Positions 1 to 64,000 of a DNA stretch of 64,000 nt are shown piece after piece. The DNA comes from a virus, in IMG/VR virus record IMGVR_UViG_3300020438_004021, positions 64,001 to 128,000 of that record. One strand, 5' to 3'. Every line of letters starts with the position of its first letter. The stretch's first letter is position 1. The notes under the pieces are model-generated. The model worked only from the letters and a program-made list of their open reading frames with translations. It had not been told where the DNA came from and made no database searches. The position numbers were made by a program, and so were the translations under genes.

Positions 1-54
1 TGAATTCGGAGCTCTCGAGAGCGAATATGATGTGATAACGTGAGACTTTTAATT

Positions 55-450
55 ATGAAGAAAAATATTGGTTTGAATTCAAACAACTATATGATGTATG
101 CTATGAAGCACTACGAGAATCCTCAGTGTTTAGACATAGAAGAATTCTATAGTGATTTGAGCAGGATAAAGTACCTAAAGAGGCTGTTGAGAAGGTATAC
201 TGCTACTGGAGAACTGAAGGAAAGGTTGATATTAAACCACATTATAGTTCTTTACAATGTGTTCGGTATTGTACCAGCAACCAGACTGTTATTCTTCAGG
301 ATGGGGGATGAATTCCACTCCGTTCTAAAGACCTTCCTAGTTTACCTAAGTGTTTTCCCCGAAGGCGATAATGAGATAGAGATTTTAGAGGCCGACTTAT
401 TGTCGATACCGTTAGATAAAGGAATCACTGAGATACTCAGGAAGATATAA
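55..450 (+). CDS. Conserved hypothetical protein of marine T4-like phages (DUF7207-like)
   Basis: Motif YAMKHYENPQC...EEFYSDL.RIKYLKRLLRRY...ELKERLILNHIIVLYNVFG is typical of cyanophage-type T4-likes. ATG at 55 is preferred over GTG at 40. Confidence 0.75.
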   Translation: MKKNIGLNSNNYMMYAMKHYENPQCLDIEEFYSDLSRIKYLKRLLRRYTATGELKERLILNHIIVLYNVFGIVPATRLLFFRMGDEFHSVLKTFLVYLSVFPEGDNEIEILEADLLSIPLDKGITEILRKI

Positions 451-452
451 AA

Positions 453-1019
453 ATGGCAGGAGCATTCGACATATTTGTGGCATATAAGTTTATTAGGATA
501 CTAACCACTCCTTATAAGAAGACTGATGCTTATAAATTGGGAATCATTGACGATAAGGGCAACCTACTCAAGAAGAGGAAAGAACTGAATACTGGTGCTG
601 AGAAGAAAGCATACACTATCATCCATACGTTAGTCTGGAACTTGAAAAGGCTGCTAGACAAAATACCGGCTACTAAGACTAGACTGGGTTCATTCGCCGT
701 AGCACTATGGTTATTGAAAGAGAAATTGAAGGATGGTATTAAAGAATCAGTCTTAGAAGAGTGTTTCCTATCTAGTGTGGGGATAGAAGACCTAAAAGAA
801 TCAAAAGAATATCAGAAGACATTAGAGGCAGGACTTTTCATATCCAAGGACAGTCTGCCAATAATGTATGATTTTATAAATACCAGAGATAACATAGTGC
901 TTGAGGAATCTAAGCCGGTCGGTTTCATGTTGAATCAACCAATATATGCAGGTTCCCATGCCCTAACAGGTAGAAAGGTTTATTTTTCCTATGAAGACGT
1001 TTTCAGAATTAGTAAATAG
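453..1019 (+). CDS. Conserved hypothetical T4-like phage protein
   Basis: N-terminal DIFVAYKFIRILTTPYKKTDAYKLGIIDDKG motif recalled from cyanophage hypotheticals; follows the previous gene by 2 nt. Confidence 0.65.
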   Translation: MAGAFDIFVAYKFIRILTTPYKKTDAYKLGIIDDKGNLLKKRKELNTGAEKKAYTIIHTLVWNLKRLLDKIPATKTRLGSFAVALWLLKEKLKDGIKESVLEECFLSSVGIEDLKESKEYQKTLEAGLFISKDSLPIMYDFINTRDNIVLEESKPVGFMLNQPIYAGSHALTGRKVYFSYEDVFRISK

Positions 1020-3675
1020 TTTACAAGAAGAGAAATCAAACCTCATAGAGTCCAAAATCTCTGCGGTTGACAGTAGTATCCTCACACCTACCTCCACCAA
1101 GGCGGATGCAGTCGCATTGACTGCTAATCCTCTAGGAATATTCGGTGGATTGGTAACTAGAGACGGAAGACTCACCAAACCCATGAATAAGAGAGACCTA
1201 ACAAGGTCAATCTGGTCACAGAATGCACAGGCTGCTGCCGAGAGTTTTTATGATAACCTAGATGACTATTGGTCAGATATGCTTTATTCAAGGAATTCAG
1301 CTGCATATGACCAGACAATATATGATGCTAAGCAGACAATCAATAAGTCTAGACAAAGCAGACCATACACCGAACTGGAATATAAGGGTGAGGTAGAAGA
1401 CCTAGACAACCCTTATAACAGAGGGCAGAGGGCAGGAAATGTAGACGACCTAGAAGGTAGTAGTCAATTCCACCAGTTGCCTAGAGAGATGCCTTATCAG
1501 CCTTCTGGTCCCATGCATTACTATCCCCAAAGACCACCGGTAGATGACCCCGGTCTGTTTCCAGATGACCCTTATGACTCATACCCACCAGGTATAGAGA
1601 CTGACCAGTTCAGCCCTATGCAGTTCCCTAACCCAATGAATAGGCGAGAGACTGACCCAATGCAGCCGAACATACCACCGGTTGTTTTACCACCTTCATT
1701 GCAACCACCTATTGGAATGCCTGGTAACCCTAATCAGGGTCCACCTCAGCTTAAGCCTATGAATAGGAGAGAGACATACCCTGGTCCTTATAATAAGTCT
1801 ACTAGAAGTTCTAGAAGACAAGAACTACTCAATCCTATGAACAGACGACAGACCTATCCGCCTGTTCAGGATATTAAACCAATCAAATTCCCTGATGACG
1901 TCATACCTGGACAGCAGTTGGATAAACCAGTTTCTGTTCCAGCTCCACAAGATAACCCATATCAATATTTCTTAGACCCGAGAAGTCCAGAGAATATGAA
2001 ACCTTATGGACACCCGAGACCTCACGTGGACCCCGACGTAGACCCCGACACACCTGGTCATCAGGTACCTGGTCTACCTCAATGGTTAACACCACCAGAA
2101 GGACCGAGTCATCAGCAAAAGGTAGACAAACTTCAGCAACTTATTGATATATTGCGCCGAGATGGAGAACCAGAGGATGTGCAAAGAGACATCGGGTATC
2201 CACCTTTAATGACTCCAGGCAATGTAGAGGGTTTACCTTCATATGTCGATGGTGAACCAACTGGTGTGCCTCAACCCCGTCATCCCTACAATAAACTCAT
2301 ACCGGGTAATCTAGATGGTTCTCCACTTCATCCCGAAGACTTAGAACCCGGCGGACCTCTGGATAAGTGGTGGCACAATAAATTCCGACAAGATAGGCAA
2401 CAAGTTCAGCAGCAACAGTTGCAAGACTTGCAGCAAGAATTAATACCATTGCTTCAGCAAAATCCTGAATTGTACCAACCTTGGATGATGCAGGGTTTCG
2501 ATGATCGATCTCAAGCTGGTTTCGATGATAACAGAGCACCAGATGACCAGTTTAAACCTCAACTACCGAAGTGGACAGACCCACCGATGGGACCAGAGAA
2601 ACCAAAGGGTCCTGGAAGACTTCCTTTGTCTCCTTCAATTCTACCCAGAGATGATTCTGGAAATCCTCAAGGACCACGTGATTTTGATCATGGTCTGCGT
2701 GACCCGATGGATAATGACCCGACCCTACCCCCTGTCACACCTCAGGATAAGTTAGACTGGTTGGATTACCTCGAAGATTTCTACGATTATTATGGTAAAC
2801 CTCCTAGAAACCAGAGGTCACAAGACGGAAGAGGCGACATTAATCAACCAATTAATTGGTATGATTTGCAGGACCCATCTGAAGTACCAGACGGTGTGAT
2901 GGTAGACAAACCAAATGTTTCCGTTCCTGGCATACAACCAGCAGACCCTCCAGTACCAGTACCTGGTCCATTCGTTCAACAGGACGGTGGTGGAGATGAG
3001 GATGACGGTGGTGACGAAGATCCCATCAGCATTACACCAAGTCTATACCCATATAGACCTAGACCACAACCTGGACCAGTCATAGACACTGACGACGATG
3101 AAGAAGGTGGTGACGATGATGACGATACCGGTGAAGGTGATAGCAGCAGCGAGTTTGATACCGGTGCTTACACCAAGGAACCATACAGACCTAAGGCAGA
3201 CCTTCAGACTGGCATCTTCACCGATCCTGACGATGACGATGACGATGACGATGATGGTGGAACAGGTTTCGATACTGGAGACTATACTAAACTGACACCC
3301 AAGGTAGACCTTCAAATCGGAGTATTTACAGATACAGACGACGATGATGAAGATGAAGGTTATCGTCCTGACATCTATCCTAAGGGCATAACATATGGAA
3401 TGCCACCTGAGCATGCTAAGCACTACTCTGGATTCTTGAATAAAATGGGATGGATGAACGAGGCAAAAGTCTCTAGGGCATGGAGAGATGCCGGAATGCC
3501 TGCTGGTGACGCACGTTCTAGTGATGACAAACCCCTGATGAAGTGGTTAACCGACCTAGAGAAGGAACTGAAGAAAAAAGGTAAGTCATATGATGATGTG
3601 GATGCAGACAATGCAATCCAGATGTATTATCGAAAGAAGAGACCAAACGCAGCTGCTAGGGAGTTAACCAAATGA
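991..3675 (+). CDS. Large Pro/Gln/Asp-rich low-complexity protein, putative internal head protein
   Basis: 894-aa ORF. N-terminus MKTFSELVNSLQEE resembles the T4 capsid-targeting sequence; contains PMNRR repeats and poly-Asp tracts. Confidence 0.6.
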   Translation: MKTFSELVNSLQEEKSNLIESKISAVDSSILTPTSTKADAVALTANPLGIFGGLVTRDGRLTKPMNKRDLTRSIWSQNAQAAAESFYDNLDDYWSDMLYSRNSAAYDQTIYDAKQTINKSRQSRPYTELEYKGEVEDLDNPYNRGQRAGNVDDLEGSSQFHQLPREMPYQPSGPMHYYPQRPPVDDPGLFPDDPYDSYPPGIETDQFSPMQFPNPMNRRETDPMQPNIPPVVLPPSLQPPIGMPGNPNQGPPQLKPMNRRETYPGPYNKSTRSSRRQELLNPMNRRQTYPPVQDIKPIKFPDDVIPGQQLDKPVSVPAPQDNPYQYFLDPRSPENMKPYGHPRPHVDPDVDPDTPGHQVPGLPQWLTPPEGPSHQQKVDKLQQLIDILRRDGEPEDVQRDIGYPPLMTPGNVEGLPSYVDGEPTGVPQPRHPYNKLIPGNLDGSPLHPEDLEPGGPLDKWWHNKFRQDRQQVQQQQLQDLQQELIPLLQQNPELYQPWMMQGFDDRSQAGFDDNRAPDDQFKPQLPKWTDPPMGPEKPKGPGRLPLSPSILPRDDSGNPQGPRDFDHGLRDPMDNDPTLPPVTPQDKLDWLDYLEDFYDYYGKPPRNQRSQDGRGDINQPINWYDLQDPSEVPDGVMVDKPNVSVPGIQPADPPVPVPGPFVQQDGGGDEDDGGDEDPISITPSLYPYRPRPQPGPVIDTDDDEEGGDDDDDTGEGDSSSEFDTGAYTKEPYRPKADLQTGIFTDPDDDDDDDDDGGTGFDTGDYTKLTPKVDLQIGVFTDTDDDDEDEGYRPDIYPKGITYGMPPEHAKHYSGFLNKMGWMNEAKVSRAWRDAGMPAGDARSSDDKPLMKWLTDLEKELKKKGKSYDDVDADNAIQMYYRKKRPNAAARELTK

Positions 3676-5315
3676 AGAGAAGGAATTTCAAACTAGAAGA
3701 CTGGTCTGTTATCAATGAGTCTGAGACTATTCATTGGAACAAACTCAAGGACCATGAGAAGAAAGAAATGCTTAGAAGTGTTAGACTTCCCTCGGCACTT
3801 GTTAAAGACAAGTGGAATAGTCTTGATTTTCGTGCTAAAGAGATGATGGGGAAGTTCATCAGTCAGACCACTAGCGGTGAGTTTAGACTTGCTGAAGAAG
3901 AGTTAACTCCAACGCAGAAGAAGAAAATGGAGAAAATTGTTCTCTCTATGAAGGATAAAGAAGACGAGTTCAAAGAGAGATATGGTGATGAGTGGAAGAG
4001 TGTAATGTATGCCACTGCTACCAAGATGGCAAAGGAGTCTACCACCAGTGAAGGTTGGAAGAGCGATGCCCAGAGAAAGGCAGCTTTCGCTAGCGGTTAT
4101 AAGGCGAAAGGCAAGAAAAACAAGAAGAAAGAAGAATCCACCGAATTAGATGAGGCTATGGATCACAACAGACGGCATAAAGAGGCACTTAAACTCATTA
4201 AGATGATTGGTGGTGAGAACTGGATAGACTCTTTCGGTGATATGGTAAAGAATAAACCGAATCCTAAGACAGATATGAATGATTCTAAACCTGTTGACTA
4301 TATGCAAGACAGGGGCAGGGGAGAATGGGACATCGCGGTTAGAGCAGACGGTTCTGTTGAGTACAACCACCTTGGAAGGGCTGGTAAATCCAATAGCATT
4401 GCAGGTTTTAAGAAGCATTTTTCAATCTTCAAAGAATCCATTGAAATGTATGAGGTTACTAGGACTGCTTTAGACAGAGAATTTCAAAAGGTGACTCGTT
4501 CTGGAAAAATGGACACAATGGCTGCAACTCGCCATATCGAGAAGAAATTCGGTATCAAGGATGTGAAATTACAGAAAGATAGGAACGGCAAGACACATGT
4601 GATATCTTTCAATCAACTTTCAGAGGCACGTAGTAGGAGTGGTCGAGGAGTTCCAGCACCTCTCCCCAAGGCAACCAATTTCGCTATACGGATGCCCATC
4701 AAAGATAAGAAGCATGACACTGAGCTTGCAAAAATTGTTGGTGTTGAGACAAACAGTAAAGGTATGGTTCAGAGTGGACAAAAGCAAGGGGACACATACG
4801 TCTTCTACTTCAAGAATGCTAGAGATAGAACCAAATTCAGAAACAAATATTTAAGAAATGAAGATATCGCTAACACCACAGCAGGTGTAGCGGGTCTGAC
4901 ACCAGACACAATGGGTATGCCTGTAAGCAGAATGAAGAAGAAGAAGAAGAGAAGAGAAATCGAACCTATGCTCACTACTGAATCCAGAAAGAGGGTAGAG
5001 AAGGCAATCAAGGCGATGAACTCCTCGGACAGTAAAGAGTTTAAAAGTGAAATAGATGGCATGCCAGTATTCAGAGTCAGCGAGGCTGAATTCGCTAGAT
5101 GTAAGGGTAAGAAGGCTAAGGGTGAAAGATGGGGTAAATTCTTCGAGGGGGACTCACCCAACTATTCTAGTATAAGAAAATATGCTAAGAAGAACCCGAA
5201 TAACCCACTTTTAGTTCAGAATAATGTGACCGGAGAAATGACCATATTCAGAAGAAAAATGAATGATGGTAGACTCAAACACAACAAGAAAAAGAAGATG
5301 TTAGGCGGCTACTGA
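3672..5315 (+). CDS. Basic/charged modular protein, putative internal head protein
   Basis: 547 aa; ATGA overlap with the upstream gene; short modules bounded by hydrophobic-x-Glu motifs (INE, LAEE, LDEA, LSEA). Confidence 0.55.
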   Translation: MKRRNFKLEDWSVINESETIHWNKLKDHEKKEMLRSVRLPSALVKDKWNSLDFRAKEMMGKFISQTTSGEFRLAEEELTPTQKKKMEKIVLSMKDKEDEFKERYGDEWKSVMYATATKMAKESTTSEGWKSDAQRKAAFASGYKAKGKKNKKKEESTELDEAMDHNRRHKEALKLIKMIGGENWIDSFGDMVKNKPNPKTDMNDSKPVDYMQDRGRGEWDIAVRADGSVEYNHLGRAGKSNSIAGFKKHFSIFKESIEMYEVTRTALDREFQKVTRSGKMDTMAATRHIEKKFGIKDVKLQKDRNGKTHVISFNQLSEARSRSGRGVPAPLPKATNFAIRMPIKDKKHDTELAKIVGVETNSKGMVQSGQKQGDTYVFYFKNARDRTKFRNKYLRNEDIANTTAGVAGLTPDTMGMPVSRMKKKKKRREIEPMLTTESRKRVEKAIKAMNSSDSKEFKSEIDGMPVFRVSEAEFARCKGKKAKGERWGKFFEGDSPNYSSIRKYAKKNPNNPLLVQNNVTGEMTIFRRKMNDGRLKHNKKKKMLGGY

Positions 5316-5387
5316 TGAAGATTCTGGTCATGACAATATTAATGACTTTGTCTATTAGTAGCGAATTGACTGCATCGGAGATTAATT

Positions 5388-6305
5388 ATGAAATCAACAA
5401 CGGTAACAATCATATTATTTTTGCTATCATACACGATGGGATGCGAGACTCTGAAGGAGATAAATTCCCATCCGGAAAACACAGCATCAACCATAGTGGA
5501 CAGTGTGAGAGAGCAAAAAGAGCAGACGGACGAGATAACAGAGGCATCGAAAGAGATGGGTGGAAGTCTAGAAAAGATAGACAGTCACGCAGATTCGATT
5601 TTGGACGAGATAGCACTTGTCCCAGAGGACCCGAGTTACAACATAGACCCCACATTAAACTCGATAGAGAACTCAGCAGAGTCGATAAAAGAAGAGATAG
5701 ATTTTGCACAGAGGGAGCAGGTGAGGATAGACGAGGCATTAGAGGACCTAGAGTCCGCAAATGCAAGGGTATCCGCTGCCGTAGGTCAAATAGAGCAGTT
5801 AGAAGACCTAGTAGCAGACTACGAACAGTCCGATAGGGAAGTTCGTAAAGAAGCACTAGAGAACTTACATAGCTTCATCACTTTATTCTTCGTGATAGGC
5901 TTCGGTATGCTCATAGGTGGTGCATTTCTAACATTTTGGGTAAATAGCAAACTGGGTGGGGTAATTCTAGCGATAGGTGTCCTCACTGTAGGGTTTGCAG
6001 CCGCCTCACAATATTACCTTGAAGAAATAGCAGTAGTCGGTCTTGTCGTGTTAGTAATAGGATTCTTAGCATCTCTAGGTGTAGTAGGATGGATGTTGGT
6101 CGATGGTAGAAATGATAAGAAGGCTATTGCTGAAATAGTAGAGCTTATCGAAGAGACTAAAGACCATCTGACACTAGAAGAAAGACAAGAAATCTTCGGT
6201 AGAGATGGTTTCGCATCTAGAATGACTAGCGACCTTACTAAGAAGATTATTGCTCAGGTAAAAATTAAGAACGGATTCAAGAACCTATCTAGGAAGAAGG
6301 TCTAG
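5388..6305 (+). CDS. Putative lipoprotein with acidic coiled coil and C-terminal transmembrane helices
   Basis: Signal peptide ending in a lipobox-like TMGC, a heptad-rich acidic segment, about three hydrophobic helices; GGAG RBS. Confidence 0.65.
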   Translation: MKSTTVTIILFLLSYTMGCETLKEINSHPENTASTIVDSVREQKEQTDEITEASKEMGGSLEKIDSHADSILDEIALVPEDPSYNIDPTLNSIENSAESIKEEIDFAQREQVRIDEALEDLESANARVSAAVGQIEQLEDLVADYEQSDREVRKEALENLHSFITLFFVIGFGMLIGGAFLTFWVNSKLGGVILAIGVLTVGFAAASQYYLEEIAVVGLVVLVIGFLASLGVVGWMLVDGRNDKKAIAEIVELIEETKDHLTLEERQEIFGRDGFASRMTSDLTKKIIAQVKIKNGFKNLSRKKV

Positions 6306-6848
6306 GGTCTCGAAATAGAGGTACTTACAGATGAAGTAGGCATCCACGATATCGCTGACTGGATTCCCCACTTTTTCCCTTCTGGGTGTCATCTCTTCGT
6401 GAAGATTTATTCCGGTTTCTTTAAACCAGGCATCATGCATTTTATCTTTGGTTGCACTACCGCTTCCTGTAGCAAACTTCTTAACTTGAGGTGGTGTCAC
6501 GGTATCGAATTTGGTATTAGAACCCCAAAGTTTATGCTTCAATATGCCAGTATTCTCAGCAACGTCGAATACTCTACCGGTTGCTGCAAAAGCATAACCT
6601 TCCAACATAACGTGGTCGAATGACATTATCCTCTTCATCGCCCAATGGGAAATCATATCAAATCTTTCCTCTTGGCATTTATATTCTTTCAATAAGGACC
6701 CATGTATCATGCCACTAAGGTGTTTACATGCTAGCCTTTTGGTCTTAGTTAAAAAATAAAAACTGCAGTTGTTGAAATCCCAGCGCTCACCAATGTGAGT
6801 ACACAATGCTGGACTGGTCATGCTGTAATCTATGCCTGCTATTCTCAT
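6285..6848 (-). CDS. RuvC-like Holliday junction resolvase / endonuclease
   Basis: IAGIDYS, LEGYAF, VKKFATGSGSATKDKM and DIVDAY match the RuvC-fold catalytic pattern. Confidence 0.8.
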   Translation of the reverse strand: MRIAGIDYSMTSPALCTHIGERWDFNNCSFYFLTKTKRLACKHLSGMIHGSLLKEYKCQEERFDMISHWAMKRIMSFDHVMLEGYAFAATGRVFDVAENTGILKHKLWGSNTKFDTVTPPQVKKFATGSGSATKDKMHDAWFKETGINLHEEMTPRREKVGNPVSDIVDAYFICKYLYFETLDLLPR

Positions 6849-6859
6849 ACTTTTATTTA

Positions 6860-6985
6860 TTAAGATAAGACAATTTTTCCAATTATTAAACCAGTGCAGA
6901 ACCCCATGATTATAACTACGATTCCGGCTGGAGTTTGTGATAATTGTATCTTTCTATCTAACCATTCTTTCAATTTTGCGTTCAC
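6860..6985 (-). CDS. Small membrane protein (41 aa; not in the ORF track)
   Basis: GAGG RBS then GTG; reads MNAKLKEWLDRKIQLSQTPAGIVVIIMGFCTGLIIGKIVLS*; fills the gap between the protease and resolvase genes. Confidence 0.55.
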   Translation of the reverse strand: MNAKLKEWLDRKIQLSQTPAGIVVIIMGFCTGLIIGKIVLS

Positions 6986-7712
6986 TGTCAATTTCCTCTC
7001 TAATCCAATTATAGACGACATCCACTCTTATAGCGGAGTTTTCATATATCATATCTCTATACATGCTGAAGGTCGAGATTATTCCTACCACTACGAACCT
7101 GTTATCGATTAGCATGAATACCGGACCACCAGAATCACCAAACCATACAGAACCTCCCATCGGAAGCATCTTCATTCCAGTGGGTTCGCTCTCTAGAGTT
7201 CCATAATAGAATAGTGTATTCAACTCGCTTCTCTTTTTAAATCCTCTAGAGTATCCAACTGATATCACCGGTGTGCCTTTTCTGACATCTAATAGTGGTT
7301 TAGAATTGATTCCAGATGGGAATATTCCACGAACGTAGGTATCTAGAACGATGACTGCCACATCATATCCCACCTTCATGTCAGCATTGTACTGCGGATG
7401 TTTGGTAGCACATTTGATGCTATACATTTCGTCACCAAATTGTACATAGGACTCGTCATTGGAAATGCAATGAGCAGCCGTAAGCACTATATCTTGCTCG
7501 ATAAGGACTACCGAGCATTTGGGTCTCATGTCTCCAGATAGAAGTCTGCCTACCGATGGATAGTCATCTTCCGTTATGGTTATAAAACCTTCTATACTCG
7601 GAACTATTTCTTTTTTAGGGGGTGGACTCTCTGCACTGGGTTTCACCGTTTTGGCAGCGCATCCCGTAAAGCATAATAAAAGGGCTGATAGATAAACTAT
7701 CTTTCTTAACAT
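6954..7712 (-). CDS. Trypsin-like (S1) serine protease, lipoprotein
   Basis: Catalytic triad motifs LTAAHC, YDVAV, GDSGGP; N-terminal signal with lipobox FTGC. Confidence 0.88.
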   Translation of the reverse strand: MLRKIVYLSALLLCFTGCAAKTVKPSAESPPPKKEIVPSIEGFITITEDDYPSVGRLLSGDMRPKCSVVLIEQDIVLTAAHCISNDESYVQFGDEMYSIKCATKHPQYNADMKVGYDVAVIVLDTYVRGIFPSGINSKPLLDVRKGTPVISVGYSRGFKKRSELNTLFYYGTLESEPTGMKMLPMGGSVWFGDSGGPVFMLIDNRFVVVGIISTFSMYRDMIYENSAIRVDVVYNWIREEIDSERKIERMVR

Positions 7713-7719
7713 GTCCTCT

Positions 7720-8622
7720 TTATTTATAAGAAAAAACGGCTTCCGTGGAAGTTAGGTCGTCTACCTCTTCCTTCCTAAGTCTTCTTCCTACTATCCAAAA
7801 CAACGTCTTCTCCTTGGAGACATCGATATTTTCCCTCATCCATTTATGTGCTTTTCCTTCATAGATGTCGTCTATGAGTTCTCCGTTCACTTCTTCCCAT
7901 ATGGATTTAGAGTAGGCATCCTTAGTCAGGTGTATCTCATACTCTGGGAATTCCAGCACCTCTTGGGGAAAATTCTCATACCTAAACCTGTCTAAGTGTT
8001 GATTAATTGACTTGGTCCTATCGCAGAAGGCTATACCTATGACCCTCTTGACCTTTTTATTAAACTTATGTAGACCCCTGATAATGCCCGCGAACTGGAT
8101 TCCACTACCAACAGGTATTACTAGGTTGTCTAGTTCGTCTGGGATATTTTCTACCTGGTTGGTGACCCCATCGAATATAGCCTCTGGGTTACTCTCGAGG
8201 CTGATCGCGAACTTGATTAATTTATAATTATTATTCGCTATAATCTTCTTCTTAGCACCTGCGTCTATTGCGGTAGTCATACCGTGACCGGCTACGATTC
8301 GTATTTCCGAACCATAGTGCCTGGTCAACCGCATAATATGATGTTTATATAGGGTGTCTTCTTTACAACCACCGACGGCTACTACACACTTAATCCCATA
8401 CTCTTTCGCTACTTTTGCTATAATGGCACTTTGTGGGCTATGGACCGAACTTGCGGTTACAACCCCACCATTGTGGTTCTCGATTATGTCATCTCTGATT
8501 TCATCGAATAGTTGTACTGCCTGCCTTACCTTACCACCATTGATATGGTTGATTCCGTATGGGGCATATAAATCATCCCTCTTGTAGTATACGTCGCCAT
8601 GTTTTTGGATAGGGGTCATCAT
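7720..8622 (-). CDS. PLP-dependent enzyme, fold type II (ACC deaminase / D-cysteine desulfhydrase-like)
   Basis: KRDDL...GGKVRQ (PLP lysine), SVHSPQ and the VPVGSG phosphate-binding loop. Confidence 0.8.
   Translation of the reverse strand: MMTPIQKHGDVYYKRDDLYAPYGINHINGGKVRQAVQLFDEIRDDIIENHNGGVVTASSVHSPQSAIIAKVAKEYGIKCVVAVGGCKEDTLYKHHIMRLTRHYGSEIRIVAGHGMTTAIDAGAKKKIIANNNYKLIKFAISLESNPEAIFDGVTNQVENIPDELDNLVIPVGSGIQFAGIIRGLHKFNKKVKRVIGIAFCDRTKSINQHLDRFRYENFPQEVLEFPEYEIHLTKDAYSKSIWEEVNGELIDDIYEGKAHKWMRENIDVSKEKTLFWIVGRRLRKEEVDDLTSTEAVFSYK
7721..7728 (-). promoter_or_regulatory. T4-type late promoter TATAAATA
   Basis: Exact motif on the minus strand just upstream of the protease gene. Confidence 0.7.
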
Positions 8623-8659
8623 CTTGAGTATTTATTCTGGATGCCCAAAAGGTACAATA

Positions 8660-8781
8660 CCCCCCTTCCTGATATCACGAGGGCATATACCACTCCTTGT
8701 ATATGCCCCCAAGGATATACCACCCATTGTATATGCCCTTCTCGGGTATCTCTGAACCCCCTTCCTGATATCAGGAAGGGG
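8660..8781. repeat. Palindrome/direct-repeat cluster between divergent transcription units
   Basis: CCCCTTCCTGATATC at 8662-8676; two copies of ATATACCAC-N4-TGTATATGCCC within 8685-8738; perfect 24-bp palindrome CCCCTTCCTGATATCAGGAAGGGG at 8758-8781. Confidence 0.85.
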
Positions 8782-8818
8782 TATGACGATCGTATGTCAG
8801 CTGGCATCAATAAAGGGC

Positions 8819-8847
8819 TTGACAGAAGAGCTCCGGTATGATCTAAT
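8819..8847 (+). promoter_or_regulatory. Early sigma70-like promoter TTGACA-N17-TCTAAT
   Basis: Exact 17-nt spacing with an extended TG; same architecture recurs at 10298, 13455, 14433, 15527 and 21856. Confidence 0.8.
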
Positions 8848-8906
8848 GGGGGTTCAGGAATTGGGGAAAGACCCCCTTTGAAACCACCATACGGAGACCC
8901 AAAAAT

Positions 8907-10289
8907 ATGGCAACCAAGCAATCGAGACAAAATAGAGCTGACTTCATCAAAGCGATGAAGGAGGCAGGACTTACTTCACCTGTCACCCGTGAACAGGTCA
9001 GGGAAGTCTGCGATTCCACGGGCATCTATGCGGTTCCGCCATCATGGATTACGTACGATGCTTCCCGCAAGACCGGTGCTCTCGGCGAGTACCACATCCC
9101 AGAACTCTCCGAAGGTGCTACCACAACCGCACCCGCCAAGGAGGCAGCACCCATGACTGCTACTATCGTCACCAATAAGGTGAAAACCGCTGATGTCTGC
9201 GATACCACTATGGCACTCGCAATGACTGGTGGTGAGAGCGAGACTCTCGTCCCAGAGCGAATCAGCACTTACGTTCCTTGGGGTCACTTCAAGGACATCG
9301 AGCAAATCATTCGTGCGAAGATGTTCTACCCTTGCTTCATCACTGGTCTGTCCGGCAACGGCAAGACCACGATGGTTGACCAGGTTTGTGCGAAGCTCAA
9401 GCGAGAGCTGTTCCGCATCAACATCACTACTCAGACCGATGAGGACGATTTGCTTGGTGGTTTCCGTCTCATCAACGGTGAGACCAAGTGGTGTGATGGT
9501 CCTGTCGTGAAGGCGATGAAGCAGGGTGGAATTCTTCTCCTCGACGAAATCGACCTTGCGTCACATGCAATCATGTGCCTGCAGCCGGTTCTGGAAGGCA
9601 AGGGTGTCTTCCTCAAGAAGATTGGTCAATGGGTCAAGCCCGCAGCCGGTTTCCAGATTTTCGCTACTGCCAATACCAAGGGTAAGGGCAGCGATGATGG
9701 TCGGTTCATCGGGACCAACGTTCTCAATGAGGCATTCCTCGACCGATTCTCAGTTTGCTTTGAGCAGGCATACGCTCCCAAGAAGGTGGAGCAGAAGATT
9801 CTCACCAAGGCGATGCAATCGCTCGACTGCGAGGACAAGGACTTCACCAAGAAGCTGGTTGACTGGGCAGACATGATTCGTAAGTGCTTCTACGAGGATG
9901 CGGTTGATGAAATCATCACCACACGCCGTCTGGTCAACGTTGCTACGGCATTCTCCATCTTTGGTGACCGTGCCAAGGCAGTTGAGATGGCAGTCACCCG
10001 ATTCGATGACTCCACCAAGGAGGCCTTCCTCACGATGTACGGCAAGATTGATGCCGACACCATCGTGGGCGAGGAGGAGATGGAGGTGGTCGACTACGAA
10101 ACCGCAGAACGTTTCGACATTGACGTGTCTTTTGACGACAAGGACGAAGCGAAGAGACTGGGTGCTAGGTGGGACGTTCCCAAGAAGCAGTGGTATGTCG
10201 AAGGCGACAAGTACCGCAAGAATCCCGAAAGATGGGTAAGATGGAATCCGGTAGCCGTTTCTACCTCCTCCACTCCCGCACCGTTTTGA
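8907..10289 (+). CDS. CobS/MoxR-like AAA+ ATPase with C-terminal DUF5710-like domain
   Basis: Walker A GLSGNGKT, Walker B LLLDEID, ATANTKGKG, NEAFLDRF; C-terminal VSFDDKDEAKRLGARWD..KKQWYV. Confidence 0.85.
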   Translation: MATKQSRQNRADFIKAMKEAGLTSPVTREQVREVCDSTGIYAVPPSWITYDASRKTGALGEYHIPELSEGATTTAPAKEAAPMTATIVTNKVKTADVCDTTMALAMTGGESETLVPERISTYVPWGHFKDIEQIIRAKMFYPCFITGLSGNGKTTMVDQVCAKLKRELFRINITTQTDEDDLLGGFRLINGETKWCDGPVVKAMKQGGILLLDEIDLASHAIMCLQPVLEGKGVFLKKIGQWVKPAAGFQIFATANTKGKGSDDGRFIGTNVLNEAFLDRFSVCFEQAYAPKKVEQKILTKAMQSLDCEDKDFTKKLVDWADMIRKCFYEDAVDEIITTRRLVNVATAFSIFGDRAKAVEMAVTRFDDSTKEAFLTMYGKIDADTIVGEEEMEVVDYETAERFDIDVSFDDKDEAKRLGARWDVPKKQWYVEGDKYRKNPERWVRWNPVAVSTSSTPAPF

Positions 10290-10297
10290 ACGAAGCC

Positions 10298-10326
10298 TTG
10301 ACAGAAGTAAGGAGCCATGATCTAAT
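10298..10326 (+). promoter_or_regulatory. Early promoter TTGACA-N17-TCTAAT
   Basis: TTGACA gaagtaaggagccatga TCTAAT. Confidence 0.8.
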
Positions 10327-10333
10327 GGGTGCT

Positions 10334-10471
10334 ATGAAAGAATTTTTGATGTGGTGTGAGGATAAAGGCTACTATGAGTGGTCTGACCTCAAAGACGACT
10401 ACGAGTGGGTCGGAGGTAAGACTCATTCAGAAGCAATGAGTGAATGGATGAAAGAGGAGGTTGGAGGATGA
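10334..10471 (+). CDS. Small early hypothetical protein (45 aa)
   Basis: ATG lies 7 nt after the -10 box; its stop overlaps the next ATG. Confidence 0.55.
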   Translation: MKEFLMWCEDKGYYEWSDLKDDYEWVGGKTHSEAMSEWMKEEVGG

Positions 10472-10722
10472 TAGTGCTTGATGATTTTGATACCCAAATC
10501 CAGTGCGAGGATTATTGGTATGATGACTACGATGGCATCCCCACAGATGACATCATCGATGACGATGATGAGGACGTTCTCGATGATACTGATGAACACG
10601 ACGCTGTTTGGGATGACGATGATGAAGATGGCTTCGTAAGCACTCTGATTGACGGAAATGGGATTACCGCCGAAGGTTATAACTACCTTCATGAACTTGA
10701 TACCAATGGTTACTTTGTTTGA
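10468..10722 (+). CDS. Highly acidic hypothetical protein
   Basis: Asp-rich ORF with ATGA overlap and GGAGG RBS. Confidence 0.6.
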   Translation: MIVLDDFDTQIQCEDYWYDDYDGIPTDDIIDDDDEDVLDDTDEHDAVWDDDDEDGFVSTLIDGNGITAEGYNYLHELDTNGYFV

Positions 10723-10736
10723 AGGAGAAAATCAAA

Positions 10737-11060
10737 ATGAATAGTAACACACCTAACCCAGAATGGGCATATGACAACCTCACCGAATCACAGAAGCGTT
10801 ATGTGGAAATGATTCTTACACACGGACCAGACCTAGGTGTAGACTGCACCAAGGGTTCATTTTGTCGTGCCGAGCTGCGAGCGGTATCTCGCTCGTTTAA
10901 GACAAATGATGACATTCCTAACTGGATTGTTAAGACCAAGGAACGCAGAGCAGATGTGGGTGTCTATTACGTGCCTGAAGTTGCAGAGCACCAAACCCAT
11001 GTCCTAGGTGAGCAACCATCAGATGTCGAGGTTGAGACAATGGAAGAAGTAGCCGTCTAG
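10737..11060 (+). CDS. Hypothetical early protein
   Basis: AAGGAG RBS upstream of the ATG at 10737. Confidence 0.65.
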   Translation: MNSNTPNPEWAYDNLTESQKRYVEMILTHGPDLGVDCTKGSFCRAELRAVSRSFKTNDDIPNWIVKTKERRADVGVYYVPEVAEHQTHVLGEQPSDVEVETMEEVAV

Positions 11061-11072
11061 TACGGTGGTTAA

Positions 11073-11145
11073 AGGCTGGTAGCTCAGCGGTTAGAGCACC
11101 CGACTCATAATCGGTTAGTCGTCGGTTCGAATCCGACCCAGCCTA
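11073..11145 (+). tRNA. tRNA with CAT anticodon (probably Ile2/lysidine type; Met not excluded)
   Basis: Acceptor AGGCTGG/CCAGCCT, D-arm GCTC/GAGC, anticodon loop CTCATAA, T-loop TTCGAAT; C29-G30-A31 as in tRNA-Ile2; no encoded CCA. Confidence 0.9.
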
Positions 11146-11158
11146 TTTGGAGAACAAA

Positions 11159-11344
11159 ATGGAAATCACACAAGAGCAGGCAAATAAGTTTTTGAACTGG
11201 TTACGAGAAAGTGGTAAGACTAACATGTTTGGTGCTACCCCCTACCTGCAGAAAAAGTTTAAAATCAACAGGTATGATGCACAAAGGTTTCTTATCAACT
11301 GGATGGACATGGACAATTTCGACAAGGACAAGACCCAAGGATGA
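11159..11344 (+). CDS. Conserved small phage protein
   Basis: LRESGKTNMFGATPYL motif seen in many phage hypotheticals; GGAG RBS. Confidence 0.7.
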   Translation: MEITQEQANKFLNWLRESGKTNMFGATPYLQKKFKINRYDAQRFLINWMDMDNFDKDKTQG

Positions 11345-11694
11345 ACACAGACCACCCATATTCCAACCATGCTGGTCATAAGGTATGGTCCCTGATTAAG
11401 GATGGGGCCGTTTATGTTTTCAGACAGTATTATGAAGGTGGAAAGATTGAGATATGTGAGCCGGATGGTGAGGTACTCAAATTGACTGCTGAGCATGCTA
11501 GGGTGGTCTGGGAAACCCTAATCAGCTACGGATTCGTGGTCCAGAATGCATGCCATCACTGGGGTATGGATGAATTCAACAAGATGAAGAGAGAAGAAGA
11601 AATGAAATCTGTCTACCAACTTGGTAATAGGAAAGACAGAAGGAAAAAAGAATGGTTCGACAAGGTACTCAAAAATTATGCACTGGAGGCATGA
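11341..11694 (+). CDS. Hypothetical protein
   Basis: ATGA overlap within the early gene cluster. Confidence 0.6.
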   Translation: MNTDHPYSNHAGHKVWSLIKDGAVYVFRQYYEGGKIEICEPDGEVLKLTAEHARVVWETLISYGFVVQNACHHWGMDEFNKMKREEEMKSVYQLGNRKDRRKKEWFDKVLKNYALEA

Positions 11695-11695
11695 A

Positions 11696-11959
11696 ATGAA
11701 CGACAACCACCCCACAACTACTTTTGTCCTTAGTGACGCAATCGATGCACTTCGTACCTCTGAGGAGAGGATGCAGGACCCCTTTGCACCAATCGAGCAG
11801 ATGGTCGGAATGTTGCAGGCAACTCTGGCAATCATCATGAGGCTTACCAGCAGTTACGACGAGTCGAACTTCACTGGTGAAGAGATTGATTTGGTACACA
11901 GGGTAACTACATTGGCATCTGAAATCACGAACGAAATGTTCACCGGAGAGAACCCATGA
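11696..11959 (+). CDS. Hypothetical helical protein
   Basis: GGAGG RBS; tightly packed with neighbours. Confidence 0.6.
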   Translation: MNDNHPTTTFVLSDAIDALRTSEERMQDPFAPIEQMVGMLQATLAIIMRLTSSYDESNFTGEEIDLVHRVTTLASEITNEMFTGENP

Positions 11960-12231
11960 ATAAATCGATAATCGAAATTGAATACGATGAGTCCTACAAC
12001 ACAGAGAAGAAAAGAGTCGTGGACCCAAAGAACAGTAAGAGATGGCATTATAAAGACATAAAGGTTGACGATCCCAAGGCATGGGAAATCATCACAGTGG
12101 AAAATAATGTGACCTTGGTTCCCGGTTACCGGCTCAATAAGAAGCAAGTAGAGGTACTTTGTAAGAACACTAGGTATGACGTGAGAATTGGGATGCCGGG
12201 TCAGTTTCGTGTCAGCAATAGCAGGTATTGA
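11956..12231 (+). CDS. Hypothetical protein
   Basis: ATGA overlap; GGAG RBS. Confidence 0.6.
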   Translation: MNKSIIEIEYDESYNTEKKRVVDPKNSKRWHYKDIKVDDPKAWEIITVENNVTLVPGYRLNKKQVEVLCKNTRYDVRIGMPGQFRVSNSRY

Positions 12232-12548
12232 TTATGAAAATCATCGTTGAAGAAGAGTATGGTTATCGTTACTGGGTGTGGGAGCTTAAGGCATCCTCTA
12301 GGGTTGGTGTTGAAAGACACTTTAGTAAGACGACAGGTGCATCGGGAGACGATTATTGGTATTGTACTGGAAAACCAGAGGACCACTTCACAATCGGCGA
12401 GTGGAAGCAGGTGGAGTTTCCAGAATACAAGGTCATGGTTGATAAAGATGATTATGATGCGGCTGCTCACATTCATCAGAACGATGACAGTTGGATTAGT
12501 TTTAGGGACGACCCAGTACACTGTATAGACACAGGAGAGGACGTTTAA
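12228..12548 (+). CDS. Hypothetical protein
   Basis: Tightly packed ORF. Confidence 0.55.
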   Translation: MIMKIIVEEEYGYRYWVWELKASSRVGVERHFSKTTGASGDDYWYCTGKPEDHFTIGEWKQVEFPEYKVMVDKDDYDAAAHIHQNDDSWISFRDDPVHCIDTGEDV

Positions 12549-13129
12549 TGGCATTTAAAGTATTTGACGATTTCATCGATGAAGGATACCGAGACTTAGT
12601 AGAGAATATGATGCTTAACACGCACTGGATGTATCAAAAGCATATGGATTATGACAATGATAAGGTTCTGGTAGATGGTGCTGACTCCTATTCTCAGTTT
12701 TCAAGTGTCATTTTTCACCACGGTTCCGTTAGTAACAACCACCTTCATGGCATCTTACTTCCAATGGTTAGTAAGGTGATTAATGAAGAGCTTAAAGGTT
12801 ACGACCTAGCGAGGTCCAGAGCGATACTTCAGGTTCCTAATGTAGCGAGACCCGAAATGTATGTGCCTCACATAGACTTCGATAGTAGATACATTATGAG
12901 CGTAATTTATTATGCTTGTGACTCTGACGGGGATACCGTACTCTTCGAAGAATCTGGATTTGACGTTAGTATGGAGGATAGAGGAGAACATAGTTTCAAA
13001 GAGGTGGATAGGGTCTCCCCCAAGAAGGGCAGACTGGTGATTTTTCCCTCAGACGAGTACCATTGTGGTTCTCCTCCCTCCAAGTCCAACAGAATGTTGG
13101 TTAATTTTAATTTTGAAAGGAATGCATGA
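12548..13129 (+). CDS. 2OG-Fe(II) oxygenase family protein
   Basis: HxD (PHID), YYACDSDGDT, PKKGRLVIF, distal His (YHC) and Arg (NRM). Confidence 0.8.
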   Translation: MAFKVFDDFIDEGYRDLVENMMLNTHWMYQKHMDYDNDKVLVDGADSYSQFSSVIFHHGSVSNNHLHGILLPMVSKVINEELKGYDLARSRAILQVPNVARPEMYVPHIDFDSRYIMSVIYYACDSDGDTVLFEESGFDVSMEDRGEHSFKEVDRVSPKKGRLVIFPSDEYHCGSPPSKSNRMLVNFNFERNA

Positions 13130-13458
13130 TGGCTGGACACGCAATTTTCGTATTTAATAACAATGAGCAGAGAGAAAAATTCTTCTCTCACAGTATCCTC
13201 GAGAAGCATTCTGTCAATGAGGACACGATGGATACCGATGCTAACTGCAGAATTCGCATACCTACTGGTAACTGGAGGACTAGCGACAACCCGCTCAAGG
13301 TTCAGAAGCGGCTGCTCGAGGTAGCAGATGTGGCTAAGACGTTCGGTGCTGAATGCCATTTGGACTGTGGTGGTGATAATATGACCGACTGCAATAACCA
13401 TGAGGTGAGCTGCGGACGGCTATGCGACTTCTGCATGTTTGAGGAAAATAGGGGTTGA
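13126..13458 (+). CDS. Hypothetical protein with Cys-rich C-terminus
   Basis: ATGA overlap; C-terminal CxxxCxxC. Confidence 0.5.
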   Translation: MMAGHAIFVFNNNEQREKFFSHSILEKHSVNEDTMDTDANCRIRIPTGNWRTSDNPLKVQKRLLEVADVAKTFGAECHLDCGGDNMTDCNNHEVSCGRLCDFCMFEENRG

Positions 13459-13483
13459 CAGAAGAAAGAAGCCATGGTATAAT
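13455..13483 (+). promoter_or_regulatory. Early promoter TTGACA-N17-TATAAT
   Basis: Consensus sigma70 promoter with extended TG. Confidence 0.88.
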
Positions 13484-13509
13484 GGGTTTTCAACAGTGAA
13501 GGAAAAACG

Positions 13510-13857
13510 ATGACAGTACAGACTAAAGAATACAAAAAAGAAGTCCGAATGGCTGGTCCCACCAGACTTCTGGACATGGATGAAACGACAATCTCAGACA
13601 TTTATAGTTGTCTGAACGAAGGAATTTGTGAAATCAAGTACACTGGTCCTGATGGAGAAGAGGAAATCAGGTCATGCACTCTAAGAGGTTCATGGGTTCA
13701 GAATGACATGAAGAATGACTGGGTTGACCATGAGTATGAAAAAGGAATCATGGTAGTCTGGGATATGAGCGGAGATGAATGGAGAGGTGGGTCTTGGACT
13801 CAGATTCCAATCGACCGAATCACTTTCGTTGAGCAGCTTACTGGAGTACACAGATGA
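13510..13857 (+). CDS. SH3/WYL-like beta-barrel protein (DUF2693-like)
   Basis: LNEGICEIKYT..DGE..IRSCTL...VVWD....WR pattern. Confidence 0.6.
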   Translation: MTVQTKEYKKEVRMAGPTRLLDMDETTISDIYSCLNEGICEIKYTGPDGEEEIRSCTLRGSWVQNDMKNDWVDHEYEKGIMVVWDMSGDEWRGGSWTQIPIDRITFVEQLTGVHR

Positions 13858-14069
13858 GTTTTGATTACCAAGTTGGAGACAAAGCAGTTGACAAGCAGTC
13901 CATGAGAATGGGTACAATCATTGATTTGGTTGAAGAGTTTAATGAATCTGGCGAAAGCACATATAACGCCGCCAAGATTGATTTTGGAGACGGTACTACA
14001 GAATGGGTGAATGGTGAAAATATGACCAAACTGCTTCTAGAAGATTGTACGGATGCCCCCTCGTCATAA
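13854..14069 (+). CDS. Small hypothetical protein
   Basis: ATGA overlap; YQVGD beta-rich pattern. Confidence 0.55.
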   Translation: MSFDYQVGDKAVDKQSMRMGTIIDLVEEFNESGESTYNAAKIDFGDGTTEWVNGENMTKLLLEDCTDAPSS

Positions 14070-14105
14070 ATAAGGTAGATAAGAACCTCGAAAAAGGAGG
14101 TCACG

Positions 14106-14324
14106 ATGCCTAACGAGAGGAAAAAGAAGAAAGTCTGGACAGAACCAGAGGACAAATCGCAGTGGTTACTAGATTTGATTGATGCCGGAGAATCGGTGGT
14201 AGTTGGATATGAGAAATACTTGATGAATAAACTTGACTACAACCAGCTGGCACAACTCATGCTTCAACTGCGTGAGCTGCTTCCGATGTCCCTTGAGGAC
14301 AAAATGGAAAAAGACCCAGAGTGA
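14106..14324 (+). CDS. Hypothetical protein
   Basis: Strong AAGGAGG RBS; CATAAATA late-like motif upstream. Confidence 0.6.
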   Translation: MPNERKKKKVWTEPEDKSQWLLDLIDAGESVVVGYEKYLMNKLDYNQLAQLMLQLRELLPMSLEDKMEKDPE

Positions 14325-14338
14325 ACTTCGTAATGCAT

Positions 14339-14411
14339 GGGAGTGTAGCTCAGTCGGTAGAGCATCGGTCTTTTAAACCGGTGGTCGTGGGTTCGAGTCC
14401 CACCGCTCCCA
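14339..14411 (+). tRNA. tRNA-Lys (TTT)
   Basis: Acceptor GGGAGTG/CGCTCCC, anticodon loop CTTTTAA, T-loop TTCGAGT. Confidence 0.93.
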
Positions 14412-14432
14412 CTTGGGATTGACAATGAATAC

Positions 14433-14461
14433 TTGACAGGATAAATAACCTGTGATCTAAT
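14433..14461 (+). promoter_or_regulatory. Early promoter TTGACA-N17-TCTAAT
   Basis: TTGACA ggataaataacctgtga TCTAAT. Confidence 0.78.
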
Positions 14462-14552
14462 GGAATTTGTGAAAGCATCAATAGGACCTAACCCGATGGG
14501 GTATGAGATGCGTGAATGTGAAATCGTCGGGAATTTTAAGGAGAATGTCATT

Positions 14553-14825
14553 ATGATGACAAAGATCTCAAAGCGTCGTAAGGTTATGAACTTCCTCAGC
14601 AACTCTGACAAGGGACTAACCGAGAGCGAAGCCCGCTCAATGTTTGGTGTCAATGCACTGCCTTCAGTGATCAGCAGCATCAAGAAGCAGGTCGAATGCA
14701 ATGGTAATTGGGAAATCGTCAAGGAGCGTACGCCTCGTAACAAGGTTCGCTATTTCATGAACGATACCCACCCAGGCACTCGCTCCTACGGTTTCAACCG
14801 TGACGGCAGTCGCTACGCTATCTGA
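14553..14825 (+). CDS. Winged helix-turn-helix DNA-binding protein
   Basis: KVMNFL...GLTESEARSMFGV..LPSVISSIKK pattern; AAGGAG RBS before the ATG at 14553. Confidence 0.65.
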   Translation: MMTKISKRRKVMNFLSNSDKGLTESEARSMFGVNALPSVISSIKKQVECNGNWEIVKERTPRNKVRYFMNDTHPGTRSYGFNRDGSRYAI

Positions 14826-14932
14826 TTCCTAACGGAATCGCCCCCTACAATTCAAGTCTTTTGATGGGTTCACTCCCATTGAAAGACATTCTTGACAAGT
14901 GAATAGAATATAAGTGCATTGGGATTAATTAC

Positions 14933-15117
14933 CTCGATGCCGGACGGTGACAGAATATTTTTCGTTACTGAAGATAATGTATGCAATTCCTCGTGGTAAG
15001 GTGCGAATGCTCAAATGAGTGAAGTAGTCTTTGACCAAGACAGTTGCAGTGCGAGTAGGAAATAACCAAACTAGGTAACTCCGAAAGTTGTGGGTATAGT
15101 TGAGTCCCATCCGTCCA
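14933..15117 (+). ncRNA. Structured non-coding RNA, possibly manA-motif-like
   Basis: Closing helix GGACGG (14942-14947)/CCGTCC (15111-15116) enclosing several hairpins; no credible ORF. The family assignment is from memory only. Confidence 0.5.
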
Positions 15118-15219
15118 TGAATAACGTCTCAGAAGAGGTGGTTCGAGTCCACCCATTAGGGCTGCAGTCAGACCCTGTAGTGTATGTCAGAGTTCAGCAC
15201 GCTGAGACAGGATTTTCCG

Positions 15220-15285
15220 AGGTTGTGTGGGGTGGAGCAGGGTGGTTGACTTTCTAGTTTGACAGCTCCCCCACACAACCTTTTA
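15220..15285 (+). terminator. Long hairpin followed by a U-tract (terminator or small structured RNA)
   Basis: AGGTTGTGTGGGG (15220-15232) pairs perfectly with CCCCACACAACCT (15269-15281), followed by TTT. Confidence 0.6.
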
Positions 15286-15442
15286 ATCTACCGTTCTAAA
15301 GGAGACCTGCTATGGAGACCTAGGATTTTATTAATAAGATAGGATTTTAATATTATAGCACGTCAATTGACAGACTCAAAACAGCAACCGAACGAAGTTA
15401 ACTGGTCTTCCTATCGTTCGGTATTAAAGACCAGCGTTCTGA

Positions 15443-15466
15443 CCCCGTACGATAACGGGGTTTTTT
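15443..15466 (+). terminator. Intrinsic terminator
   Basis: CCCCGT-acgata-ACGGGG-TTTTTT. Confidence 0.85.
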
Positions 15467-15472
15467 CATATA

Positions 15473-15516
15473 CCCCCTCCTGATATCTAGAAAACGCTAT
15501 ATCCCCTCCTGATATC
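15473..15516 (+). repeat. Two copies of CCCCTCCTGATATC upstream of a promoter
   Basis: Copies at 15474-15487 and 15503-15516; same core as the 8660-8781 cluster. Confidence 0.75.
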
Positions 15517-15526
15517 GAGAAGGTAC

Positions 15527-15555
15527 TTGACAGGAGGTCAAAGCCATGATCTAAT
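15527..15555 (+). promoter_or_regulatory. Early promoter TTGACA-N17-TCTAAT
   Basis: TTGACA ggaggtcaaagccatga TCTAAT. Confidence 0.8.
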
Positions 15556-15578
15556 GGGTGGAGTAAAAGGAGATATGG

Positions 15579-15770
15579 ATGGCAAAACGAGTATGGGACA
15601 GATTTGACGAAGAAGCCGAGAGAGAAGGAGCCGCCTTCACCAAGCAGGTAGTCACCCAAATTATAAAAGGTGGGGGTCGTGAAGGCAAGAAAATCCGAAA
15701 GCAGAGAAGCGGCATCCAAGCTGCTCTTAACCGTTCTGAAATGCGTATTATGAGGAAATATCTAGTATGA
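15579..15770 (+). CDS. Small basic hypothetical protein
   Basis: First ORF after the promoter; GGAG RBS. Confidence 0.6.
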   Translation: MAKRVWDRFDEEAEREGAAFTKQVVTQIIKGGGREGKKIRKQRSGIQAALNRSEMRIMRKYLV

Positions 15771-15982
15771 GTAAGTCTTGCCTAGACTGTGGAACCAATA
15801 TTCCAGAAGCACGTTTGAGTGCAGTACCCGACACAGACTACTGCGTGGGTTGTGTCGACAAGAATTCAAAGCCGGTTGTAGCCAGGTTGATTTTCAATCA
15901 CAAGACAGCTGGTGAAGTATTCATCGCCAAGGGAAAAGAGAATGTGAGAATCCTAGAGAGGGAGTACTCAAGGGGCAGGTAA
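15767..15982 (+). CDS. TraR/DksA C4-type zinc finger protein
   Basis: CLDCG..IPEARL.AVP....CVGC. Confidence 0.85.
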   Translation: MSKSCLDCGTNIPEARLSAVPDTDYCVGCVDKNSKPVVARLIFNHKTAGEVFIAKGKENVRILEREYSRGR

Positions 15983-15988
15983 TATTCT

Positions 15989-15996
15989 TATAAATA
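15989..15996 (+). promoter_or_regulatory. Late promoter TATAAATA
   Basis: Exact motif, intergenic. Confidence 0.7.
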
Positions 15997-16014
15997 ATTT
16001 CAGAGGGACTCCCA

Positions 16015-16278
16015 ATGAAGATTGTGAAAGTGACATGGATAGATGCTGAAGAATATGGTGAAATTGGTTGGAATTCTCTTAAATCGATGAAAACCTATGC
16101 CAAGAAGCCATGCCCCACTATGACTAGTGTTGGGCATGTTCTGTATGAAGACGATAATCACATATCACTAATCAGTACCGTTGGTGAAAAAGAGTCCAGC
16201 AGTGTAGACAAAATTCCCAAGAGTTTCATTAATAAGATAGAAGAACTTACTGAAAAGGTGAATGAAAAAGATGCCTAG
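16015..16278 (+). CDS. Conserved hypothetical phage protein
   Basis: VKVTWIDA...GW...SVG..L...IP pattern common in phage hypotheticals. Confidence 0.65.
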   Translation: MKIVKVTWIDAEEYGEIGWNSLKSMKTYAKKPCPTMTSVGHVLYEDDNHISLISTVGEKESSSVDKIPKSFINKIEELTEKVNEKDA

Positions 16279-16564
16279 TTATGAATACGCCTGCAAAGAA
16301 TGTAAAGAAGTTTGGGAAGAAGTCAGAAAAATATCTGATTGTATGATACCCACTAACAAGAAGTGCCCACACTGTGGTGCTAAAAGAGGCAGCATCTACC
16401 GTCACTTCAGTTCTGCACCATCAATGAAGATGGATGCCAATATGGATTTAACAAAACCACACAACCATGGTGGATTCCAAGATGCGATGAGGAGAGTCGC
16501 GAATGCACCTGGTGTTAAAGGTACAAAATATGCGGACAAAATCAATGAAAAGCATATTAGTTGA
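16271..16564 (+). CDS. FmdB-family zinc-ribbon protein
   Basis: MPSYEYACKEC...CPHCG. Confidence 0.8.
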   Translation: MPSYEYACKECKEVWEEVRKISDCMIPTNKKCPHCGAKRGSIYRHFSSAPSMKMDANMDLTKPHNHGGFQDAMRRVANAPGVKGTKYADKINEKHIS

Positions 16565-16635
16565 CAATATCATCAGCAACCGATAAATACAAGTACACAA
16601 CCAACCAAAACGTTTTATTATGAAGGAGTTTCGTT

Positions 16636-17709
16636 ATGATTGAGTCTGGTAAGGTGAATTTTCTTATTGATGGACAGTGGGGAAGCACTGGCAAGGGCAA
16701 ACTTGCCGGTTACATGTATAGCAGATTTAAGAATCTGAACATGGCAATCAGTGATAATATGCCAAATGCGGGGCATACCTTTACACGCGATGGTAAGAAC
16801 TTCATCTTTAAGGCCCTTCCTACCGGAGTTTTGTTCGATGAAGTGACATCTTTAATCGGTCCACAGGCAGTGATGGGTGAAGAGCAGTTCCAATATGAAA
16901 TGGAGATGGTGAAGAACGAAATAGGTCACTATCCCAAGGTAATCATCCACCCAATGGCAACCGTTGTAACCGCCAGTGACAAAGATGCTGAAGCAGGAAT
17001 CGTCAGCAAAATGGCAAGTACGGGTCAGGGTTCTTGTTCCGCTACCGTTAAGAAGATGTGGAGACGAGGAGAGGCAAACCTCGCCAAGAACAGCAAGGTG
17101 TTTGATGAATTCGTCGGTGATACCCATTCCTTCCTTCATGAAGGACTTAAGAAGGGTGGTGCTGCACTTTCGGAAGGTAGTCAAGGTTTTGACCTTTCAA
17201 TGAATTGCGGACATGCCTACCCACACACGACGTCACGCGATTGCTTGATCGGGAGAATGATGGACAATGCAGGATGCCCAGTCAAGTCTGTAGGTAGCAT
17301 AATCGCTTGTCTAAGGACACTGCCAATTCGCGTTGGAAGCACTGAGAACACGAGCGGTCCTTACTACGACGACCAGAATGAAATCGACTGGAAGACGGTA
17401 TCCGATATGTGTGGTCATGATGTAGAAGAAAGAACTACAGTGACCCAGAGAGTTCGTAGAGTATTTACATTCTCGGAAGAACAGACTAGGAAGTTCTGCG
17501 AATTTGTTCGTCCGGATTATGCATTCCTTAACTTCGTTAACTACTATAAGGAAGAGGGAGACCGACTCAATGCTGTCTCTGAAGTAGCGACAATTCTGGG
17601 TGAGTACGGTTGCGACCTTACACTACTAGGTACTGGTGCTGGACTAGACGATATGGAAATGACCAGCAACGAGCAAATCCTAGGCAAGCAGGAAACACTT
17701 TTTGCATGA
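16636..17709 (+). CDS. purZ: PurZ-type adenylosuccinate-synthetase homologue (N6-succino-2-amino-dAMP synthase)
   Basis: DGQWGSTGKG (Ser where PurA has the catalytic Asp of GDEGKG), PNAGHT, EGSQGF.LS, YPHTTSRD, RTLPIRV, TTVT..VRRVFTFS, FLNFVNY (PurA has TKLD); 357 aa. Confidence 0.82.
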   Translation: MIESGKVNFLIDGQWGSTGKGKLAGYMYSRFKNLNMAISDNMPNAGHTFTRDGKNFIFKALPTGVLFDEVTSLIGPQAVMGEEQFQYEMEMVKNEIGHYPKVIIHPMATVVTASDKDAEAGIVSKMASTGQGSCSATVKKMWRRGEANLAKNSKVFDEFVGDTHSFLHEGLKKGGAALSEGSQGFDLSMNCGHAYPHTTSRDCLIGRMMDNAGCPVKSVGSIIACLRTLPIRVGSTENTSGPYYDDQNEIDWKTVSDMCGHDVEERTTVTQRVRRVFTFSEEQTRKFCEFVRPDYAFLNFVNYYKEEGDRLNAVSEVATILGEYGCDLTLLGTGAGLDDMEMTSNEQILGKQETLFA

Positions 17710-18260
17710 TTCAGCACTGCGTAATAGGACAGGCTGGTAGTGGTAAGTCCACATTCATAGAGAAGAAATTCCCTAGGGACGAACACATCTTCTTTGATAC
17801 GGGTAGCATGCTTAGAAGCATGTTTACCTGTCTCAAGGGGGAACAGACTAGCAAGAACGTTTGGGATTTTGCAAATCCGTTGGTATATAGTGTTTACAAG
17901 CAGTGCTGCACTGTTTCAGAGAACACCGGTTATGAGTTCATAACTGACGGTTTCCCTAGGAACTCATCTCAAGTTAAGAATATGCATATGTTTTTGACTT
18001 CTCTACCCCATAGCAATTCTATCATATTCCATATGCTGGACATTTCAGAAGAAGAGCAGATTAGGAGGATAGAGAAGAGAAATGGAAAGATGAGCGACTA
18101 TCATATTGATAGGATATCACAGTCTAGGAGAGACTTCGAGTCTGTATTGGATGAACTAGACAGGATTATGAGTAGCAGCACTGCGAACAGAACCTTAATA
18201 GAGATAAAGTGGTATAAGCAAGAAGATGGTGATTTCGTTCTGGACAGAAGTTATAAATAG
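17706..18260 (+). CDS. Adenylate-kinase-family nucleoside monophosphate kinase
   Basis: P-loop GQAGSGKST, DTGSMLR (cf. STGDLLR), DGFPRNSSQ; ATG at 17706 overlaps the purZ stop (ATGA). Confidence 0.8.
   Translation: MIQHCVIGQAGSGKSTFIEKKFPRDEHIFFDTGSMLRSMFTCLKGEQTSKNVWDFANPLVYSVYKQCCTVSENTGYEFITDGFPRNSSQVKNMHMFLTSLPHSNSIIFHMLDISEEEQIRRIEKRNGKMSDYHIDRISQSRRDFESVLDELDRIMSSSTANRTLIEIKWYKQEDGDFVLDRSYK
18252..18259 (+). promoter_or_regulatory. Late promoter TATAAATA
   Basis: Exact motif upstream of the 18276 ORF. Confidence 0.65.
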
Positions 18261-18275
18261 TCAGGAGATTTACCT

Positions 18276-18827
18276 ATGGCATCATTCAACTATGAAATTC
18301 CAGACGAATACTTAGAAAATGCATCCGACTTCGGGTTTACTACGGTAGACTCCGATGCTGTAGAACAACAAGAAAGAGATGTAGCCGAAGAAGTAGCGGG
18401 TGAAATATCATCAAATCTTATTGGTCAGATTAGCACCAAGATTAGCGGTCTAGAAGGAAAAATCAATTCTGTCCTTCTTAAAATGCAAGATGAAACAGAT
18501 GAAGACAATGTAGCAGGTGAAATAAATCTGGTTAGGATAGAAGAGAAGATAGATAAGATTCTTGCTATGGAAAATGAAGAACTTGCCAGTAGCATACAAG
18601 CACAAGGTGAGAGCATCCGTGCAGTCATAGATGAAGTAGAAGAGAGAAAAAGCACACTAGAAGACCAATACCTAGATAAAATGAAGGAAATTGAAAAACT
18701 GGTCTTACCTCTATTGGTTAATCTGACCAAGAATCCAGAAAGAGAGTACCTCTTCTGGCCTGATAGGTCTGAAAAAGTCAATAAGCAGATAGGAAAAGTC
18801 CTTTCTATTACAAGAAATGCCGAATAA
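18276..18827 (+). CDS. Conserved acidic coiled-coil protein
   Basis: DFGFTTVD...ILPLLVNLTKNPEREYLFWPDR-type motif seen in T4-like hypotheticals. Confidence 0.65.
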   Translation: MASFNYEIPDEYLENASDFGFTTVDSDAVEQQERDVAEEVAGEISSNLIGQISTKISGLEGKINSVLLKMQDETDEDNVAGEINLVRIEEKIDKILAMENEELASSIQAQGESIRAVIDEVEERKSTLEDQYLDKMKEIEKLVLPLLVNLTKNPEREYLFWPDRSEKVNKQIGKVLSITRNAE

Positions 18828-19497
18828 AAAATTCACCCATCTATCCAATAAGATAACCGAGGATATAGATGCCGTCACCAACAAGGACGGTTCTAGATTC
18901 TACCAAGCACCCAATGGTGAGAAATACCCCAGTGTCACCACAGTCACTGGTTGGGAGAAGAAGGCTTTCTTCGCTGAATGGAGGAGGAAGAACCCCAAGG
19001 AATCTAAAAGGGTTCTGTCCGTAGGAACCAGTATGCACCAGGTAGTAGAAGATTTCTTAGATAATAAAGAAACCTACCTCGATGGTGCATCTCAATCTGC
19101 CATTAATCTTTTTCAGTACATGAAGCCTGTCCTGATAGAGAAGATAGATAATATCAAAGCACAAGAAGTCGCCCTATGGAGTAGTTTATTGGGGTTGGCA
19201 GGAAGGGTGGATTGTGTTGCTGAATATGATGGTAAGTTGTCCATCATAGATTTTAAGAGCAGCAGAAGAGAGAAGAAAGAAGAATATATAGGCAACTACT
19301 TCGCTCAGGCTACCGCATATGCCATAATGTGGAAAGAGTTAACTGGTGAGCAAATAGACCAGATAGTTATACTGATATCTTGTGAAGATGGTAGTGTCCA
19401 GCAATTCATAGATAAACCAGTAAATCACGTAAAAACGCTCAAAGAGATGATAGACAAGTACTATCAGAGTCAGGCACTATCGGAGTATTTAGGTTAA
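18817..19497 (+). CDS. PD-(D/E)XK exonuclease (cyanophage exonuclease type)
   Basis: YPSVTTV, GTSMH, AGRVDCVAEYDGKLSIIDFKS, YFAQATAYA. Confidence 0.88.
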   Translation: MPNKKFTHLSNKITEDIDAVTNKDGSRFYQAPNGEKYPSVTTVTGWEKKAFFAEWRRKNPKESKRVLSVGTSMHQVVEDFLDNKETYLDGASQSAINLFQYMKPVLIEKIDNIKAQEVALWSSLLGLAGRVDCVAEYDGKLSIIDFKSSRREKKEEYIGNYFAQATAYAIMWKELTGEQIDQIVILISCEDGSVQQFIDKPVNHVKTLKEMIDKYYQSQALSEYLG

Positions 19498-20714
19498 GAC
19501 CTAGGGACGGTTCTCTTAAAAGTGACATCGATACACGGTCTAAAGTCTACACGACTATCATTCACCGAATATATCTCCATCATGTGTCTCCAATGGGTGT
19601 AATACCCATCTAGAGAACCTTGACCATCTACATGCTCGGTATTGGTATCATCGTTGCCAATGAACACCATTCTCAGATCTCCCGTTCTGCTATCTATGCA
19701 ATCCTGAACGAGAGAAGTAACATCCACCTTGACCTCAGGGACCGCAGGTATCGTTCCTAGAGAACCTGCGATTCTCACCCTAGCACCACCTACTGATGGT
19801 TTTATCCCTATCATGGCTCCGGTTGTGATTCCACCACCAGTATCTAATGTAACACCCGTTTCATCACCAGTTCGTCCTGCATCGTCGTCAGGACCTATAG
19901 TAACCCCATTGCTGGTATCGTCGTCAGGTTGGTCTGGGAGTTCGTTTCCATCCCCAAATGGTTTCACACCTAACCAACAATGTCCCAATGGGCTGGCATT
20001 CGTTATGTCGGCTGAATTGGTAGCACCAGAAGAATCTCCACCGCTTGAACCCCAATAGGCATCAGCAGTTGGAGCACCTTTGAAATGATACCAACCCATA
20101 GTATCCATAGAACCAGCAGTCCACCCATTGCTAGCGCCTTGAACGTTAGCATTCCTAGTACCTCTATAAATGCAATATATTCTGTCTGCTATTGCATAAG
20201 TAGCACCACCATCATAGAAGGGTACGTGGTGACCCCATACTTTATGGATTTTAAGACTTAATGTAGCACTAACGATGGTATCTCCACCTGTCAGTCCATA
20301 AGTTCCACCACCACCAGGATCTGTTGGGTCGTTTGGATTACCTGGTGGACCCCAGTCGCTGACATTGGTGTACCAAAAAATTCTAGCAGCTGGAGTTGCT
20401 AATTCATAAGCATCACCGAATTCTTGTTCTCCCCACATATCTTTGGTCATATAATATCTGGCAGCCGCTCCCAGTTGGAGAATGGCATCAGAACTAGCAC
20501 CCAATGCTGTCCTATGTAGGTGGAAATCGTTGAAGTAAGTCTGAGATGTGGGTCCAGTAGCACCATCAATTATTTGTATATCTCGAACATAGGTGTCTTC
20601 GTTAGGGTAAAGTCTCACCTTAGCGGTTACTTCAGTCCCACCGTCACCACCATCATCTGGTTTGTTGACTTCAGCCTGTCTTCTTTTAGTTAATCTGTGC
20701 CTTGCTCGACTCAT
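19494..20714 (-). CDS. Putative virion protein with DNRLRE/CBM96-like domain
   Basis: PNEDTYV...IVSATLSL...VDVTSLVQ...RPCIDVTF pattern with Gly/Thr-rich loops. Confidence 0.55.
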   Translation of the reverse strand: MSRARHRLTKRRQAEVNKPDDGGDGGTEVTAKVRLYPNEDTYVRDIQIIDGATGPTSQTYFNDFHLHRTALGASSDAILQLGAAARYYMTKDMWGEQEFGDAYELATPAARIFWYTNVSDWGPPGNPNDPTDPGGGGTYGLTGGDTIVSATLSLKIHKVWGHHVPFYDGGATYAIADRIYCIYRGTRNANVQGASNGWTAGSMDTMGWYHFKGAPTADAYWGSSGGDSSGATNSADITNASPLGHCWLGVKPFGDGNELPDQPDDDTSNGVTIGPDDDAGRTGDETGVTLDTGGGITTGAMIGIKPSVGGARVRIAGSLGTIPAVPEVKVDVTSLVQDCIDSRTGDLRMVFIGNDDTNTEHVDGQGSLDGYYTHWRHMMEIYSVNDSRVDFRPCIDVTFKRTVPRS

Positions 20715-20739
20715 ATTTCACATACCTCATGGGTTATTA

Positions 20740-21537
20740 TCATGTACCAACTATTCTAATGTCCGCAGTGCCGGTCCCTGTGCAGGTTGCTCTAATTCCG
20801 TTAGAGTTGGATGCCTCGATAAAGAGACTATCAAATGCTTGTAGAGCATACCCATTATTGGCACTAGTGATTCCGGTGTCGAATGTACACCCAATGAATG
20901 CAGTAGCAGGACCGAAGTTAGTGATTCTGAATCCTGTGGCAAATGTCCTTGCGGGCAATGTTTGCTGTGCCACTGCTGTAGAACCTGTTGATTTCTGTGC
21001 GAAAAGGAAACCGGTAGTGAAACCGGTGCTGTTACTTGGGTGTGTAGAAGGTATTGCTACTGTAAGAACGTCAACGTCACCGATATTATTAGTACTGGCG
21101 GCTAGTTTAACATCACCAGTGATCTGGGCAGTGATTCCTAGCAGTCCACTTGATGCCACGGAGATGGTAGCACCATCTGCAAACCCTTTAACAGTGCTGA
21201 CAAAATCTAGAGTACCACCCACCACCTTGTCGAGAGTGCCACCACCAATAGTCACATTCGATACATCGAACGATGCACCACCAGTAATTAGGACTTGTAC
21301 GGGGAGTGTACCTGAGGTGTTACCCGCTACTGGTATGGAACCAAATCCGGCTGCATTGGTATGCATGATTGGGACAGGGGCTGCATTGGTCATCAAGGAG
21401 TCAACGCCATCGCCTCCGGTGTTGATCTTAATTTCTTGAAAATGCCCTACATTATCCCCACCATAGTCAGTCGCCAAGGTTGCTCCGACAGGACTTGTCG
21501 ATGTAATTTGAATATTATCAGATGTTAGTTGTGCCAT
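20740..21537 (-). CDS. Gly/Thr-rich putative virion protein
   Basis: 265 aa, beta-rich, many GxT motifs; GGAG RBS. Confidence 0.55.
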   Translation of the reverse strand: MAQLTSDNIQITSTSPVGATLATDYGGDNVGHFQEIKINTGGDGVDSLMTNAAPVPIMHTNAAGFGSIPVAGNTSGTLPVQVLITGGASFDVSNVTIGGGTLDKVVGGTLDFVSTVKGFADGATISVASSGLLGITAQITGDVKLAASTNNIGDVDVLTVAIPSTHPSNSTGFTTGFLFAQKSTGSTAVAQQTLPARTFATGFRITNFGPATAFIGCTFDTGITSANNGYALQAFDSLFIEASNSNGIRATCTGTGTADIRIVGT

Positions 21538-21629
21538 TATCAGTACTCTCCAGATTTATATAAGTGTTGACAGGTATTACCCACTAATTATATATAAGAT
21601 GAAAGCAGTGGACGAAAAAGGGGCTTATC

Positions 21630-21851
21630 TTGATTGAGGATGGTATTGATTTTTGTAAGGACGTTGAAAAACTGATTTTGAACGACACCTTTGACAATTA
21701 TATTGATGCTGTCCTGCATCTTTGTGATGATAAAGGGATTGAGCCGTTCGTCGCAGCCAGGATGCTAAGCAAACCGATAAAAGAGAAAATAAAAAAGGAG
21801 GGGCAGGAGATAAATCTGCTCCCCAGAAAAACACGGCTACCAATAAAATAA
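21630..21851 (+). CDS. 33: Late promoter transcription coactivator gp33
   Basis: YIDAVLHLC...IE....ARMLSKPIKEKI..E...INLLP...RLPI. Confidence 0.85.
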   Translation: MIEDGIDFCKDVEKLILNDTFDNYIDAVLHLCDDKGIEPFVAARMLSKPIKEKIKKEGQEINLLPRKTRLPIK

Positions 21852-21855
21852 TATA

Positions 21856-21884
21856 TTGACAAGAGAATACCCATGTGGTATAAT
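21856..21884 (+). promoter_or_regulatory. Sigma70-like promoter TTGACA-N17-TATAAT for gp32
   Basis: Consensus with extended TG. Confidence 0.85.
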
Positions 21885-21929
21885 GGAATTTGAAACGAAA
21901 CGCAGTAATACAATACAAGGAGAAATATT

Positions 21930-22832
21930 ATGAGTTTCAGTAGTATGAAAAAGTCTTCGGGAGACAACACGAAGCTGTTGGATGAATTGAGTAAGATTTC
22001 ATCTGGAGACAAGGCAAGTTATAAAGACGATAGATTCTGGAAGCCTGAACGAGACAAGTCCGATAACGGGTTTGCCGTAATTCGGTTCCTTCCTCCAGTA
22101 GAAGGTGAGGATTCACCTTGGGTTCGAATGTTCTCACATGGATTTAAGGGTCGAGGTGGTTGGTACATCGAGAATTGCCCAACTACAATCGGTCGCAAGT
22201 GTCCTTTGTGTGAGGCAAACAGCGAACTATGGAACAGTGGACTTGAGACCGATAAGGATGTAGCAAGAAACCGCAAGCGAAGACTTAACTACATCTCAAA
22301 TATTCTGGTGGTAAGTGACCCCAAGAATCCAGACAACGAAGGTAAGGTCTTCCTCTACAAGTTCGGCAAGAAGATTTTTGATAAGATTATGGAATCTCTT
22401 CAACCAGAATTTCAAGATGAAGAGGCGATTAACCCATTCGACTTCTGGAAGGGTGCTAACTTCAAGTTGAAGGTCCGTAAGGTAGCAGGATTCATCAACT
22501 ATGATAAGAGCGAATTTGACATTCAGTCTGAGATGTTCGATGGTGATGATGGGAAGCTGGAAGAATTGTGGAAGAGTCAGTACCCTCTTCAACCACTAGT
22601 AGCACCCGACCAGTTCAAGAGTTATGATGAACTGAAGGCACGTCTGATGCAGGTACTTGGTGGTGGTAACTCTAATATCGCTACCTCTGCTGATGAGGTC
22701 ACCAACGAAGATGTAAAGAAGGTCGCCGAAGAGCAGTTTGGTACTAATAAAGAAGAGACTGTTTCTTCTAGTGAACCAAAAGAAGAGACCGATGCACTAG
22801 CATACTTTGAGAAACTAGCACAAGAGGATTGA
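21930..22832 (+). CDS. 32: Single-stranded DNA-binding protein gp32
   Basis: DDRFWK, AVIRFLP, WYIENC.TT...CPLC, YKFGKKIFDKI, acidic tail. Confidence 0.97.
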   Translation: MSFSSMKKSSGDNTKLLDELSKISSGDKASYKDDRFWKPERDKSDNGFAVIRFLPPVEGEDSPWVRMFSHGFKGRGGWYIENCPTTIGRKCPLCEANSELWNSGLETDKDVARNRKRRLNYISNILVVSDPKNPDNEGKVFLYKFGKKIFDKIMESLQPEFQDEEAINPFDFWKGANFKLKVRKVAGFINYDKSEFDIQSEMFDGDDGKLEELWKSQYPLQPLVAPDQFKSYDELKARLMQVLGGGNSNIATSADEVTNEDVKKVAEEQFGTNKEETVSSSEPKEETDALAYFEKLAQED

Positions 22833-22862
22833 TTATTCTTTAGTATTTTGTTATGCCTCTTG

Positions 22863-22900
22863 TTGGGGGTGGGTACTTTGAAAAAGGTGTCCACCCCCAA
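22863..22900. terminator. Long hairpin between convergent genes (probable bidirectional terminator)
   Basis: TTGGGGGTGGGTACTTT-GAAA-AAGGTGTCCACCCCCAA. Confidence 0.7.
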
Positions 22901-22908
22901 TGCTTATA

Positions 22909-24441
22909 TCAGGCGATAATTGGGAAGGGTTTGAGGAATGAAGGGTCTTGTAATACCATAGGTGGTGCTGTGAAGGTATTATTCTCGTTGTTAATGAAGG
23001 TGTTGACGCTATTTGAAGATGGAGCGGGTGGACCAACAAAACTTGGTTGGTTGGCATAACCTTGTGTAGCATCTGCTTTCTGTTGTTGATCTCTAAGGTC
23101 CGTCCCACTTTGGGCGGGTCTCCTAGCGGCTAGCATCGCTTCTCTTTCGGCCCTCATTGAATCTCTTGCTGCTTTTCTAAGTTGCCTTTCTTTCTCTCTT
23201 GCTTGCTTTCTAGCCTCCATCTCCTCTAGTTGTTGCTTCTCTAGATCAGCATCTTCTTTTTCCAATCTTGCTGTTCTCTCTTTTCTGATCCTTCTCAACT
23301 CATCCAGACCAGCCTGTTGTTCTGCAGCAAAATCGTCTCCTACTAAGAAGTCTCCTAGGGTGGTTGAGTTAATGTAGTTAGTAATTCCGACTTGAATTTC
23401 TGCTATTTTCTCTACTAAGAAATAACCGAAATCCATGAAGAGTCTACCGAACCCCTTGGCGAATCCTATTAATGTGTTCCCCACTGCAACACCCAGTTCA
23501 AATATTACTGAACCGATTGTCTTACCTAAGTCGACCACGAAATCCAGCATGTTCCCAATCAGACCTGACTCGCCTTCTCCAGAGAACCAGCTTATCACAC
23601 CGTCTATCATATCTCTGATTGCGTTAGGTAACGTGAACTGGAAGAAGAATGATAGATTATCTCCAAGGATTCCTATATAGTAGGGTACATTGGTGGCAAT
23701 CCAGTCTATCGCCATTCCACCATACTCAACTATGCCGTTTAAGATTCTACTCATATTCTCTTGGAATCCAGCCCTTATGTCAATCAGACCAAATGTAAGA
23801 GAAGAGACGAAACCGTCTAAGAATGCTAGAAGTACTTCAGATATAGTACCTCCTGACTCATATTCACGGAAGGCTGCTATTCCACCCTCGATTGCACCTA
23901 TTAGTAGTGTCAGAGGGAAGAATACCTTACCAAATATCTTGCCAACGGTCTTGAACACACCCAACACTTTGCCAAATATTGGGAATACAGCAGTTAATCC
24001 TGCTACCAGTTTACCAGGTCCCTTTATTATCTTACCTATGAAACCAAATATCTGACTGAATACAGGAATCTTATTGCCTATCTGCGTGATTAGACCAATC
24101 ACTTTAGCAATACCAGGAACCTTCATGAATGCACCTATCGCTGGACCCACGAATCCGGCAATTAGTGCTGCACCCATTGCAGGCAGTGCTAGCAGTGCGG
24201 CTGCTATCCCCTTAGCAAGTGTGCTCGGTTTCACTTTCATCATACTCTTAGGGGCAGACAAGATACCTGTCATCTTGGAAAAGAGACTGGAGAAGAAAGC
24301 ATTTTGCTCTCTTTGATTTTCTTTGTCTTTGAGCTTATCTTCTTTGCCTTGTTCCTTAATGGCATCTGTTACCTCGGCGTTCCCTTTTTGGATCGCCCAA
24401 GCAAGTTTCATTACTTCTGATTTTAAGCCTTTTTCTGCCAT
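22909..24441 (-). CDS. Putative tape measure / gp29-like tail protein
   Basis: 510 aa, amphipathic/hydrophobic helical repeats plus a coiled coil; lies directly downstream of gp26-gp51. Confidence 0.55.
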   Translation of the reverse strand: MAEKGLKSEVMKLAWAIQKGNAEVTDAIKEQGKEDKLKDKENQREQNAFFSSLFSKMTGILSAPKSMMKVKPSTLAKGIAAALLALPAMGAALIAGFVGPAIGAFMKVPGIAKVIGLITQIGNKIPVFSQIFGFIGKIIKGPGKLVAGLTAVFPIFGKVLGVFKTVGKIFGKVFFPLTLLIGAIEGGIAAFREYESGGTISEVLLAFLDGFVSSLTFGLIDIRAGFQENMSRILNGIVEYGGMAIDWIATNVPYYIGILGDNLSFFFQFTLPNAIRDMIDGVISWFSGEGESGLIGNMLDFVVDLGKTIGSVIFELGVAVGNTLIGFAKGFGRLFMDFGYFLVEKIAEIQVGITNYINSTTLGDFLVGDDFAAEQQAGLDELRRIRKERTARLEKEDADLEKQQLEEMEARKQAREKERQLRKAARDSMRAEREAMLAARRPAQSGTDLRDQQQKADATQGYANQPSFVGPPAPSSNSVNTFINNENNTFTAPPMVLQDPSFLKPFPIIA

Positions 24442-24442
24442 T

Positions 24443-24610
24443 TTACATTCCTATTTTGCTTTTCGCTAATCTCTCGTTTTCCTCTTGGATATGATTGCTC
24501 AATAAAGTTATATATATTTGTCTTTCCCAAGGTATCATATTTTCTATCTCTGTAATAGAATACTTATGATGTTGTGCCATTGCAAAATTGGTCTGATAGA
24601 ACCCTATCAA
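24443..24610 (-). CDS. 51: Baseplate hub assembly protein gp51 (not in the ORF track)
   Basis: Translates (L)IGFYQTNFAMAQHHKYSITEIENMIPWERQIYITLLSNHIQEENER; first ATG at 24580; see the frameshift finding. Confidence 0.85.
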   Translation of the reverse strand: MIGFYQTNFAMAQHHKYSITEIENMIPWERQIYITLLSNHIQEENERLAKSKIGM

Positions 24611-24627
24611 GGTGTCATGGAAAAGAC

Positions 24628-25338
24628 TTACACGAAAAAATCCTGAATCGACTCCAACACCAACTCATTTCTGGTATCGCATTTACCACAAGTAAATGAT
24701 GCGTCATGCTTCATTGAAGGCATGGTCTCGAAGAATTTCTGAATCTTCAAAAATTGGTCTTGATTAAGACTTTCAACGAATTCATTTAAGTCTGAGTCTG
24801 AATAATCTTTCGCATTATATACTTTATCGGAGTCATATATCTTATCGATGCAAGAGTTTACCAACCTAACGGGGTCTTTTGTTATGACTTCTCTGGTGGA
24901 TTCATCAATAGTCATTCCGAAGGTAGGATATTTCATAACCACACCTATTTCTTCCGTAAGTTGTATCTTGCTGTCATGATCATCTACCATGTTCATTTTG
25001 ACACTTTCTATGTCTATATTCAGGGTATAATCATTTTTGCAATTCTTACATGGCATCACTACCTTGATGGTCTCACCTATAGACTTAGCCCTAAGGTTGA
25101 GGAATAGGTATTCTACATCAAAAGTGGGTAGGTCTTTAACCCTAGTACCATCTCTGAAGTCTACACAGTCTTCTAATATGCTACTAATCGCATTGGTCAT
25201 CTGACTTTCATTGCCAGACTCCACTGCCATCAGCAGGATTTTCTCTTCTTTCACCAGAAACGGTCTATACTTTACTTCCATATTATTAGATGGTAGTTTC
25301 AAAGTATATTCTGGTGTTGCTAGTTTAGGTAATGCCAT
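24628..25338 (-). CDS. 26: Baseplate hub assembly chaperone gp26
   Basis: MALPKL.TPEY.LKLPS...KYRPFLVKEEKILL...FDVEYLFL.LRAKS.GE. Confidence 0.92.
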   Translation of the reverse strand: MALPKLATPEYTLKLPSNNMEVKYRPFLVKEEKILLMAVESGNESQMTNAISSILEDCVDFRDGTRVKDLPTFDVEYLFLNLRAKSIGETIKVVMPCKNCKNDYTLNIDIESVKMNMVDDHDSKIQLTEEIGVVMKYPTFGMTIDESTREVITKDPVRLVNSCIDKIYDSDKVYNAKDYSDSDLNEFVESLNQDQFLKIQKFFETMPSMKHDASFTCGKCDTRNELVLESIQDFFV

Positions 25339-25364
25339 TCAATTCATCTCCTTATAATAAATCA

Positions 25365-26120
25365 TCACGAGAACCAATTACTGAAGTTGCCAAGATTCAC
25401 CTTGGTAACCTTCTTATTCACCACTGCTCCAGCGTCTGCGAATCTCTCTATGACCTGAGAGTAGTTAAACGGATTTCCATATTTTCCACCCAATATTCCG
25501 ACATCATTTATGAGAGAGCCTGCGCTGTCATCAAATTCTCTCACCGCATCTATGTCATATAAGAACTCTTCTGCAACTGCCAAACCGAAGTTTACAATCG
25601 TGGGCACATACCTTCTGAATGAGAGTGTCATTGTCTGTTGGGCAACTTCGTTGCCCCCCTGATTGGTGAACTCCACTTCTGATACTGCTTTAGGGAACAC
25701 TTCTTCTAGTCGTATCCTATATATCGGCATGTCGAATTCGTTGAGAACGTACATGAACATGTCACAGGTATAATCTTTGTAATATCCTAGCCTCCCAGTT
25801 ATTGGGTCGACTATTGTATCTTGCCAAGTTTCAAATATTCTTCTTTCCCATAAGTCCTTAGCGAGGTAGAAAGATAAGTTCACCTCACCCGAATATAGCG
25901 GTTCATAGGGAATCTCCCTTTGGGGACCGGATGAGTTCCTGTCTGGTGTAGTTGCTATCGATCTACCCGGCAAGGTCATCGAAGTACACATTAGACTCAG
26001 CCTGTTTCCTAGTGCTAAGTCAGCAATACCTAATATACCCGAGAATTCTATTAGATACTTGTTAGGTGCAAAAACACCGAACTTTTTAATATTTGCTATC
26101 ATTCTGTCTATTCTTGGCAT
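25365..26120 (-). CDS. Tail tube initiator gp54 / tube-fold protein
   Basis: Tube-protein fold motifs (C.S.TLPGR, FE.WQ, EVFPK.V). Confidence 0.7.
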   Translation of the reverse strand: MPRIDRMIANIKKFGVFAPNKYLIEFSGILGIADLALGNRLSLMCTSMTLPGRSIATTPDRNSSGPQREIPYEPLYSGEVNLSFYLAKDLWERRIFETWQDTIVDPITGRLGYYKDYTCDMFMYVLNEFDMPIYRIRLEEVFPKAVSEVEFTNQGGNEVAQQTMTLSFRRYVPTIVNFGLAVAEEFLYDIDAVREFDDSAGSLINDVGILGGKYGNPFNYSQVIERFADAGAVVNKKVTKVNLGNFSNWFS

Positions 26121-26133
26121 ATCTACCTCTTTT

Positions 26134-26141
26134 TATTTATA
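26134..26141 (-). promoter_or_regulatory. Late promoter TATAAATA (second copy at 26145-26152)
   Basis: Exact motif on the minus strand upstream of the tube-initiator gene. Confidence 0.65.
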
Positions 26142-26748
26142 TTTTATTTATACTGTCTACCCATACTTTAGTGTCACTAGCACCCACAAAAGATTCTGTT
26201 GGAAGATAAATTGCGGTGGTCCAGTCCGAAGGATTTATGAAAAGCATGTTAGATACTACTCTCTTCCTAAGGTATCTCTTGTAGCATGGTTTGAACCATT
26301 TGAATCTTCTACCTCTGATTAGAATATCATAGGTTACCTTAAATCTGGTGGTCTCATCATATCTATCGTTGTTAGTTATGTCTAAGAGTCTGATTAACAA
26401 CTGCTGCCTGGCAACGTGAGGAAGATAATGCAGGTTGAGGCCATGAATGTATTTTCTGTCCCAGCCTAAAGTTATGACTAGAGGTAGTCTGTCGTAATAA
26501 GGCAGTGTGTTCTTTCCCTTGGGGCTATATGCGAACATATACATCTTGCCAGATTTCCTAGTGGCAGGACCTTCCATTTCACCAAATTCTTTGATACCAA
26601 CTTTACTTTTACCGAAGAGTTCCCCAACTTTATCCCTATACCACTGCCAGGACGACTTCTGTTGGGGGTCTGCTCCTTGGGAAGGCCTTTTATTATCTAA
26701 TAATGCTAGCGATGTTATCCTAGAAATGGGCGATGGTTTCTTTGCCAT
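26137..26748 (-). CDS. 2: DNA end protector protein gp2
   Basis: GKMYMFAY.PK.K.TLPYYD..PLV...GLNLHYLP. Confidence 0.9.
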   Translation of the reverse strand: MAKKPSPISRITSLALLDNKRPSQGADPQQKSSWQWYRDKVGELFGKSKVGIKEFGEMEGPATRKSGKMYMFAYSPKGKNTLPYYDRLPLVITLGWDRKYIHGLNLHYLPHVARQQLLIRLLDITNNDRYDETTRFKVTYDILIRGRRFKWFKPCYKRYLRKRVVSNMLFINPSDWTTAIYLPTESFVGASDTKVWVDSINKI

Positions 26749-27200
26749 TACTTTTTATTTCCCCTCTTGTAAAGGTGGTCTTCTGTCAGTATTTTGAAGT
26801 TCCATCCTTTATTCTCTGCGAATTCTCTAGCCGCTTCCCACTTAGCGGAGTTTACACCCCACCTCATCACTTCGTTGAAATACCTTCTAGTCTTCCTATT
26901 GCCTTTTTTATTCGGTTCCTTACATTGTGCCTTAGGTTTCACCTCTATTAGTGTAACCTCTTTGAAACCTCTCTTGTTTATCGTCTCTACGATGAAATCC
27001 ACATAGTATCTGTGCATCTTATTGTCTTTTGGGGACATATAGGGTATTACCACCTCTTCCGAACCCCAAGAGAGTACAGAATCGTTGTCATCGCAGAATA
27101 CCATGAATCTTCTCTCCCACAGAGAACGATAGATGACCTTGGTCGGGTCTCCTAAATATTTTTTGGGATTCTTCGGTTTGTACTTTCCCTTGTAAGCCAT
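26748..27200 (-). CDS. 4: Head completion nuclease gp4
   Basis: MAYKGKYKPKNPKKYLGD...YRSLWE...W.SEE...HRYYVDF...EVKP. Confidence 0.95.
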   Translation of the reverse strand: MAYKGKYKPKNPKKYLGDPTKVIYRSLWERRFMVFCDDNDSVLSWGSEEVVIPYMSPKDNKMHRYYVDFIVETINKRGFKEVTLIEVKPKAQCKEPNKKGNRKTRRYFNEVMRWGVNSAKWEAAREFAENKGWNFKILTEDHLYKRGNKK

Positions 27201-27260
27201 CCCTGTGTAACCTTTATATATAATTATGTATAATTGTCAATAAATATTGGGGAGATAAAA

Positions 27261-28553
27261 ATGTCCGAAACACCAGTAGGAGCAGTTGGTCCGATAAATG
27301 ACGGGGCCGACAGTTCTTCGAACTCAAGAATAGAGAACTTTGTTAACAACATGGGGGATGCAGCCTTCTTTGATGCTTTCCAAAGTTCTGGTAACCTCCA
27401 TAACTTAAAAGGTAACCAAGGAACTAGGATAGTATTCCCAGAGACTATGCATAATGACCCGCAGTTTGGTCATATCATTCATTTTGATATCTTCTACAAG
27501 AAAAGTCCGAAGATGGAAGACGTTACAAATGGTATTAAGAACCTGTTCTCCACCGTAAAGAATAACCTATCTGGTGTGGCAGATGGTGTAGGCAGTGGTC
27601 AAGATATCGGGGAGATTGCCAGTGGTGCTTTACCCGGCGGTGATGCCGTCTCCAACGAGGCAAACAATTTCATCAGTAATGGTTCTGTCAACGATCAGAC
27701 TGATGGTCTGATTGGTGGGTTGCTCCAAGGAGTGCTCGCTAGCACTCTAGGTGGATTCAGTGACATTTTCGGTGGTGGTGGACAGGGATTTGCATTTGAT
27801 ACCAGCGATTTCGGTGCTTTGGGTTCGGTGATATCGAATGACCCGGTGACCCAAGACACCAGACTTGGAAAGGCTACCGAAGAATCTCTAGACAAAATCA
27901 CCTTATATATGCCCAGAGGTTTAAAAAATGTCGACACCCTAAACTATACTGATGTAGATTTTGCACTTATAAAAGGTGCACTAGAGGGAAACTTGGCAGC
28001 ACTACTGCCCGGTATGTCAACCAAAGCTGCTGACTTTGTAGATGGATTAGCAGAAATTGCTGGGACAGAACTAAACACTGGAGAGGCAATCCAAGCGGTC
28101 ACCGGTGCTGTTAGAAATCCTAGGAAAGAGCAATTGTTTGAGAGTGTAGGATTCAGGACTTTCGATTTTACTTTCAACTTGTTCCCTAAATCGGAAAAAG
28201 AGTCGCATGATTTGATGGAGATGGTAAAACTATTCAGATTCCACGCACACCCAGAAATAGTGCCCAATCAGGCATTTTATAACTTTCCATCAGAATTCCA
28301 AATCACATACATCGACCTCAGTTATAGAAATAACAATCCGTTCATTAATGGTCAAGTGGATGGAGTGGTTGCCAAAGAGAACCAGTGGTTGACTAAGGTG
28401 GGGAGATGTGCACTAACTAATATCGCAGTGGATTATTTCCCACAAGACAGCATGTCTACATTCGGTGATGGTGCACCCACTTCCATCAATCTGACTCTGA
28501 CCTTCACAGAGATGCAAACAATCAGCAGAAATCATGTCAAACAAGGATATTGA
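27261..28553 (+). CDS. 48: Baseplate tail tube cap gp48
   Basis: ITLYMP, NPRKEQLFE..GFRTFDFTF.LFPKS.KES, FPSEFQI.Y, LTLTFTE. Confidence 0.85.
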   Translation: MSETPVGAVGPINDGADSSSNSRIENFVNNMGDAAFFDAFQSSGNLHNLKGNQGTRIVFPETMHNDPQFGHIIHFDIFYKKSPKMEDVTNGIKNLFSTVKNNLSGVADGVGSGQDIGEIASGALPGGDAVSNEANNFISNGSVNDQTDGLIGGLLQGVLASTLGGFSDIFGGGGQGFAFDTSDFGALGSVISNDPVTQDTRLGKATEESLDKITLYMPRGLKNVDTLNYTDVDFALIKGALEGNLAALLPGMSTKAADFVDGLAEIAGTELNTGEAIQAVTGAVRNPRKEQLFESVGFRTFDFTFNLFPKSEKESHDLMEMVKLFRFHAHPEIVPNQAFYNFPSEFQITYIDLSYRNNNPFINGQVDGVVAKENQWLTKVGRCALTNIAVDYFPQDSMSTFGDGAPTSINLTLTFTEMQTISRNHVKQGY

Positions 28554-28556
28554 TAA

Positions 28557-29471
28557 ATGTCATATTTCAAAAGATTCCCTAGAATTAAATACTCGTTTGA
28601 CAGTGGAAAGACTAATAAAATCGCTGTAGACATCCTAAGAAGAATAGGATTTAGAGACGAAGCACAAAAAGAGAAGGGACTCCTGATTGACTATATTGTC
28701 AAAGACGGAGATACCCCAGAGAATCTCGCTGACAAAATGTATGGTGACCCAGAATTCCACTGGGTGATATTGCTTTTCAATAATATTATCAATCCATATC
28801 ACGACTGGCCCTTATCTACTAGAAAATTTGAGTCTTTCATTAAAAAGAGGTATCCTGGACAGGCATTCTTCCTGGTAGGAGATGGCGACGAGCAGTTTCC
28901 TAGTTTCAACTTCAATAGGAATGAGACTCTGCTGACAATCACCGGCAACACATTTGATGATGTGTCAAATGTGTCATACGGTTCAACCAACGCAGCCCTA
29001 ATACACAAGTGGGATAAAAATCTTGCCAAGTTAGAACTTACTGGGGTATCTGGTGACTACTCTACCGGAGATTTTGTAGTAGTAATAGGAACTTCTGGAG
29101 ATGGAAGTACATTCAACAAGACTGCTAGGATTAACAAGATAGTGTCATTAAATTATGAATCAGTGCACCACTTCGAGAATCCAATCGACCAGACGATACT
29201 GAATGCATTTGGAGCACCCCCAACCGGAGGCACTGGAGAGCAAAAGGTATTGGGTTCTACTGGCAATTACGACGGTGGAACTACATTGGGTATATCTTGG
29301 GAGAATACCATATTACAGAACTATATCGTGGACGCAGATAGTACCTACGTTAAGACTAATCAAGATTTTGAGAACGAAGAGAACGAGAAGAAGAGGAGTA
29401 TTAAACTTCTAAGACCAGAATTTCTGCAGAGAGTCGTAGAAGAATTTGACAAATTAGTCAGGGGTGTTTGA
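28557..29471 (+). CDS. 53: Baseplate wedge protein gp53
   Basis: MSYFKRFP.I.Y, DGDTPENLA.KMYGDP..HWVILLFNNI.NPY.DWP (LysM-like). Confidence 0.9.
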   Translation: MSYFKRFPRIKYSFDSGKTNKIAVDILRRIGFRDEAQKEKGLLIDYIVKDGDTPENLADKMYGDPEFHWVILLFNNIINPYHDWPLSTRKFESFIKKRYPGQAFFLVGDGDEQFPSFNFNRNETLLTITGNTFDDVSNVSYGSTNAALIHKWDKNLAKLELTGVSGDYSTGDFVVVIGTSGDGSTFNKTARINKIVSLNYESVHHFENPIDQTILNAFGAPPTGGTGEQKVLGSTGNYDGGTTLGISWENTILQNYIVDADSTYVKTNQDFENEENEKKRSIKLLRPEFLQRVVEEFDKLVRGV

Positions 29472-30898
29472 TGAGCGTTCCAGAGATAGACAAGTACAAG
29501 AGACTGAATGACGTAGACGTGTCTAGGGTAGATTTGATATCAGACTCTGGTGGTGTTCTAGACATTAAAGATTTATGCACACACGTTACCATCTATGAAG
29601 ATATGTTCTCACCTACTGGGTTTATGTCTGGGTATATTTACATGTCAGATGCTGTTAACCTCAAATCTCACTTCCCCATAAGTGGACATGAGACCATTCA
29701 CCTTGTTTATAGAACGCCCGGCATGGATGCCGAATATTTAGATCTAAAATTTGATGTCTACTCTATGACTGATAGAACCAAGTCTACTAACGAGAGAAAT
29801 GAGATGTATAGACTGAATTTCATCTCAAAGAAGCATAGAATTAACTGCCAACAGAGGATAAGTAAGAAGTATAAAGGTTTCATATCTGATATAGTGAGAC
29901 TCATCATTGAAGACTATTTTCCGGAAGACACCAAATATTTAATCGAACCCACTCAGGAAGAAATCGATGTGGTAATCCCCAATCTTAAACCTGTTGAGGC
30001 GATTAAATGGTTGGCATCTATGTGCAAGACCAAGCAAGGTCAAAACAACCCTAATTACGTATTTTTCGAGTCTTTTGACCGTCTCAATTTCGTGTCGATG
30101 GGTTCTATGTCAAAAGCACCTGTTAGCAGGCAATACAGCATGTCCCCGACAGGAGTTAGAACTGATGATTTCAAAGACATCTTTAAACAATTCTTGAATG
30201 TACAAGACTTCGCGATATCTAGAGAGTTCAACAGGCATGAAGAATTCGAGGCTGGGTTATTTACTTCCCGACTCTACACTCACGATATAACTACTAAGGA
30301 GTGGGGCATTAAGGTATATAACTACATGTCTGGTTTCTTGAATGACGACCATCTAGAGGAAAATCCGATTGTGCCAAAGGCTAGCAAGTATCTTCTGTCA
30401 ACCAACGGTCCAAGTTATTTCAGACCCAAGCAAAAATTTGGGAACTCCCAACCTTTGGTAGTAGGTGGTGACTCTGCCTCCGAGTGGGAAGGTAAATTAG
30501 AAGAAGGTGAATCTTTCATTCCTAACCAGAACAAACCAGAAGAACATTTCCTTCAGAGGAAATCATCTGTGGGTTCATACAATAATAGGGTGATAAAGGT
30601 AAGAGTAGCGGGAGATTCTAGACTGAGGGCTGGTACGGTCTCAGGAATAAAGATACCGTCCAATGAGCCTCTTGATGATGCAGCCGACAATTGGTTCGAT
30701 AAGTACACTAGTGGCAGGCATATAATTTCTAGGGTTAGACATTCTATTGATAATGTATCGGGTGGTGACTATACTTGTATGGTAGAACTTGCTAGCGACT
30801 CATTGGCAGAACAATACCCAGATAAGAAGACATTTTCTGGTAGTGATACGACCAATAAAGAAGAAGGTTTTGGAACGGAGCAATTAAATGATGGATGA
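29468..30898 (+). CDS. Baseplate hub protein (gp27-like)
   Basis: Position between gp53 and gp5; IYEDMF, FFE...NF, GDSRLRAG, SGRHII..VRH motifs. Confidence 0.7.
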   Translation: MMSVPEIDKYKRLNDVDVSRVDLISDSGGVLDIKDLCTHVTIYEDMFSPTGFMSGYIYMSDAVNLKSHFPISGHETIHLVYRTPGMDAEYLDLKFDVYSMTDRTKSTNERNEMYRLNFISKKHRINCQQRISKKYKGFISDIVRLIIEDYFPEDTKYLIEPTQEEIDVVIPNLKPVEAIKWLASMCKTKQGQNNPNYVFFESFDRLNFVSMGSMSKAPVSRQYSMSPTGVRTDDFKDIFKQFLNVQDFAISREFNRHEEFEAGLFTSRLYTHDITTKEWGIKVYNYMSGFLNDDHLEENPIVPKASKYLLSTNGPSYFRPKQKFGNSQPLVVGGDSASEWEGKLEEGESFIPNQNKPEEHFLQRKSSVGSYNNRVIKVRVAGDSRLRAGTVSGIKIPSNEPLDDAADNWFDKYTSGRHIISRVRHSIDNVSGGDYTCMVELASDSLAEQYPDKKTFSGSDTTNKEEGFGTEQLNDG

Positions 30899-31841
30899 TA
30901 AACTGACCGCTGATATGGATTTTGTTTGGTTTCAAGGTGTCGTAGAAAACCGAGATGACCCTCTGCAATTGGGTAGATGTAAAGTCAGATGCTTGGGTTT
31001 TCACACACACAACAACACTCAACTGAAGACAGAAGAGTTGCCTTGGGCGCACCCATTGCAACCGATTACCTCTGCTGCTATGAGTGGAATCGGTCAGACA
31101 CCCACCGGTCCGGTTTTGGGTACTTGGGTGTTCGGATTTTTCAGGGATGGCAGGAGTGCACAACAACCAGTTATAGTAGGAACTATGGGTGGTATCCCCA
31201 CCGAAAGACCTCCCCAAGAAGTAGGATTCAGTGACCCAACAGGGGTCTACCCGAAAGAAGAGTATATTGGAGAGGCTGACACAAATAGACTAGCAAGAGG
31301 TGTTACTATGGACACCATCGTGCAGAAGAAGTTAGAAAATATAGACGAGATGGAGTTAGCAACAAGCATAGATGGGTCTGACACAGTTAGGGAACCTGAG
31401 ACTAAATATTCTGCTCAGTATCCACTAAATAAGGTAACCGAGTCAGAATCCGGTCACATAATTGAGATTGATGATACCGAAGGCGCAGAAAGAATTCATG
31501 TTTATCACAAGTCAGGTACTTTCCTAGAAGTACACCCAGGAGGAGATATTGTGGTTAAAATAGGTGGTGGTTCAGGAGGATTTTTGACTTTTGGGGCAAA
31601 AGATAGTAATATCAACCTTAAGGGTGATTTTAATATAACGGTAGAGGGAGATTCTAGCATCTACACCAAGGGAGATGCTACCGTTAAGACAGATGGTGAT
31701 TTTAAACATAACGTCACAAATGGAGACTACGAAGTGAATGTGAAAGGTGAAATTAGACTCAACGCAGGCGAGGGAGGGTCATCTATTAAGATGGATGGAA
31801 CTTCAATTAGGGAGAACTCTGGTAGCATATACCTGAACTGA
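30888..31841 (+). CDS. 5: Baseplate central spike gp5 (OB fold + beta-helix, no lysozyme domain)
   Basis: WFQGVVE.RDDP..LGRCKVRC.G.H, LPWA, YPLNKV.ESESGH..E.DDT..AERI..YHKSGT. Confidence 0.92.
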   Translation: MMDDKLTADMDFVWFQGVVENRDDPLQLGRCKVRCLGFHTHNNTQLKTEELPWAHPLQPITSAAMSGIGQTPTGPVLGTWVFGFFRDGRSAQQPVIVGTMGGIPTERPPQEVGFSDPTGVYPKEEYIGEADTNRLARGVTMDTIVQKKLENIDEMELATSIDGSDTVREPETKYSAQYPLNKVTESESGHIIEIDDTEGAERIHVYHKSGTFLEVHPGGDIVVKIGGGSGGFLTFGAKDSNINLKGDFNITVEGDSSIYTKGDATVKTDGDFKHNVTNGDYEVNVKGEIRLNAGEGGSSIKMDGTSIRENSGSIYLN

Positions 31842-31843
31842 TT

Positions 31844-34732
31844 ATGGCAGATATTAACAAAATATTTAACTATCTGAAGAGGCAAGGTGTCAATCTGACA
31901 ACCGGAAGTGCACCTTTGTCTACGGGTAATCCGTCTTTTAAGAATTCTCTGCTTCTTTATGCGGATGAAAATGGAGAATTCCTAACACCACTAATGGTTA
32001 ATGGCATAGTATCAGTTCCCAACAGATCTAATAGTTTGAACGATGCTAATATTACTAGCGGTGTTGATAACACTTTTAAGCAGTCCTTGAAAGCGATCGA
32101 ACGGGCATATAAAAGATGCATACTTAAGGCCATTAGAGATTTTTGCACTGCTAACCCTACAAATGAACAGATATGCGATGAATGGGTACAACCATTTGAT
32201 GGACTTCCTGGTGAAGAATGGGACTTAGAATTGTGGTATGAAAGAATGCCCACAATAATAAAGGCAGCTATTTTGTGCTGCACTCTACATGCAATTGCAG
32301 ATGCGCACTGTGCAAATACAGATGCCTTGTTTAGGATAATAAACAGACAGAGAAGAGACCTAAGGAGGCTGGAAAGGAGATGTGAAGGTGGGGATCCCGG
32401 TGCTTGTTCTGAAGCAGAGGTACTTCGCGAAGCAATTGGTCTCTTTATTACAATGCATGCAAAAATGGTAGATACATGCAGGGCTTTGAGAAATGAGGCG
32501 AATACCTGTACTGAGGGTATTACACCTGAACTGTTTGAACCCGGTTTTCCTAGTCCATATGCGGAAATCACGAAAGAGACACTAAAACTATCTGATAGTC
32601 TCGACAAACTATTGACAAGCTCAGATGACAGCAAGAGCAAGCTTACTATCTCTACGGATTCTATTAAATCTTATCTGACAAAAGAAGAGCTTAAGTTAGT
32701 CATAGACAATGAAGAAGATTTGATAGAAGAAATCAAATCTTCTATAGACACATCTAGGCTAGGTTCTCAGAAGAAGTTAATAGGGGTGGGAAATGCAGTT
32801 ACTTCTGGTGCTCAATCTTCTACCAAGTTAAGAAGTCAGTCAGAGATTGATAAAAGGTCCAGAGGTCTTTTCAAAAATGTGGAGACATTCAACGGTGAGA
32901 CTGGAGATATTTTTGGTGTGAACTCCTTGAATGGTGAGACCGGAAATATTAAGATAAAAGATTTGCCTTTGGTGTCTTCACTAAACGGCTCCACCGGTGT
33001 GGTAGAAGGTGTAAGTGCCTTTAATGGTTCTACTGGTAACGTTGAAGGTGTATCTTCTTTCAATGGAAGTACAGGCGATGTAAAACTAGTTGACCTAATT
33101 GGTGTAAATACATTTAATGGTGTGTCGGGAGACATACAAGGCATCAACACATTCAACAGTGCTACTGGTGCAGTAGAGGGTGTATCCACTTTCAACGGTT
33201 CTACTGGTAGTATTACCTTCGGTTTGAGCAGTTTGGGTATAGCAGCATCAGCAGAAGAAATTAATATCTTAGATGTTAGTGCTTCTTCCATACAAAGCAT
33301 ACTGATAGATGCAGCTTCCGATAGTGTTATAATGAACGATGGTGGTACTGGTGGTTCTCTGAAGCATGTTAGCGTTTCTTCTTGGGAGCAGCATCTTAGA
33401 AATGTATTGGTTTCAACATTCAACAGTGCTACTGGTGCGGTAGAGGGCATCAACACATTCAACAGTGCTACTGGTGCGGTAGAGGGCATCAACACATTCA
33501 ACAGTGCTACTGGTGCAGCAGAAGGTGTCTCTACCTTCAATAGTGCAACCGGTGCAGCAGAAGGTGTCTCTACCTTCAATAGTGCAACTGGTGCGATAGA
33601 TACTTCCACTCTTAGACTTGTCACAAATGGAATATCTGCCAATAACGGAATTTCTTGCGGAGGCAATATAGAACTACCAGAAGATGGTACAATTAGTGTC
33701 GCAGGAGATTCGGAAGTAATAAAACTTAACTTCGGTGGTGGAATATTAGATATCAGTGCTAACCAACTTGATATCCCCAAAAAATTGAGACACAGAGGAG
33801 ATTCTGACACCTACCTTGAGTTCAAAACCGACCATATAGGATTGCAGGCTGGTGGTACTACCTTCGCTTATGGATATTCAGGAGACTTCGTTGCAAATAA
33901 AGGTATGACTGTATTTGGTGATATGTCTATCTCTGGTGATATAATCGTGCAGAGCGGTAAAACCGTCAAAGGAGGAGGTTATACCCTAGGTGCTGGTGGT
34001 GCTACCTTCAGCAGTCCAATTACCATAGAGAACACGGGAGACGTTGCCCTATTCCTCAATGCAGACTCAGACAACTCCGGTGAAAATGATAATCCAATCA
34101 TATCAATGGGTCAAGATGGTGGTGTTGGCAGATTTGAAATCGGTCTGGTGGGAGATGCGGGTCAAAACTACACCGACTCCACTGCAAATGCAGCCTTCTT
34201 GAACACAGGTGCTAGTTACGTCGATTTACAACTCGCCACTCACGATACCGCTAGGGTGACAATACTCAGAACCGGTGAGGTGGGAATAGGCACTAAGACA
34301 CCATCACATGGTCTAGACCTAGAAGGTGGTTTCAATGTGACTGGGGGTGCTACTTTCACAGGTCCAGTAAATGTCACAGACCATGACGTTATTAGACCCA
34401 ACTTAAAAGATTTTTCAGAAACTGTTAACGCAATCGGAACTGTCACCGGAAACACCGCAGTGAACTTTGAAAGCGGCAATGTTCAGACTATTACGATGAA
34501 TGGTAATTGTGAGTTCACATTCACCAACCCACCAGCATCTGGTAAAGCAGGGACAGTTACCTTAATTATCACTAATGGTGGAGCAAACACCACGACTTTC
34601 CACTCCTCTGTGAAATGGCCTAGCGATGTTGCACCTTCATTAACATCTTCTGGTATTGACATCATAACGTTCTTGACAACCGATGCGGGAAGCAACATTT
34701 TCGGATTCGTAGGTGGGTTGAACTTCTCATGA
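31844..34732 (+). CDS. Tail fibre / spike-like virion protein with 13-aa FNG.TG repeats
   Basis: About 13 copies of (V/I)xxFN(G/S)xTGxV; VGIGTKTPSH fibre motif; beta-sandwich C-terminus. Confidence 0.7.
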   Translation: MADINKIFNYLKRQGVNLTTGSAPLSTGNPSFKNSLLLYADENGEFLTPLMVNGIVSVPNRSNSLNDANITSGVDNTFKQSLKAIERAYKRCILKAIRDFCTANPTNEQICDEWVQPFDGLPGEEWDLELWYERMPTIIKAAILCCTLHAIADAHCANTDALFRIINRQRRDLRRLERRCEGGDPGACSEAEVLREAIGLFITMHAKMVDTCRALRNEANTCTEGITPELFEPGFPSPYAEITKETLKLSDSLDKLLTSSDDSKSKLTISTDSIKSYLTKEELKLVIDNEEDLIEEIKSSIDTSRLGSQKKLIGVGNAVTSGAQSSTKLRSQSEIDKRSRGLFKNVETFNGETGDIFGVNSLNGETGNIKIKDLPLVSSLNGSTGVVEGVSAFNGSTGNVEGVSSFNGSTGDVKLVDLIGVNTFNGVSGDIQGINTFNSATGAVEGVSTFNGSTGSITFGLSSLGIAASAEEINILDVSASSIQSILIDAASDSVIMNDGGTGGSLKHVSVSSWEQHLRNVLVSTFNSATGAVEGINTFNSATGAVEGINTFNSATGAAEGVSTFNSATGAAEGVSTFNSATGAIDTSTLRLVTNGISANNGISCGGNIELPEDGTISVAGDSEVIKLNFGGGILDISANQLDIPKKLRHRGDSDTYLEFKTDHIGLQAGGTTFAYGYSGDFVANKGMTVFGDMSISGDIIVQSGKTVKGGGYTLGAGGATFSSPITIENTGDVALFLNADSDNSGENDNPIISMGQDGGVGRFEIGLVGDAGQNYTDSTANAAFLNTGASYVDLQLATHDTARVTILRTGEVGIGTKTPSHGLDLEGGFNVTGGATFTGPVNVTDHDVIRPNLKDFSETVNAIGTVTGNTAVNFESGNVQTITMNGNCEFTFTNPPASGKAGTVTLIITNGGANTTTFHSSVKWPSDVAPSLTSSGIDIITFLTTDAGSNIFGFVGGLNFS
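33412..33597 (+). repeat. Tandem 39-nt repeats within the fibre gene
   Basis: About five units of ACATTCAACAGTGCTACTGGTGCGGTAGAGGGCATCAAC and variants. Confidence 0.85.
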
Positions 34733-35487
34733 GTTTAGGTGCAGCAAGAGCAGCTAGTACGAGACAGTACCAGGTATTGTCTACCACCAACATCACCTCC
34801 ACTGGATCACAGAGTTATACTGTCCCAGAAGGAACAGTTTTCATTGAAATAGAGATGTATGGTGGAGGCGGTGGAGGTGGTGCAGGTCACGTAGCGGGTG
34901 GTAGAGGTGGGTCAACTCATAAAAGAGGAGGAGGTGGTGGTGGTGGTGCTTATGTAAGACATAAACTATTCATCGCCCAGTTAGTTGAGGATGCAGTCAT
35001 CAACTTCACCGTTGGAGCAGGAGGAGCGGGTGGTGGTAATGGTGGTGGACTCTTCCCCAATGATGGTGTTGACGGTGGGGACACCACATTAGTCAATATC
35101 GTCGCGCCTGGAGGTGGTAGTACCACAAGTTTGTCTGGACCTTCTGCCGGTGGTGGGGCTAAAGGACTCAAAGGGAATAACAATGCTGCCGGAGGTCAGG
35201 TAGGAGTGGCAGCGGATGGAAACATAACCAACACGAACGGCAGTGCAGGGGAAGCACAGTCTGGTATTGGGTCTAGTGGTACTACTATTGCAGGTGGTGA
35301 CGGTGGTGATGCTGGAGGTCCAGATGGTGGTGCAGGTGGTGACGGAGGTATCACAGGCTTTTCTGCTAAGGGCTTCGCAGATAACGGTGCTGCTCCAGGC
35401 GGTGGTGGTGGTGGAGGTGCGACTACTGTTGAAGACGATGGTGGTTCAGGTGCTGATGGAAAAGTTATTGTAAAGGCATTTGGATGA
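34729..35487 (+). CDS. Glycine-rich domain virion protein
   Basis: YTVP...EMYGGGGGGG...GGGGGG...TVGAGG.GG...G.DG.V.V pattern. Confidence 0.75.
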   Translation: MSLGAARAASTRQYQVLSTTNITSTGSQSYTVPEGTVFIEIEMYGGGGGGGAGHVAGGRGGSTHKRGGGGGGGAYVRHKLFIAQLVEDAVINFTVGAGGAGGGNGGGLFPNDGVDGGDTTLVNIVAPGGGSTTSLSGPSAGGGAKGLKGNNNAAGGQVGVAADGNITNTNGSAGEAQSGIGSSGTTIAGGDGGDAGGPDGGAGGDGGITGFSAKGFADNGAAPGGGGGGGATTVEDDGGSGADGKVIVKAFG

Positions 35488-35491
35488 AGAA

Positions 35492-35499
35492 TATAAATA
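35492..35499 (+). promoter_or_regulatory. Late promoter TATAAATA
   Basis: Exact motif, intergenic. Confidence 0.7.
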
Positions 35500-35519
35500 C
35501 CGATAAGAGGATTATTTGA

Positions 35520-35786
35520 ATGGCAGGAGCATCCAGAATAGTAATAGATTCTGCTGGTGGTATAATACTGGGACCTGGTTCTCAGTCGGTATTCATCAAT
35601 GGTCTTAGTGCCAGTGTATTAGGAGACGCTGTTGAAGGACATGGGAATGGTAGTCACTCTTCTCCGAACGTGGTGACAGCATCCTCTAGTGTTTTTGCGG
35701 ATGGTCAAGGAATGGTAGGCGAGACAAGTGTCACTAGTTGTGGCAAGAGTCCTACTGGTTCTGGTGACGTTTTTATAGGAGATTGA
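35520..35786 (+). CDS. PAAR-repeat spike tip protein (gp5.4-like)
   Basis: GS.SVFING...LGD...H...H....SSSVF.DG......SCG.....GS.DVFIGD. Confidence 0.85.
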   Translation: MAGASRIVIDSAGGIILGPGSQSVFINGLSASVLGDAVEGHGNGSHSSPNVVTASSSVFADGQGMVGETSVTSCGKSPTGSGDVFIGD

Positions 35787-35787
35787 T

Positions 35788-36633
35788 ATGACATACTTTC
35801 ACGAGACATTTCCGACCCAAGACATCAAAGACGGAATCACTTTCGCAGTTAACATCCCTTCTGCAGAATTAACAGAAGAAGAAAAAGATGTAATTAATTT
35901 AGCATTGAGTGGTAACCACCCACTGGCAAATCCATATGGTTCAAGGATTGAGGATAGGGCATCTTCTGCCGATTCAATAGCAGATATTTTGTATGGTTTG
36001 GTGAATAGCATACCTCCCCCACCAGGTCAGGCTAGCGAACTACAACTGGCACTCCTCAGGTCAGACACTGCTGATAACTTCGCAAGAATAGCCGACCACC
36101 TGAACAACGAATTTAGCGAGACCGGAACCGGTCCAAGTTTCAAAGAGCACACGGATAGGATAAGTGGGGAGACTCTACAGTCTGACGGTGAGAGATACCC
36201 TTTCACTGGTGTCCAAGGGATTGCTAGGGCATATAACGGAATGAGAGAATCCATGAGGAACGAAGGTGAACCTGTTGAGGATAACTACTCAATTCTATTC
36301 ACAAGCATACTGAGAGCAGGTAAAGACGTGATGAGAGACGTCGAAAGTCTAGTCACGTCCGATACCTCTATCTCAGGGATAACGATATCAGAAATTACAC
36401 CGGCGGACATCGAAGGGATATCAGCAGACTCATTCAGGGTCGCCAATGGTATCATAGGGTTAATAGAAGAAGATAATGGTAATTTTGATGAAGCATTGAA
36501 CTATGTGAAGGCTTATGGTCTGGGTAGCATGATACTTGGTATGAATAGAGATACCTATTTTGGCAAGAGACTACTAGACGAGTCAGGAATAGCTACTGAG
36601 GAACTTCGTCAAGAACTAGATGATATTGTTTGA
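35788..36633 (+). CDS. Hypothetical acidic protein in the baseplate cluster
   Basis: 281-aa ORF immediately after the PAAR gene. Confidence 0.6.
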   Translation: MTYFHETFPTQDIKDGITFAVNIPSAELTEEEKDVINLALSGNHPLANPYGSRIEDRASSADSIADILYGLVNSIPPPPGQASELQLALLRSDTADNFARIADHLNNEFSETGTGPSFKEHTDRISGETLQSDGERYPFTGVQGIARAYNGMRESMRNEGEPVEDNYSILFTSILRAGKDVMRDVESLVTSDTSISGITISEITPADIEGISADSFRVANGIIGLIEEDNGNFDEALNYVKAYGLGSMILGMNRDTYFGKRLLDESGIATEELRQELDDIV

Positions 36634-36636
36634 TTG

Positions 36637-36644
36637 TATAAATA
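36637..36644 (+). promoter_or_regulatory. Late promoter TATAAATA
   Basis: Exact motif, intergenic. Confidence 0.7.
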
Positions 36645-36677
36645 ATAGTAGTTTACTATAGATTTAGAGGAACCCCC

Positions 36678-37343
36678 ATGACCACAGAGACCATAGAAAT
36701 AGTTGACAACTCGTTCAACAATATTGATATATTGGGGTCTTGGGTCGAGGTGGGTATGGTGATAGGTGCAACAATAGTTGGTTTCATCATACTGCTACCA
36801 ACTGTCAGACATTTTCTCAAATTAAACAAAACCATTCACCCGTGTTCTACCAAGTTCAGGGGTGTACACTCTAGAGTTCATGAGTTTCTGACTGAGTTGA
36901 GAGTTAAACTGCATGCCGATAGAGCAGTAATATTACAATTCCATAATGGTGGTTCTTTCCTAGATGGGTCTTCTATGAAGAAATTCTCGTCTACTCATGA
37001 ATCTTGCTCGGTAGGTGTATCTGAGACCGCCAGTGTTAGGGCTGGTCTTCTTGCATCTAACTACATAGACATGCTGGAACATTTATCTTTGAACACACCT
37101 GACATCCATGCTACCTCCAGCATATCTGACTGCCAGTTTAGAAGGCATCTAGAATCCAACCATACCTTGGTATATAGTATGATGCCCATAAAAGACGTTA
37201 GAGGTGTTTCAGTTATGGGTTGTCTGTTGATAGAATGGTGTAATTGGGACAGGGCAGACCTAATAGACGAAGATAAAGTATCCGTAATCATCCCTGAGTA
37301 TACTAGACATATCTCAGGTCAACTACATACTGGGGGGACATGA
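36678..37343 (+). CDS. Single-TM protein with GAF-like domain (holin T-like architecture)
   Basis: N-terminal hydrophobic helix, then LTELR..LHADRA.ILQFHNG....G.SM.KFS.THE. Confidence 0.6.
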   Translation: MTTETIEIVDNSFNNIDILGSWVEVGMVIGATIVGFIILLPTVRHFLKLNKTIHPCSTKFRGVHSRVHEFLTELRVKLHADRAVILQFHNGGSFLDGSSMKKFSSTHESCSVGVSETASVRAGLLASNYIDMLEHLSLNTPDIHATSSISDCQFRRHLESNHTLVYSMMPIKDVRGVSVMGCLLIEWCNWDRADLIDEDKVSVIIPEYTRHISGQLHTGGT

Positions 37344-37726
37344 TAATGGTTAGATGGAAAGACTTAGATTTAGACTTCGATGCTCACCCGGTCACGGGTG
37401 AATTGAGCATACTAGAAGATGAAGAATCAGTGAAGAGGTCTGTAAGGAACCTGGTGTTGATGGCAAGATATGAGAAGCCCTTCAACCCAGCGATACAGTG
37501 CGGCATTAGACAAATGCTATTCGAACCTCTATCACCCATCACTGCCCTGCATATGAGGCAGAACATTATAAGTGCCATCAAACAGTTCGAACCAAGAGCA
37601 CATTTGATGGAGGTTCAGGTATTGGCAAAGACAGACCAGAATGCTTTCAGCATAGAAATATATTTCAGAGTTAAGAATGCACAAAACGTGGTCAGTCTGG
37701 ATTTAACCTTGGAGAGGCTAAGATAA
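37340..37726 (+). CDS. 25: Baseplate wedge subunit gp25
   Basis: DLDL.F..HPVTG.L......SVKRSVRNLVL....EKPF.P..G...LFE...FEPR. Confidence 0.93.
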   Translation: MIMVRWKDLDLDFDAHPVTGELSILEDEESVKRSVRNLVLMARYEKPFNPAIQCGIRQMLFEPLSPITALHMRQNIISAIKQFEPRAHLMEVQVLAKTDQNAFSIEIYFRVKNAQNVVSLDLTLERLR

Positions 37727-39550
37727 ATGGCAACTAATAATTCTAACTTAACAATCAGCAATCTGGATTTTGATGCAATAAAATCTAACTTGAAGAGTTA
37801 TCTATCCGGTCAGACCGCATTCGCAGATTATAACTTCGAGGGTTCTGGTATGAACATCCTTCTGGATGTTCTAGCATATAATACCCACTACGAGGCATTC
37901 TATAATAATATGATTGCCAACGAGATGTTCCTAGATAGTGCAGTAGATAGAGATAATGTGGTTTCGATAGCTAAGCACCTTGGTTATACACCAACTTCCA
38001 AGAAGGCAGCAACCGCTACAGTAGACATAACACTAGGTGCTGGTCAAACAGCCGCCAATGAAACCACTTTTCCGGTAGGTTCGGTGTTTGGTGCTAATAT
38101 GGATGGGAAAAGTTTCCAATTCGTAAACACGAGTGTGGGGACTATTGACCCGTTTTCTTCAGGTGCACACATAAAAGGTTTGGAAATCAAGCAAGGGAAG
38201 TTGGAATCATTCACCTATGTCAAAGATGACAGCAAAGAGCAGAAATTCATCGTCCCTTCTTCTGATGTGGACATTAGCACCTTGTCTATTAGAGTTCAAG
38301 AATCAACTACCGATGACACCGGATATGGTGACAGTTGGAAATTGTCTTCTGATTACAACGATATAACTTCAACCACCAAGGCATATTTCATTCAAGAGAA
38401 TAGAGATGGCAGATTTGAGATTTACTTTGGAGACGGGTCCGTAGGGAAGACCCTTGGTGACGGAAATTTGATAGTATTTAACTACTTGAAAACCAATGGT
38501 TCTGAGGCTAATGGTTTGGGTCTGAGAGATACTTCATCATCTAGAACCTTCACCTATGGAAGTTCCAGTGTAGTGTCAGTGGTCGGTGCAGCCGAGGGGG
38601 GTGCTGATAAGGAGTCTATTAACTCTATCAAAAGATTAGCACCTCTAGCATACCAAGCACAGAACAGAGCGGTGACTACCGAAGATTATAAAACTCTACT
38701 CGTCAAAGATTACCCAGATGTAGAGTCTATCACCGTTTGGGGTGGAGAAGAAAACGACCCACCAAACTATGGCACTGTCTATGTATCTTTCAAACCTACT
38801 GTGGGGACCACAATTTCCGAAGTGACCAAAAGGTCCATCAAAAACTCATTGGCGAACGACAATTCTATAGTGGGCATTAATACCGAGATATTGGACCCAG
38901 AGTACATTTACGTTAGAGTGGACAGCGAGATTAACTATAATAGTGCAAATTCGTCAGTGGATGAGAATGCTCTGAAGCAATTGGTATCTAATAAGATATA
39001 TGAATTTGGAGATGAACAACTTGAGAAGTTCGACAAAGGTCTTAGATACTCAAAATTAATTAAAGAAATAGACAGTGTAGAAGATTCTATACTCAGTAAT
39101 GAGACCAATCTAACTATGGAAATCAGGATGTTCCCGTTCATTAACGAGAGTTATTCCTACAATGTGGAATTCGAGAACGAAATATTCCACCCACATTCAG
39201 GTCATAGTCCAGTCATCTCTAGTTCTGAATTCATTTACATGGACTCTTCTGGTGTATCCAGACAAGTATTCTATGAAGACAACGGTGAAGGGACTATCAG
39301 GTTGATGTACTTCTTGGGTGGTGTTAAGACAGTTCTGGATGGCAATGTTGGTTCAGTTGATTATGGAACTGGAAAAGTCGACCTAGACAGAATCAATGTC
39401 AAATCCGTGGTGGATGATGCCTTCATAAGAGTTAAGGCTCAACCTAAGGGGAAAGATATAGATAGTAAAAGAAGGACTATTCTTATCATTGATAGAGATG
39501 ATCAAGAGTCGGTAACCGTTAGATGCAGCAGAGAGACATACCTTAGTTGA
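37727..39550 (+). CDS. 6: Baseplate wedge subunit gp6
   Basis: LDFD.IK.NLK.YL..Q..F.DYNFEGSG..ILLD.LAYNTHY; QNRAVT.EDY; VWGGE.N.PP.YG.V. Confidence 0.95.
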   Translation: MATNNSNLTISNLDFDAIKSNLKSYLSGQTAFADYNFEGSGMNILLDVLAYNTHYEAFYNNMIANEMFLDSAVDRDNVVSIAKHLGYTPTSKKAATATVDITLGAGQTAANETTFPVGSVFGANMDGKSFQFVNTSVGTIDPFSSGAHIKGLEIKQGKLESFTYVKDDSKEQKFIVPSSDVDISTLSIRVQESTTDDTGYGDSWKLSSDYNDITSTTKAYFIQENRDGRFEIYFGDGSVGKTLGDGNLIVFNYLKTNGSEANGLGLRDTSSSRTFTYGSSSVVSVVGAAEGGADKESINSIKRLAPLAYQAQNRAVTTEDYKTLLVKDYPDVESITVWGGEENDPPNYGTVYVSFKPTVGTTISEVTKRSIKNSLANDNSIVGINTEILDPEYIYVRVDSEINYNSANSSVDENALKQLVSNKIYEFGDEQLEKFDKGLRYSKLIKEIDSVEDSILSNETNLTMEIRMFPFINESYSYNVEFENEIFHPHSGHSPVISSSEFIYMDSSGVSRQVFYEDNGEGTIRLMYFLGGVKTVLDGNVGSVDYGTGKVDLDRINVKSVVDDAFIRVKAQPKGKDIDSKRRTILIIDRDDQESVTVRCSRETYLS

Positions 39551-39561
39551 GGAATAATTAA

Positions 39562-41940
39562 TTGGCACTCATACCTTTACATCTTGGAGTCGACGGAATA
39601 ACAATCAATGTTTTAGAGGGGGTATCTCTAGACATAGACAACGGCGTCTCTTACCTGTTAAAGGACCAGATTCCCGATTTTGTTGTGTCGGACCATACTA
39701 AATTCTTAGAATTCTTAGAAGCATATTACGAATGGATGGAGACCGAAGGGAATCCTAAGTACGAATCCAACAAGCTGCTTAGCTATAGAGATATCGATGA
39801 TACTATAGATGAGTACATAGACTTCTTCTCTAAGGAGTTCATAGTCAACTTCCCCAAAGAGTTTGCAGACAAGAATACTGATAAGACGACTCTAATCAAA
39901 AACATCAAGGATTTCTATAAGTCTAAAGGTACAGAGAAGTCATATAAGCTGCTATTTAGACTGCTTTATGGTGAAGAACCTGAGTTGAAGTACCCCAACA
40001 GAAATATCCTGAAACTTTCTAGTGCTAGATGGATTGAGCCTACAGTATTGAAAACAACGAGGACTTTCTCTCCAGAGAAGATACCCGCAATGACGGGCGT
40101 CAAGATAAACCAGATAAATCCCACCAATGGCAACTTAGAGGCCTATGGATTCGTAGACTCAGCAGTTGCATATGAAAGAGACGGGTACGAGGTACTGGAG
40201 CTGGAACTATCTGGTATATTTGGTTCTTTCTCCCCAGAGCAGTACATAACGGCGACTCTTAATGATGGCACAGTTATATTTGAATATGTCTATCCAGTCT
40301 TAGATTCTATAGGGGTGTCTTCAGGGGCTAGCGGTTCAAAATACTCTATAGGGGATACAGTCAATATATCTGGAAGTAGTTTAGGGGTAGGTGCGTTAGG
40401 GACCATTTCATCTGTAGGTATTAGTGGTGAGATAAATGCCATAGAGGTGATTGATTCAGGAATCAACTATAGGTCTGTTGAGTCACTTACTGCCACCATA
40501 TCTTCCAACGGAGGAACCGGAAGTGGTGCAACTCTAGGTGTTACTGGTGGTGGTTCCATTGTGAAAAAGAGCGGATTCTGGGAAGGAGACTCCGGTCTCC
40601 TCAGTTCCAGTATGAAGAGTCAAGACAACAGTTATTATCAATCTTTCTCCTATGTGCTAAAATCTTCTAGGGATTTGTCTGACTATGCTGATATCATAAA
40701 GAAAATTGTCCACCCAGCAGGTTTCAAGCTGTTCGGAAGTGCACTCTTGAAAGAGACTATGGCAAAGGGTGCAACACTTACTGAGACTCTGAAAAAATAT
40801 GAAGTCCCTCTCAACGGTCATTACACACCATATAGGTTCATCACCGCTAGAAACTTAAGAGCGAACGGAATTGGAGGTTCAGGTGGTACTGACCTTTATC
40901 CGGATGGTTACGGTTGGTCAGCAGGTAGCACAGGATTCATAGTGGGAGAAACTGCAGGAGTTGCCCACGCACCTAATGGGGGGTCGGGTCCACTTGGTGG
41001 AACAACCCACATAAATGAGAGTGTGGGTTCAGGAGCATCAAGCAATCAGATGACCGTAGCCGCTCATGGTACTGTAACAATATCAGATGCTTCCAAATTA
41101 GCAGTATCTCCTGCCCACTCCGTAACAATTTTGACTACAGACGGCACAGCAATCACTGCTTCAGCACATGCCAGCACCACCACCACTACTAATACAAATA
41201 CCCCAACATTCGAATTGGATACAAGCAGTGGACTATCCACAGCCGCCAATCTAGCCACGTGTCTCAATGGCAATGCTAAAGTCACTGCCAAAACGGGTGG
41301 CAATGGTACAGTTGTTGGTATTACGCAAGCAGCCGTCGGTTCAACGGGTGAGACCGGTATTACACTAACGGACCCAGGTGATGATGGAATGACTAAGGTA
41401 GATTTCTCAGTCCACTATGAGCAGTCTGCAGGTCCTGGTGGCACCTTAAATGGTCCTAGAGGCGCACAATTCAACGTTGTGGGTGGTATATGGGGTGCTT
41501 CTGCTATGTCTTCCGGAGAGACTGGTGGTGGTTACTGGGAGATTTACCCACACCCCAACTCCAGAAGTATTTCAAGTATACCGAATACTTTGGGTTACAC
41601 AGCGGACGTTATATTGATAGACCCACCACCTTCTGGTACGACCTTCTACGTCGATGAGTTCGTTGTACAGCAGAACCCGTATTCACAATTGTCGGTAGGC
41701 AAGATATTGTCTTATGTAATAGACCCATTCCAGCATAGAATCGAAGTTCAAAAGCTGGGTGGAGAATTCCTTCCCTTTGATATAAATATTATTGGAGGTT
41801 CTGCAGGAATGCTTGTGGGGCAATCTGGGGGTGCTACTGCAAATATAAATAGTGTGGATTACAGGTCCGCTACCGGTGACACGCAAAACGAGTTCACCTA
41901 CATCAGTATTAGAGATTTCTTATTTGGGATAGAGAGATAA
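39562..41940 (+). CDS. Baseplate wedge initiator (gp7-like)
   Basis: QIPDFV..DH..FLEFLEAYYEWME, FYKSKGTE.SY..LFR.LYGE, QDN.YYQ.FSY, VHPAGFKLFG. Confidence 0.8.
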   Translation: MALIPLHLGVDGITINVLEGVSLDIDNGVSYLLKDQIPDFVVSDHTKFLEFLEAYYEWMETEGNPKYESNKLLSYRDIDDTIDEYIDFFSKEFIVNFPKEFADKNTDKTTLIKNIKDFYKSKGTEKSYKLLFRLLYGEEPELKYPNRNILKLSSARWIEPTVLKTTRTFSPEKIPAMTGVKINQINPTNGNLEAYGFVDSAVAYERDGYEVLELELSGIFGSFSPEQYITATLNDGTVIFEYVYPVLDSIGVSSGASGSKYSIGDTVNISGSSLGVGALGTISSVGISGEINAIEVIDSGINYRSVESLTATISSNGGTGSGATLGVTGGGSIVKKSGFWEGDSGLLSSSMKSQDNSYYQSFSYVLKSSRDLSDYADIIKKIVHPAGFKLFGSALLKETMAKGATLTETLKKYEVPLNGHYTPYRFITARNLRANGIGGSGGTDLYPDGYGWSAGSTGFIVGETAGVAHAPNGGSGPLGGTTHINESVGSGASSNQMTVAAHGTVTISDASKLAVSPAHSVTILTTDGTAITASAHASTTTTTNTNTPTFELDTSSGLSTAANLATCLNGNAKVTAKTGGNGTVVGITQAAVGSTGETGITLTDPGDDGMTKVDFSVHYEQSAGPGGTLNGPRGAQFNVVGGIWGASAMSSGETGGGYWEIYPHPNSRSISSIPNTLGYTADVILIDPPPSGTTFYVDEFVVQQNPYSQLSVGKILSYVIDPFQHRIEVQKLGGEFLPFDINIIGGSAGMLVGQSGGATANINSVDYRSATGDTQNEFTYISIRDFLFGIER

Positions 41941-41941
41941 A

Positions 41942-43927
41942 ATGGCAATCAAAAATGCTCTAAAAACACACATGCTACAGACTTTAATTGATAGCTTCTC
42001 TATCAATTCTAAAGACTCTTCATATCTCTTCATTTCAAGACCAGAGGGATGGTCTGATGATTCATCTCCAGATAACTTTATTGACTGCACAAACGATTTT
42101 AATGATGTATGGAAGAGGATGATAGCGGCTAAGAAAATATCTTCTGTGGATGCCTACCTGATGATTCCTAGGAACTCATGGGTCTCTGGGTCTACCTACG
42201 GGATGTATACCGACAACGATGATATGTCTGGTATAACGTTTTATACTACCAATTCTGAGAACAACGTATATAAATGTATCTTCAATGGTCTCTCTGGTGG
42301 TAGCACAACCAGCACCAAGACTTCAACGGACCAACCGTTAGGTGCACAGAGCAGTACGATAACTACTGGTGACGGTTTCAAGTGGAAGTTCATGTACAAA
42401 ATCCCTGAGGCATGGACCAAATTCGCTGATAATGACTACATTCCAGTTAAAAAATTGAAGATAGAAGATAACGTACCAGAAAAATACTCTGACGATAGAT
42501 TCCTGCAATACTCAACTCAGTATAACTCCGTTAATGGAACAGTTGAATACATTGATTTGACGGCATCTGGTTCGTCTTATGGTAATAATGTGCAATCTAA
42601 GAACTTTGGATTTGATGTTAATATCAGGACCAAGGCACTAGCCGCTGCGAACGTAGGCACAGGTGGTACTATACAGTTCAATCTCGGAGAGTCTACCACA
42701 GATGACTTCTACAACACTTATTCAGTGAATATTGTAAGTGGTGTGGGTGTTGGTCAGAGTAGAAGAATCGACGACTATACGGGTTCCACCAGAACTGCTA
42801 CCCTAAGCTCTAGTTGGGATACAATTCCTGATACCACTAGTATCTATGAAGTCATGCCAGAGGTCATAATTGATGGAGATGGGGTTGGAGCAGAGGCTAC
42901 TGCGGTCATAGAGTCCGCTGGTGGAATCACGTTAGAAGGGGTTCGAGTAACCAAACCTGGCAGCGGTTACACAAGAGCTATCGCTAGCATTAAAACATCT
43001 ACCCCAATAGGTGCAGCCCTAGAACCATATCTATCTCCTTATGGGGGTCATGGTTTCGACCCAGTTTCAGAACTCAGACCATCTAGACTGATGGTTATTG
43101 TTACATTGGACAGGGAAGATTCTGCTATAACCGGTGGCAACTTAACTGGAACCTTCCCCATAGTTAATGACTTCAGGCAATATGGATTAATAAAGAATCC
43201 TGTATTAGCAACTGGTCCTAGGAAGGGTGAAGTCGCTGGTACAGAAGTACAGTCAACTTCAACATTAAATGTAAGTGCTGCTACAGGTTCTGTATTCAAT
43301 TTCGGTGACTTTACTGTCGGTGACTTGGTCATCGGAGAGAGCAGTAAGTCCTGTGGTGAGGTGGTCAACTGGTTCAGAAATACAGACACCTCTAAAGGTA
43401 CATTGAACCTCCTGGATGTCGATTCAGAATTCTTAGTCGGCGAAAGCATCAGAGGACTTGGAACTGGTGCAGAGTGGACATCTAGCAATAAGGGTCTAGG
43501 ATACGTTCAGTTCCAAGAAGACCCTGTAATCACGCAAACAAATAGCAGTTACAGATTGACCACATACTTAGAGATACAGTCAACCGCAGGTAATGCGGGG
43601 CATACCTACTTAGCCTCCAACTTCGATTTAGACCAGGTAATTGGTGGTGCTAGTGGTAGTTCTGCCACCATTGTAGAGTATATTCCTAGCGGTGGTCAGA
43701 CAGCATCATTATACCTGACTACCTTATTAGGTTCATCTGGAGCAGACTCGCACGGTTTCACGATAAACGAGAAGTTGGCAGGAGTTACTATATCATCTGC
43801 AATAAATAAGATAGAAATACCAGAATTTGTCAAGGGTGCTGGTGAAATATTATACATAAATAATAGTACACCCATTACCAGACAGAACGAGCAAGAAGAA
43901 GAAGTCAAAATCATAATAGACCTATGA
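41942..43927 (+). CDS. 8: Baseplate wedge subunit gp8
   Basis: YLFI.RP..W, PR..W..G..Y..Y, VYKC..N, TGDG.KWKFMY, NDFRQ.GLIKNP, GEILYI.N..PI.R...Q.E.VKII. Confidence 0.88.
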   Translation: MAIKNALKTHMLQTLIDSFSINSKDSSYLFISRPEGWSDDSSPDNFIDCTNDFNDVWKRMIAAKKISSVDAYLMIPRNSWVSGSTYGMYTDNDDMSGITFYTTNSENNVYKCIFNGLSGGSTTSTKTSTDQPLGAQSSTITTGDGFKWKFMYKIPEAWTKFADNDYIPVKKLKIEDNVPEKYSDDRFLQYSTQYNSVNGTVEYIDLTASGSSYGNNVQSKNFGFDVNIRTKALAAANVGTGGTIQFNLGESTTDDFYNTYSVNIVSGVGVGQSRRIDDYTGSTRTATLSSSWDTIPDTTSIYEVMPEVIIDGDGVGAEATAVIESAGGITLEGVRVTKPGSGYTRAIASIKTSTPIGAALEPYLSPYGGHGFDPVSELRPSRLMVIVTLDREDSAITGGNLTGTFPIVNDFRQYGLIKNPVLATGPRKGEVAGTEVQSTSTLNVSAATGSVFNFGDFTVGDLVIGESSKSCGEVVNWFRNTDTSKGTLNLLDVDSEFLVGESIRGLGTGAEWTSSNKGLGYVQFQEDPVITQTNSSYRLTTYLEIQSTAGNAGHTYLASNFDLDQVIGGASGSSATIVEYIPSGGQTASLYLTTLLGSSGADSHGFTINEKLAGVTISSAINKIEIPEFVKGAGEILYINNSTPITRQNEQEEEVKIIIDL

Positions 43928-43951
43928 TTTACCTAGGAGCGATTTCCAAAG

Positions 43952-46900
43952 ATGCCATATTCCCAGACACCTTATGATTCAAATCTGTTTAATAAGAGTC
44001 CTTATTACGACGACTTCAGTGAAGACAAGAAGTTCCTCAGGACACTTTTCAGACCCGGTTATGCTGTTCAGGCAAGAGAACTGACACAGCTACAAACTGT
44101 TCTACAATCTCAGCTCGAAAGAATGGGGACCCATATATTTGAAAATGGTGCGGTCATTGCGGGTGGTGGTATTGCAGAATCTAATATCGCCTATGCTAGA
44201 CTTGGAACAGCAGATGCCCTAAGCACTTCTAATCTAAACAGGCTCATCAATCAGAACATTTCAAATGATTCTGGTGTAAATGCTAGAATCCTCCACGTAC
44301 TAGACGGTTCTACTTTGGATATTGACCCGTCTCAGGTGGTATTCTTCCAGTTCACTTCCAATGGTGGATTTGTAGAAGGAAGCACTTTAGGGACTACTGG
44401 TGCTAATAGTGCCGGTCTAACGTTCTCTATTGCAGCTGCTGGTAACACCGCACCATCTGTTGGCAATGATGCAATGATATTCAGTGTGGACGAGGGTGTT
44501 TACTACGTAGACGGGTACTTCGTCAAGAACGATAAGCAAGTCACAGTTCCATTTTATGAAGCAGGTTCCTGTGCAGATAATAATGACCACAGATATAGAG
44601 GATTCGTCAGTCCAACATCTTCAGTAGGTTGGAACATATCCAGAACTATAGTCACTGCCAATGATGACGAGTCCCTAAAAGACCCAGCGGCCGGTTTCTA
44701 TAACCAGAACGCACCTGGTGCAGATAGATACAAGATAGACCTATCATTAGGTCACAAGGGTTTCACGTCATCTCTAGGAAGTGCTTCCGGACTCACCTTC
44801 GATGACCAAGACTTCATCGAGCTTGTGAGGATAATCGGTGGCAGTAGTACAAAGACAGTCAAATATACTGACTATGCAGAGATTGAAGAGACATTCGCAA
44901 GAAGGACATTCGACGAATCCGGCAACTTCACGGTGGGTGCACCTAAGATCAGGATAACCACCCATGATGCTGCCTTTACTCCCGCAGACAGCAGTAAATT
45001 CGCGGTAGGGGTAGAACCAAATAAATCTTATGTTGGTGGTTTTGAGGTCGATACCCAAAGCACGGCCTACCTAGAGGTAGACAAGGCGAGAGATATTGGA
45101 AAGATACCACCATATTTCGAGCAACTCAACTCTCAACTGGGTAACTATGTATTCATAGAACCTAGCGGTGGTGGTGTTTATGGTGGTGGATGGGGTTCCG
45201 GTACTAGTGCCGATAATTCGTTCTCTGCCAATTCTATAGACAAACAATACTCTTACAGCATCTATAAAGAAGACGTACACACAGCACCAGAAATTGGTCC
45301 AACACTAGGAAGTTGTAATGTTAGATCCATTGCCAGAGAAGGTGATGACCTCAAACTATACCTCTTCAACATCAAGATGGCAATTGGAGAAGATGGTACA
45401 CCAAATAACTTCACAGATGCCCAATACATAGTATCCCATGACCCCGTTCAGGGTGGTACTGGTGGAACTGGTTCCTACTTCAAGGTGAAAACGGATAGCA
45501 GTGGTTTCATTGGTCCCCATGATGCTGGAAACAAGACATTGGTATTCCCAGTCTCCCAAAATAAGGTAGTGACTGAGACTGGACCTGGTAAACAACTAGA
45601 CACAGCATCTACTTTCACCGTACTAGAGACCCATGACGTTCACTTCACCAACGGAAAATCTACGGCAATTGTGTCATTAGAAGATGGTAAGCAGTTCTTA
45701 GGCAGTGACGATGAAGATGTCTTAGTTTGGTTTGGAGCAACTGCCTCTGATTCAGGTTTAGATGCCGGATACACTGCTGACTTGCTACCTTTGAGTCAGT
45801 TCAGGTGGACCAGTTACGGTAGTAGAGGTCAACTAGAGCTATTGGAAGGTCTAGACGCCCCCTCAGCAGGTGCTACCGCTACGATGGTGTTACCAGTAAT
45901 GTATGACTCCGAAAGAGTGGTGGGAGACGTTTATAGAACTCTTACCACAACAACTGGGTCGGTAGTTGGTGCAATATCCGATGCGGTGGTGTTCCATGAA
46001 GGTGCTACTTGTGCTAGGTTCAAACTAGACAACTCTCACATCAAATCGATAGATACGGTCGCCGATGGAAGTGGAGTTAAACCATCCACAAGTTATTTCT
46101 TTGATGATGGTCAGAGACAATCAGGATTTTATAAAGGTCAGGTATTTGTACCGACCAATGTCCTATCAGGTAACGACACAGATGGTTATGTTGCTAATAT
46201 TAGCTATTCTTACTACTCCCATACTGGTAAGGGTCCAATCACAGTAAACAGTTATCCAGTAGGGTATGAGCAAATACCCGAGTTCACAGACACGGAAAGC
46301 GGTAGACTGTACAGACTTAGGAACTGCATTGACTTCCGACCGGTAGAAGATAGCGATGGTACTTTCAGCAGCTTTGGAATTCCTTTCTATAAGTATAACC
46401 GGTCTTATAGCAAGATCAGTTACAACTACTATATGCCTAGAATAGACAAGGTATGCTTATGCAGGGATAGGACCTATAGGTTGATTAAAGGTGTAAGTTC
46501 AATCGAACCACAAGCACCAGAGACTACTAGCGATGACATGGACCTATACCTGATTAAGATAAGTCCATACGTTTTCGACCTTAATAGGGACGTGACTGCC
46601 AAATATATCGACAATAAGAGATTCACTATGAGGCAGATTAGTGAAATTGAGAACCAAGTTGAGAAGGTCGACCAAGAAAGATATCTAGACAGACTCTACT
46701 CAGATGCTGTCGCCAAGGGCAACGCTGATGTAGGAACTGGAATCAATGAATCTATTATGGTAGATGATTTTAGTAGTCACGCATTCGCAGACGTTACTAA
46801 TAGAGACCACAACTGCAGTATGGATACCTCTTTCAGGGGTCTTCTTCCACCGAAGGTTACCAGTGTTTACAACTTCGCAAGCGGTTCAATTCCATCTGGA

Positions 46901-49021
46901 ATGACATTAACCGAGGGCAGACATGTCGTTTATGACTTCCAAGAGGTACAGGTAGTGGGTGGCAACACCGGAACTGCCACTCTAGCGGTAAATCCATTCG
47001 GAAGTACAGATTTCTTGGGTCACATGAGTCTTAACCCATCTTCAGACATCTATTACGACACCAGCAAGAACGGTCAGGTAATTGTAAACTCATTTGGAGA
47101 AAACAACCTATACAAAACGGTAGGCAAATCTTGGACTCAAGGTAGAACAGCTGGTTGGGGTGGTGAAGACAATGAATGGATAAACAGGTGGTTGGGAAGC
47201 GAAGACTTATCTGAAAAATCCCAAGCAGAAGTGGATCATACGGAGAGAGATTATAGACTACCCAATAAGGTTGCTAGGGTCAAACTTCCAGACAGGATTC
47301 TCAGAACCGCAGGCGATAGAACTGTTGATGAGAGTGTAGTACCTTATGCTAGATCTAAGGGATTCACATTTGAGGCAACAGGTCTTCTACCTGGTTCCAC
47401 GGTATACGCAATCCTAGATAATACCTTGGTGGGTGCTTCAGGCACTGGTTACGCAGTTAGTAGTCAGGGTGGTGTTTCAGGACACATCGAAGTTGATAAC
47501 TCATTCCTATCTGGACCAATAAGTTTCAGAGTGTCGGACAGCAATACCAACACGTTAAGTTCTACAAACACAGCAGCCGATTGTAAGTTCTACTCTCAGG
47601 GACTGCTGGATACTAGGAATTCTACAATCGTTTCTACTAGGACACCTCAGGCGAGGAGAAAGTCCGTTGCCAGTGAGAGTGTAATTGATGGTCCGTTCTT
47701 AAATGTAGTCGACGGCAATTTCTCTTCTGTACAAAACGGTTTAGACCCATTAGCACAAGAGATTTCGGTAGATGCTGGCACATTCCCCCAAGGAGTGTTC
47801 TTGAGAAGTATTGACCTATTCTTCAATCAGGTTGATCCTAACGTACCAGTGAACATTCATATTAGACCGATGATAAATGGTGCTCCACATGATTTCTTAG
47901 TCCTACCAGACTCCGAAATCACTGTAAAACCCACGGTTGTTGGAGATGGACCTCAGTTCTCACAGAATACGAACTTTAAGTTCAAAAACCCCGTATTCCT
48001 ACCACCTGGTAACTGGGCAGTGTGCATAAGCAGTAACAGTGCCGATAACATATTATTCTTATCTGAGATAGGTGGTATATGGTTAGATTCTAACGGAGCA
48101 CAGAATACCGACTCCTATGAGGTAACCGGTGCTAACGGGAATGGTATCAGACTGAAGGGTATCCTTAAACCCCTGAACAACGGCAGCAGAACCAAAGAAT
48201 CTGGTCAGAACCTAATGATGGGCATAAACAGATGTCAATTCGTCGGTGGGGCATCCGAAGCACCAGATAGAACGGCATCATTCAATCTCACCATACCATC
48301 CGGTAGCACTGGAGCAGGACTGATTGCCAATGTTATATCTAACAAGCAGTTGTTCACCGATTCTGATATTAGACCGACATACAACCTACAGATGGGCAAT
48401 CAATCGTATAACGGTGTGGTTCCCAATAAAGATATTGTTCTAGATCAAAGGCATTTCGTGAATTCATCTTCACAGCAAAGTCTAGACGTTATATTTGGTT
48501 CCACCACAACCAACAATGTGTCTCCTGTGGTAGACATGGACAGGTTGGGTCTACTGATAGCGGACAGTGCTCTTAGAGCATCTATGACGCCGGGTGATAC
48601 TGGTTTCAGGGTAGGAGAGACACAGAATAATTCCTCAGCCGCTAGAACCTATGCCAGATATGTCAGCAAGAAGATTACCTTCGGGAATTCTATTGCAGAC
48701 GACATCAGGGTCTTCCTAGATGTTGCACCAAATGAAGGGAATGTCAAAGTGTTTGTTAAATTGGGAACTTCTGGAGAAGATTTCGATGACTTGGATTACG
48801 TCCAACTATATAATGATGGGGACAGCAGTTCGGAATCTGAGTGGTTCGATTCGGGAAGTCAACTACTTACAAGTTATTCCTTCAAACCAGCAGCGGGGAC
48901 TTCGATAGGAGAATTCTCCTCTTATGCAGTAAAGATTGTAATCAGCAAGAGTCAATCTACAATCACAGAAGACAAGTTGCCAATCATTAAAGATTTGAGA
49001 GCGATAGCTATCAAGAACTGA
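43952..49021 (+). CDS. Large virion structural protein (DUF4815/VrlC-like)
   Basis: SPYYDDF...K.F.R.LFRPG.AVQARELTQLQ, APGADRYKI, ARRTFDESG, YYMPRIDK, DPLAQ. Confidence 0.85.
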   Translation: MPYSQTPYDSNLFNKSPYYDDFSEDKKFLRTLFRPGYAVQARELTQLQTVLQSQLERMGTHIFENGAVIAGGGIAESNIAYARLGTADALSTSNLNRLINQNISNDSGVNARILHVLDGSTLDIDPSQVVFFQFTSNGGFVEGSTLGTTGANSAGLTFSIAAAGNTAPSVGNDAMIFSVDEGVYYVDGYFVKNDKQVTVPFYEAGSCADNNDHRYRGFVSPTSSVGWNISRTIVTANDDESLKDPAAGFYNQNAPGADRYKIDLSLGHKGFTSSLGSASGLTFDDQDFIELVRIIGGSSTKTVKYTDYAEIEETFARRTFDESGNFTVGAPKIRITTHDAAFTPADSSKFAVGVEPNKSYVGGFEVDTQSTAYLEVDKARDIGKIPPYFEQLNSQLGNYVFIEPSGGGVYGGGWGSGTSADNSFSANSIDKQYSYSIYKEDVHTAPEIGPTLGSCNVRSIAREGDDLKLYLFNIKMAIGEDGTPNNFTDAQYIVSHDPVQGGTGGTGSYFKVKTDSSGFIGPHDAGNKTLVFPVSQNKVVTETGPGKQLDTASTFTVLETHDVHFTNGKSTAIVSLEDGKQFLGSDDEDVLVWFGATASDSGLDAGYTADLLPLSQFRWTSYGSRGQLELLEGLDAPSAGATATMVLPVMYDSERVVGDVYRTLTTTTGSVVGAISDAVVFHEGATCARFKLDNSHIKSIDTVADGSGVKPSTSYFFDDGQRQSGFYKGQVFVPTNVLSGNDTDGYVANISYSYYSHTGKGPITVNSYPVGYEQIPEFTDTESGRLYRLRNCIDFRPVEDSDGTFSSFGIPFYKYNRSYSKISYNYYMPRIDKVCLCRDRTYRLIKGVSSIEPQAPETTSDDMDLYLIKISPYVFDLNRDVTAKYIDNKRFTMRQISEIENQVEKVDQERYLDRLYSDAVAKGNADVGTGINESIMVDDFSSHAFADVTNRDHNCSMDTSFRGLLPPKVTSVYNFASGSIPSGMTLTEGRHVVYDFQEVQVVGGNTGTATLAVNPFGSTDFLGHMSLNPSSDIYYDTSKNGQVIVNSFGENNLYKTVGKSWTQGRTAGWGGEDNEWINRWLGSEDLSEKSQAEVDHTERDYRLPNKVARVKLPDRILRTAGDRTVDESVVPYARSKGFTFEATGLLPGSTVYAILDNTLVGASGTGYAVSSQGGVSGHIEVDNSFLSGPISFRVSDSNTNTLSSTNTAADCKFYSQGLLDTRNSTIVSTRTPQARRKSVASESVIDGPFLNVVDGNFSSVQNGLDPLAQEISVDAGTFPQGVFLRSIDLFFNQVDPNVPVNIHIRPMINGAPHDFLVLPDSEITVKPTVVGDGPQFSQNTNFKFKNPVFLPPGNWAVCISSNSADNILFLSEIGGIWLDSNGAQNTDSYEVTGANGNGIRLKGILKPLNNGSRTKESGQNLMMGINRCQFVGGASEAPDRTASFNLTIPSGSTGAGLIANVISNKQLFTDSDIRPTYNLQMGNQSYNGVVPNKDIVLDQRHFVNSSSQQSLDVIFGSTTTNNVSPVVDMDRLGLLIADSALRASMTPGDTGFRVGETQNNSSAARTYARYVSKKITFGNSIADDIRVFLDVAPNEGNVKVFVKLGTSGEDFDDLDYVQLYNDGDSSSESEWFDSGSQLLTSYSFKPAAGTSIGEFSSYAVKIVISKSQSTITEDKLPIIKDLRAIAIKN

Positions 49022-49029
49022 TATAAATA
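49022..49029 (+). promoter_or_regulatory. Late promoter TATAAATA
   Basis: Exact motif, intergenic. Confidence 0.7.
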
Positions 49030-49050
49030 ACTTAGCAGGATAAGATATAC

Positions 49051-51180
49051 ATGGGAACATCAACTACAACACCACCTTCAGGAACTACGGCAGATCCAGT
49101 ACCTAGTCTGTATCTATCTGATACTTTCTATACTTGGTTTAATACCACCAATGATGTAATCAACAAAGTCAACCCAATAGAGGTCTATACTTTAGCGGCT
49201 GCCACAGGTGGTTACAACTCCAACTCCATAGCAGCAGCATATGGAAGCACCACTGGTATTGGTGGTGTCACTATAGATGACTTGGGTAACGGCAACTTTA
49301 AACTAGGGTATGTCATCCCAGAGAAAATTACGGGTGGTCATACATTTTATGGTCATATTGACTTCAAGAAGGGTCCATCTGGTCACATCGCAAACAGTTT
49401 CTGCGGTAGGACGGGTGAAATCGTTGGTGTTAACACCGTAAGTGGTAGACTGCCAGTAGTCTCTGGTGGAACTGGCAATATTACCGGTTGTGTCATTCAA
49501 ATCAATGGTATTCTTGCAACAGAAGGTGGCACTATCGCAATCACCGCTGGTGATATCGAGGGTTCACTAGCGAGCAGCACCGGTCCTGCGGGATTCATCA
49601 TTACCGCTACTGGCGGTTTCGAGATGGATGCTCAGACTAAACTATTCGATGGAATCCCAGATAGTCTTCAGGGAACAGATACACAATACCAAAACGCACT
49701 TCTAGTTCATGGTGCTTCTGGTGCTTCGACTGGTACTAGACCAGCAGTCGCCATTGGTGGACAGTCTTGTGACGCATCTTATGGTCTTTTGGTAGACGGT
49801 GGTGCTTGGTATGGTGGTCATCCTCAGGATGGTAGTGATAAGCACAGCGGTGGAATCAAACTAAAGGGCAACAACAAGGACAACTACTTCGATATCTCAG
49901 CGGTAGACAGCCTACATATTGGTGCTTGTGCTGACATCATCATGAATATCGACCACGTTGCCGATGGTTCTGCTGAATTCAAAGTTACCAAGTCCAGCAC
50001 TGCTAATGGCACACCTGGTCAGATATCCAACCTGATGAGAGTCAACTCAAGCGGAGAGCTGTTCGTAGATAAAATTAGAGGTGTTGACGACTCTGCCACG
50101 ATGATTACCCTGTCTGGTGGTACTGATGTCAAGATTAATAAGACACTTCACATCGCCGATTTTGTTAAAGATAATGGTGGACAGTCTAGTAATTCATATA
50201 GGCAGAACTCAGTTTCAGGCACAGATGCCTCAGGGTTCGTATTAAGACCAAATACAGCCGGTAAGATGGACTGGCAGAATGATTACGTTATTGATGATTC
50301 GGAAGCACCTAGCAGTGCTACTGGATACTCCGATGGTGCAGTGTGGTATCAGACCGGTGGTGGAGCGGCTGGTGGTGCTGGAACAGCGGTAGGAAATAAG
50401 ACTCACCACGTAAGTATCACCAACAACACTAAAGTCTCATTAGAGAATATGACTTCGTTGGATTTGTTCCAACCAGTTCGACCAGGCATCACTTCTTTCG
50501 ATAAGTGGCAGGGAGATGTCAATATTGGAAGCGGCAGAACATCTAAAGCAGAAAGAGGTTGGGATGTTTATGAGGTAGGGACAGACAGTAACGGCATCTT
50601 CACAGTCAAAAGACTCACTGCCAGACCTTACATAAACGGCGGTGCGGATGACCTAAGCGGTACTGGTTTGCTCCCAATAGGCCTCGATATGGCAGGTACG
50701 CATGCCTCGATAAAGATAAGTGGTCAGTTTGGTGTCGCCCAACCTTTAAGCAACCATAGTCATGACGAAATATCATCAATTGGGTCTAACTGGGCAATCC
50801 ATGCATATGTAACTCAGTCTCCAGCCCCAATGTACTACAGTGGTGACGGTTGGTCGCACACCGACCCGGTTATCTATGATTTTTGTGAGTCACAGTCTGA
50901 GATAGGAACTGGTGTTAACTGGAGTTATACTCTTAAATCAGAAGTTCACCAGAGCAGATTGGACTTCCGAGAGAGAGACAACAATCAGTTGGGTAGACAA
51001 CTAATTAGAGATGGGTCAGTCGAACTTGGCATCCCAATTGGGAGCAGCACTAACAATAGACTATTCATATGCGTTTCAGACGAGAGACCGTTAGCCGCAG
51101 GTTCGACAACTTGGGCCCCATCAACAGACAAATTCCAACTAGATGAAGTAATGATTGACGCATATTCTTTTGATGCTTAA
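49051..51180 (+). CDS. Putative tail fibre protein
   Basis: LSDTFYTW...TN N-terminus typical of T4-like fibres; Gly/Thr-rich; DGAVWYQ motif. Confidence 0.65.
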   Translation: MGTSTTTPPSGTTADPVPSLYLSDTFYTWFNTTNDVINKVNPIEVYTLAAATGGYNSNSIAAAYGSTTGIGGVTIDDLGNGNFKLGYVIPEKITGGHTFYGHIDFKKGPSGHIANSFCGRTGEIVGVNTVSGRLPVVSGGTGNITGCVIQINGILATEGGTIAITAGDIEGSLASSTGPAGFIITATGGFEMDAQTKLFDGIPDSLQGTDTQYQNALLVHGASGASTGTRPAVAIGGQSCDASYGLLVDGGAWYGGHPQDGSDKHSGGIKLKGNNKDNYFDISAVDSLHIGACADIIMNIDHVADGSAEFKVTKSSTANGTPGQISNLMRVNSSGELFVDKIRGVDDSATMITLSGGTDVKINKTLHIADFVKDNGGQSSNSYRQNSVSGTDASGFVLRPNTAGKMDWQNDYVIDDSEAPSSATGYSDGAVWYQTGGGAAGGAGTAVGNKTHHVSITNNTKVSLENMTSLDLFQPVRPGITSFDKWQGDVNIGSGRTSKAERGWDVYEVGTDSNGIFTVKRLTARPYINGGADDLSGTGLLPIGLDMAGTHASIKISGQFGVAQPLSNHSHDEISSIGSNWAIHAYVTQSPAPMYYSGDGWSHTDPVIYDFCESQSEIGTGVNWSYTLKSEVHQSRLDFRERDNNQLGRQLIRDGSVELGIPIGSSTNNRLFICVSDERPLAAGSTTWAPSTDKFQLDEVMIDAYSFDA

Positions 51181-51222
51181 TAAATACTAGTGAATATAAA
51201 AGACTTAACGAGGATAATATAA

Positions 51223-52341
51223 ATGGCAGGAAAAGATTTTGATACCGGTGGTGTTTTTAGGGACCCTCAAGGTAAGATATATATTAAGAACGTCATCGAT
51301 ATTGGTAGTGCTATCACCACCAAATCTGTTGCGTCGATATCTAGTGTAAATATAGATACTCTGACAACCGGCTCTTCTTTCAATGTAGGCACTGGTCCTA
51401 GTGGTGCAGGCAAGTCTGGTGATGGTTATTACCTGTCTAAGATGCTTATATCAGAAAGCCCAGTATCTTCAAGACAGTTGAAATTCAATCCCAAAGGGTC
51501 TGGTACTTCTACCACAAGATCAGCTACTGTATCCATTCCTGACCCCAGAACTGAGTTTGTTGTGGCATTCACCGCAGGTGCGTTCAGCGGTCAGGGGCAT
51601 ATAACGTCTGGAAGAGGATTCTCTCTAGATGAAACAGTTCAGGCATATGTCAATGGTACTACGTGGCTTGGTAGGGTTTCTTATGCAGACAATGTTACCG
51701 GATCTTATAATGAAGACTACGGCATAACTGGTGCTGTAGTAGGTTTTTATAACTGTGGACCCACATATGCTACTGGTGGTGCAACTGGTCCATGTGGTGG
51801 TCACAGTGGTGATACTGGACCCGGTATTAGTGGTTTATCTAGTGGTGCTTTCGGTTATCCTTTCACTGTTTACACGGTAATGTCACCCGACAATATCAGA
51901 AGTCAACTCCTGTTTGGAGGAAATAATACCGCTGGATTTAGTAGTGCACAGGAGTTGAACGACCCATCCATGGTAGAGTTTACATATGGAACAGGTCCTG
52001 CTGGTGCTACCCTGCCCAAGGGTTACATTATGAACACACTATCAGATAAAGCACAAGTTGTTAGGACTAATCATGAGTTATATGGTGCTGGTCAAGCTTC
52101 AGAATTCATCTCCTCAATGAAAGTACACTTGGTAACAGGTGCTACTCTGGTGTTGAGCACTACTGCTGGTTCATCTGGTGGTGGTTCTGGTGGTGCATCT
52201 GGACCAGGCATATTCCAAGAATTTGCTACAACCGCGTTGGAGACGGTGAACAACAACACAGACGCATTCTTTGAAATTCGCAATGAGCTTAACCAATTGG
52301 ACTCAGTTCATAAATTGCTCTATGCTGGTCTGACTAACTGA
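51223..52341 (+). CDS. Gly/Ser/Thr-rich putative virion protein
   Basis: 372 aa; AATAAATA late-like motif upstream. Confidence 0.55.
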   Translation: MAGKDFDTGGVFRDPQGKIYIKNVIDIGSAITTKSVASISSVNIDTLTTGSSFNVGTGPSGAGKSGDGYYLSKMLISESPVSSRQLKFNPKGSGTSTTRSATVSIPDPRTEFVVAFTAGAFSGQGHITSGRGFSLDETVQAYVNGTTWLGRVSYADNVTGSYNEDYGITGAVVGFYNCGPTYATGGATGPCGGHSGDTGPGISGLSSGAFGYPFTVYTVMSPDNIRSQLLFGGNNTAGFSSAQELNDPSMVEFTYGTGPAGATLPKGYIMNTLSDKAQVVRTNHELYGAGQASEFISSMKVHLVTGATLVLSTTAGSSGGGSGGASGPGIFQEFATTALETVNNNTDAFFEIRNELNQLDSVHKLLYAGLTN

Positions 52342-52360
52342 TTTAAGGTGATTATAGTAT

Positions 52361-53671
52361 ATGGCATATGGAAACAAGACAAGCGGTATATCTGGAGCGG
52401 TTTCAAAAAACCAAAGTGGAAGTAATTCTCAATTCCACTGGTTGAATAAGGTCTATGTCGCTAAAAGCAACCTGTTCGAAGAAATCAAAGCATCTTGGGT
52501 AGTGCAGTCTGGTAATTGGGTGAAATGGTATGACCCAGTGTTTGCGGTCGCTTTCTTCGCAGATAAAGCAGCCTCAGACGGCACACCAGGTAGTATATCC
52601 GGTAATGTACCTAAATGGAATGTTCCTGTAGGAACCAAAACGTTTTATGCTAGACTATTCGGGGCTGGTGGAAAAACATACACCCCTTGTCCTCAGAAAC
52701 CAACCCACGGTGGACATGGTGGGTGCACCGACATACAAGTCAGGACAAGTGAATATAATGCTAATAACGACTATTTCGTAAAGACCGGAAACGATTTACA
52801 TGTATGCGTAGGTGTGCAAGGTGGTATTGCCAATGTTGATGTGACCCATGGAAGTGGTGGATCAGTGTATGTCGGTGGGGGTGGAGGCGGTGGAGGAAGT
52901 TGGTTAGTACAAACTACAGACGCTTTTCAGGACTGGAGTGGAACTTGTCCAGCTGATTCTATAGGAGGTGGACAACGTGCACTTTATGGTCGTGGTGATC
53001 TTTTCGGTACACCAGAAGACAACTGGCCTGTAGCCTGGAGTAACCTTCAAAAAGCGGTCTACAACAATTTCTTAGCCTGCGCCGCAGGTGGTGGTGCTGG
53101 ATCGGTGAATGCGGGTGCTAATGACCATGCCTGCAAGTGTGGTGCCGGGGATGTGGGATGCTATGGACCAAGAGGTGGTGACGGTGGAGGTGGTTACAAC
53201 TTCTATGGATGCGGTACGGGATGGTGCGATCCTCCCGCTAGTCCTCAAGAATGCACGACATCCCAAGGATGTGGTAATTTCCAAGGTAAGGGTTCTGGTG
53301 TGAATCAAGGGGGCGTCGGGATTGGAGATGGGTCGAGAAATGGTCAGTTCTTCAGAGGTGCTGCCTCTAATAAGAATAGAGAAGCAGGTGGTGGAGGCTG
53401 GGGAGGCGGTGGAGCAGGAGAATATGGTGCAGGTGGCGGCGCTGGCAATATTAGACAAGGTGCTAACTGGGCTAATCCCAGTGACACGGGCATATATCAA
53501 AACCTACAACTAGGCAGAGCGAGAACCACTGAACCTGGTTGGGAACAAGGTGGTGGTAACTGGAATCGAGTAATACCTCAATGGGTCAGAACTGCTTATG
53601 GTTCTCAATATAATTTCGGCACTAGAGACAGCCATGGTCTGGTTATAATATCTTCAGAACCAATTAGTTGA
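52361..53671 (+). CDS. Glycine-rich putative adhesin / fibre-tip protein
   Basis: N-terminal W..V..VYV.....W motif, repeated GGGG(G) stretches, Cys-rich insert. Confidence 0.6.
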   Translation: MAYGNKTSGISGAVSKNQSGSNSQFHWLNKVYVAKSNLFEEIKASWVVQSGNWVKWYDPVFAVAFFADKAASDGTPGSISGNVPKWNVPVGTKTFYARLFGAGGKTYTPCPQKPTHGGHGGCTDIQVRTSEYNANNDYFVKTGNDLHVCVGVQGGIANVDVTHGSGGSVYVGGGGGGGGSWLVQTTDAFQDWSGTCPADSIGGGQRALYGRGDLFGTPEDNWPVAWSNLQKAVYNNFLACAAGGGAGSVNAGANDHACKCGAGDVGCYGPRGGDGGGGYNFYGCGTGWCDPPASPQECTTSQGCGNFQGKGSGVNQGGVGIGDGSRNGQFFRGAASNKNREAGGGGWGGGGAGEYGAGGGAGNIRQGANWANPSDTGIYQNLQLGRARTTEPGWEQGGGNWNRVIPQWVRTAYGSQYNFGTRDSHGLVIISSEPIS

Positions 53672-53682
53672 CATCGGGCAGT

Positions 53683-53690
53683 TATAAATA
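53683..53690 (+). promoter_or_regulatory. Late promoter TATAAATA
   Basis: Exact motif, intergenic. Confidence 0.7.
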
Positions 53691-53719
53691 GTATAGACTA
53701 ACAAAATAGGGATGCTAAT

Positions 53720-54088
53720 ATGTCGTCAGAAACACACATAGAAGGAACTTCAGAAGTTAACTTCGTAACAGATTATTTAAGACCTTTAAGTTGTGCACTC
53801 CTCAATCTGGACAGCAACTTCTTGCAATCTTATACCACGATGTATGCTATGGTAGAATCTTCATTCCAAGAAGAGAATCAGACTAAGATAGTTAGCGATG
53901 GTCAGTCTGGAGATGCTTTCTCACGACTTTTAGGTGCTAACGTTACTGAAATTTCGGACCAAATAGAACAAATGTCGGTTGCTATTGGATCTATCAGTGG
54001 AATCTTAAGACTGGCAGCAGATTCTGAAGCATTTTCTACTAATGCTATAAACTTAAGAGGTGCTGGTACTGGTGGTTGTGCTTGTTGA
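53720..54088 (+). CDS. Hypothetical late protein
   Basis: 122-aa ORF after a late promoter; ends GGCAC. Confidence 0.55.
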   Translation: MSSETHIEGTSEVNFVTDYLRPLSCALLNLDSNFLQSYTTMYAMVESSFQEENQTKIVSDGQSGDAFSRLLGANVTEISDQIEQMSVAIGSISGILRLAADSEAFSTNAINLRGAGTGGCAC

Positions 54089-54112
54089 ACAAGGTAAACA
54101 GGGAAATGTACA

Positions 54113-54862
54113 ATGGCTAAACCCACGTCTAGACAAACTTTAAAAGATTATGCACTGAGGAGACTAGGTGCTCCTGTCATCGATATTAATGTCGACGACT
54201 CTCAGATGGAGGATGCTCTAGATGATGCTTTGCAATTTTTCGCTGAGTACCATTTCGATGGTGTTGAGAAGGTATACCTTAGTCATCAAATCACCTCAAC
54301 AGACCAAACCAACAAATATCTAGATATGAATGCGATAGACAGCAATGTCATTAGTGTTATCAAGATGTTTAATGTTAACACCAATTCCATCAATATGTTT
54401 GATGTATCTTACCAGTTAGCACTGAATGACTTCTTCGGAACTTTCTCTACTGGGACTTTGACTAATTACACCATTACCAAACAGCATCTAGAAATGCTCG
54501 AAGACATACTGGACCCAGAAAAGAATGTAAGATTCAGCAGGGTAACCAATAAGTTATATGGAGATTTTGATTGGGAAAACGATGTAGATGCTGGAGACTA
54601 TCTGGTAATAGAGGCATATAGTGTTCTAGACCCAGAAACATATACGGAAATTTACAACGATAGACTCTTGAAAAGGTATACTACTGCTCTCATAAAAAGA
54701 GCATGGGGTGCTAATTTATCTAAATTCGAGGGAATACAACTGCCTGGTGGAGTCCAGTTTAATGGACAGAGGATTCTGGAAGAAGCTATGTCGGAAATTG
54801 AGAAGATCGAAGAAGAGGTTCAGGATAAATACGAACTACCACCTGACTTCATGATGGGTTAA
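54113..54862 (+). CDS. 13: Neck protein gp13
   Basis: P.SRQ.LKDY.LRRLGAPVI.INVD..Q..D..D.ALQ.F.EYHFDG; WG.NLSKF.GIQLPGG. Confidence 0.95.
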   Translation: MAKPTSRQTLKDYALRRLGAPVIDINVDDSQMEDALDDALQFFAEYHFDGVEKVYLSHQITSTDQTNKYLDMNAIDSNVISVIKMFNVNTNSINMFDVSYQLALNDFFGTFSTGTLTNYTITKQHLEMLEDILDPEKNVRFSRVTNKLYGDFDWENDVDAGDYLVIEAYSVLDPETYTEIYNDRLLKRYTTALIKRAWGANLSKFEGIQLPGGVQFNGQRILEEAMSEIEKIEEEVQDKYELPPDFMMG

Positions 54863-54874
54863 GGGAGGTGATTC

Positions 54875-55744
54875 TTGGCAACTAATTCTCATTTCAGACC
54901 TCAGAGGGATGAGCAGAAGATTATTGAAGATTTGTCTATAGAGGCTATTAAAATCTATGGGCATGACTTCGTTTATATACCCAGAACTCTGGTCAAGGAA
55001 GACGAATTATTCGGTGAAGATGTCCTGTCCACTTTCGATAATGGTGTGGAACTGGAAATGTACATTCAAAACATAGATGGTTTTGAAGGAGATGGAGACT
55101 TTGTCTCTAAGTTCGGTTTAGAGGTCAGAGATTCCATGAAATTGGTAGTCTCCAAGAAGAGATTTGAAGAAGAAGTATCACCTGTTGAATCTTCAATTAA
55201 ATACCCAAGAGAGGGAGACTTAATTTTCTTCCCCATGACCAAAGGTCTCTTCGAGATTAAATTTGTAGAGCATGAAAATCCATTTTATCAACTCAACAAG
55301 TTATATACCTATTCTCTATCGTGCGAGCTGTTCCAATACGCACAAGAAGACCTCAACACTGGTTGGACAGACGTAGACAAGATAGAAACAGACAGATACG
55401 ACTCTGTGGTACAGCTGACCACATCTGGTGGTGTAACCGGTACATTCTTGGTCGGAGAGTTTGTGTTTGATGGACCATCGTATGCTACATCTGTTAACAC
55501 TGCAACCATCGTTAAATGGGATGGTTCAGTAATGCAGATAGCCGGACAATCAGGTGCTATAGGGACTACGGGAATCACTGGAAGCGATTCAAGTGCCTTC
55601 GCAGTAGTTGGTTCCACTGGTGCACCCAATACAACGATAATTGTACCACCTACCAACTTCACTGACAACAGGGACATTCAGGTAGAGGCTGACGATGTAT
55701 TCGACTTCACTGATAAAGACCCATTCTCGGAGGGTAACTATTAA
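54875..55744 (+). CDS. 14: Neck protein gp14
   Basis: E.IKIYG.D..YIPR, FGED..S.F, SKFGL, PREGDLI.FP, FEI.FVEHE.PFYQL. Confidence 0.93.
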   Translation: MATNSHFRPQRDEQKIIEDLSIEAIKIYGHDFVYIPRTLVKEDELFGEDVLSTFDNGVELEMYIQNIDGFEGDGDFVSKFGLEVRDSMKLVVSKKRFEEEVSPVESSIKYPREGDLIFFPMTKGLFEIKFVEHENPFYQLNKLYTYSLSCELFQYAQEDLNTGWTDVDKIETDRYDSVVQLTTSGGVTGTFLVGEFVFDGPSYATSVNTATIVKWDGSVMQIAGQSGAIGTTGITGSDSSAFAVVGSTGAPNTTIIVPPTNFTDNRDIQVEADDVFDFTDKDPFSEGNY

Positions 55745-56586
55745 TGTTTGAAGTCTTTTATAATCAGACTATTAGAAAGATGACTGTAGCCTTCGGTTCC
55801 ATGTTCAACAATGTCTATGCAACTAGACTGAACTCCGATGGTACAACTGCAGCCCATGTTAGGGTTCCTCTAGGGTATGGACCAAAAGATAAATGGGTGA
55901 GAAGGCTAAGAGAGCAGAATCCTCTAGACGAAGATTCAAACGAGACTTCAATAACACTGCCCAGATTGAGCTTTGAAATGACATCTCTTACCTATGACCC
56001 AGATAGGAAGAAGAACACAATACAGAAAAGGTTTCTAAAAGGAACCCAGAACGAGAAGATAATGAGGAACTACGTAGAGGTTCCCTATGATATTGAGTTC
56101 AGTGTATCTGCCATGGTTAAATTCATGGAGGATGGTCTCAGCATTATGGAACAGATACTTCCCTACTTCACACCAGAGTTTACAGTTACTATCAACTTCA
56201 ATGACATCAACCAAAAAGTAGATGTACCCATAGTTTTAAATTCTGTAAATGTTAATGAAGATTATGAAGGTGATTTTGATACTAGAAGGTTAATAACTTT
56301 CGACATGAACTTCACTGCTAAGACTCATGTATTTGGACCAATCAAGACCAGCTCTACAATTCAGAACGTTACTGCTACACTTCTTCAACCAGACTCATTC
56401 TACCACGACGGTACTTCTTTGGGTCTTTCAGGTACTAATGCAGCAATGTCCAAGGTATTGGTGGGTGTCACCGGTCCTTCTGGTTCCTCATCCGGTGTGG
56501 ATAACTTCACCGCGTATACTACAGATGTAAGAGTTTATGGAATGACTGGAGAAGATGGCATTAGCCTAGATGGGACTAACTTATAA
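55744..56586 (+). CDS. 15: Tail sheath stabilizer/terminator gp15
   Basis: FYN.TIRK..VAFG..FN, VPL.YGPK.K, LPR.SFE, EQILPYF.P. Confidence 0.95.
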   Translation: MFEVFYNQTIRKMTVAFGSMFNNVYATRLNSDGTTAAHVRVPLGYGPKDKWVRRLREQNPLDEDSNETSITLPRLSFEMTSLTYDPDRKKNTIQKRFLKGTQNEKIMRNYVEVPYDIEFSVSAMVKFMEDGLSIMEQILPYFTPEFTVTINFNDINQKVDVPIVLNSVNVNEDYEGDFDTRRLITFDMNFTAKTHVFGPIKTSSTIQNVTATLLQPDSFYHDGTSLGLSGTNAAMSKVLVGVTGPSGSSSGVDNFTAYTTDVRVYGMTGEDGISLDGTNL

Positions 56587-57092
56587 TGGGTAAGAAGAAG
56601 AGCATTGACGAGAAAATCGCTGATGCTTTGGATATCGATTTGACAACTGAAAATGTGGAAATTGTGTCTAAAGAATCAGATGATGTAGAAATAGAAGAAG
56701 TGTCCGAGAGAGAAGCGGACATGGGTAGCGACTATGACCTGGTCAGGGGCAACCTAAAAGATATAATCAAGACTGGTCAAGGAGCGATAGACGGCATCCT
56801 AAATGTAGCATCCGAGGGTGAAAGTCCTCGCGCCTATGAGGTGGTATCACAGTTAATAAAGACGGTCGCAGATGCCAATAAAGACCTTATGGACCTGCAT
56901 AAGAAAGTGAAAGATTTAGAGAAAGATGACTCTACCAAGCAGTCTGCCGGTAGAATCACCAATAATGCTATATATGTGGGTTCTACCAAAGACCTACAAA
57001 AGCTGGTTAAAGATTCTAGAAATCAGGCTGAGACAATAGATGCCGATTTCAATGTGATTGAGGGTGATATTAATGGCGATGAGAGAGAATGA
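56586..57092 (+). CDS. 16: Terminase small subunit gp16
   Basis: DY...R.NL...I..G..A...IL.VA...ESPRAYEV..QLIK, NNA.YVGST..LQK. Confidence 0.92.
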   Translation: MGKKKSIDEKIADALDIDLTTENVEIVSKESDDVEIEEVSEREADMGSDYDLVRGNLKDIIKTGQGAIDGILNVASEGESPRAYEVVSQLIKTVADANKDLMDLHKKVKDLEKDDSTKQSAGRITNNAIYVGSTKDLQKLVKDSRNQAETIDADFNVIEGDINGDERE

Positions 57093-58728
57093 TTCTTATC
57101 TAGGCAACCAAAACCTTAAGGGTATTGGGGTAGAACAAGAATTTACTAAAGAGCAGGTAGAAGAGTATGTTAAATGCTCTGGGGACCCTCTATATTTTGT
57201 CAAGAACCACGTCAAAATTGTCACCCTAGACGAAGGTTTGGTCAATTTTCAACCATGGGACTTCCAAGAAGACATGCTTGAAAAAGTACATGACAACAGA
57301 TTCATTATATGTAAATTCCCTAGGCAGACCGGTAAAAGCACCACGATTATATCTTATCTTCTTCACTATGTCTTGTTCAACTCAGATGTGAGGGTAGCAA
57401 TATTAGCAAATAAGCAGGCTACTGCTATCGAACTCTTACACAGGCTCAAGATAGCATATGAGCATTTGCCTAAGTGGTTGCAACAAGGAGTAGAAGAATG
57501 GAACAAAGGTTCTATCGTCCTAGAGAACGGTTCTAAGATAATCGCATCAGCAACCTCTTCCTCAGCTGTTCGTGGTGGTTCTTTCAATATGATATTCTTA
57601 GACGAATTCGCATACGTACCGCATGGAGTAGCAGAAGAATTTTTCAGTTCTGTCTACCCCACCATCTCTTCTGGTAAAGACACCAAAGTTCTGATAGTGT
57701 CTACACCAAAAGGTCTGAATATGTTTTACAAACTGTGGGTCAATGCACAGAATGGGAGAAATGAGTATATACCCATCGAGGTAGAGTGGGACCAGGTGCC
57801 AGGTAGAGATGAAGCATGGAAAAAGCAAACTATTGCCAATACCAGCGAAGAGCAGTTTAAGGTAGAGTTTGAATGTGACTTTGTGGGTTCCTCGAATACC
57901 CTAATATCCACTTCTAAACTGAAGAACTTAGTATTTGAAGACCCAATACACCGATCAGAAGACGGTCTTAAGATTTTTGAGAGACCCGTCAAAGACCACA
58001 TCTATAATATGTGCGTGGACGTATCTAGAGGTCAGGGATTGGACAACCATGCTTTCACGTTAGTAGATGTCACAGAGATGCCCTATAAAGTTGTAGCCTC
58101 TTTCAAGAACAATAGCATTCCACCGATGGTCCTCCCAGACTTGATTAACAGGATATGTACAGAGTATAATGAAGCATATTGTTTGGTAGAGGTAAACGAT
58201 ATAGGTGGTCAGATAGCAGATATCCTAGCCTCGGACATTGGATATGAGAACGTATTAAGAACTGCTTCTAGGGGTCATAGGGGTCAAGAACTAAGCAGTG
58301 GTTTCAAGGCTAACTCCAAACCCGGTGTGAAGACTTCCACTTCGGTGAAGAGGGTTGGTTGTGCTAATTTCAAGTCTTTGATAGAAGAAGATAAGCTCAT
58401 AGTCAGGGACATCGACATTATAGAGGAGATATCTACCTTTATATCCAAGAAGACCTCTTATTCAGCCGATACCGGACATCACGATGACTTGGTAATGACA
58501 TTAGTCATACTCGGATGGATGACCAGTCAACAGTATTTTAAAGAGATATCAGACATAGATATTAGAAGAGAGATATATCAAAAAAGAATCGATGATATGG
58601 AGCAAGATCTGACTCCTTTTGGTTTTTCCAATGAGGACTCGGAGCAAGATGCGGGTTATGAGGTTGATTCAGATGGTAATGTATGGTTTAAGGGTGATAG
58701 TGAATATGGTGGTTGGTCTGATTGGTAA
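57073..58728 (+). CDS. 17: Terminase large subunit gp17
   Basis: YLGN.NLK, PRQTGKST, IFLDEFA, VSTP.G.N.FY, DVSRG, HDDLVM. Confidence 0.97.
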   Translation: MAMRENDSYLGNQNLKGIGVEQEFTKEQVEEYVKCSGDPLYFVKNHVKIVTLDEGLVNFQPWDFQEDMLEKVHDNRFIICKFPRQTGKSTTIISYLLHYVLFNSDVRVAILANKQATAIELLHRLKIAYEHLPKWLQQGVEEWNKGSIVLENGSKIIASATSSSAVRGGSFNMIFLDEFAYVPHGVAEEFFSSVYPTISSGKDTKVLIVSTPKGLNMFYKLWVNAQNGRNEYIPIEVEWDQVPGRDEAWKKQTIANTSEEQFKVEFECDFVGSSNTLISTSKLKNLVFEDPIHRSEDGLKIFERPVKDHIYNMCVDVSRGQGLDNHAFTLVDVTEMPYKVVASFKNNSIPPMVLPDLINRICTEYNEAYCLVEVNDIGGQIADILASDIGYENVLRTASRGHRGQELSSGFKANSKPGVKTSTSVKRVGCANFKSLIEEDKLIVRDIDIIEEISTFISKKTSYSADTGHHDDLVMTLVILGWMTSQQYFKEISDIDIRREIYQKRIDDMEQDLTPFGFSNEDSEQDAGYEVDSDGNVWFKGDSEYGGWSDW

Positions 58729-58740
58729 AGTCCACCAATT

Positions 58741-58748
58741 TATAAATA
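58741..58748 (+). promoter_or_regulatory. Late promoter TATAAATA
   Basis: Exact motif upstream of the sheath gene. Confidence 0.8.
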
Positions 58749-58819
58749 TTCTAGTAAAAAATACCTAAGAAGTACACATCCTATTTTTGTACATTAAAAG
58801 ACTCTAAGGAGAAGTAAGT

Positions 58820-60658
58820 ATGGCATTTCAAGTAAGCCCCGGCGTGGTCGTCAAAGAAGAAGACCTAACAAGTCTGATTCCTGCAGTATCTTCAACTATT
58901 GCCGGTTTCTGCGGTCACTTCCATTGGGGACCAGCAAACGAAATCATTACCGTGGACAGCGAAAATGAGCTAGTCCAACTATTTGGTCCTCCTGCAGACG
59001 ACAACTTTAAAGAATGGTTCACCGCTGCTAACTTCCTTGGTTATGGTAACAACCTTAAATTGGTTCGAACCATAGACCAGGCAGCTGGAAAGGCCGCTAA
59101 CGCATCTGGTCCATCTGGTCCTGGTGCGGTAACTCTCGTCAAAGGTTCAGGCAGTGTATCAGATGCCGCACAAACCACTGGTAGTTCTGGTGGTCAGCAT
59201 TTTATAGGTAAATATCCTGGTGCCAGAGGCAACTCATTGAAGGTCGCAATGTGGGACGGTGGTTATACTACCGGTATTTCAGCAGGTGCTGCCCACACTG
59301 CGGTATCAGCAGGTGCTTATAAAAACTGGACATATGTAGACAATTTCCAAACCAACATGCCATTCACCACTGGTTGGGCTAATAACCTAACTGGAAGTGA
59401 TACTGTTTTCGATGGTGTTAATGTTGCAATCATCGACGAAGACGGCGATTTCACTGGTACTAAGGGAACGGTTCTAGAGGCATTCAACGGTCTTTCTAAG
59501 GCAACAAATGCTAGGAATTCAGATAATACATCCAACTATTATGTGGATGTTATCAACGAGACATCAAAATATGTAAACTCATTGGCACACCCATATGAAG
59601 CAGGTTCATCGCAGGAAAAAGGTGTGGGTGTCTCTGGTGGTTCTCAAAACTGGGGTACGGTCCTTACCACAGCCGGTGGTACTTTCGATGTCATATTCGC
59701 ATCCAATACAGCCGGTTATGAAATAAGTTTAGCCGGTGGTTCTGGTTCTACAAGTGGTACGATATCCTGCACCAAGGGTGGTACAGTTGACTACGGTCTG
59801 TTCTATGATTCAGAGACAGTTGATGTTAGTCTGATTCTAGGTGGACCCGCAGACAACACCCTCGCCGGTGCTCTAGTAGACTTGTGTGATGATAGAAAAG
59901 ACTGTGTTGCATTCCTCTCGCCAGAAGAAGCAGATTGCCTTTCTAATAATACACCACTAGTTGAATCAACTACCGAGACCGCTATATTGGACTTCAGAAA
60001 TACTCAGCTGAACAAGAGCAGTTCTTATGCATTCCTAGACTCTGGTTGGAAATATCATTACGACAGATACAATGATAAGTTCAGATGGGTTCCACTAAAC
60101 GGCGATATTGCCGGTGTAGCCGTTAGGTCTGACGAAGTTGCGGAGACATGGTTCTCCCCAGCAGGTTTCAACCGAGGTCAGGTCCGTGGTGCAATTAAAC
60201 TCGCATTCAATCCGAGGAAAGCCCATAGAGACAACTTGTACCAAGATCAAGTCAACCCAGTGGTTTCATTCCCTGGTGAAGGTACGGTCCTCTTCGGAGA
60301 CAAGACACTTCTCGCTAAACCAAGTGCTTTCGATAGACTCAATGTTAGAAGACTCTTCATTGTACTCGAGAAGGCAATCTCTACAGCCTCTAAATACCAG
60401 TTATTTGAGCAGAACGATGAATTCACACGTGCTAACTTCAAGAGCATGATTGAACCATTCCTTAGAGATGTTCAAGCAAGAAGAGGTCTACAAAGCTTCA
60501 AGGTGGTGTGTGACGATACTAATAATACTTCGGCAGTTGTCGATAGAAATGAGTTCGTCGCGGACATTTTCATCAAACCCACCAAGTCCATTAACTTCAT
60601 CACCCTAACGTTCATTGCAACTTCACAGGGTGTTGATTTTACTGAGATTGGTTCTTGA
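58820..60658 (+). CDS. 18: Tail sheath protein gp18
   Basis: MAFQVSPGV...E.DL, F.WGP, WFSPAGFNRG, FDRLNVRRLF. Confidence 0.97.
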   Translation: MAFQVSPGVVVKEEDLTSLIPAVSSTIAGFCGHFHWGPANEIITVDSENELVQLFGPPADDNFKEWFTAANFLGYGNNLKLVRTIDQAAGKAANASGPSGPGAVTLVKGSGSVSDAAQTTGSSGGQHFIGKYPGARGNSLKVAMWDGGYTTGISAGAAHTAVSAGAYKNWTYVDNFQTNMPFTTGWANNLTGSDTVFDGVNVAIIDEDGDFTGTKGTVLEAFNGLSKATNARNSDNTSNYYVDVINETSKYVNSLAHPYEAGSSQEKGVGVSGGSQNWGTVLTTAGGTFDVIFASNTAGYEISLAGGSGSTSGTISCTKGGTVDYGLFYDSETVDVSLILGGPADNTLAGALVDLCDDRKDCVAFLSPEEADCLSNNTPLVESTTETAILDFRNTQLNKSSSYAFLDSGWKYHYDRYNDKFRWVPLNGDIAGVAVRSDEVAETWFSPAGFNRGQVRGAIKLAFNPRKAHRDNLYQDQVNPVVSFPGEGTVLFGDKTLLAKPSAFDRLNVRRLFIVLEKAISTASKYQLFEQNDEFTRANFKSMIEPFLRDVQARRGLQSFKVVCDDTNNTSAVVDRNEFVADIFIKPTKSINFITLTFIATSQGVDFTEIGS

Positions 60659-60660
60659 GG

Positions 60661-60668
60661 TATAAATA
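60661..60668 (+). promoter_or_regulatory. Late promoter TATAAATA
   Basis: Exact motif upstream of the tube gene. Confidence 0.8.
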
Positions 60669-60696
60669 AAGAAAATACATCCCTAAGGAGATTTAG

Positions 60697-61254
60697 ATGA
60701 ATATCGATAAATTCAAAGAAGCACTATCACAGGGCGGAGTCCGAAAGAACCTTTTCAGAGTACAAGGTAATATAGGTACTACTTCCCTTCCTACCAAGGT
60801 TGGGTTCCTATGTAAGGCGGCTTCTCTTCCCTCTTCAACGATCACCCCCATTGAAGTACCATATCGGGGAAGAAAGTTGAAACTACCTGGTGATAGGGAA
60901 TACGCAGAATGGACTCTAACATTCATGTGTGATGGAGACTTCGAGGTCAGGAACGCATTCGAAAAATGGATGGATGACCTGAACAAGACAGTAGACAATA
61001 TTGCCACTGAGAACTTGAACCTAACTGGGGAACTGTTCCCAGATTGGAGATTTGACCAACTAGACAGACAAGGTAAGGCGATTAAGTCCTACCAGTTCTT
61101 CCACTGTTGGCCATCTGAGATTAGTGCCATTGATGTTACATATGAAGACACTGACTTGATGGAGTTCACAGTAAACCTACAATACACATACTTCATTACT
61201 CAAGATACAGATGTGAGTGTTGGTACAGGTATTGCAGCCGCACCAGGCAACTGA
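60697..61254 (+). CDS. 19: Tail tube protein gp19
   Basis: GG.R.NLF.V, FLCKAASLP, VPYRGR..K..GDR...EW, F..CWP. Confidence 0.95.
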   Translation: MNIDKFKEALSQGGVRKNLFRVQGNIGTTSLPTKVGFLCKAASLPSSTITPIEVPYRGRKLKLPGDREYAEWTLTFMCDGDFEVRNAFEKWMDDLNKTVDNIATENLNLTGELFPDWRFDQLDRQGKAIKSYQFFHCWPSEISAIDVTYEDTDLMEFTVNLQYTYFITQDTDVSVGTGIAAAPGN

Positions 61255-61282
61255 TATCTGAGCAACACATAAGGAATTTATT

Positions 61283-62791
61283 ATGCCTATTGAACTATTT
61301 GGTTTCAGTCTAGGAAAAGCGAAGAAGACGAATGAAGAAAAGAAGTCAGAGCTTAAGTCTTTCGTTAGACCAGACTCTGAGGATGGTGCAGCCATACTCG
61401 ACTATGGTGCTGGCAGTGGTTACTTCGGAACCTATATGGACTTCAATTCAGAAGTCAAAGGTGATATGGAGGCCATCAGCAGGTATAGAGAGATGGCACT
61501 CCACCCCGAATGTGAATCAGCAATCGAAGACCTCTGCAATGAATCTATAGTTTATAGAGAAGAAGGCAAGTCGATTGAGATTGAGTTAGACAATGTCGAT
61601 ATGTCAGATAGCATCAAAGACAAAATACATGAAGAGTATGATTATCTTTATAGACTGTTAGACTTCTCTAACAAAGGGTATGAGGTATTCAGAAGATGGT
61701 ATATTGATGGCAAGTTATACTACCATATGGTGGTAGACGACAAGAATCCTAAGAAAGGGATTCAAGATGTAAGATATGCCGACCCAATGAAGATTAAAAA
61801 AGTGATAGAGGTAAAGAAAGAAAAGTCCGACCAGAAGGACCATCAATCTTTAGAGGTAGTAAAAAAGACAGACGAGTATTTCGTTTACAGAGAGAAAGAA
61901 ACAGATGCCAACGGTCTCAGGATAGCACCGGAGGCAGTCTGCTATGTCACCTCAGGTCTTTATGATTCTAGTAACAAAAAGGTTATTAGCTACCTACATA
62001 AGGCAATAAAACCTCTGAACCAGTTGAGAATGATTGAAGATGCCGTTGTAATCTATAGAATATCGCGTGCTCCAGAGAGAAGGATATTTTATATTGATGT
62101 GGGCAACCTACCTAAGAATAAAGCAGAGCAATATGTTCGTGGAATCATGAATAAGTATCGCAACAAGTTGGTATATGATGCTAGCACAGGGGCGATAAGA
62201 GACGACAAGAGACATATGAATATGTTAGAAGACTTCTGGTTACCCAGAAGAGAAGGTGGTAAAGGCACTGAAATACAAACTCTAGATGGTGGTCAGAATC
62301 TAGGTGAAATGGAGGACGTTCAGTACTTCCAAAAGAAATTATACCAGTCTCTAAGTGTTCCCAGAAGCAGGTTAGACATCGGTGACCAATATGGTATGGG
62401 TAGAGCATCAGAAATAAATCGAGATGAACTTAAGTTCATGAAGTTAATAGACAGACTTAGAAATAAGTTCAGTATGTTATTCCTTCAGATGCTAAAAACC
62501 CAACTAATATTGAAGGGAGTATTGAAGGAAGATGACTGGAACGGAATCGCTACAGATATAAAGTTCGACTTTGCTAGAGACAACCATTTTGCTGAACTTA
62601 AAGACTATGAAATATTGTCTGAGAGAATGAACATCCTTAGAGATGTCAACGACTATGTTGGTAAATACTACTCTACTGAGTGGATAAGAAGGAACATACT
62701 GAGACAATCTGATTCACAGATGAAAGACATAGATAATGAGATAAGCCGTGAGAGAGAAGAAGGAATCATCACAGACGACGGAGAGTACTAA
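61283..62791 (+). CDS. 20: Portal protein gp20
   Basis: FRRWYIDG, SYLHKAIKP.NQLRMIEDA.VIYRISRAPERRIFYIDVGNLP, EDFWLPRREGGKGTEI. Confidence 0.98.
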   Translation: MPIELFGFSLGKAKKTNEEKKSELKSFVRPDSEDGAAILDYGAGSGYFGTYMDFNSEVKGDMEAISRYREMALHPECESAIEDLCNESIVYREEGKSIEIELDNVDMSDSIKDKIHEEYDYLYRLLDFSNKGYEVFRRWYIDGKLYYHMVVDDKNPKKGIQDVRYADPMKIKKVIEVKKEKSDQKDHQSLEVVKKTDEYFVYREKETDANGLRIAPEAVCYVTSGLYDSSNKKVISYLHKAIKPLNQLRMIEDAVVIYRISRAPERRIFYIDVGNLPKNKAEQYVRGIMNKYRNKLVYDASTGAIRDDKRHMNMLEDFWLPRREGGKGTEIQTLDGGQNLGEMEDVQYFQKKLYQSLSVPRSRLDIGDQYGMGRASEINRDELKFMKLIDRLRNKFSMLFLQMLKTQLILKGVLKEDDWNGIATDIKFDFARDNHFAELKDYEILSERMNILRDVNDYVGKYYSTEWIRRNILRQSDSQMKDIDNEISREREEGIITDDGEY

Positions 62792-62794
62792 TAA

Positions 62795-63250
62795 ATGAAG
62801 AACGATACCAATAAAGAAGAAAAGAAGTATGAGAACTTCAACAAGATAATCAGAGACAGGTTAGCAGACCTTTCTATGAAAGAAATATCTTCTAGGTCCG
62901 GCGAGATTTGTAAAGGGATTTTTGAAGAAGAAGACAAAGATGCCGTTTCCGTTCAGGGTACGACTGAAGACCCTACTCTAGACCCCGAGATGAGCAAAGA
63001 ATATTTCTTGAATTCATTTGAGGAAGGTGATACATTGGTAACTCTCAAGACGATCGGTGTTGGGAGAAATAAACCAGTGTCGGTATACTTCAATGAGAAG
63101 AGATGGGAAATGTTTCCTGGTCCTAAAAAGGCGAAAAGCGAAGCTATTAAATTCATCAAGAGTAGACAGTATGAGGCATGGAAAGAAAGACACACAATGG
63201 TCAAGAAGACCGAAGAAGTCAGTTCTGAAGACTCTGACAGTGATAAATAG
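62795..63250 (+). CDS. Hypothetical protein in the prohead core region
   Basis: 151-aa ORF between the portal and protease genes. Confidence 0.55.
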   Translation: MKNDTNKEEKKYENFNKIIRDRLADLSMKEISSRSGEICKGIFEEEDKDAVSVQGTTEDPTLDPEMSKEYFLNSFEEGDTLVTLKTIGVGRNKPVSVYFNEKRWEMFPGPKKAKSEAIKFIKSRQYEAWKERHTMVKKTEEVSSEDSDSDK

Positions 63251-63283
63251 TTTATAAAGTCATCAACTAAGGGAGGGACCAAT

Positions 63284-63640
63284 ATGGTTTCTGGTAAGGA
63301 TATACTAAAGAGAATTCTGGACGAAGACCCAGCACAGGCGTTGAAAGATACGAAAACTGCTTTATACCTAAATGTCGGAAAGAGGGTGGGGGAAGAGAGA
63401 CCCACCATCGTCGCTAGGAACTTCAAAGAGGAGAACTACGGCAAAATGGTAGAGGCAGAACTTAGTCCAGAGCAAGAGGCATTTAGAAGTCTCTTTAAAA
63501 AGATGCTGGACAAGCACGGTGTAGACTCGCCCAATGAGTTGGATGACGAGAAGAAAGCCCAATTTTATGATGAAGTAGAGAAAGCTTGGGAAAAAGACCC
63601 CAAGAATGACAATGAGGGCGAAGGGGAGGAACAAGACTAA
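63284..63640 (+). CDS. Putative prohead core protein (gp67/gp68 position)
   Basis: Acidic; F..ML.KHGV.SP.ELD.E.K..F...VEK.W motif; GATAAATA upstream. Confidence 0.55.
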   Translation: MVSGKDILKRILDEDPAQALKDTKTALYLNVGKRVGEERPTIVARNFKEENYGKMVEAELSPEQEAFRSLFKKMLDKHGVDSPNELDDEKKAQFYDEVEKAWEKDPKNDNEGEGEEQD

Positions 63641-64000
63641 TGCTACTTTTCACTGAATCAAACCTAGAAAACGTAAAGCTTCTCAAAGAAGAAAATGAAG
63701 ACGGCATCAGGAGTTACTTCATCGAAGGTGTCTTCATGCAGTCAGAGAAGAAAAATAAAAACGGAAGAGTGTACCCTAAAGATATCCTAATGAAGGAAAT
63801 GAAGAGGTATAACGACGACTACGTTATTAAAAAGAGAGCCTTGGGAGAACTAGGTCACCCAGAGGGTCCAACCGTAAATCTAGATAGAGTATCCCATATG
63901 GTCGAAAGTCTTTGGTCTGATGGTGATGATATCTATGGAAGAGCAAAAATAATGGACACCCCAATGGGTAAGATTGTCAAGAATCTTATCGATGAAGGTG
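63640..64000 (+). CDS. 21: Prohead protease gp21 (truncated by the window end; not in the ORF track)
   Basis: Translates MLLFTE...YFIEGVFMQSEKKNKNGRVYP...RALGELGHPEGPTVNLDRVSH. Confidence 0.95.
   Translation, partial: MLLFTESNLENVKLLKEENEDGIRSYFIEGVFMQSEKKNKNGRVYPKDILMKEMKRYNDDYVIKKRALGELGHPEGPTVNLDRVSHMVESLWSDGDDIYGRAKIMDTPMGKIVKNLIDEG

Follow-up and report, generated by a model that had tools for sequence, protein, structure and literature searches.

The locus described here lies in a window of 64,000 nucleotides (positions 64,001 to 128,000 of IMG/VR record IMGVR_UViG_3300020438_004021), and its features are collected in Table 1. The leading gene encodes a protein with the motifs DGQWGSTGKGK at residues 12–22 and AFLNFVNYY at residues 296–304. 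The original prediction, which proposed a 2-aminoadenine (Z) nucleotide pathway in a T4-like phage, had described GSTGKG and FLNFVNY in an adenylosuccinate-synthetase homologue, with Ser standing for the catalytic Asp of PurA. Both motifs were read in the 357-aa open reading frame (ORF), and reference records bear out the substitution (QWGDEGKG in E. coli PurA; QYGSTGKG and FLNFAQY in S-2L PurZ). The span of that prediction (16636–18260) also takes in a second gene, the adenylate-kinase-like ORF at 17706–18260. Further downstream, the Cas4-like exonuclease is probably an enzyme of replication or recombination and not part of Z synthesis.

Table 1. Features of the purZ locus, numbered from the first nucleotide of the window.
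Feature	Position	Strand	Remarks
Ribosome-binding site AAGGAG	16623–16628	+	7 nt 5' of the purZ ATG; read from the sequence
purZ-type gene	16636–17709	+	357 aa; Ser17 for the catalytic Asp of PurA; F300 and Y303 form a PurZ-type ATP pocket
Adenylate-kinase-family NMP kinase	17706–18260	+	184 aa; start codon and purZ stop share ATGA; candidate dZMP kinase
ORF without family match	18276–18827	+	183 aa; downstream of the kinase in 2/7 related loci (L003, L005)
PD-(D/E)XK / Cas4-like exonuclease	18817–19497	+	Conserved downstream neighbor
gp32-type single-strand DNA-binding protein	21930–22832	+	phrog_224, E 8.8e-114; T4-like context marker

By its gene content, the phage is a T4-like myovirus. The genome is ~136.1 kb long, and its first 115 nt recur at the end of the contig (a 115/116-nt terminal repeat), which suggests that it is complete. 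A CheckV completeness of 75% was set aside because of this repeat and the roughly constant gene offset of 34–39 kb to a 136,012-bp relative. The T4-type surroundings claimed in the original prediction were confirmed for the gp32-type single-strand DNA-binding protein and for the virion and packaging genes gp20 (portal), gp18 (sheath), gp17 (TerL), and gp6 (wedge). Against the portals of cyanomyoviruses and of Pelagibacter phage Mosig, that of the present phage showed 53% identity. T4-type replisome genes comprised gp43, UvsX, a gp41-like helicase, gp46/47, RNase H, gp45, gp44, gp62, and RegA. The polymerase was of family B (PolB), as had been expected.

The purZ product matched the adenylosuccinate-synthetase family PF00709 (E 6.3e-27) and PHROG 1211 (4.7e-61). 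Its closest solved structure was phiVC8 PurZ (E 6.8e-55, phmmer against the PDB), followed by 7ODX, an entry named PurZ (2.3e-29), a short PurA (8e-24), and E. coli-type PurA (~4e-13). The top NCBIfam model was PurZ NF038379 at 211.7 bits, which is under the curated cut-off of 300, and the best PurA model reached 137. Ser17 was invariant in 15/15 aligned relatives and aligned with S14 of phiVC8 PurZ and D14 of E. coli PurA. Of 12 PurZ-discriminating residues named in bioRxiv 2025.10.22.683976, eight were the same as in phiVC8 PurZ, among them S14, T262, F295, and Y298 (phiVC8 numbering). T267, F300, and Y303 of the product are identical to their phiVC8 counterparts; phiVC8 F12 is replaced by Trp15, and Trp15 and Gly145 agree with E. 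coli PurA, not with phiVC8 PurZ. All 12 pocket positions checked were unchanged across six aligned clade members. Identity to the PurZ of podo- and siphovirus Z phages was ~30–39%. The structure and NCBIfam comparisons, the residues, and the tree described below support placing this protein with PurZ within the adenylosuccinate-synthetase family.

The gene is under strong purifying selection, with dN/dS of 0.037–0.085 in the pairs with unsaturated dS, and members of its clade share 66–93% identity, with 974 homologues at E ≤ 1e-10. That purZ could be a decaying or non-functional relic of horizontal transfer is highly improbable and already disfavored: the score under the NCBIfam PurZ cut-off would fit a relic, but the frame is intact with a ribosome-binding site, and the selection, clade identity, homologue count, and constant pocket all speak against it.

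In phylogenetic trees, the clade of this phage was sister to the characterized PurZ clade, with PurZ0 and Asp-type PurA outside (SH-aLRT 94–98) and PurZ0 the first to branch off. The phylogenetic check named in the original prediction thus grouped the protein with PurZ and not with PurZ0 or Asp-type PurA, in a tree composed without archaeal PurA. A scan of genome contigs aimed at archaeal PurA returned only five loci, all Ser-type. The branch that holds the phage makes up 43 of the 68 tree rows and contains no characterized member. DatZ was detected in 0/43 of its rows, and a family-A polymerase match lay inside the 8-kb flanks of 25 of the 32 rows that are not T4-like. With 43 of 68 rows in a branch without detected DatZ, most environmental PurZ systems would appear to differ from the characterized ones.

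An 8-kb megablast query found no match among 50,697 phage records, so these include no close cultured relative. Public sequencing runs (24 listed) were compared as Logan contigs, and near-identical sequence was present in 20 runs from 14 studies, 10 of which are possibly the source of the present DNA. This is a common, widespread, and uncultured marine T4-like phage. The claim that the lineage is new for PurZ stood in part. In the main texts searched, no account of PurZ in myoviruses or T4-like phages was found. GenBank already contains, without remark, a Ser-type homologue from a cultured myovirus, Flavobacterium phage MaF61, which also has PolB, a weak DatZ-like match, and an annotated guanylate kinase.

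The features beyond the original prediction that proved most informative were the coupled kinase, a phage PurB, and genes for an IMP-dehydrogenase-like (IMPDH-like) protein and an adenosine deaminase. The kinase matched PF00406 at 33 bits (cut-off 26.8), and its predicted fold resembles short adenylate kinases (TM about 0.6). This kinase lies downstream of purZ in 19 of 70 IMG/VR purZ loci and, in all 19, immediately 3' of purZ on the same strand (nine T4-like loci and 10 from other lineages). Residues G8, G13, K14, R37, D81, G82, P84, R85, and Q89 were invariant in 25/25 sequences, covering the P-loop, the NMP-site Arg, DGFPR, and a Gln; we take the Arg and Gln positions to be the equivalents of E. 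coli Adk R36, R88, and Q92. Its dN/dS was 0.098–0.111, again for pairs with unsaturated dS. No match was obtained by tblastn against the 50,697 phage records, and a single-protein pattern scan of IMG/VR, a method that reaches close relatives only, found no relatives. Where the purZ–kinase pair occurs in other lineages, it adjoins a dUTPase-family gene and lies near a family-A polymerase, and that neighbor scored better on an HMM of the dUTPase-family genes of PurZ0 phages than on the dUTPase of the present phage. In bioRxiv 2025.10.22.683976, as we read it, the dZMP to dZDP step is ascribed to host GMP kinase, the only sense in which "kinase" is used there, and a term search of PMC12884076 did not return the word. 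The purZ-coupled kinase is a candidate for this missing step.

The phage PurB scored 331.5 bits on TIGR00928 (cut-off 326.2) and was also found in both of the other large T4-like purZ contigs. The adenosine deaminase reached 525 bits against a cut-off of 419. The IMPDH-like protein, which is CBS-less, scored 392.9 bits on TIGR01302; its gene recurred in 2/2 related large contigs, and the pattern scan of IMG/VR (again reaching close relatives only) gave two relatives. All three also take part in ordinary purine interconversion. The genome further encodes a CcrM-like adenine DNA methyltransferase, a dUTPase, and a DUF4406 protein (NDT-superfamily, nucleoside-deoxyribosyltransferase-like). The dUTPase was rejected as a DutZ analogue, since it is closest to full-length dUTPases from large myoviruses outside the 211 purZ-matching records and matches purZ-linked dUTPase genes weakly. 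With phmmer, the DUF4406 protein matched no purZ locus and neither the Wayne nor the Frizzle loci, and its homologues are spread over 624 phage records of diverse type; it is only a candidate DmtZ analogue.

The remaining genes of the known Z clusters were sought throughout the 136-kb contig with named families and reference HMMs. For DatZ, neither PF01966 (HD) and PF13023 (HD_3) nor phmmer with phiVC8 DatZ and an HMM of five DatZ sequences gave a match. MazZ/MazG was likewise negative with PF03819 and local HMMs, and DpoZ or any other family-A polymerase with PF00476 and a local PolA HMM. PF04447 (DUF550) had no match in a weak search whose control was also silent in every genome, and local HMMs for it agreed. 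The original prediction had named datZ and mazZ as genes to look for in the rest of the genome; neither was found. The family-library scans covered most ORFs of 100 aa or more, passing over most shorter ones and a few longer ones (e.g., of 1224, 773, and 675 aa). With DatZ, MazZ, DUF550, HD, HD_3, MazG, and family-A polymerase undetected, no dATP-removing enzyme was identified, and Z substitution may consequently be partial.

DNA composition was considered as a further hint. TGCA, AGCT, and CATG were avoided in the genome (O/E 0.49–0.67, vs. 0.86–1.34 in three Z-genome controls), which hints, if weakly, that sites with A remain open to restriction. GATC was strongly avoided (O/E 0.21) and was rejected as a test, since this avoidance is shared by the Z-genome controls phiVC8 (0.03) and PMBT28 (0.01) and by Mosig (0.05), a T4-like phage without PurZ, and is therefore uninformative on Z.

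Taken together, we read the ORF as a working PurZ-type succino-aminodeoxyadenylate synthase in a phage-encoded dZTP route of a probably complete ~136-kb T4-like myovirus, a reading to which we give a probability of about 0.6. PurZ would couple dGMP and aspartate with ATP or dATP, as its homology and conserved pocket residues suggest. PurB, identified as an enzyme, would presumably take off fumarate to yield dZMP. The coupled adenylate-kinase-like enzyme could then form dZDP, in keeping with the conserved gene pairing and a Gln that would read the 6-amino purine. Host NDP kinase would supply dZTP, and the gp43-type family-B polymerase would place it opposite T. The adenosine deaminase and the CBS-less IMPDH-like enzyme may steer adenine purines to guanylate, from which both dG and dZ derive. 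Several observations run against a Z route, namely the undetected DatZ, MazZ, DUF550, and family-A polymerase, the everyday purine metabolism that PurB, the IMPDH-like protein, and adenosine deaminase also serve, the PurZ model score below its cut-off, the 43-row branch without a characterized member, the PurA-like Trp15 and Gly145, the CcrM-like adenine methyltransferase, the avoidance of TGCA, AGCT, and CATG, and a dUTPase of the ordinary large-myovirus type. The original interpretation as a whole is partly supported. A larger proposal, that a global marine T4-like clade replaces all or most genomic A with Z through a gp43 replisome, phage PurZ and PurB, a dZMP-specific kinase, an adenine-to-guanine funnel, and a non-DatZ means of dATP exclusion, is tentative, and we hold it to be possible at well under even odds.

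An alternative that we consider unlikely is that dZTP is made and A is replaced in part only, or that Z nucleotides have another use, e.g., blunting restriction or nucleotide-sensing defenses. The phage has PurZ, PurB, and the kinase, but DatZ, MazZ, DUF550, and DpoZ went undetected in what is probably a complete genome, which would leave it with neither an enzyme dedicated to clearing dATP nor a polymerase selective for Z. The avoidance of several A/T-containing 4-mers also points this way. In S-2L, moreover, exclusion of A depends on DatZ and not on the polymerase. Nevertheless, the dUTPase, the DUF4406 protein, or an unrecognized enzyme could clear dA nucleotides, particularly given the ORFs outside the family scans, and the whole 43-row branch is without detected DatZ, including the rows near a family-A polymerase.

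Quite unlikely, in our judgment, is an ordinary PurA-like auxiliary metabolic gene that rebalances ribonucleotide purine pools in a nutrient-poor marine host, with a plain adenylate kinase and DNA that contains only A. Interconversion of purines is the canonical role of PurB, the IMPDH-like protein, and adenosine deaminase, which would serve the routes IMP to AMP, IMP to XMP, and adenosine to inosine; the undetected DatZ, MazZ, and DpoZ, the residues shared with E. coli PurA, the adenine methyltransferase, and the adenylate-kinase Arg and Gln retained in the kinase also fit. This account does not sit well with Ser replacing the catalytic Asp in every relative, the retained PurZ-type F300, Y303, and T267, PurZ scores far above every PurA score, or the tree grouping with PurZ. 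The purZ–kinase pair of other lineages, beside a PurZ0-type-scoring dUTPase-family gene and near a family-A polymerase, also counts against it.

Descriptions of Z genomes concern small podo- and siphoviruses, which have DatZ and in most cases a specialized family-A polymerase. If a T4-type phage with PolB makes Z-DNA, the host range of Z chemistry would be wider and more replisomes would handle Z. Z-type modified DNA in a common marine phage could also bias virome methods that rely on restriction or ligation.

With the PurZ–DatZ–MazZ/DUF550–DpoZ cluster of phiVC8 and of Acinetobacter and Salmonella phages (e.g., PMBT28), the present phage has in common the Ser for the catalytic Asp, the F/Y ATP pocket, and presumably the purpose of PurZ, dZMP synthesis from dGMP. 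Unlike these podo- and siphoviruses, it is a 136-kb T4-like myovirus with PolB and without detected DatZ, MazZ/DUF550, or family-A polymerase; it encodes PurB and an NMP kinase, and its PurZ falls in a separate branch. The annotation of the S-2L record has PurZ, MazZ, DatZ, and PrimPol but lacks a family-A polymerase, which shows that a Z genome can do without DpoZ. S-2L, a 45-kb siphovirus-type genome, has DatZ and MazZ beside purZ, and neither was found in the present phage. The PurZ0–DutZ–DmtZ actinophages (Arthrobacter phage Wayne and Gordonia phages Ghobes and Frizzle), as presented in PMC12884076, are likewise without DatZ and have other nucleotide-pool enzymes instead. Frizzle and Streptomyces phages carry an annotated PurB-like lyase, comparable to the PurB found here, and the dUTPase and DUF4406 gene recall that system, although neither resembles the Wayne or Frizzle genes in particular. 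The present enzyme is not PurZ0, given its PurZ-type F300/Y303 and the early branching of PurZ0, and the phage has PolB where the actinophages have DpoZ-1.

A parallel in logic is the hydroxymethylcytosine pathway of T4, which uses the gp42 dCMP hydroxymethylase, the gp56 dCTPase, and the gp1 dNMP kinase. The base and the enzymes differ, and a counterpart of gp56 for removal of the normal dNTP was not found in our phage; in both cases, a T4-type phage would make a modified dNMP, phosphorylate it with its own kinase, and use it through gp43.

The ORF carrying the predicted purZ (table) is, on sequence grounds, a genuine PurZ-family gene, as the PDB, NCBIfam, PHROG, phage-record and residue evidence agree. 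Its product carries GSTGKG at residues 16–21 and FLNFVNY at residues 297–303 and matched Pfam PF00709 (adenylosuccinate synthetase; E 6.3e-27). The reference motifs used in the original prediction were recovered from retrieved records (QWGDEGKG in E. coli PurA; QYGSTGKG and FLNFAQY in S-2L PurZ). The span proposed for the gene, which ran to 18260, does contain purZ and also takes in a second gene. Across all PDB chains, the top match was the set 6FM1/6FKO/6TNH (E 6.8e-55), whose aligned sequence is phiVC8 PurZ, followed by 7ODX, named PurZ (E 2.3e-29), and short 340-aa adenylosuccinate synthetases (E 8e-24); 7VF6, 'PurA-like' (E 3.5e-20), and E. coli-type PurA (E about 4e-13) were weaker. The best NCBIfam model was PurZ NF038379 at 211.7 bits, below its curated cut-off of 300, with all PurA models lower still (≤137 bits), and PHROG 1211 matched with E 4.7e-61. 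Matches were present in 211 of 50,697 phage records, every one below 60% identity; the best of those listed were small purZ-annotated phages (BUCT555, Vibrio K-phages, phiVC8 and ZP6; 35–39%). At the 12 positions given in bioRxiv 2025.10.22.683976 as discriminating PurZ from PurA, the protein agreed with phiVC8 PurZ at eight, including S14, T262, F295 and Y298 (phiVC8 numbering); Thr278 is as in other PurZs, and Trp15 and Gly145 are as in E. coli PurA. Ser17 and Trp15 were unchanged in 15 of 15 diverse relatives, and dN/dS was 0.037–0.085 in the three of 15 pairs with unsaturated dS.

Features of the window and of the whole contig that holds it (G000)
Feature	Coordinates	Strand	Evidence or remark
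purZ-type gene, 357 aa	window 16636-17709	+	ORF
AAGGAG ribosome-binding site of purZ	window 16623-16628	+	read in sequence
Adenylate-kinase-like gene, 184 aa	window 17706-18260	+	Pfam ADK; start overlaps purZ stop as ATGA
Trypsin-like peptidase (252 aa) and PLP-dependent (PALP) enzyme (300 aa)	window 6954-8622	-	
Marine auxiliary genes	window 8907-10289 (+); G000 34094-37937, 38280-39449, 47887-49850		
Adenylosuccinate lyase (PurB)	G000 2188-3642		TIGR00928, 331.5 bits (cut-off 326.2)
CBS-less IMP-dehydrogenase-like gene and overlapping adenosine deaminase	G000 44858-46967		TIGR01302, 392.9 bits (cut-off 481.5); deaminase 525 bits (cut-off 419)
CcrM-like N6-adenine DNA methyltransferase	G000 43911-44891		PF01555, E 1.4e-57
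535-aa protein	G000 5699-7306		weak methylase match

Two phylogenies, both without archaeal PurA, placed the protein on the PurZ side, apart from PurZ0 and Asp-type PurA, in line with the original prediction. In the first (53 rows, with two Asp-type PurAs as the root), the PurZ0 sequences of Wayne and Frizzle branched earliest, and the query fell inside a 9-row clade (SH-aLRT 99) nested in a 38-row environmental clade (91) that was sister to five known PurZs (97). The second comprised 68 rows (59 distinct IMG/VR loci and nine references) labelled by adjacent genes, with the query in a 43-row clade (95). By these labels no locus of that clade had a match to DatZ, the HD-type dATPase; all DatZ-match loci fell outside it, seven of them within a clade of 12 rows (99) that also holds the known PurZs, and the other three elsewhere.

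The adenylate-kinase-like gene scored 33 bits against Pfam ADK (cut-off 26.8). Homologues were found at 19 of 70 IMG/VR purZ loci, in every case directly downstream of purZ on the same strand: all nine T4-like loci reaching past purZ and ten from other lineages (PurZ 40–47% identical). At the non-T4-like loci a dUTPase-family gene comes next, with a family-A polymerase close by. This purZ–kinase–dUTPase cassette was common to eight loci on IMG/VR contigs of 12–47 kb (L046, L051, L052, L057, L065, L066, L073, L091); a family-A polymerase match lay inside the 8-kb flanks of all except L073, and DatZ was detected at none of the eight. The kinase label required only two changes on the second tree (54 rows with ≥1.5 kb downstream). 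No tblastn match at E ≤ 1e-3 was obtained among the 50,697 phage records, and 39 protein clusters were found in a large protein collection. Residues G8, G13, K14, R37, D81-G82, P84-R85 and Q89 were unchanged in 25 of 25 sequences, and the structural model (pLDDT 88.7) gave TM values of about 0.6 with short adenylate kinases and with UMP/CMP kinases.

The contig is 136,240 bp long (42.7% G+C). Bases 1–115 recur at 136125–136240, with a single homopolymeric T distinguishing these final 116 nt from the first copy, and in a 136,012-bp relative purB, the IMP-dehydrogenase-like gene and purZ are shifted by a roughly constant 34–39 kb. Because of this repeat and offset, both contigs are probably complete, circularly permuted genomes, despite the record's label of 'linear' and its stated completeness of 75%. 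The T4-like assignment of the original prediction was borne out by virion genes (gp20 portal, gp18 sheath, gp17 TerL, gp6 wedge) and replication genes (gp32, gp43-type PolB, UvsX, DnaB-like helicase, gp46/47, RNase H, gp45, gp44, gp62); RegA is also encoded. The portal shared 53% identity with its counterparts in cyanomyoviruses and in Pelagibacter phage Mosig. The marine auxiliary set comprises a CobS-like ATPase, GlnII-type glutamine synthetase, class II ribonucleotide reductase, phosphate-porin-like protein, PstS and Hsp20. The minus-strand peptidase–PALP pair is set amid plus-strand early genes. Outside the window, a sugar-nucleotide run (~16.3–25.7 kb of the contig; L012, L013) encodes a PseB-like 4,6-dehydratase, HAD phosphatase, nucleotidyltransferase, GT10 and GT2 glycosyltransferases, two epimerases, a methyltransferase and a cupin-type isomerase, and may act at the cell surface or in DNA glycosylation.

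The usual Z-genome partners were sought across the whole contig. Domain searches detected neither a family-A polymerase nor an HD, HD_3 or MazG domain; DUF550 was likewise not detected, in a weak search whose control also matched nowhere. Neither phiVC8 DatZ, p26 and DpoZ nor HMMs from five DatZ, three MazZ, two DUF550-type and four PolA references gave a match. Thus, of the partners named in the original prediction, DatZ and MazZ were not detected and the polymerase was the gp43-type PolB; no dATP-removing enzyme was identified with these families and HMMs. The 197-aa dUTPase resembles ordinary large-myovirus dUTPases. The contig's DUF4406 protein belongs to a family present in 624 phage records.

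Further purine genes lie outside the window. PurB is flanked by gp47-like and gp46-like genes. The IMP-dehydrogenase-like protein scored 392.9 bits with TIGR01302, below the cut-off of 481.5 (GMP-reductase models ≤201 bits), and the adenosine deaminase 525 bits (cut-off 419). Both other large T4-like purZ contigs carry purB and the IMP-dehydrogenase-like gene; one has the deaminase, and the other stops ~1 kb past the IMP-dehydrogenase-like gene. No T4-like cyanophage or pelagiphage was among the tblastn matches listed for either PurB or the IMP-dehydrogenase-like protein. Some PurZ0 phages have PurB-like genes in their annotation, so the pairing of a phage PurB with PurZ has precedent. Compared with the 136,012-bp relative (L105), PurB was 47%, PurZ 92% and the IMP-dehydrogenase-like protein 98% identical, and the far lower PurB value suggests that the allele was replaced or that the genomes have a mosaic history.

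Several sites were strongly under-represented in the whole contig (O/E: GATC 0.21, GGCC 0.28, GCGC 0.22, AGCT 0.49, TGCA 0.60; GGTACC seen twice versus 28 expected), and the avoided sets vary within the query's phage clade. Since known Z phages also avoid GATC, palindrome avoidance was uninformative as a test for Z. The adenine methyltransferase and methylase-like protein would fit poorly with a genome that lacks adenine.

Other phages with purZ homologues were also noted. Flavobacterium phage MaF61 (PQ858689.1; 168 kb; L017, L111, L112), a cultured myovirus with TEM in PMC13269007, encodes a 447-aa Ser-type (FGSSGKG) homologue adjoining TerL; in the 112.7 of 167.8 kb covered it also carries PolB, a weak DatZ-like match (ORF97) and a gene annotated as guanylate kinase (ORF95). 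The accessible text of that paper does not mention PurZ. A 262,650-bp IMG/VR jumbo phage contig (L050/L107/L110), rated 100% complete, encodes a PurZ homologue (45% identical), a nearby dUTPase-family gene and its own PurB (40%), with no family-A polymerase within 8 kb.

Taken together, purZ is part of an apparently self-sufficient dGMP-to-dZDP module carried by a T4-like myovirus that is common in the sea and has a family-B polymerase, and Z is predicted to be a likely component of the phage DNA. In mainly non-subscription literature (main texts), we found no description of PurZ or diaminopurine in a myovirus, Myoviridae or T4-like phage, or of PurZ paired with adenylate kinase. The accessible portions of PMC12884076 and bioRxiv 2025.10.22.683976 contain neither the purZ–kinase–dUTPase arrangement nor the terms myovir-, T4-like, PolB, 'family B' or 'pol B', and that of PMC12884076 nowhere mentions a kinase. 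In the preprint, as far as its accessible text goes, dZMP phosphorylation is credited to host GMP kinase; for the present phage, we infer that the purZ-coupled kinase is a candidate dZMP kinase.

What the first reader, a model, noticed from the sequence alone, without database searches (positions are those of the whole stretch)
17706..18260. Adenylate-kinase-family gene coupled to purZ: possible dedicated dZMP kinase
Seen: the ATG overlaps the purZ stop (ATGA). The P-loop GQAGSGKST and DGFPRxxxQ are AK-family motifs, but the NMP-binding segment (DTGSMLRSMFTCLKG...) is divergent and the LID is short. Established: the described Z pathway borrows host PurB and guanylate kinase after PurZ. Inference: this phage may supply its own kinase for dZMP, adding a new component to the pathway.
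Basis: partly seen in the sequence, partly recalled or inferred. Interest (0 to 1): 0.75.

Follow-up and report, generated by a model that had tools for sequence, protein, structure and literature searches.

The report
Kinase gene welded to phage purZ
A small adenylate-kinase-like gene sits directly against purZ, the gene that starts synthesis of the unusual DNA base Z, in several unrelated phage lineages, so it is probably a phage-supplied kinase for the Z nucleotide, a step so far credited to the host.

Summary
Window 17706-18260 (+) encodes a 184-aa adenylate-kinase-fold protein ("AKL"). Its ATG overlaps the purZ stop (ATGA). It keeps the P-loop, the AMP-site Arg, DGFPR and the base-reading Gln, has a short LID and a remodelled NMP-binding segment.

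The neighbour is PurZ by sequence: closest to phiVC8 PurZ, with Ser at the PurA-Asp13 position.

The window belongs to a T4-like marine myovirus.
- In that lineage every evaluable AKL locus has purZ directly upstream, but the region is syntenic, so this is one lineage.
- In the 80 best IMG/VR PurZ loci, 24 carry an AK-like ORF abutting purZ.
- Twelve of the 24 have non-syntenic flanks.
- 52 of the other 56 show the classical purZ-mazZ/datZ arrangement.
- AKL-linked PurZs form a deep subclade without detectable DatZ, including two near-complete genomes.
- The T4-like lineage also encodes PurB.

The papers I could read assign all post-PurZ steps to host enzymes.

Best reading: a phage dZMP kinase, confidence 0.55. 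No biochemistry exists, and the 2-amino contact could not be modelled. I class it as a new variant of a known kind, of fairly high interest.

The parts
16636..17709 (+). purZ (357 aa), succino-amino-deoxyadenylate synthase. It forms the upstream half of the two-gene module.
   Evidence: Best solved relative is phiVC8 PurZ (6FM1 and related entries, E 6.8e-55). S-2L PurZ follows at 2.3e-29, archaeal PurA at 8e-24 and PurZ0 7VF6 at 3.5e-20. NCBIfam amino_Aden_PurZ is the best family at 211.7 bits, below its 300-bit cut-off. phrog_1211 scores 4.7e-61. GQWGSTGKG carries Ser where PurA has Asp13. The equivalents of VpPurZ T262, F295 and Y298 are present, and F12 is replaced by W (alignment, residues named).
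17706..18260 (+). AKL: a 184-aa adenylate-kinase-family NMP kinase with a short LID. Proposed dZMP kinase.
   Evidence: It is the only AK-family ORF in the 136-kb record.
17706..17709 (+). ATGA start/stop overlap between purZ and AKL, implying translational coupling.
   Evidence: The same 4-nt overlap (ATGA 18 times, GTGA 3 times) occurs in 21 of the 25 unique loci where both ends can be read. No terminator-like site lies between the genes.
17727..17753 (+). P-loop GQAGSGKST, residues 8-16.
   Evidence: Invariant in 28 of 28 family members. K14 aligns with E. coli Adk K13.
17793..17888 (+). Remodelled NMP-binding segment, residues 30-61. It contains R37 and the family-specific N51, W53, A56, P58, V60 and Y61.
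   Evidence: R37 aligns with Adk R36, and T32 with Adk T31, though most family members have V there. N51, W53, P58 and Y61 are invariant in the T4-like family. An NPNRW/F motif recurs in the L081-L086 group.
17946..17972 (+). DGFPRNSSQ, residues 81-89.
   Evidence: D81, R85 and Q89 align with E. coli Adk D84, R88 and Q92. P84, R85 and Q89 are invariant in all 14 PurZ-adjacent kinases aligned together with Adk.
18066..18128 (+). Short LID region, residues 121-141, with invariant R121, R125, Y132, R136 and R141.
   Evidence: R121 and R125 align with Adk R119 and R123. R136 and R141 are invariant, but hhalign did not align them to Adk R156 or R167.

Best explanation
AKL is a phage-encoded nucleoside-monophosphate kinase of the adenylate-kinase fold. 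It is co-translated with PurZ, and its physiological role is to phosphorylate 2-amino-2'-deoxyadenylate (dZMP) to dZDP, using ATP or possibly dATP as donor.

In this T4-like marine myovirus the proposed route is: dGMP to dSMP by PurZ (window 16636-17709), dSMP to dZMP by a phage PurB (own genome C1:2188-3642, outside the window), dZMP to dZDP by AKL, then dZTP by a host NDP kinase.

Shown: the fold, the intact phosphotransfer residues, the AK-type base-reading Gln, purifying selection, and tight conserved linkage to purZ in several phage backbones.

Inferred: the acceptor is dZMP rather than (d)AMP, any discrimination against dAMP, and the identity of the donor.
For: 1. Active kinase. K14, R37, D81, R85, Q89, R121 and R125 align with E. 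coli Adk K13, R36, D84, R88, Q92, R119 and R123, and all are invariant in 28 of 28 family members. The model has the AK fold at Z 14.9. dN/dS is 0.03-0.19.

2. Acceptor type. From recall, the R+4 Gln (Adk Q92) reads N1/N6 of adenine, and UMP/CMP kinases carry Asn there. Q89 is invariant in all 14 PurZ-adjacent kinases aligned. That fits a 6-aminopurine such as A or Z.

3. Linkage within the lineage. Ten of 10 IMG/VR loci and 23 of 23 evaluable metagenome loci have purZ directly upstream. Twenty-one of 25 unique loci show the (A/G)TGA overlap. Seven of 7 evaluable close PurZ loci carry AKL.

4. Linkage beyond the lineage. In the 80 best of 188 IMG/VR PurZ relatives, all 24 AK-like ORFs found among 2,666 ORFs abut purZ on the same strand. 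Twelve of them (L074-L079, L081-L086) share none of the window's flanking genes. L137 and L138 carry the kinase upstream of purZ. All AKL-linked PurZs whose N-terminus is present have the catalytic-site Ser.

5. Tree. AKL-linked PurZs need only 4 label changes, against a shuffled mean of 18.4 and 0 of 500 shuffles as low. Nineteen of them, plus one unevaluable row, sit on one side of the midpoint root.

6. Phyletic pattern. tblastn of AKL finds nothing in 50,697 phage records. Of those records, 193 have PurZ and hundreds are marine T4-like phages.

7. Pathway context. A phage PurB is present (TIGR00928, 331.5 bits against a cut-off of 326.2). It is also present in the two other large records of the lineage. 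PurB is rare in phages, at 27 of 50,697 records. No phage guanylate kinase was found, and there is no other AK-family ORF.

8. The step is vacant in print. The papers read assign dSMP to dZMP to dZTP to host enzymes.
Against: - There is no biochemical or structural evidence on the substrate. Q89 fits AMP and dAMP as well as dZMP.
- The 2-amino contact could not be examined, because model coordinates are not exposed.
- Published work reports that host guanylate kinase handles dZMP, so a phage kinase is not strictly needed. Fifty-four of the 78 evaluable PurZ loci do without one.
- The adjacency may trace back to only 3-4 events. The tree is a quick one with a midpoint root, and the key branch has SH-aLRT 94, which is unstarred.
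- The family-specific N51/W53 motif is not conserved across all PurZ-linked kinases.
- hhalign did not find equivalents of Adk R156 and R167.
- Whether these phage genomes actually contain Z is untested.
Confidence: 0.55

Rival explanations
1. AKL is a broad-specificity phage dNMP kinase, a functional analogue of T4 gp1 or the T5 and T7 dNMP kinases. It would feed all or several dNMPs from degraded host DNA, including dGMP and dZMP, into the phage pool. dZMP would be one substrate among several.
For: The host phage is T4-like. AKL is the only NMP-kinase-like ORF in the 136-kb record. Weak partial PHROG matches to thymidylate and guanylate kinase families were seen, at 8.9e-5 and 1.6e-3.
Against: The AK-type Gln (Q89) is invariant, and from recall it is selective for 6-aminopurines. 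A general dNMP kinase would not be expected to track purZ so strictly. It is absent from hundreds of purZ-less marine T4-like phages.
Confidence: 0.15
2. AKL is an ordinary AMP (or dAMP) kinase kept as an auxiliary metabolic gene. It would regenerate ATP from the ADP that PurZ produces, or buffer the adenylate pool, with no special relation to Z nucleotides.
For: The closest known family is adenylate kinase. The AMP-site residues R37, R85 and Q89 are retained. PurZ of this type uses ATP, since the VpPurZ F295 and Y298 equivalents are present.
Against: Every host already has an essential Adk (established knowledge). All NCBIfam adk models score far below their cut-offs, the best being 38.6 bits against 168. 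The NMP-binding segment is remodelled and T31 is not conserved. Phosphorylating dAMP would work against A-exclusion in a Z phage. The family exists only next to purZ.
Confidence: 0.15
3. AKL takes part in adenine exclusion rather than Z supply. It could use dATP or dADP as phosphate donor, draining the dA pool, and so substitute functionally for the missing DatZ/MazZ.
For: In the AKL-linked subclade, 0 of 22 loci show DatZ or MazZ within 4 kb, while 52 of the 56 loci without an AK-like ORF do. The DatZ family PF12917 is absent from two near-complete AKL-type genomes (G005 at 100%, G010 at 98%), while 3 of 3 positive controls gave a match. AKL occupies the slot held by mazZ/datZ in phiVC8 and BUCT555.
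Against: Phosphotransfer from dATP yields dADP, which NDP kinase recharges, so there is no net sink. L137 and L138 have both an AK-like gene and DatZ. Several AKL loci carry a Dut-like gene (L078, L079, L086) that could do the clearing instead.
Confidence: 0.08
4. AKL is not a nucleotide kinase. It could be a P-loop kinase for another substrate, or a non-catalytic partner of PurZ.
For: The P-loop GxxGSGKST is of the generic type. Sub-threshold or marginal matches to AAA_17 and AAA_33 were seen. Most non-T4 members fall below the Pfam ADK cut-off, with 1 of 10 above it.
Against: The DGFPR...Q motif and the AK fold are retained throughout. The catalytic Lys and Arg residues are invariant.
Confidence: 0.07

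Closest known systems
Adenylate kinase, short-LID type (AK1-like; Pfam PF00406)
   Same: Fold (Z 14.4-14.9 to AK1 and bacterial AKs). P-loop Lys, R36, D84, R88, Q92, R119 and R123 equivalents. Short LID.
   Different: Only 16-21% identity. All NCBIfam adk models score far below their cut-offs. The NMP-binding segment is remodelled, with family-specific N51, W53, P58 and Y61. In the model the C-terminus ends in a beta-hairpin (E163-173, E176-183). The gene is phage-borne and found only beside purZ.
UMP-CMP kinases (e.g. PDB 1TEV, 2UKD)
   Same: Short-LID architecture and similar structural scores.
   Different: From recall, these carry Asn at the R+4 base-reading position. AKL has the AK-type Gln (Q89).
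Host guanylate kinase, the enzyme reported to phosphorylate dZMP in the described pathway
   Same: The proposed reaction, dZMP to dZDP (for the published assignment).
   Different: An unrelated NMP-kinase family. AKL has no PF00625 match, and the phage record has none. Host-encoded rather than phage-encoded.
T4 gp1 dNMP kinase (phosphorylates hm-dCMP, dGMP and dTMP); comparison from recall
   Same: The logic is the same: a T4-type phage supplies the kinase for its own non-canonical nucleotide.
   Different: A different family, and not compared by sequence here. gp1 has broad specificity and is not fused in an operon with the base-modifying enzyme.
Classical Z-cluster (purZ-mazZ-datZ with DpoZ) of phiVC8, S-2L and SH-Ab 15497-type phages
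   Same: purZ is the core gene. The accessory gene sits immediately downstream on the same strand.
   Different: Here the downstream slot holds a kinase. No DatZ or DpoZ was detected, and the replicase is a T4-type family-B polymerase. In the T4-like lineage a PurB is added.

Membership tests
Adenylate kinase superfamily (Pfam ADK PF00406) | Score above the Pfam gathering cut-off | tested here: met
   33.1 bits against 26.8, E 7.5e-8. Of 10 non-T4 PurZ-adjacent relatives, only 1 exceeds the cut-off.
Adenylate kinase superfamily (Pfam ADK PF00406) | Three-layer CORE fold with NMP-binding and LID segments | tested here: met
   AF2 model at pLDDT 89.1. VIA Z 14.9, 168 residues aligned, rmsd 3.7 to AKs; all 50 listed rows are AK or UMP-CMP kinases.
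Adenylate kinase superfamily (Pfam ADK PF00406) | P-loop Lys, NMP-site Arg (R36, R88), Mg/Asp (D84), base-reading Gln (Q92) | tested here: met
   K14, R37, R85, D81 and Q89 by hhalign to E. coli Adk. All are invariant in 28 of 28 members.
Adenylate kinase superfamily (Pfam ADK PF00406) | LID and catalytic arginines R123, R156 and R167 | tested here: inconclusive
   R125 aligns with R123. Invariant R136 and R141 are candidates for the other two, but the alignment stops at residue 126.
Housekeeping Adk orthologue (NCBIfam adk equivalogs, TIGR01351) | Score above the curated cut-off | tested here: not met
   Best score is 38.6 bits against a cut-off of 168. All 16 or more adk models score far below their cut-offs.
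Housekeeping Adk orthologue | AMP-site Thr31 and the canonical NMP-binding helix pair | tested here: not met
   T32 in this protein, but Val in at least 90% of the family. A 4-residue gap and discordant alignments appear in this segment.
Guanylate kinase (PF00625) | Family profile match | tested here: not met
   No PF00625 hit for AKL at E up to 1. None in the phage record, and the control gave a match in 11 of 14 genomes.
dZMP kinase (functional class) | Phosphorylates dZMP; contact to the 2-amino group | not testable with these tools
Only genomic association is available.
PurZ (for the coupled neighbour) | Ser replacing PurA Asp13, plus the residues that accommodate the dGMP 2-amino group (VpPurZ S14, F12, T262) | tested here: met
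   S17 and the TTVT Thr are present, and F12 is replaced by W15 (alignment; residues as named in the paper section read). All 23 AKL-linked PurZs whose N-terminus is present have GS[TCE]GKG.
PurZ (for the coupled neighbour) | NCBIfam amino_Aden_PurZ curated cut-off | tested here: not met
   211.7 bits against 300. It is still the best-scoring family, and the closest PDB relatives are PurZ enzymes.
Classical Z-cluster | DatZ (HD-type dATPase; PF12917, PF13023) | tested here: not met
   No match in the own record, in G001 or G002, or by tblastn with phiVC8 DatZ. The search finds DatZ in 3 of 3 positive controls. All three lineage records are only 70-75% complete.
Classical Z-cluster | MazZ (DUF550, PF04447) | tested here: inconclusive
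   No match, but the same search also fails on phiVC8 and BUCT555, where the gene is annotated. tblastn with both proteins gave nothing below E 0.14.
Classical Z-cluster | DpoZ (family-A polymerase) | tested here: not met
   No tblastn match to phiVC8 DpoZ. The record encodes a family-B polymerase at C1:27293-29863.

The most novel reading that the evidence does not exclude
There is a second, so far undescribed architecture for making Z-DNA. A deep PurZ subclade is obligatorily paired with its own AK-family kinase that recognises the 2-amino group, and it does without DatZ and DpoZ. In T4-like marine myoviruses the module is completed by a phage PurB, giving a host-independent dGMP to dZDP line feeding a family-B polymerase. 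The kinase step, selective for Z over A or drawing on dATP as donor, would then be part of how adenine is kept out.
Probability: 0.25. Interest if true: 0.85.

Novelty: new variant of a known kind. Interest (0 to 1): 0.72.

Why it matters
The published Z-genome pathway stops being phage-encoded after PurZ. The later steps, PurB, an NMP kinase and NDK, are credited to the host.

A phage kinase bound to purZ in about 30% of the best 80 IMG/VR PurZ loci would be a new pathway component, and it marks a distinct DatZ-less branch of Z phages. That branch includes widespread T4-like marine myoviruses, which have not been described as Z phages in the papers I could search.

Practically, a dZMP-selective kinase, with the accompanying PurB, is an obvious part to add to purZ/mazZ/datZ plasmids. 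Those plasmids currently reach only partial Z substitution in E. coli.

Most members fall below Pfam's ADK cut-off. That may explain why a Pfam-based association study would miss them.

Tried and rejected
- tblastn of AKL and of an outgroup AK-like protein, P0046, against 50,697 phage records gave no match. megablast of the region also gave no match.
- A single-protein scan of IMG/VR with AKL peptides found nothing. The alignment-based scan worked.
- The alignment of outgroup kinases was too divergent for a collection scan. A P0046 single-protein scan found nothing.
- The genome-contig scan with A1 gave no answer three times. Occurrence in cellular genomes or prophages is therefore untested.
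- The four distant metagenome hits (L045-L048, 25-32% identity) are outside the family and have no purZ nearby. L047 has the ORF sizes and order I would expect of a bacterial secY-adk-map row; that is my reading of ORF lengths only. I did not count them for or against.
- The Dut-like protein at own genome C1:26323-26916 resembles ordinary phage dUTPases at 34-38% identity, from phiM12, ACP17 and others. I rejected it as evidence for a DutZ-type dATPase.
- PF04447 searches are uninformative because the positive control failed.
- The ESM Atlas returned only generic 'adenylate kinase family' clusters.
- Promoter and terminator scans were at chance level.
- RNA libraries: nine 100%-identical contig pieces occur in four runs of two studies. 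Two 151-nt pieces bridge the purZ/AKL junction. The tool warns that DNA can be present in such libraries, so I treat this as no more than a hint of expression. Stretches without cover say nothing.
- Complex prediction was not used. I do not claim that PurZ and AKL bind.
- One paper search, 'PurZ' plus 'kinase' with word_start matching, was swamped by the surname Purzner.
Full report
**Observation.** Window 17706-18260 (+) is an open frame of 184 codons. Its ATG overlaps the TGA of the upstream gene 16636-17709, read as gcATGAtt. The protein carries GQAGSGKST at residues 8-16 and DGFPRNSSQ at residues 81-89. Pfam places it in ADK (PF00406, 33.1 bits, cut-off 26.8), with weaker AAA_17 and AAA_33 matches. 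All NCBIfam adenylate-kinase models match far below their cut-offs, the best being 38.6 bits against 168. An AlphaFold2 model built on 28 homologues has mean pLDDT 89.1. Foldseek and VIA-align return only adenylate and UMP-CMP kinases, with a best Z of 14.9, 168 residues aligned and rmsd 3.7. The LID is a short loop, and the NMP-binding stretch is the least confident and least alignable part.

**The neighbour.** The upstream protein is closest to the solved PurZ of phiVC8 (E 6.8e-55). S-2L PurZ follows at 2.3e-29, archaeal PurA at 8e-24 and PurZ0 at 3.5e-20. Its best NCBIfam family is amino_Aden_PurZ at 211.7 bits, under the 300-bit cut-off. A bioRxiv preprint, whose section 8 I read, names VpPurZ S14, F12 and T262 as the residues that accommodate the 2-amino group, and F295 and Y298 as ATP-site residues. 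In the alignment the window's protein has Ser, Thr, Phe and Tyr at four of these positions and Trp in place of F12. I accept it as a PurZ by sequence. Its activity is not tested.

**The phage.** The window is bases 64001-128000 of a 136,240-bp IMG/VR record estimated to be 75% complete. It is a T4-like marine myovirus.
- It encodes gp32, baseplate proteins, gp5 and gp53, gp33, gp45 and gp44 clamp proteins, gp46/47-like proteins and RNase H, UvsX and gp41 helicase, and a family-B polymerase.
- Its gp32 is about 53-56% identical to those of cyanomyophages, Pelagibacter phage HTVC008M and uncultured marine viruses.
- Near-identical DNA occurs in 14 DNA runs, though all are flagged as possible sources of this assembly.

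**A real, constrained kinase.** A word-indexed search found 39 homologues, all metagenomic. In an alignment of 28 of them, 39 columns are invariant. hhalign to E. coli Adk maps the following residues.

| AKL residue | E. coli Adk residue |
|---|---|
| K14 | K13 |
| T32 | T31 |
| R37 | R36 |
| D81 | D84 |
| R85 | R88 |
| Q89 | Q92 |
| R121 | R119 |
| R125 | R123 |

All of these except T32 are invariant in the family. T32 is Val in most members. Pairwise dN/dS is 0.03-0.19 in the 21 listed pairs with 75-94% identity and finite dS. One near-identical pair gave 0.43 at dS 0.026, and two further pairs had dS too saturated to compute. An exhaustive profile search of 1.84 billion representatives found only three at E up to 1e-30 (283, 260 and 207 bits). 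Scores then drop to 92 bits, so this is a tight family within a looser set of short AK-like proteins.

**Linkage to purZ inside the lineage.**
- All 10 IMG/VR loci with an AKL have purZ immediately upstream.
- Of 31 metagenome loci, 27 belong to the family at 44% identity or more. Twenty-three of those have purZ directly upstream. The other four have fewer than 160 bases of upstream DNA and cannot be judged.
- The remaining four loci are distant, at 25-32% identity, with no purZ nearby. One of them (L047) has the ORF layout I would expect of a bacterial secY-adk row.
- Among 27 unique complete AKL genes, 25 have a readable purZ stop. Twenty-one of these show the 4-nt (A/G)TGA overlap, two overlap by 8 nt, one has a 6-nt gap, and one (L043) looks broken.

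The caveat is that the whole neighbourhood is syntenic across these loci: two small ORFs, then purZ, AKL, an optional acidic ORF, a PD-(D/E)XK exonuclease, then gp33 and gp32 further on. This is therefore one lineage and not 33 independent observations.

**Linkage beyond the lineage. This is the key result.** I scanned IMG/VR with a PurZ alignment that included phiVC8 and BUCT555 PurZ. The scan found 188 relatives and kept the best 80. A local HMM built from diverse AK-like proteins then found 24 hits among the 2,666 ORFs of those 80 loci. Every hit abuts purZ on the same strand.
- Ten hits are from the T4-like lineage.
- Twelve (L074-L079, L081-L086) belong to PurZs only 36-48% identical to the window's. 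They share none of the window's flanking genes.
- Among those twelve, L078, L079 and L086 have a Dut-like gene after the kinase. L081-L084 have a family-A polymerase upstream.
- Two (L137, L138) carry the kinase just upstream of purZ.
- Of the 56 loci without an AK-like ORF, 52 show the classical arrangement, with MazZ-like and/or DatZ-like matches downstream of purZ. The four exceptions are L073 and L106, which are cut by contig ends, and L095 and L115.
- DatZ or MazZ matches occur in 0 of the 22 downstream-type AKL loci, and in both L137 and L138.

A quick maximum-likelihood PurZ tree has 72 distinct rows and a midpoint root, and the careful search was not finished. It puts 19 AKL-linked PurZs, plus the unevaluable L106, on one side of the root (SH-aLRT 94, not starred). 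The AKL label needs 4 changes against a shuffled mean of 18.4, with 0 of 500 shuffles as low. All AKL-linked PurZs with an intact N-terminus carry the catalytic-site Ser. In most of them the kinase ORF overlaps or abuts the purZ end.

The non-T4 kinases keep G13, K14, P84, R85 and Q89. The L081-L086 group also keeps an NPNR(W/F)D motif that resembles the N51-x-W53 signature of the T4-like family. Most of them score below Pfam's ADK cut-off, with 1 of 10 above it.

**What else the phage carries.**
- Outside the window, at C1:2188-3642, it encodes an adenylosuccinate lyase (TIGR00928 purB, 331.5 bits against a cut-off of 326.2). The gene lies between the gp47-like and gp46-like genes.
- The two other large records of the lineage also have a purB: G002 at 340 bits and G001 at 284 bits. 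Two small fragments, 27% and 13% complete, do not.
- PurB homologues occur in only 27 of 50,697 phage records, none of them marine T4-like.
- PurB is not part of the wider module. Of 11 other PurZ records, only one has it: G007, 262 kb, with purB far from purZ and possibly on host DNA. The complete AKL-type genomes G005 and G010 lack it.
- DatZ families are absent from the own record, from G001 and G002, and from G005, G010, G007 and G008. Three positive controls gave a match.
- DpoZ and DatZ are also absent by tblastn.
- MazZ is unresolved, because the family search fails on its positive controls.
- No guanylate kinase and no second AK-like ORF is present.

**Mechanism.** The most economical reading is that AKL phosphorylates dZMP. 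The catalytic set is intact. From recall, the R+4 Gln is the feature that makes AKs read a 6-aminopurine, and UMP/CMP kinases have Asn there. Z keeps N1 and N6 and adds a 2-amino group, which the remodelled NMP-binding segment could accommodate.

The gene is co-translated with the enzyme that commits dGMP to the Z branch. In the T4-like lineage the intervening lyase is phage-encoded too. The logic parallels T4 supplying gp1 for hm-dCMP, again from recall.

What is shown is fold, conservation and linkage. The substrate, any selectivity against dAMP and the donor are all inferred. I put this reading at 0.55.

The rivals are:
- a broad dNMP kinase (0.15);
- a plain AMP/dAMP kinase kept as an auxiliary gene (0.15);
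- a role in adenine exclusion that substitutes for DatZ (0.08);
- a non-nucleotide or non-catalytic role (0.07).

**Literature.** I read the abstract and sections 8, 9 and 12 of bioRxiv 10.1101/2025.10.22.683976, plus passages found by term search. It assigns the post-PurZ steps to host PurB and GMP kinase, and its main text has no mention of ADK, PF00406, AAA_17 or AAA_33. Its list of 116 associated domains is in a figure and supplement that I could not see.

I read the outline, sections 24 and 25, and passages of NAR 2026 (PMC12884076). It states that dSMP to dZMP to dZTP is carried out by bacterial host enzymes. The word 'kinase' does not occur in it.

A passage of Nat Commun 2025 (PMC12783734) calls PurB bacterial. 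Nat Commun 2021 (PMC8065100) has no occurrence of kinase, PurB or dZMP.

The following searches returned nothing describing a phage kinase or PurB tied to PurZ:
- PurZ + kinase + dZMP;
- PurZ + adenylate kinase;
- diaminopurine + phage + adenylate kinase;
- PurZ + T4-like;
- PurZ + guanylate kinase;
- PurZ + adenylosuccinate lyase;
- 2-aminoadenine + phage + kinase + PurZ.

The 2021 Science papers and the PurZ0 paper are not in the searchable library, so the claim of novelty holds only for what I could search.

**Verdict.** The protein is a new variant of a known kind, an AK-family kinase recruited into the Z pathway. It marks an undescribed purZ-kinase module, and in this phage a purZ-kinase-purB set.

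Noticed in passing
own genome G000:C1:2188-3642 (outside the window; locus L013:2188-3642): A phage-encoded adenylosuccinate lyase (PurB; TIGR00928, 331.5 bits, above the cut-off) lies between the gp47-like and gp46-like genes. It is also present in the two other large records of the lineage, and it is rare in phages (27 of 50,697 records).
   Followed up: yes
own genome G000:C1:26323-26916 (L014:6323-6916): A 197-aa dUTPase-family protein with an N-terminal extension of about 70 residues lies two genes upstream of the family-B DNA polymerase. Its nearest phage relatives are ordinary dUTPases at 34-38% identity. Whether it acts on dATP or dGTP like DutZ is open. Dut-like genes also follow the kinase in L078, L079 and L086.
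   Followed up: partly
L137 and L138, 3334-3969: An AK-like P-loop ORF of 211 aa lies immediately upstream of purZ in a locus that also has DatZ downstream. The kinase and DatZ are therefore not strictly exclusive.
   Followed up: partly
L076 (record G006) and L077 (record G007): The same purZ-kinase locus sits in a record that IMG/VR classes as a provirus (93.6 kb) and in a 262-kb record that also holds a purB about 140 kb away. A Z-pathway module in integrated DNA would be odd. It may be host-flanked assembly.
   Followed up: no
L095 (370-kb record with terminal repeats) and L115 (142-kb record): These PurZ homologues come from very large phage records. No AK-like, DatZ-like or MazZ-like gene lies within 4 kb.
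   Followed up: no
window 18276-18827: A conserved acidic 183-aa ORF of no known family (no PHROG match) lies directly after AKL in most T4-like loci. It is missing in L002-L005 and L007, where AKL is followed at once by the exonuclease gene.
   Followed up: partly
own genome G000:C1:16354-25676: A block of sugar-nucleotide and glycan genes: Polysacc_synt_2, three epimerase/dehydratases, a HAD hydrolase, a nucleotidyl transferase, a family-10 and a family-2 glycosyltransferase, and a methyltransferase. It lies inside the replication-gene region of a T4-like phage.
   Followed up: no
own genome G000:C1:34082-35943: A glutamine-synthetase-like gene (365 aa) lies next to thyX.
   Followed up: no
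window 6954-13129: A trypsin-like protease, a PLP-dependent enzyme, a CobS-like AAA_5 ATPase with DUF5710, and a 2OG-Fe(II) oxygenase. These are accessory genes of the kind seen in marine T4-like phages.
   Followed up: no
window 14339-14412: A tRNA-Lys (anticodon TTT) on the + strand.
   Followed up: yes
tool behaviour: The genome search with PF04447 (DUF550/MazZ) finds nothing even in phiVC8 and BUCT555, where the gene is annotated. Its negatives should not be used.
   Followed up: yes
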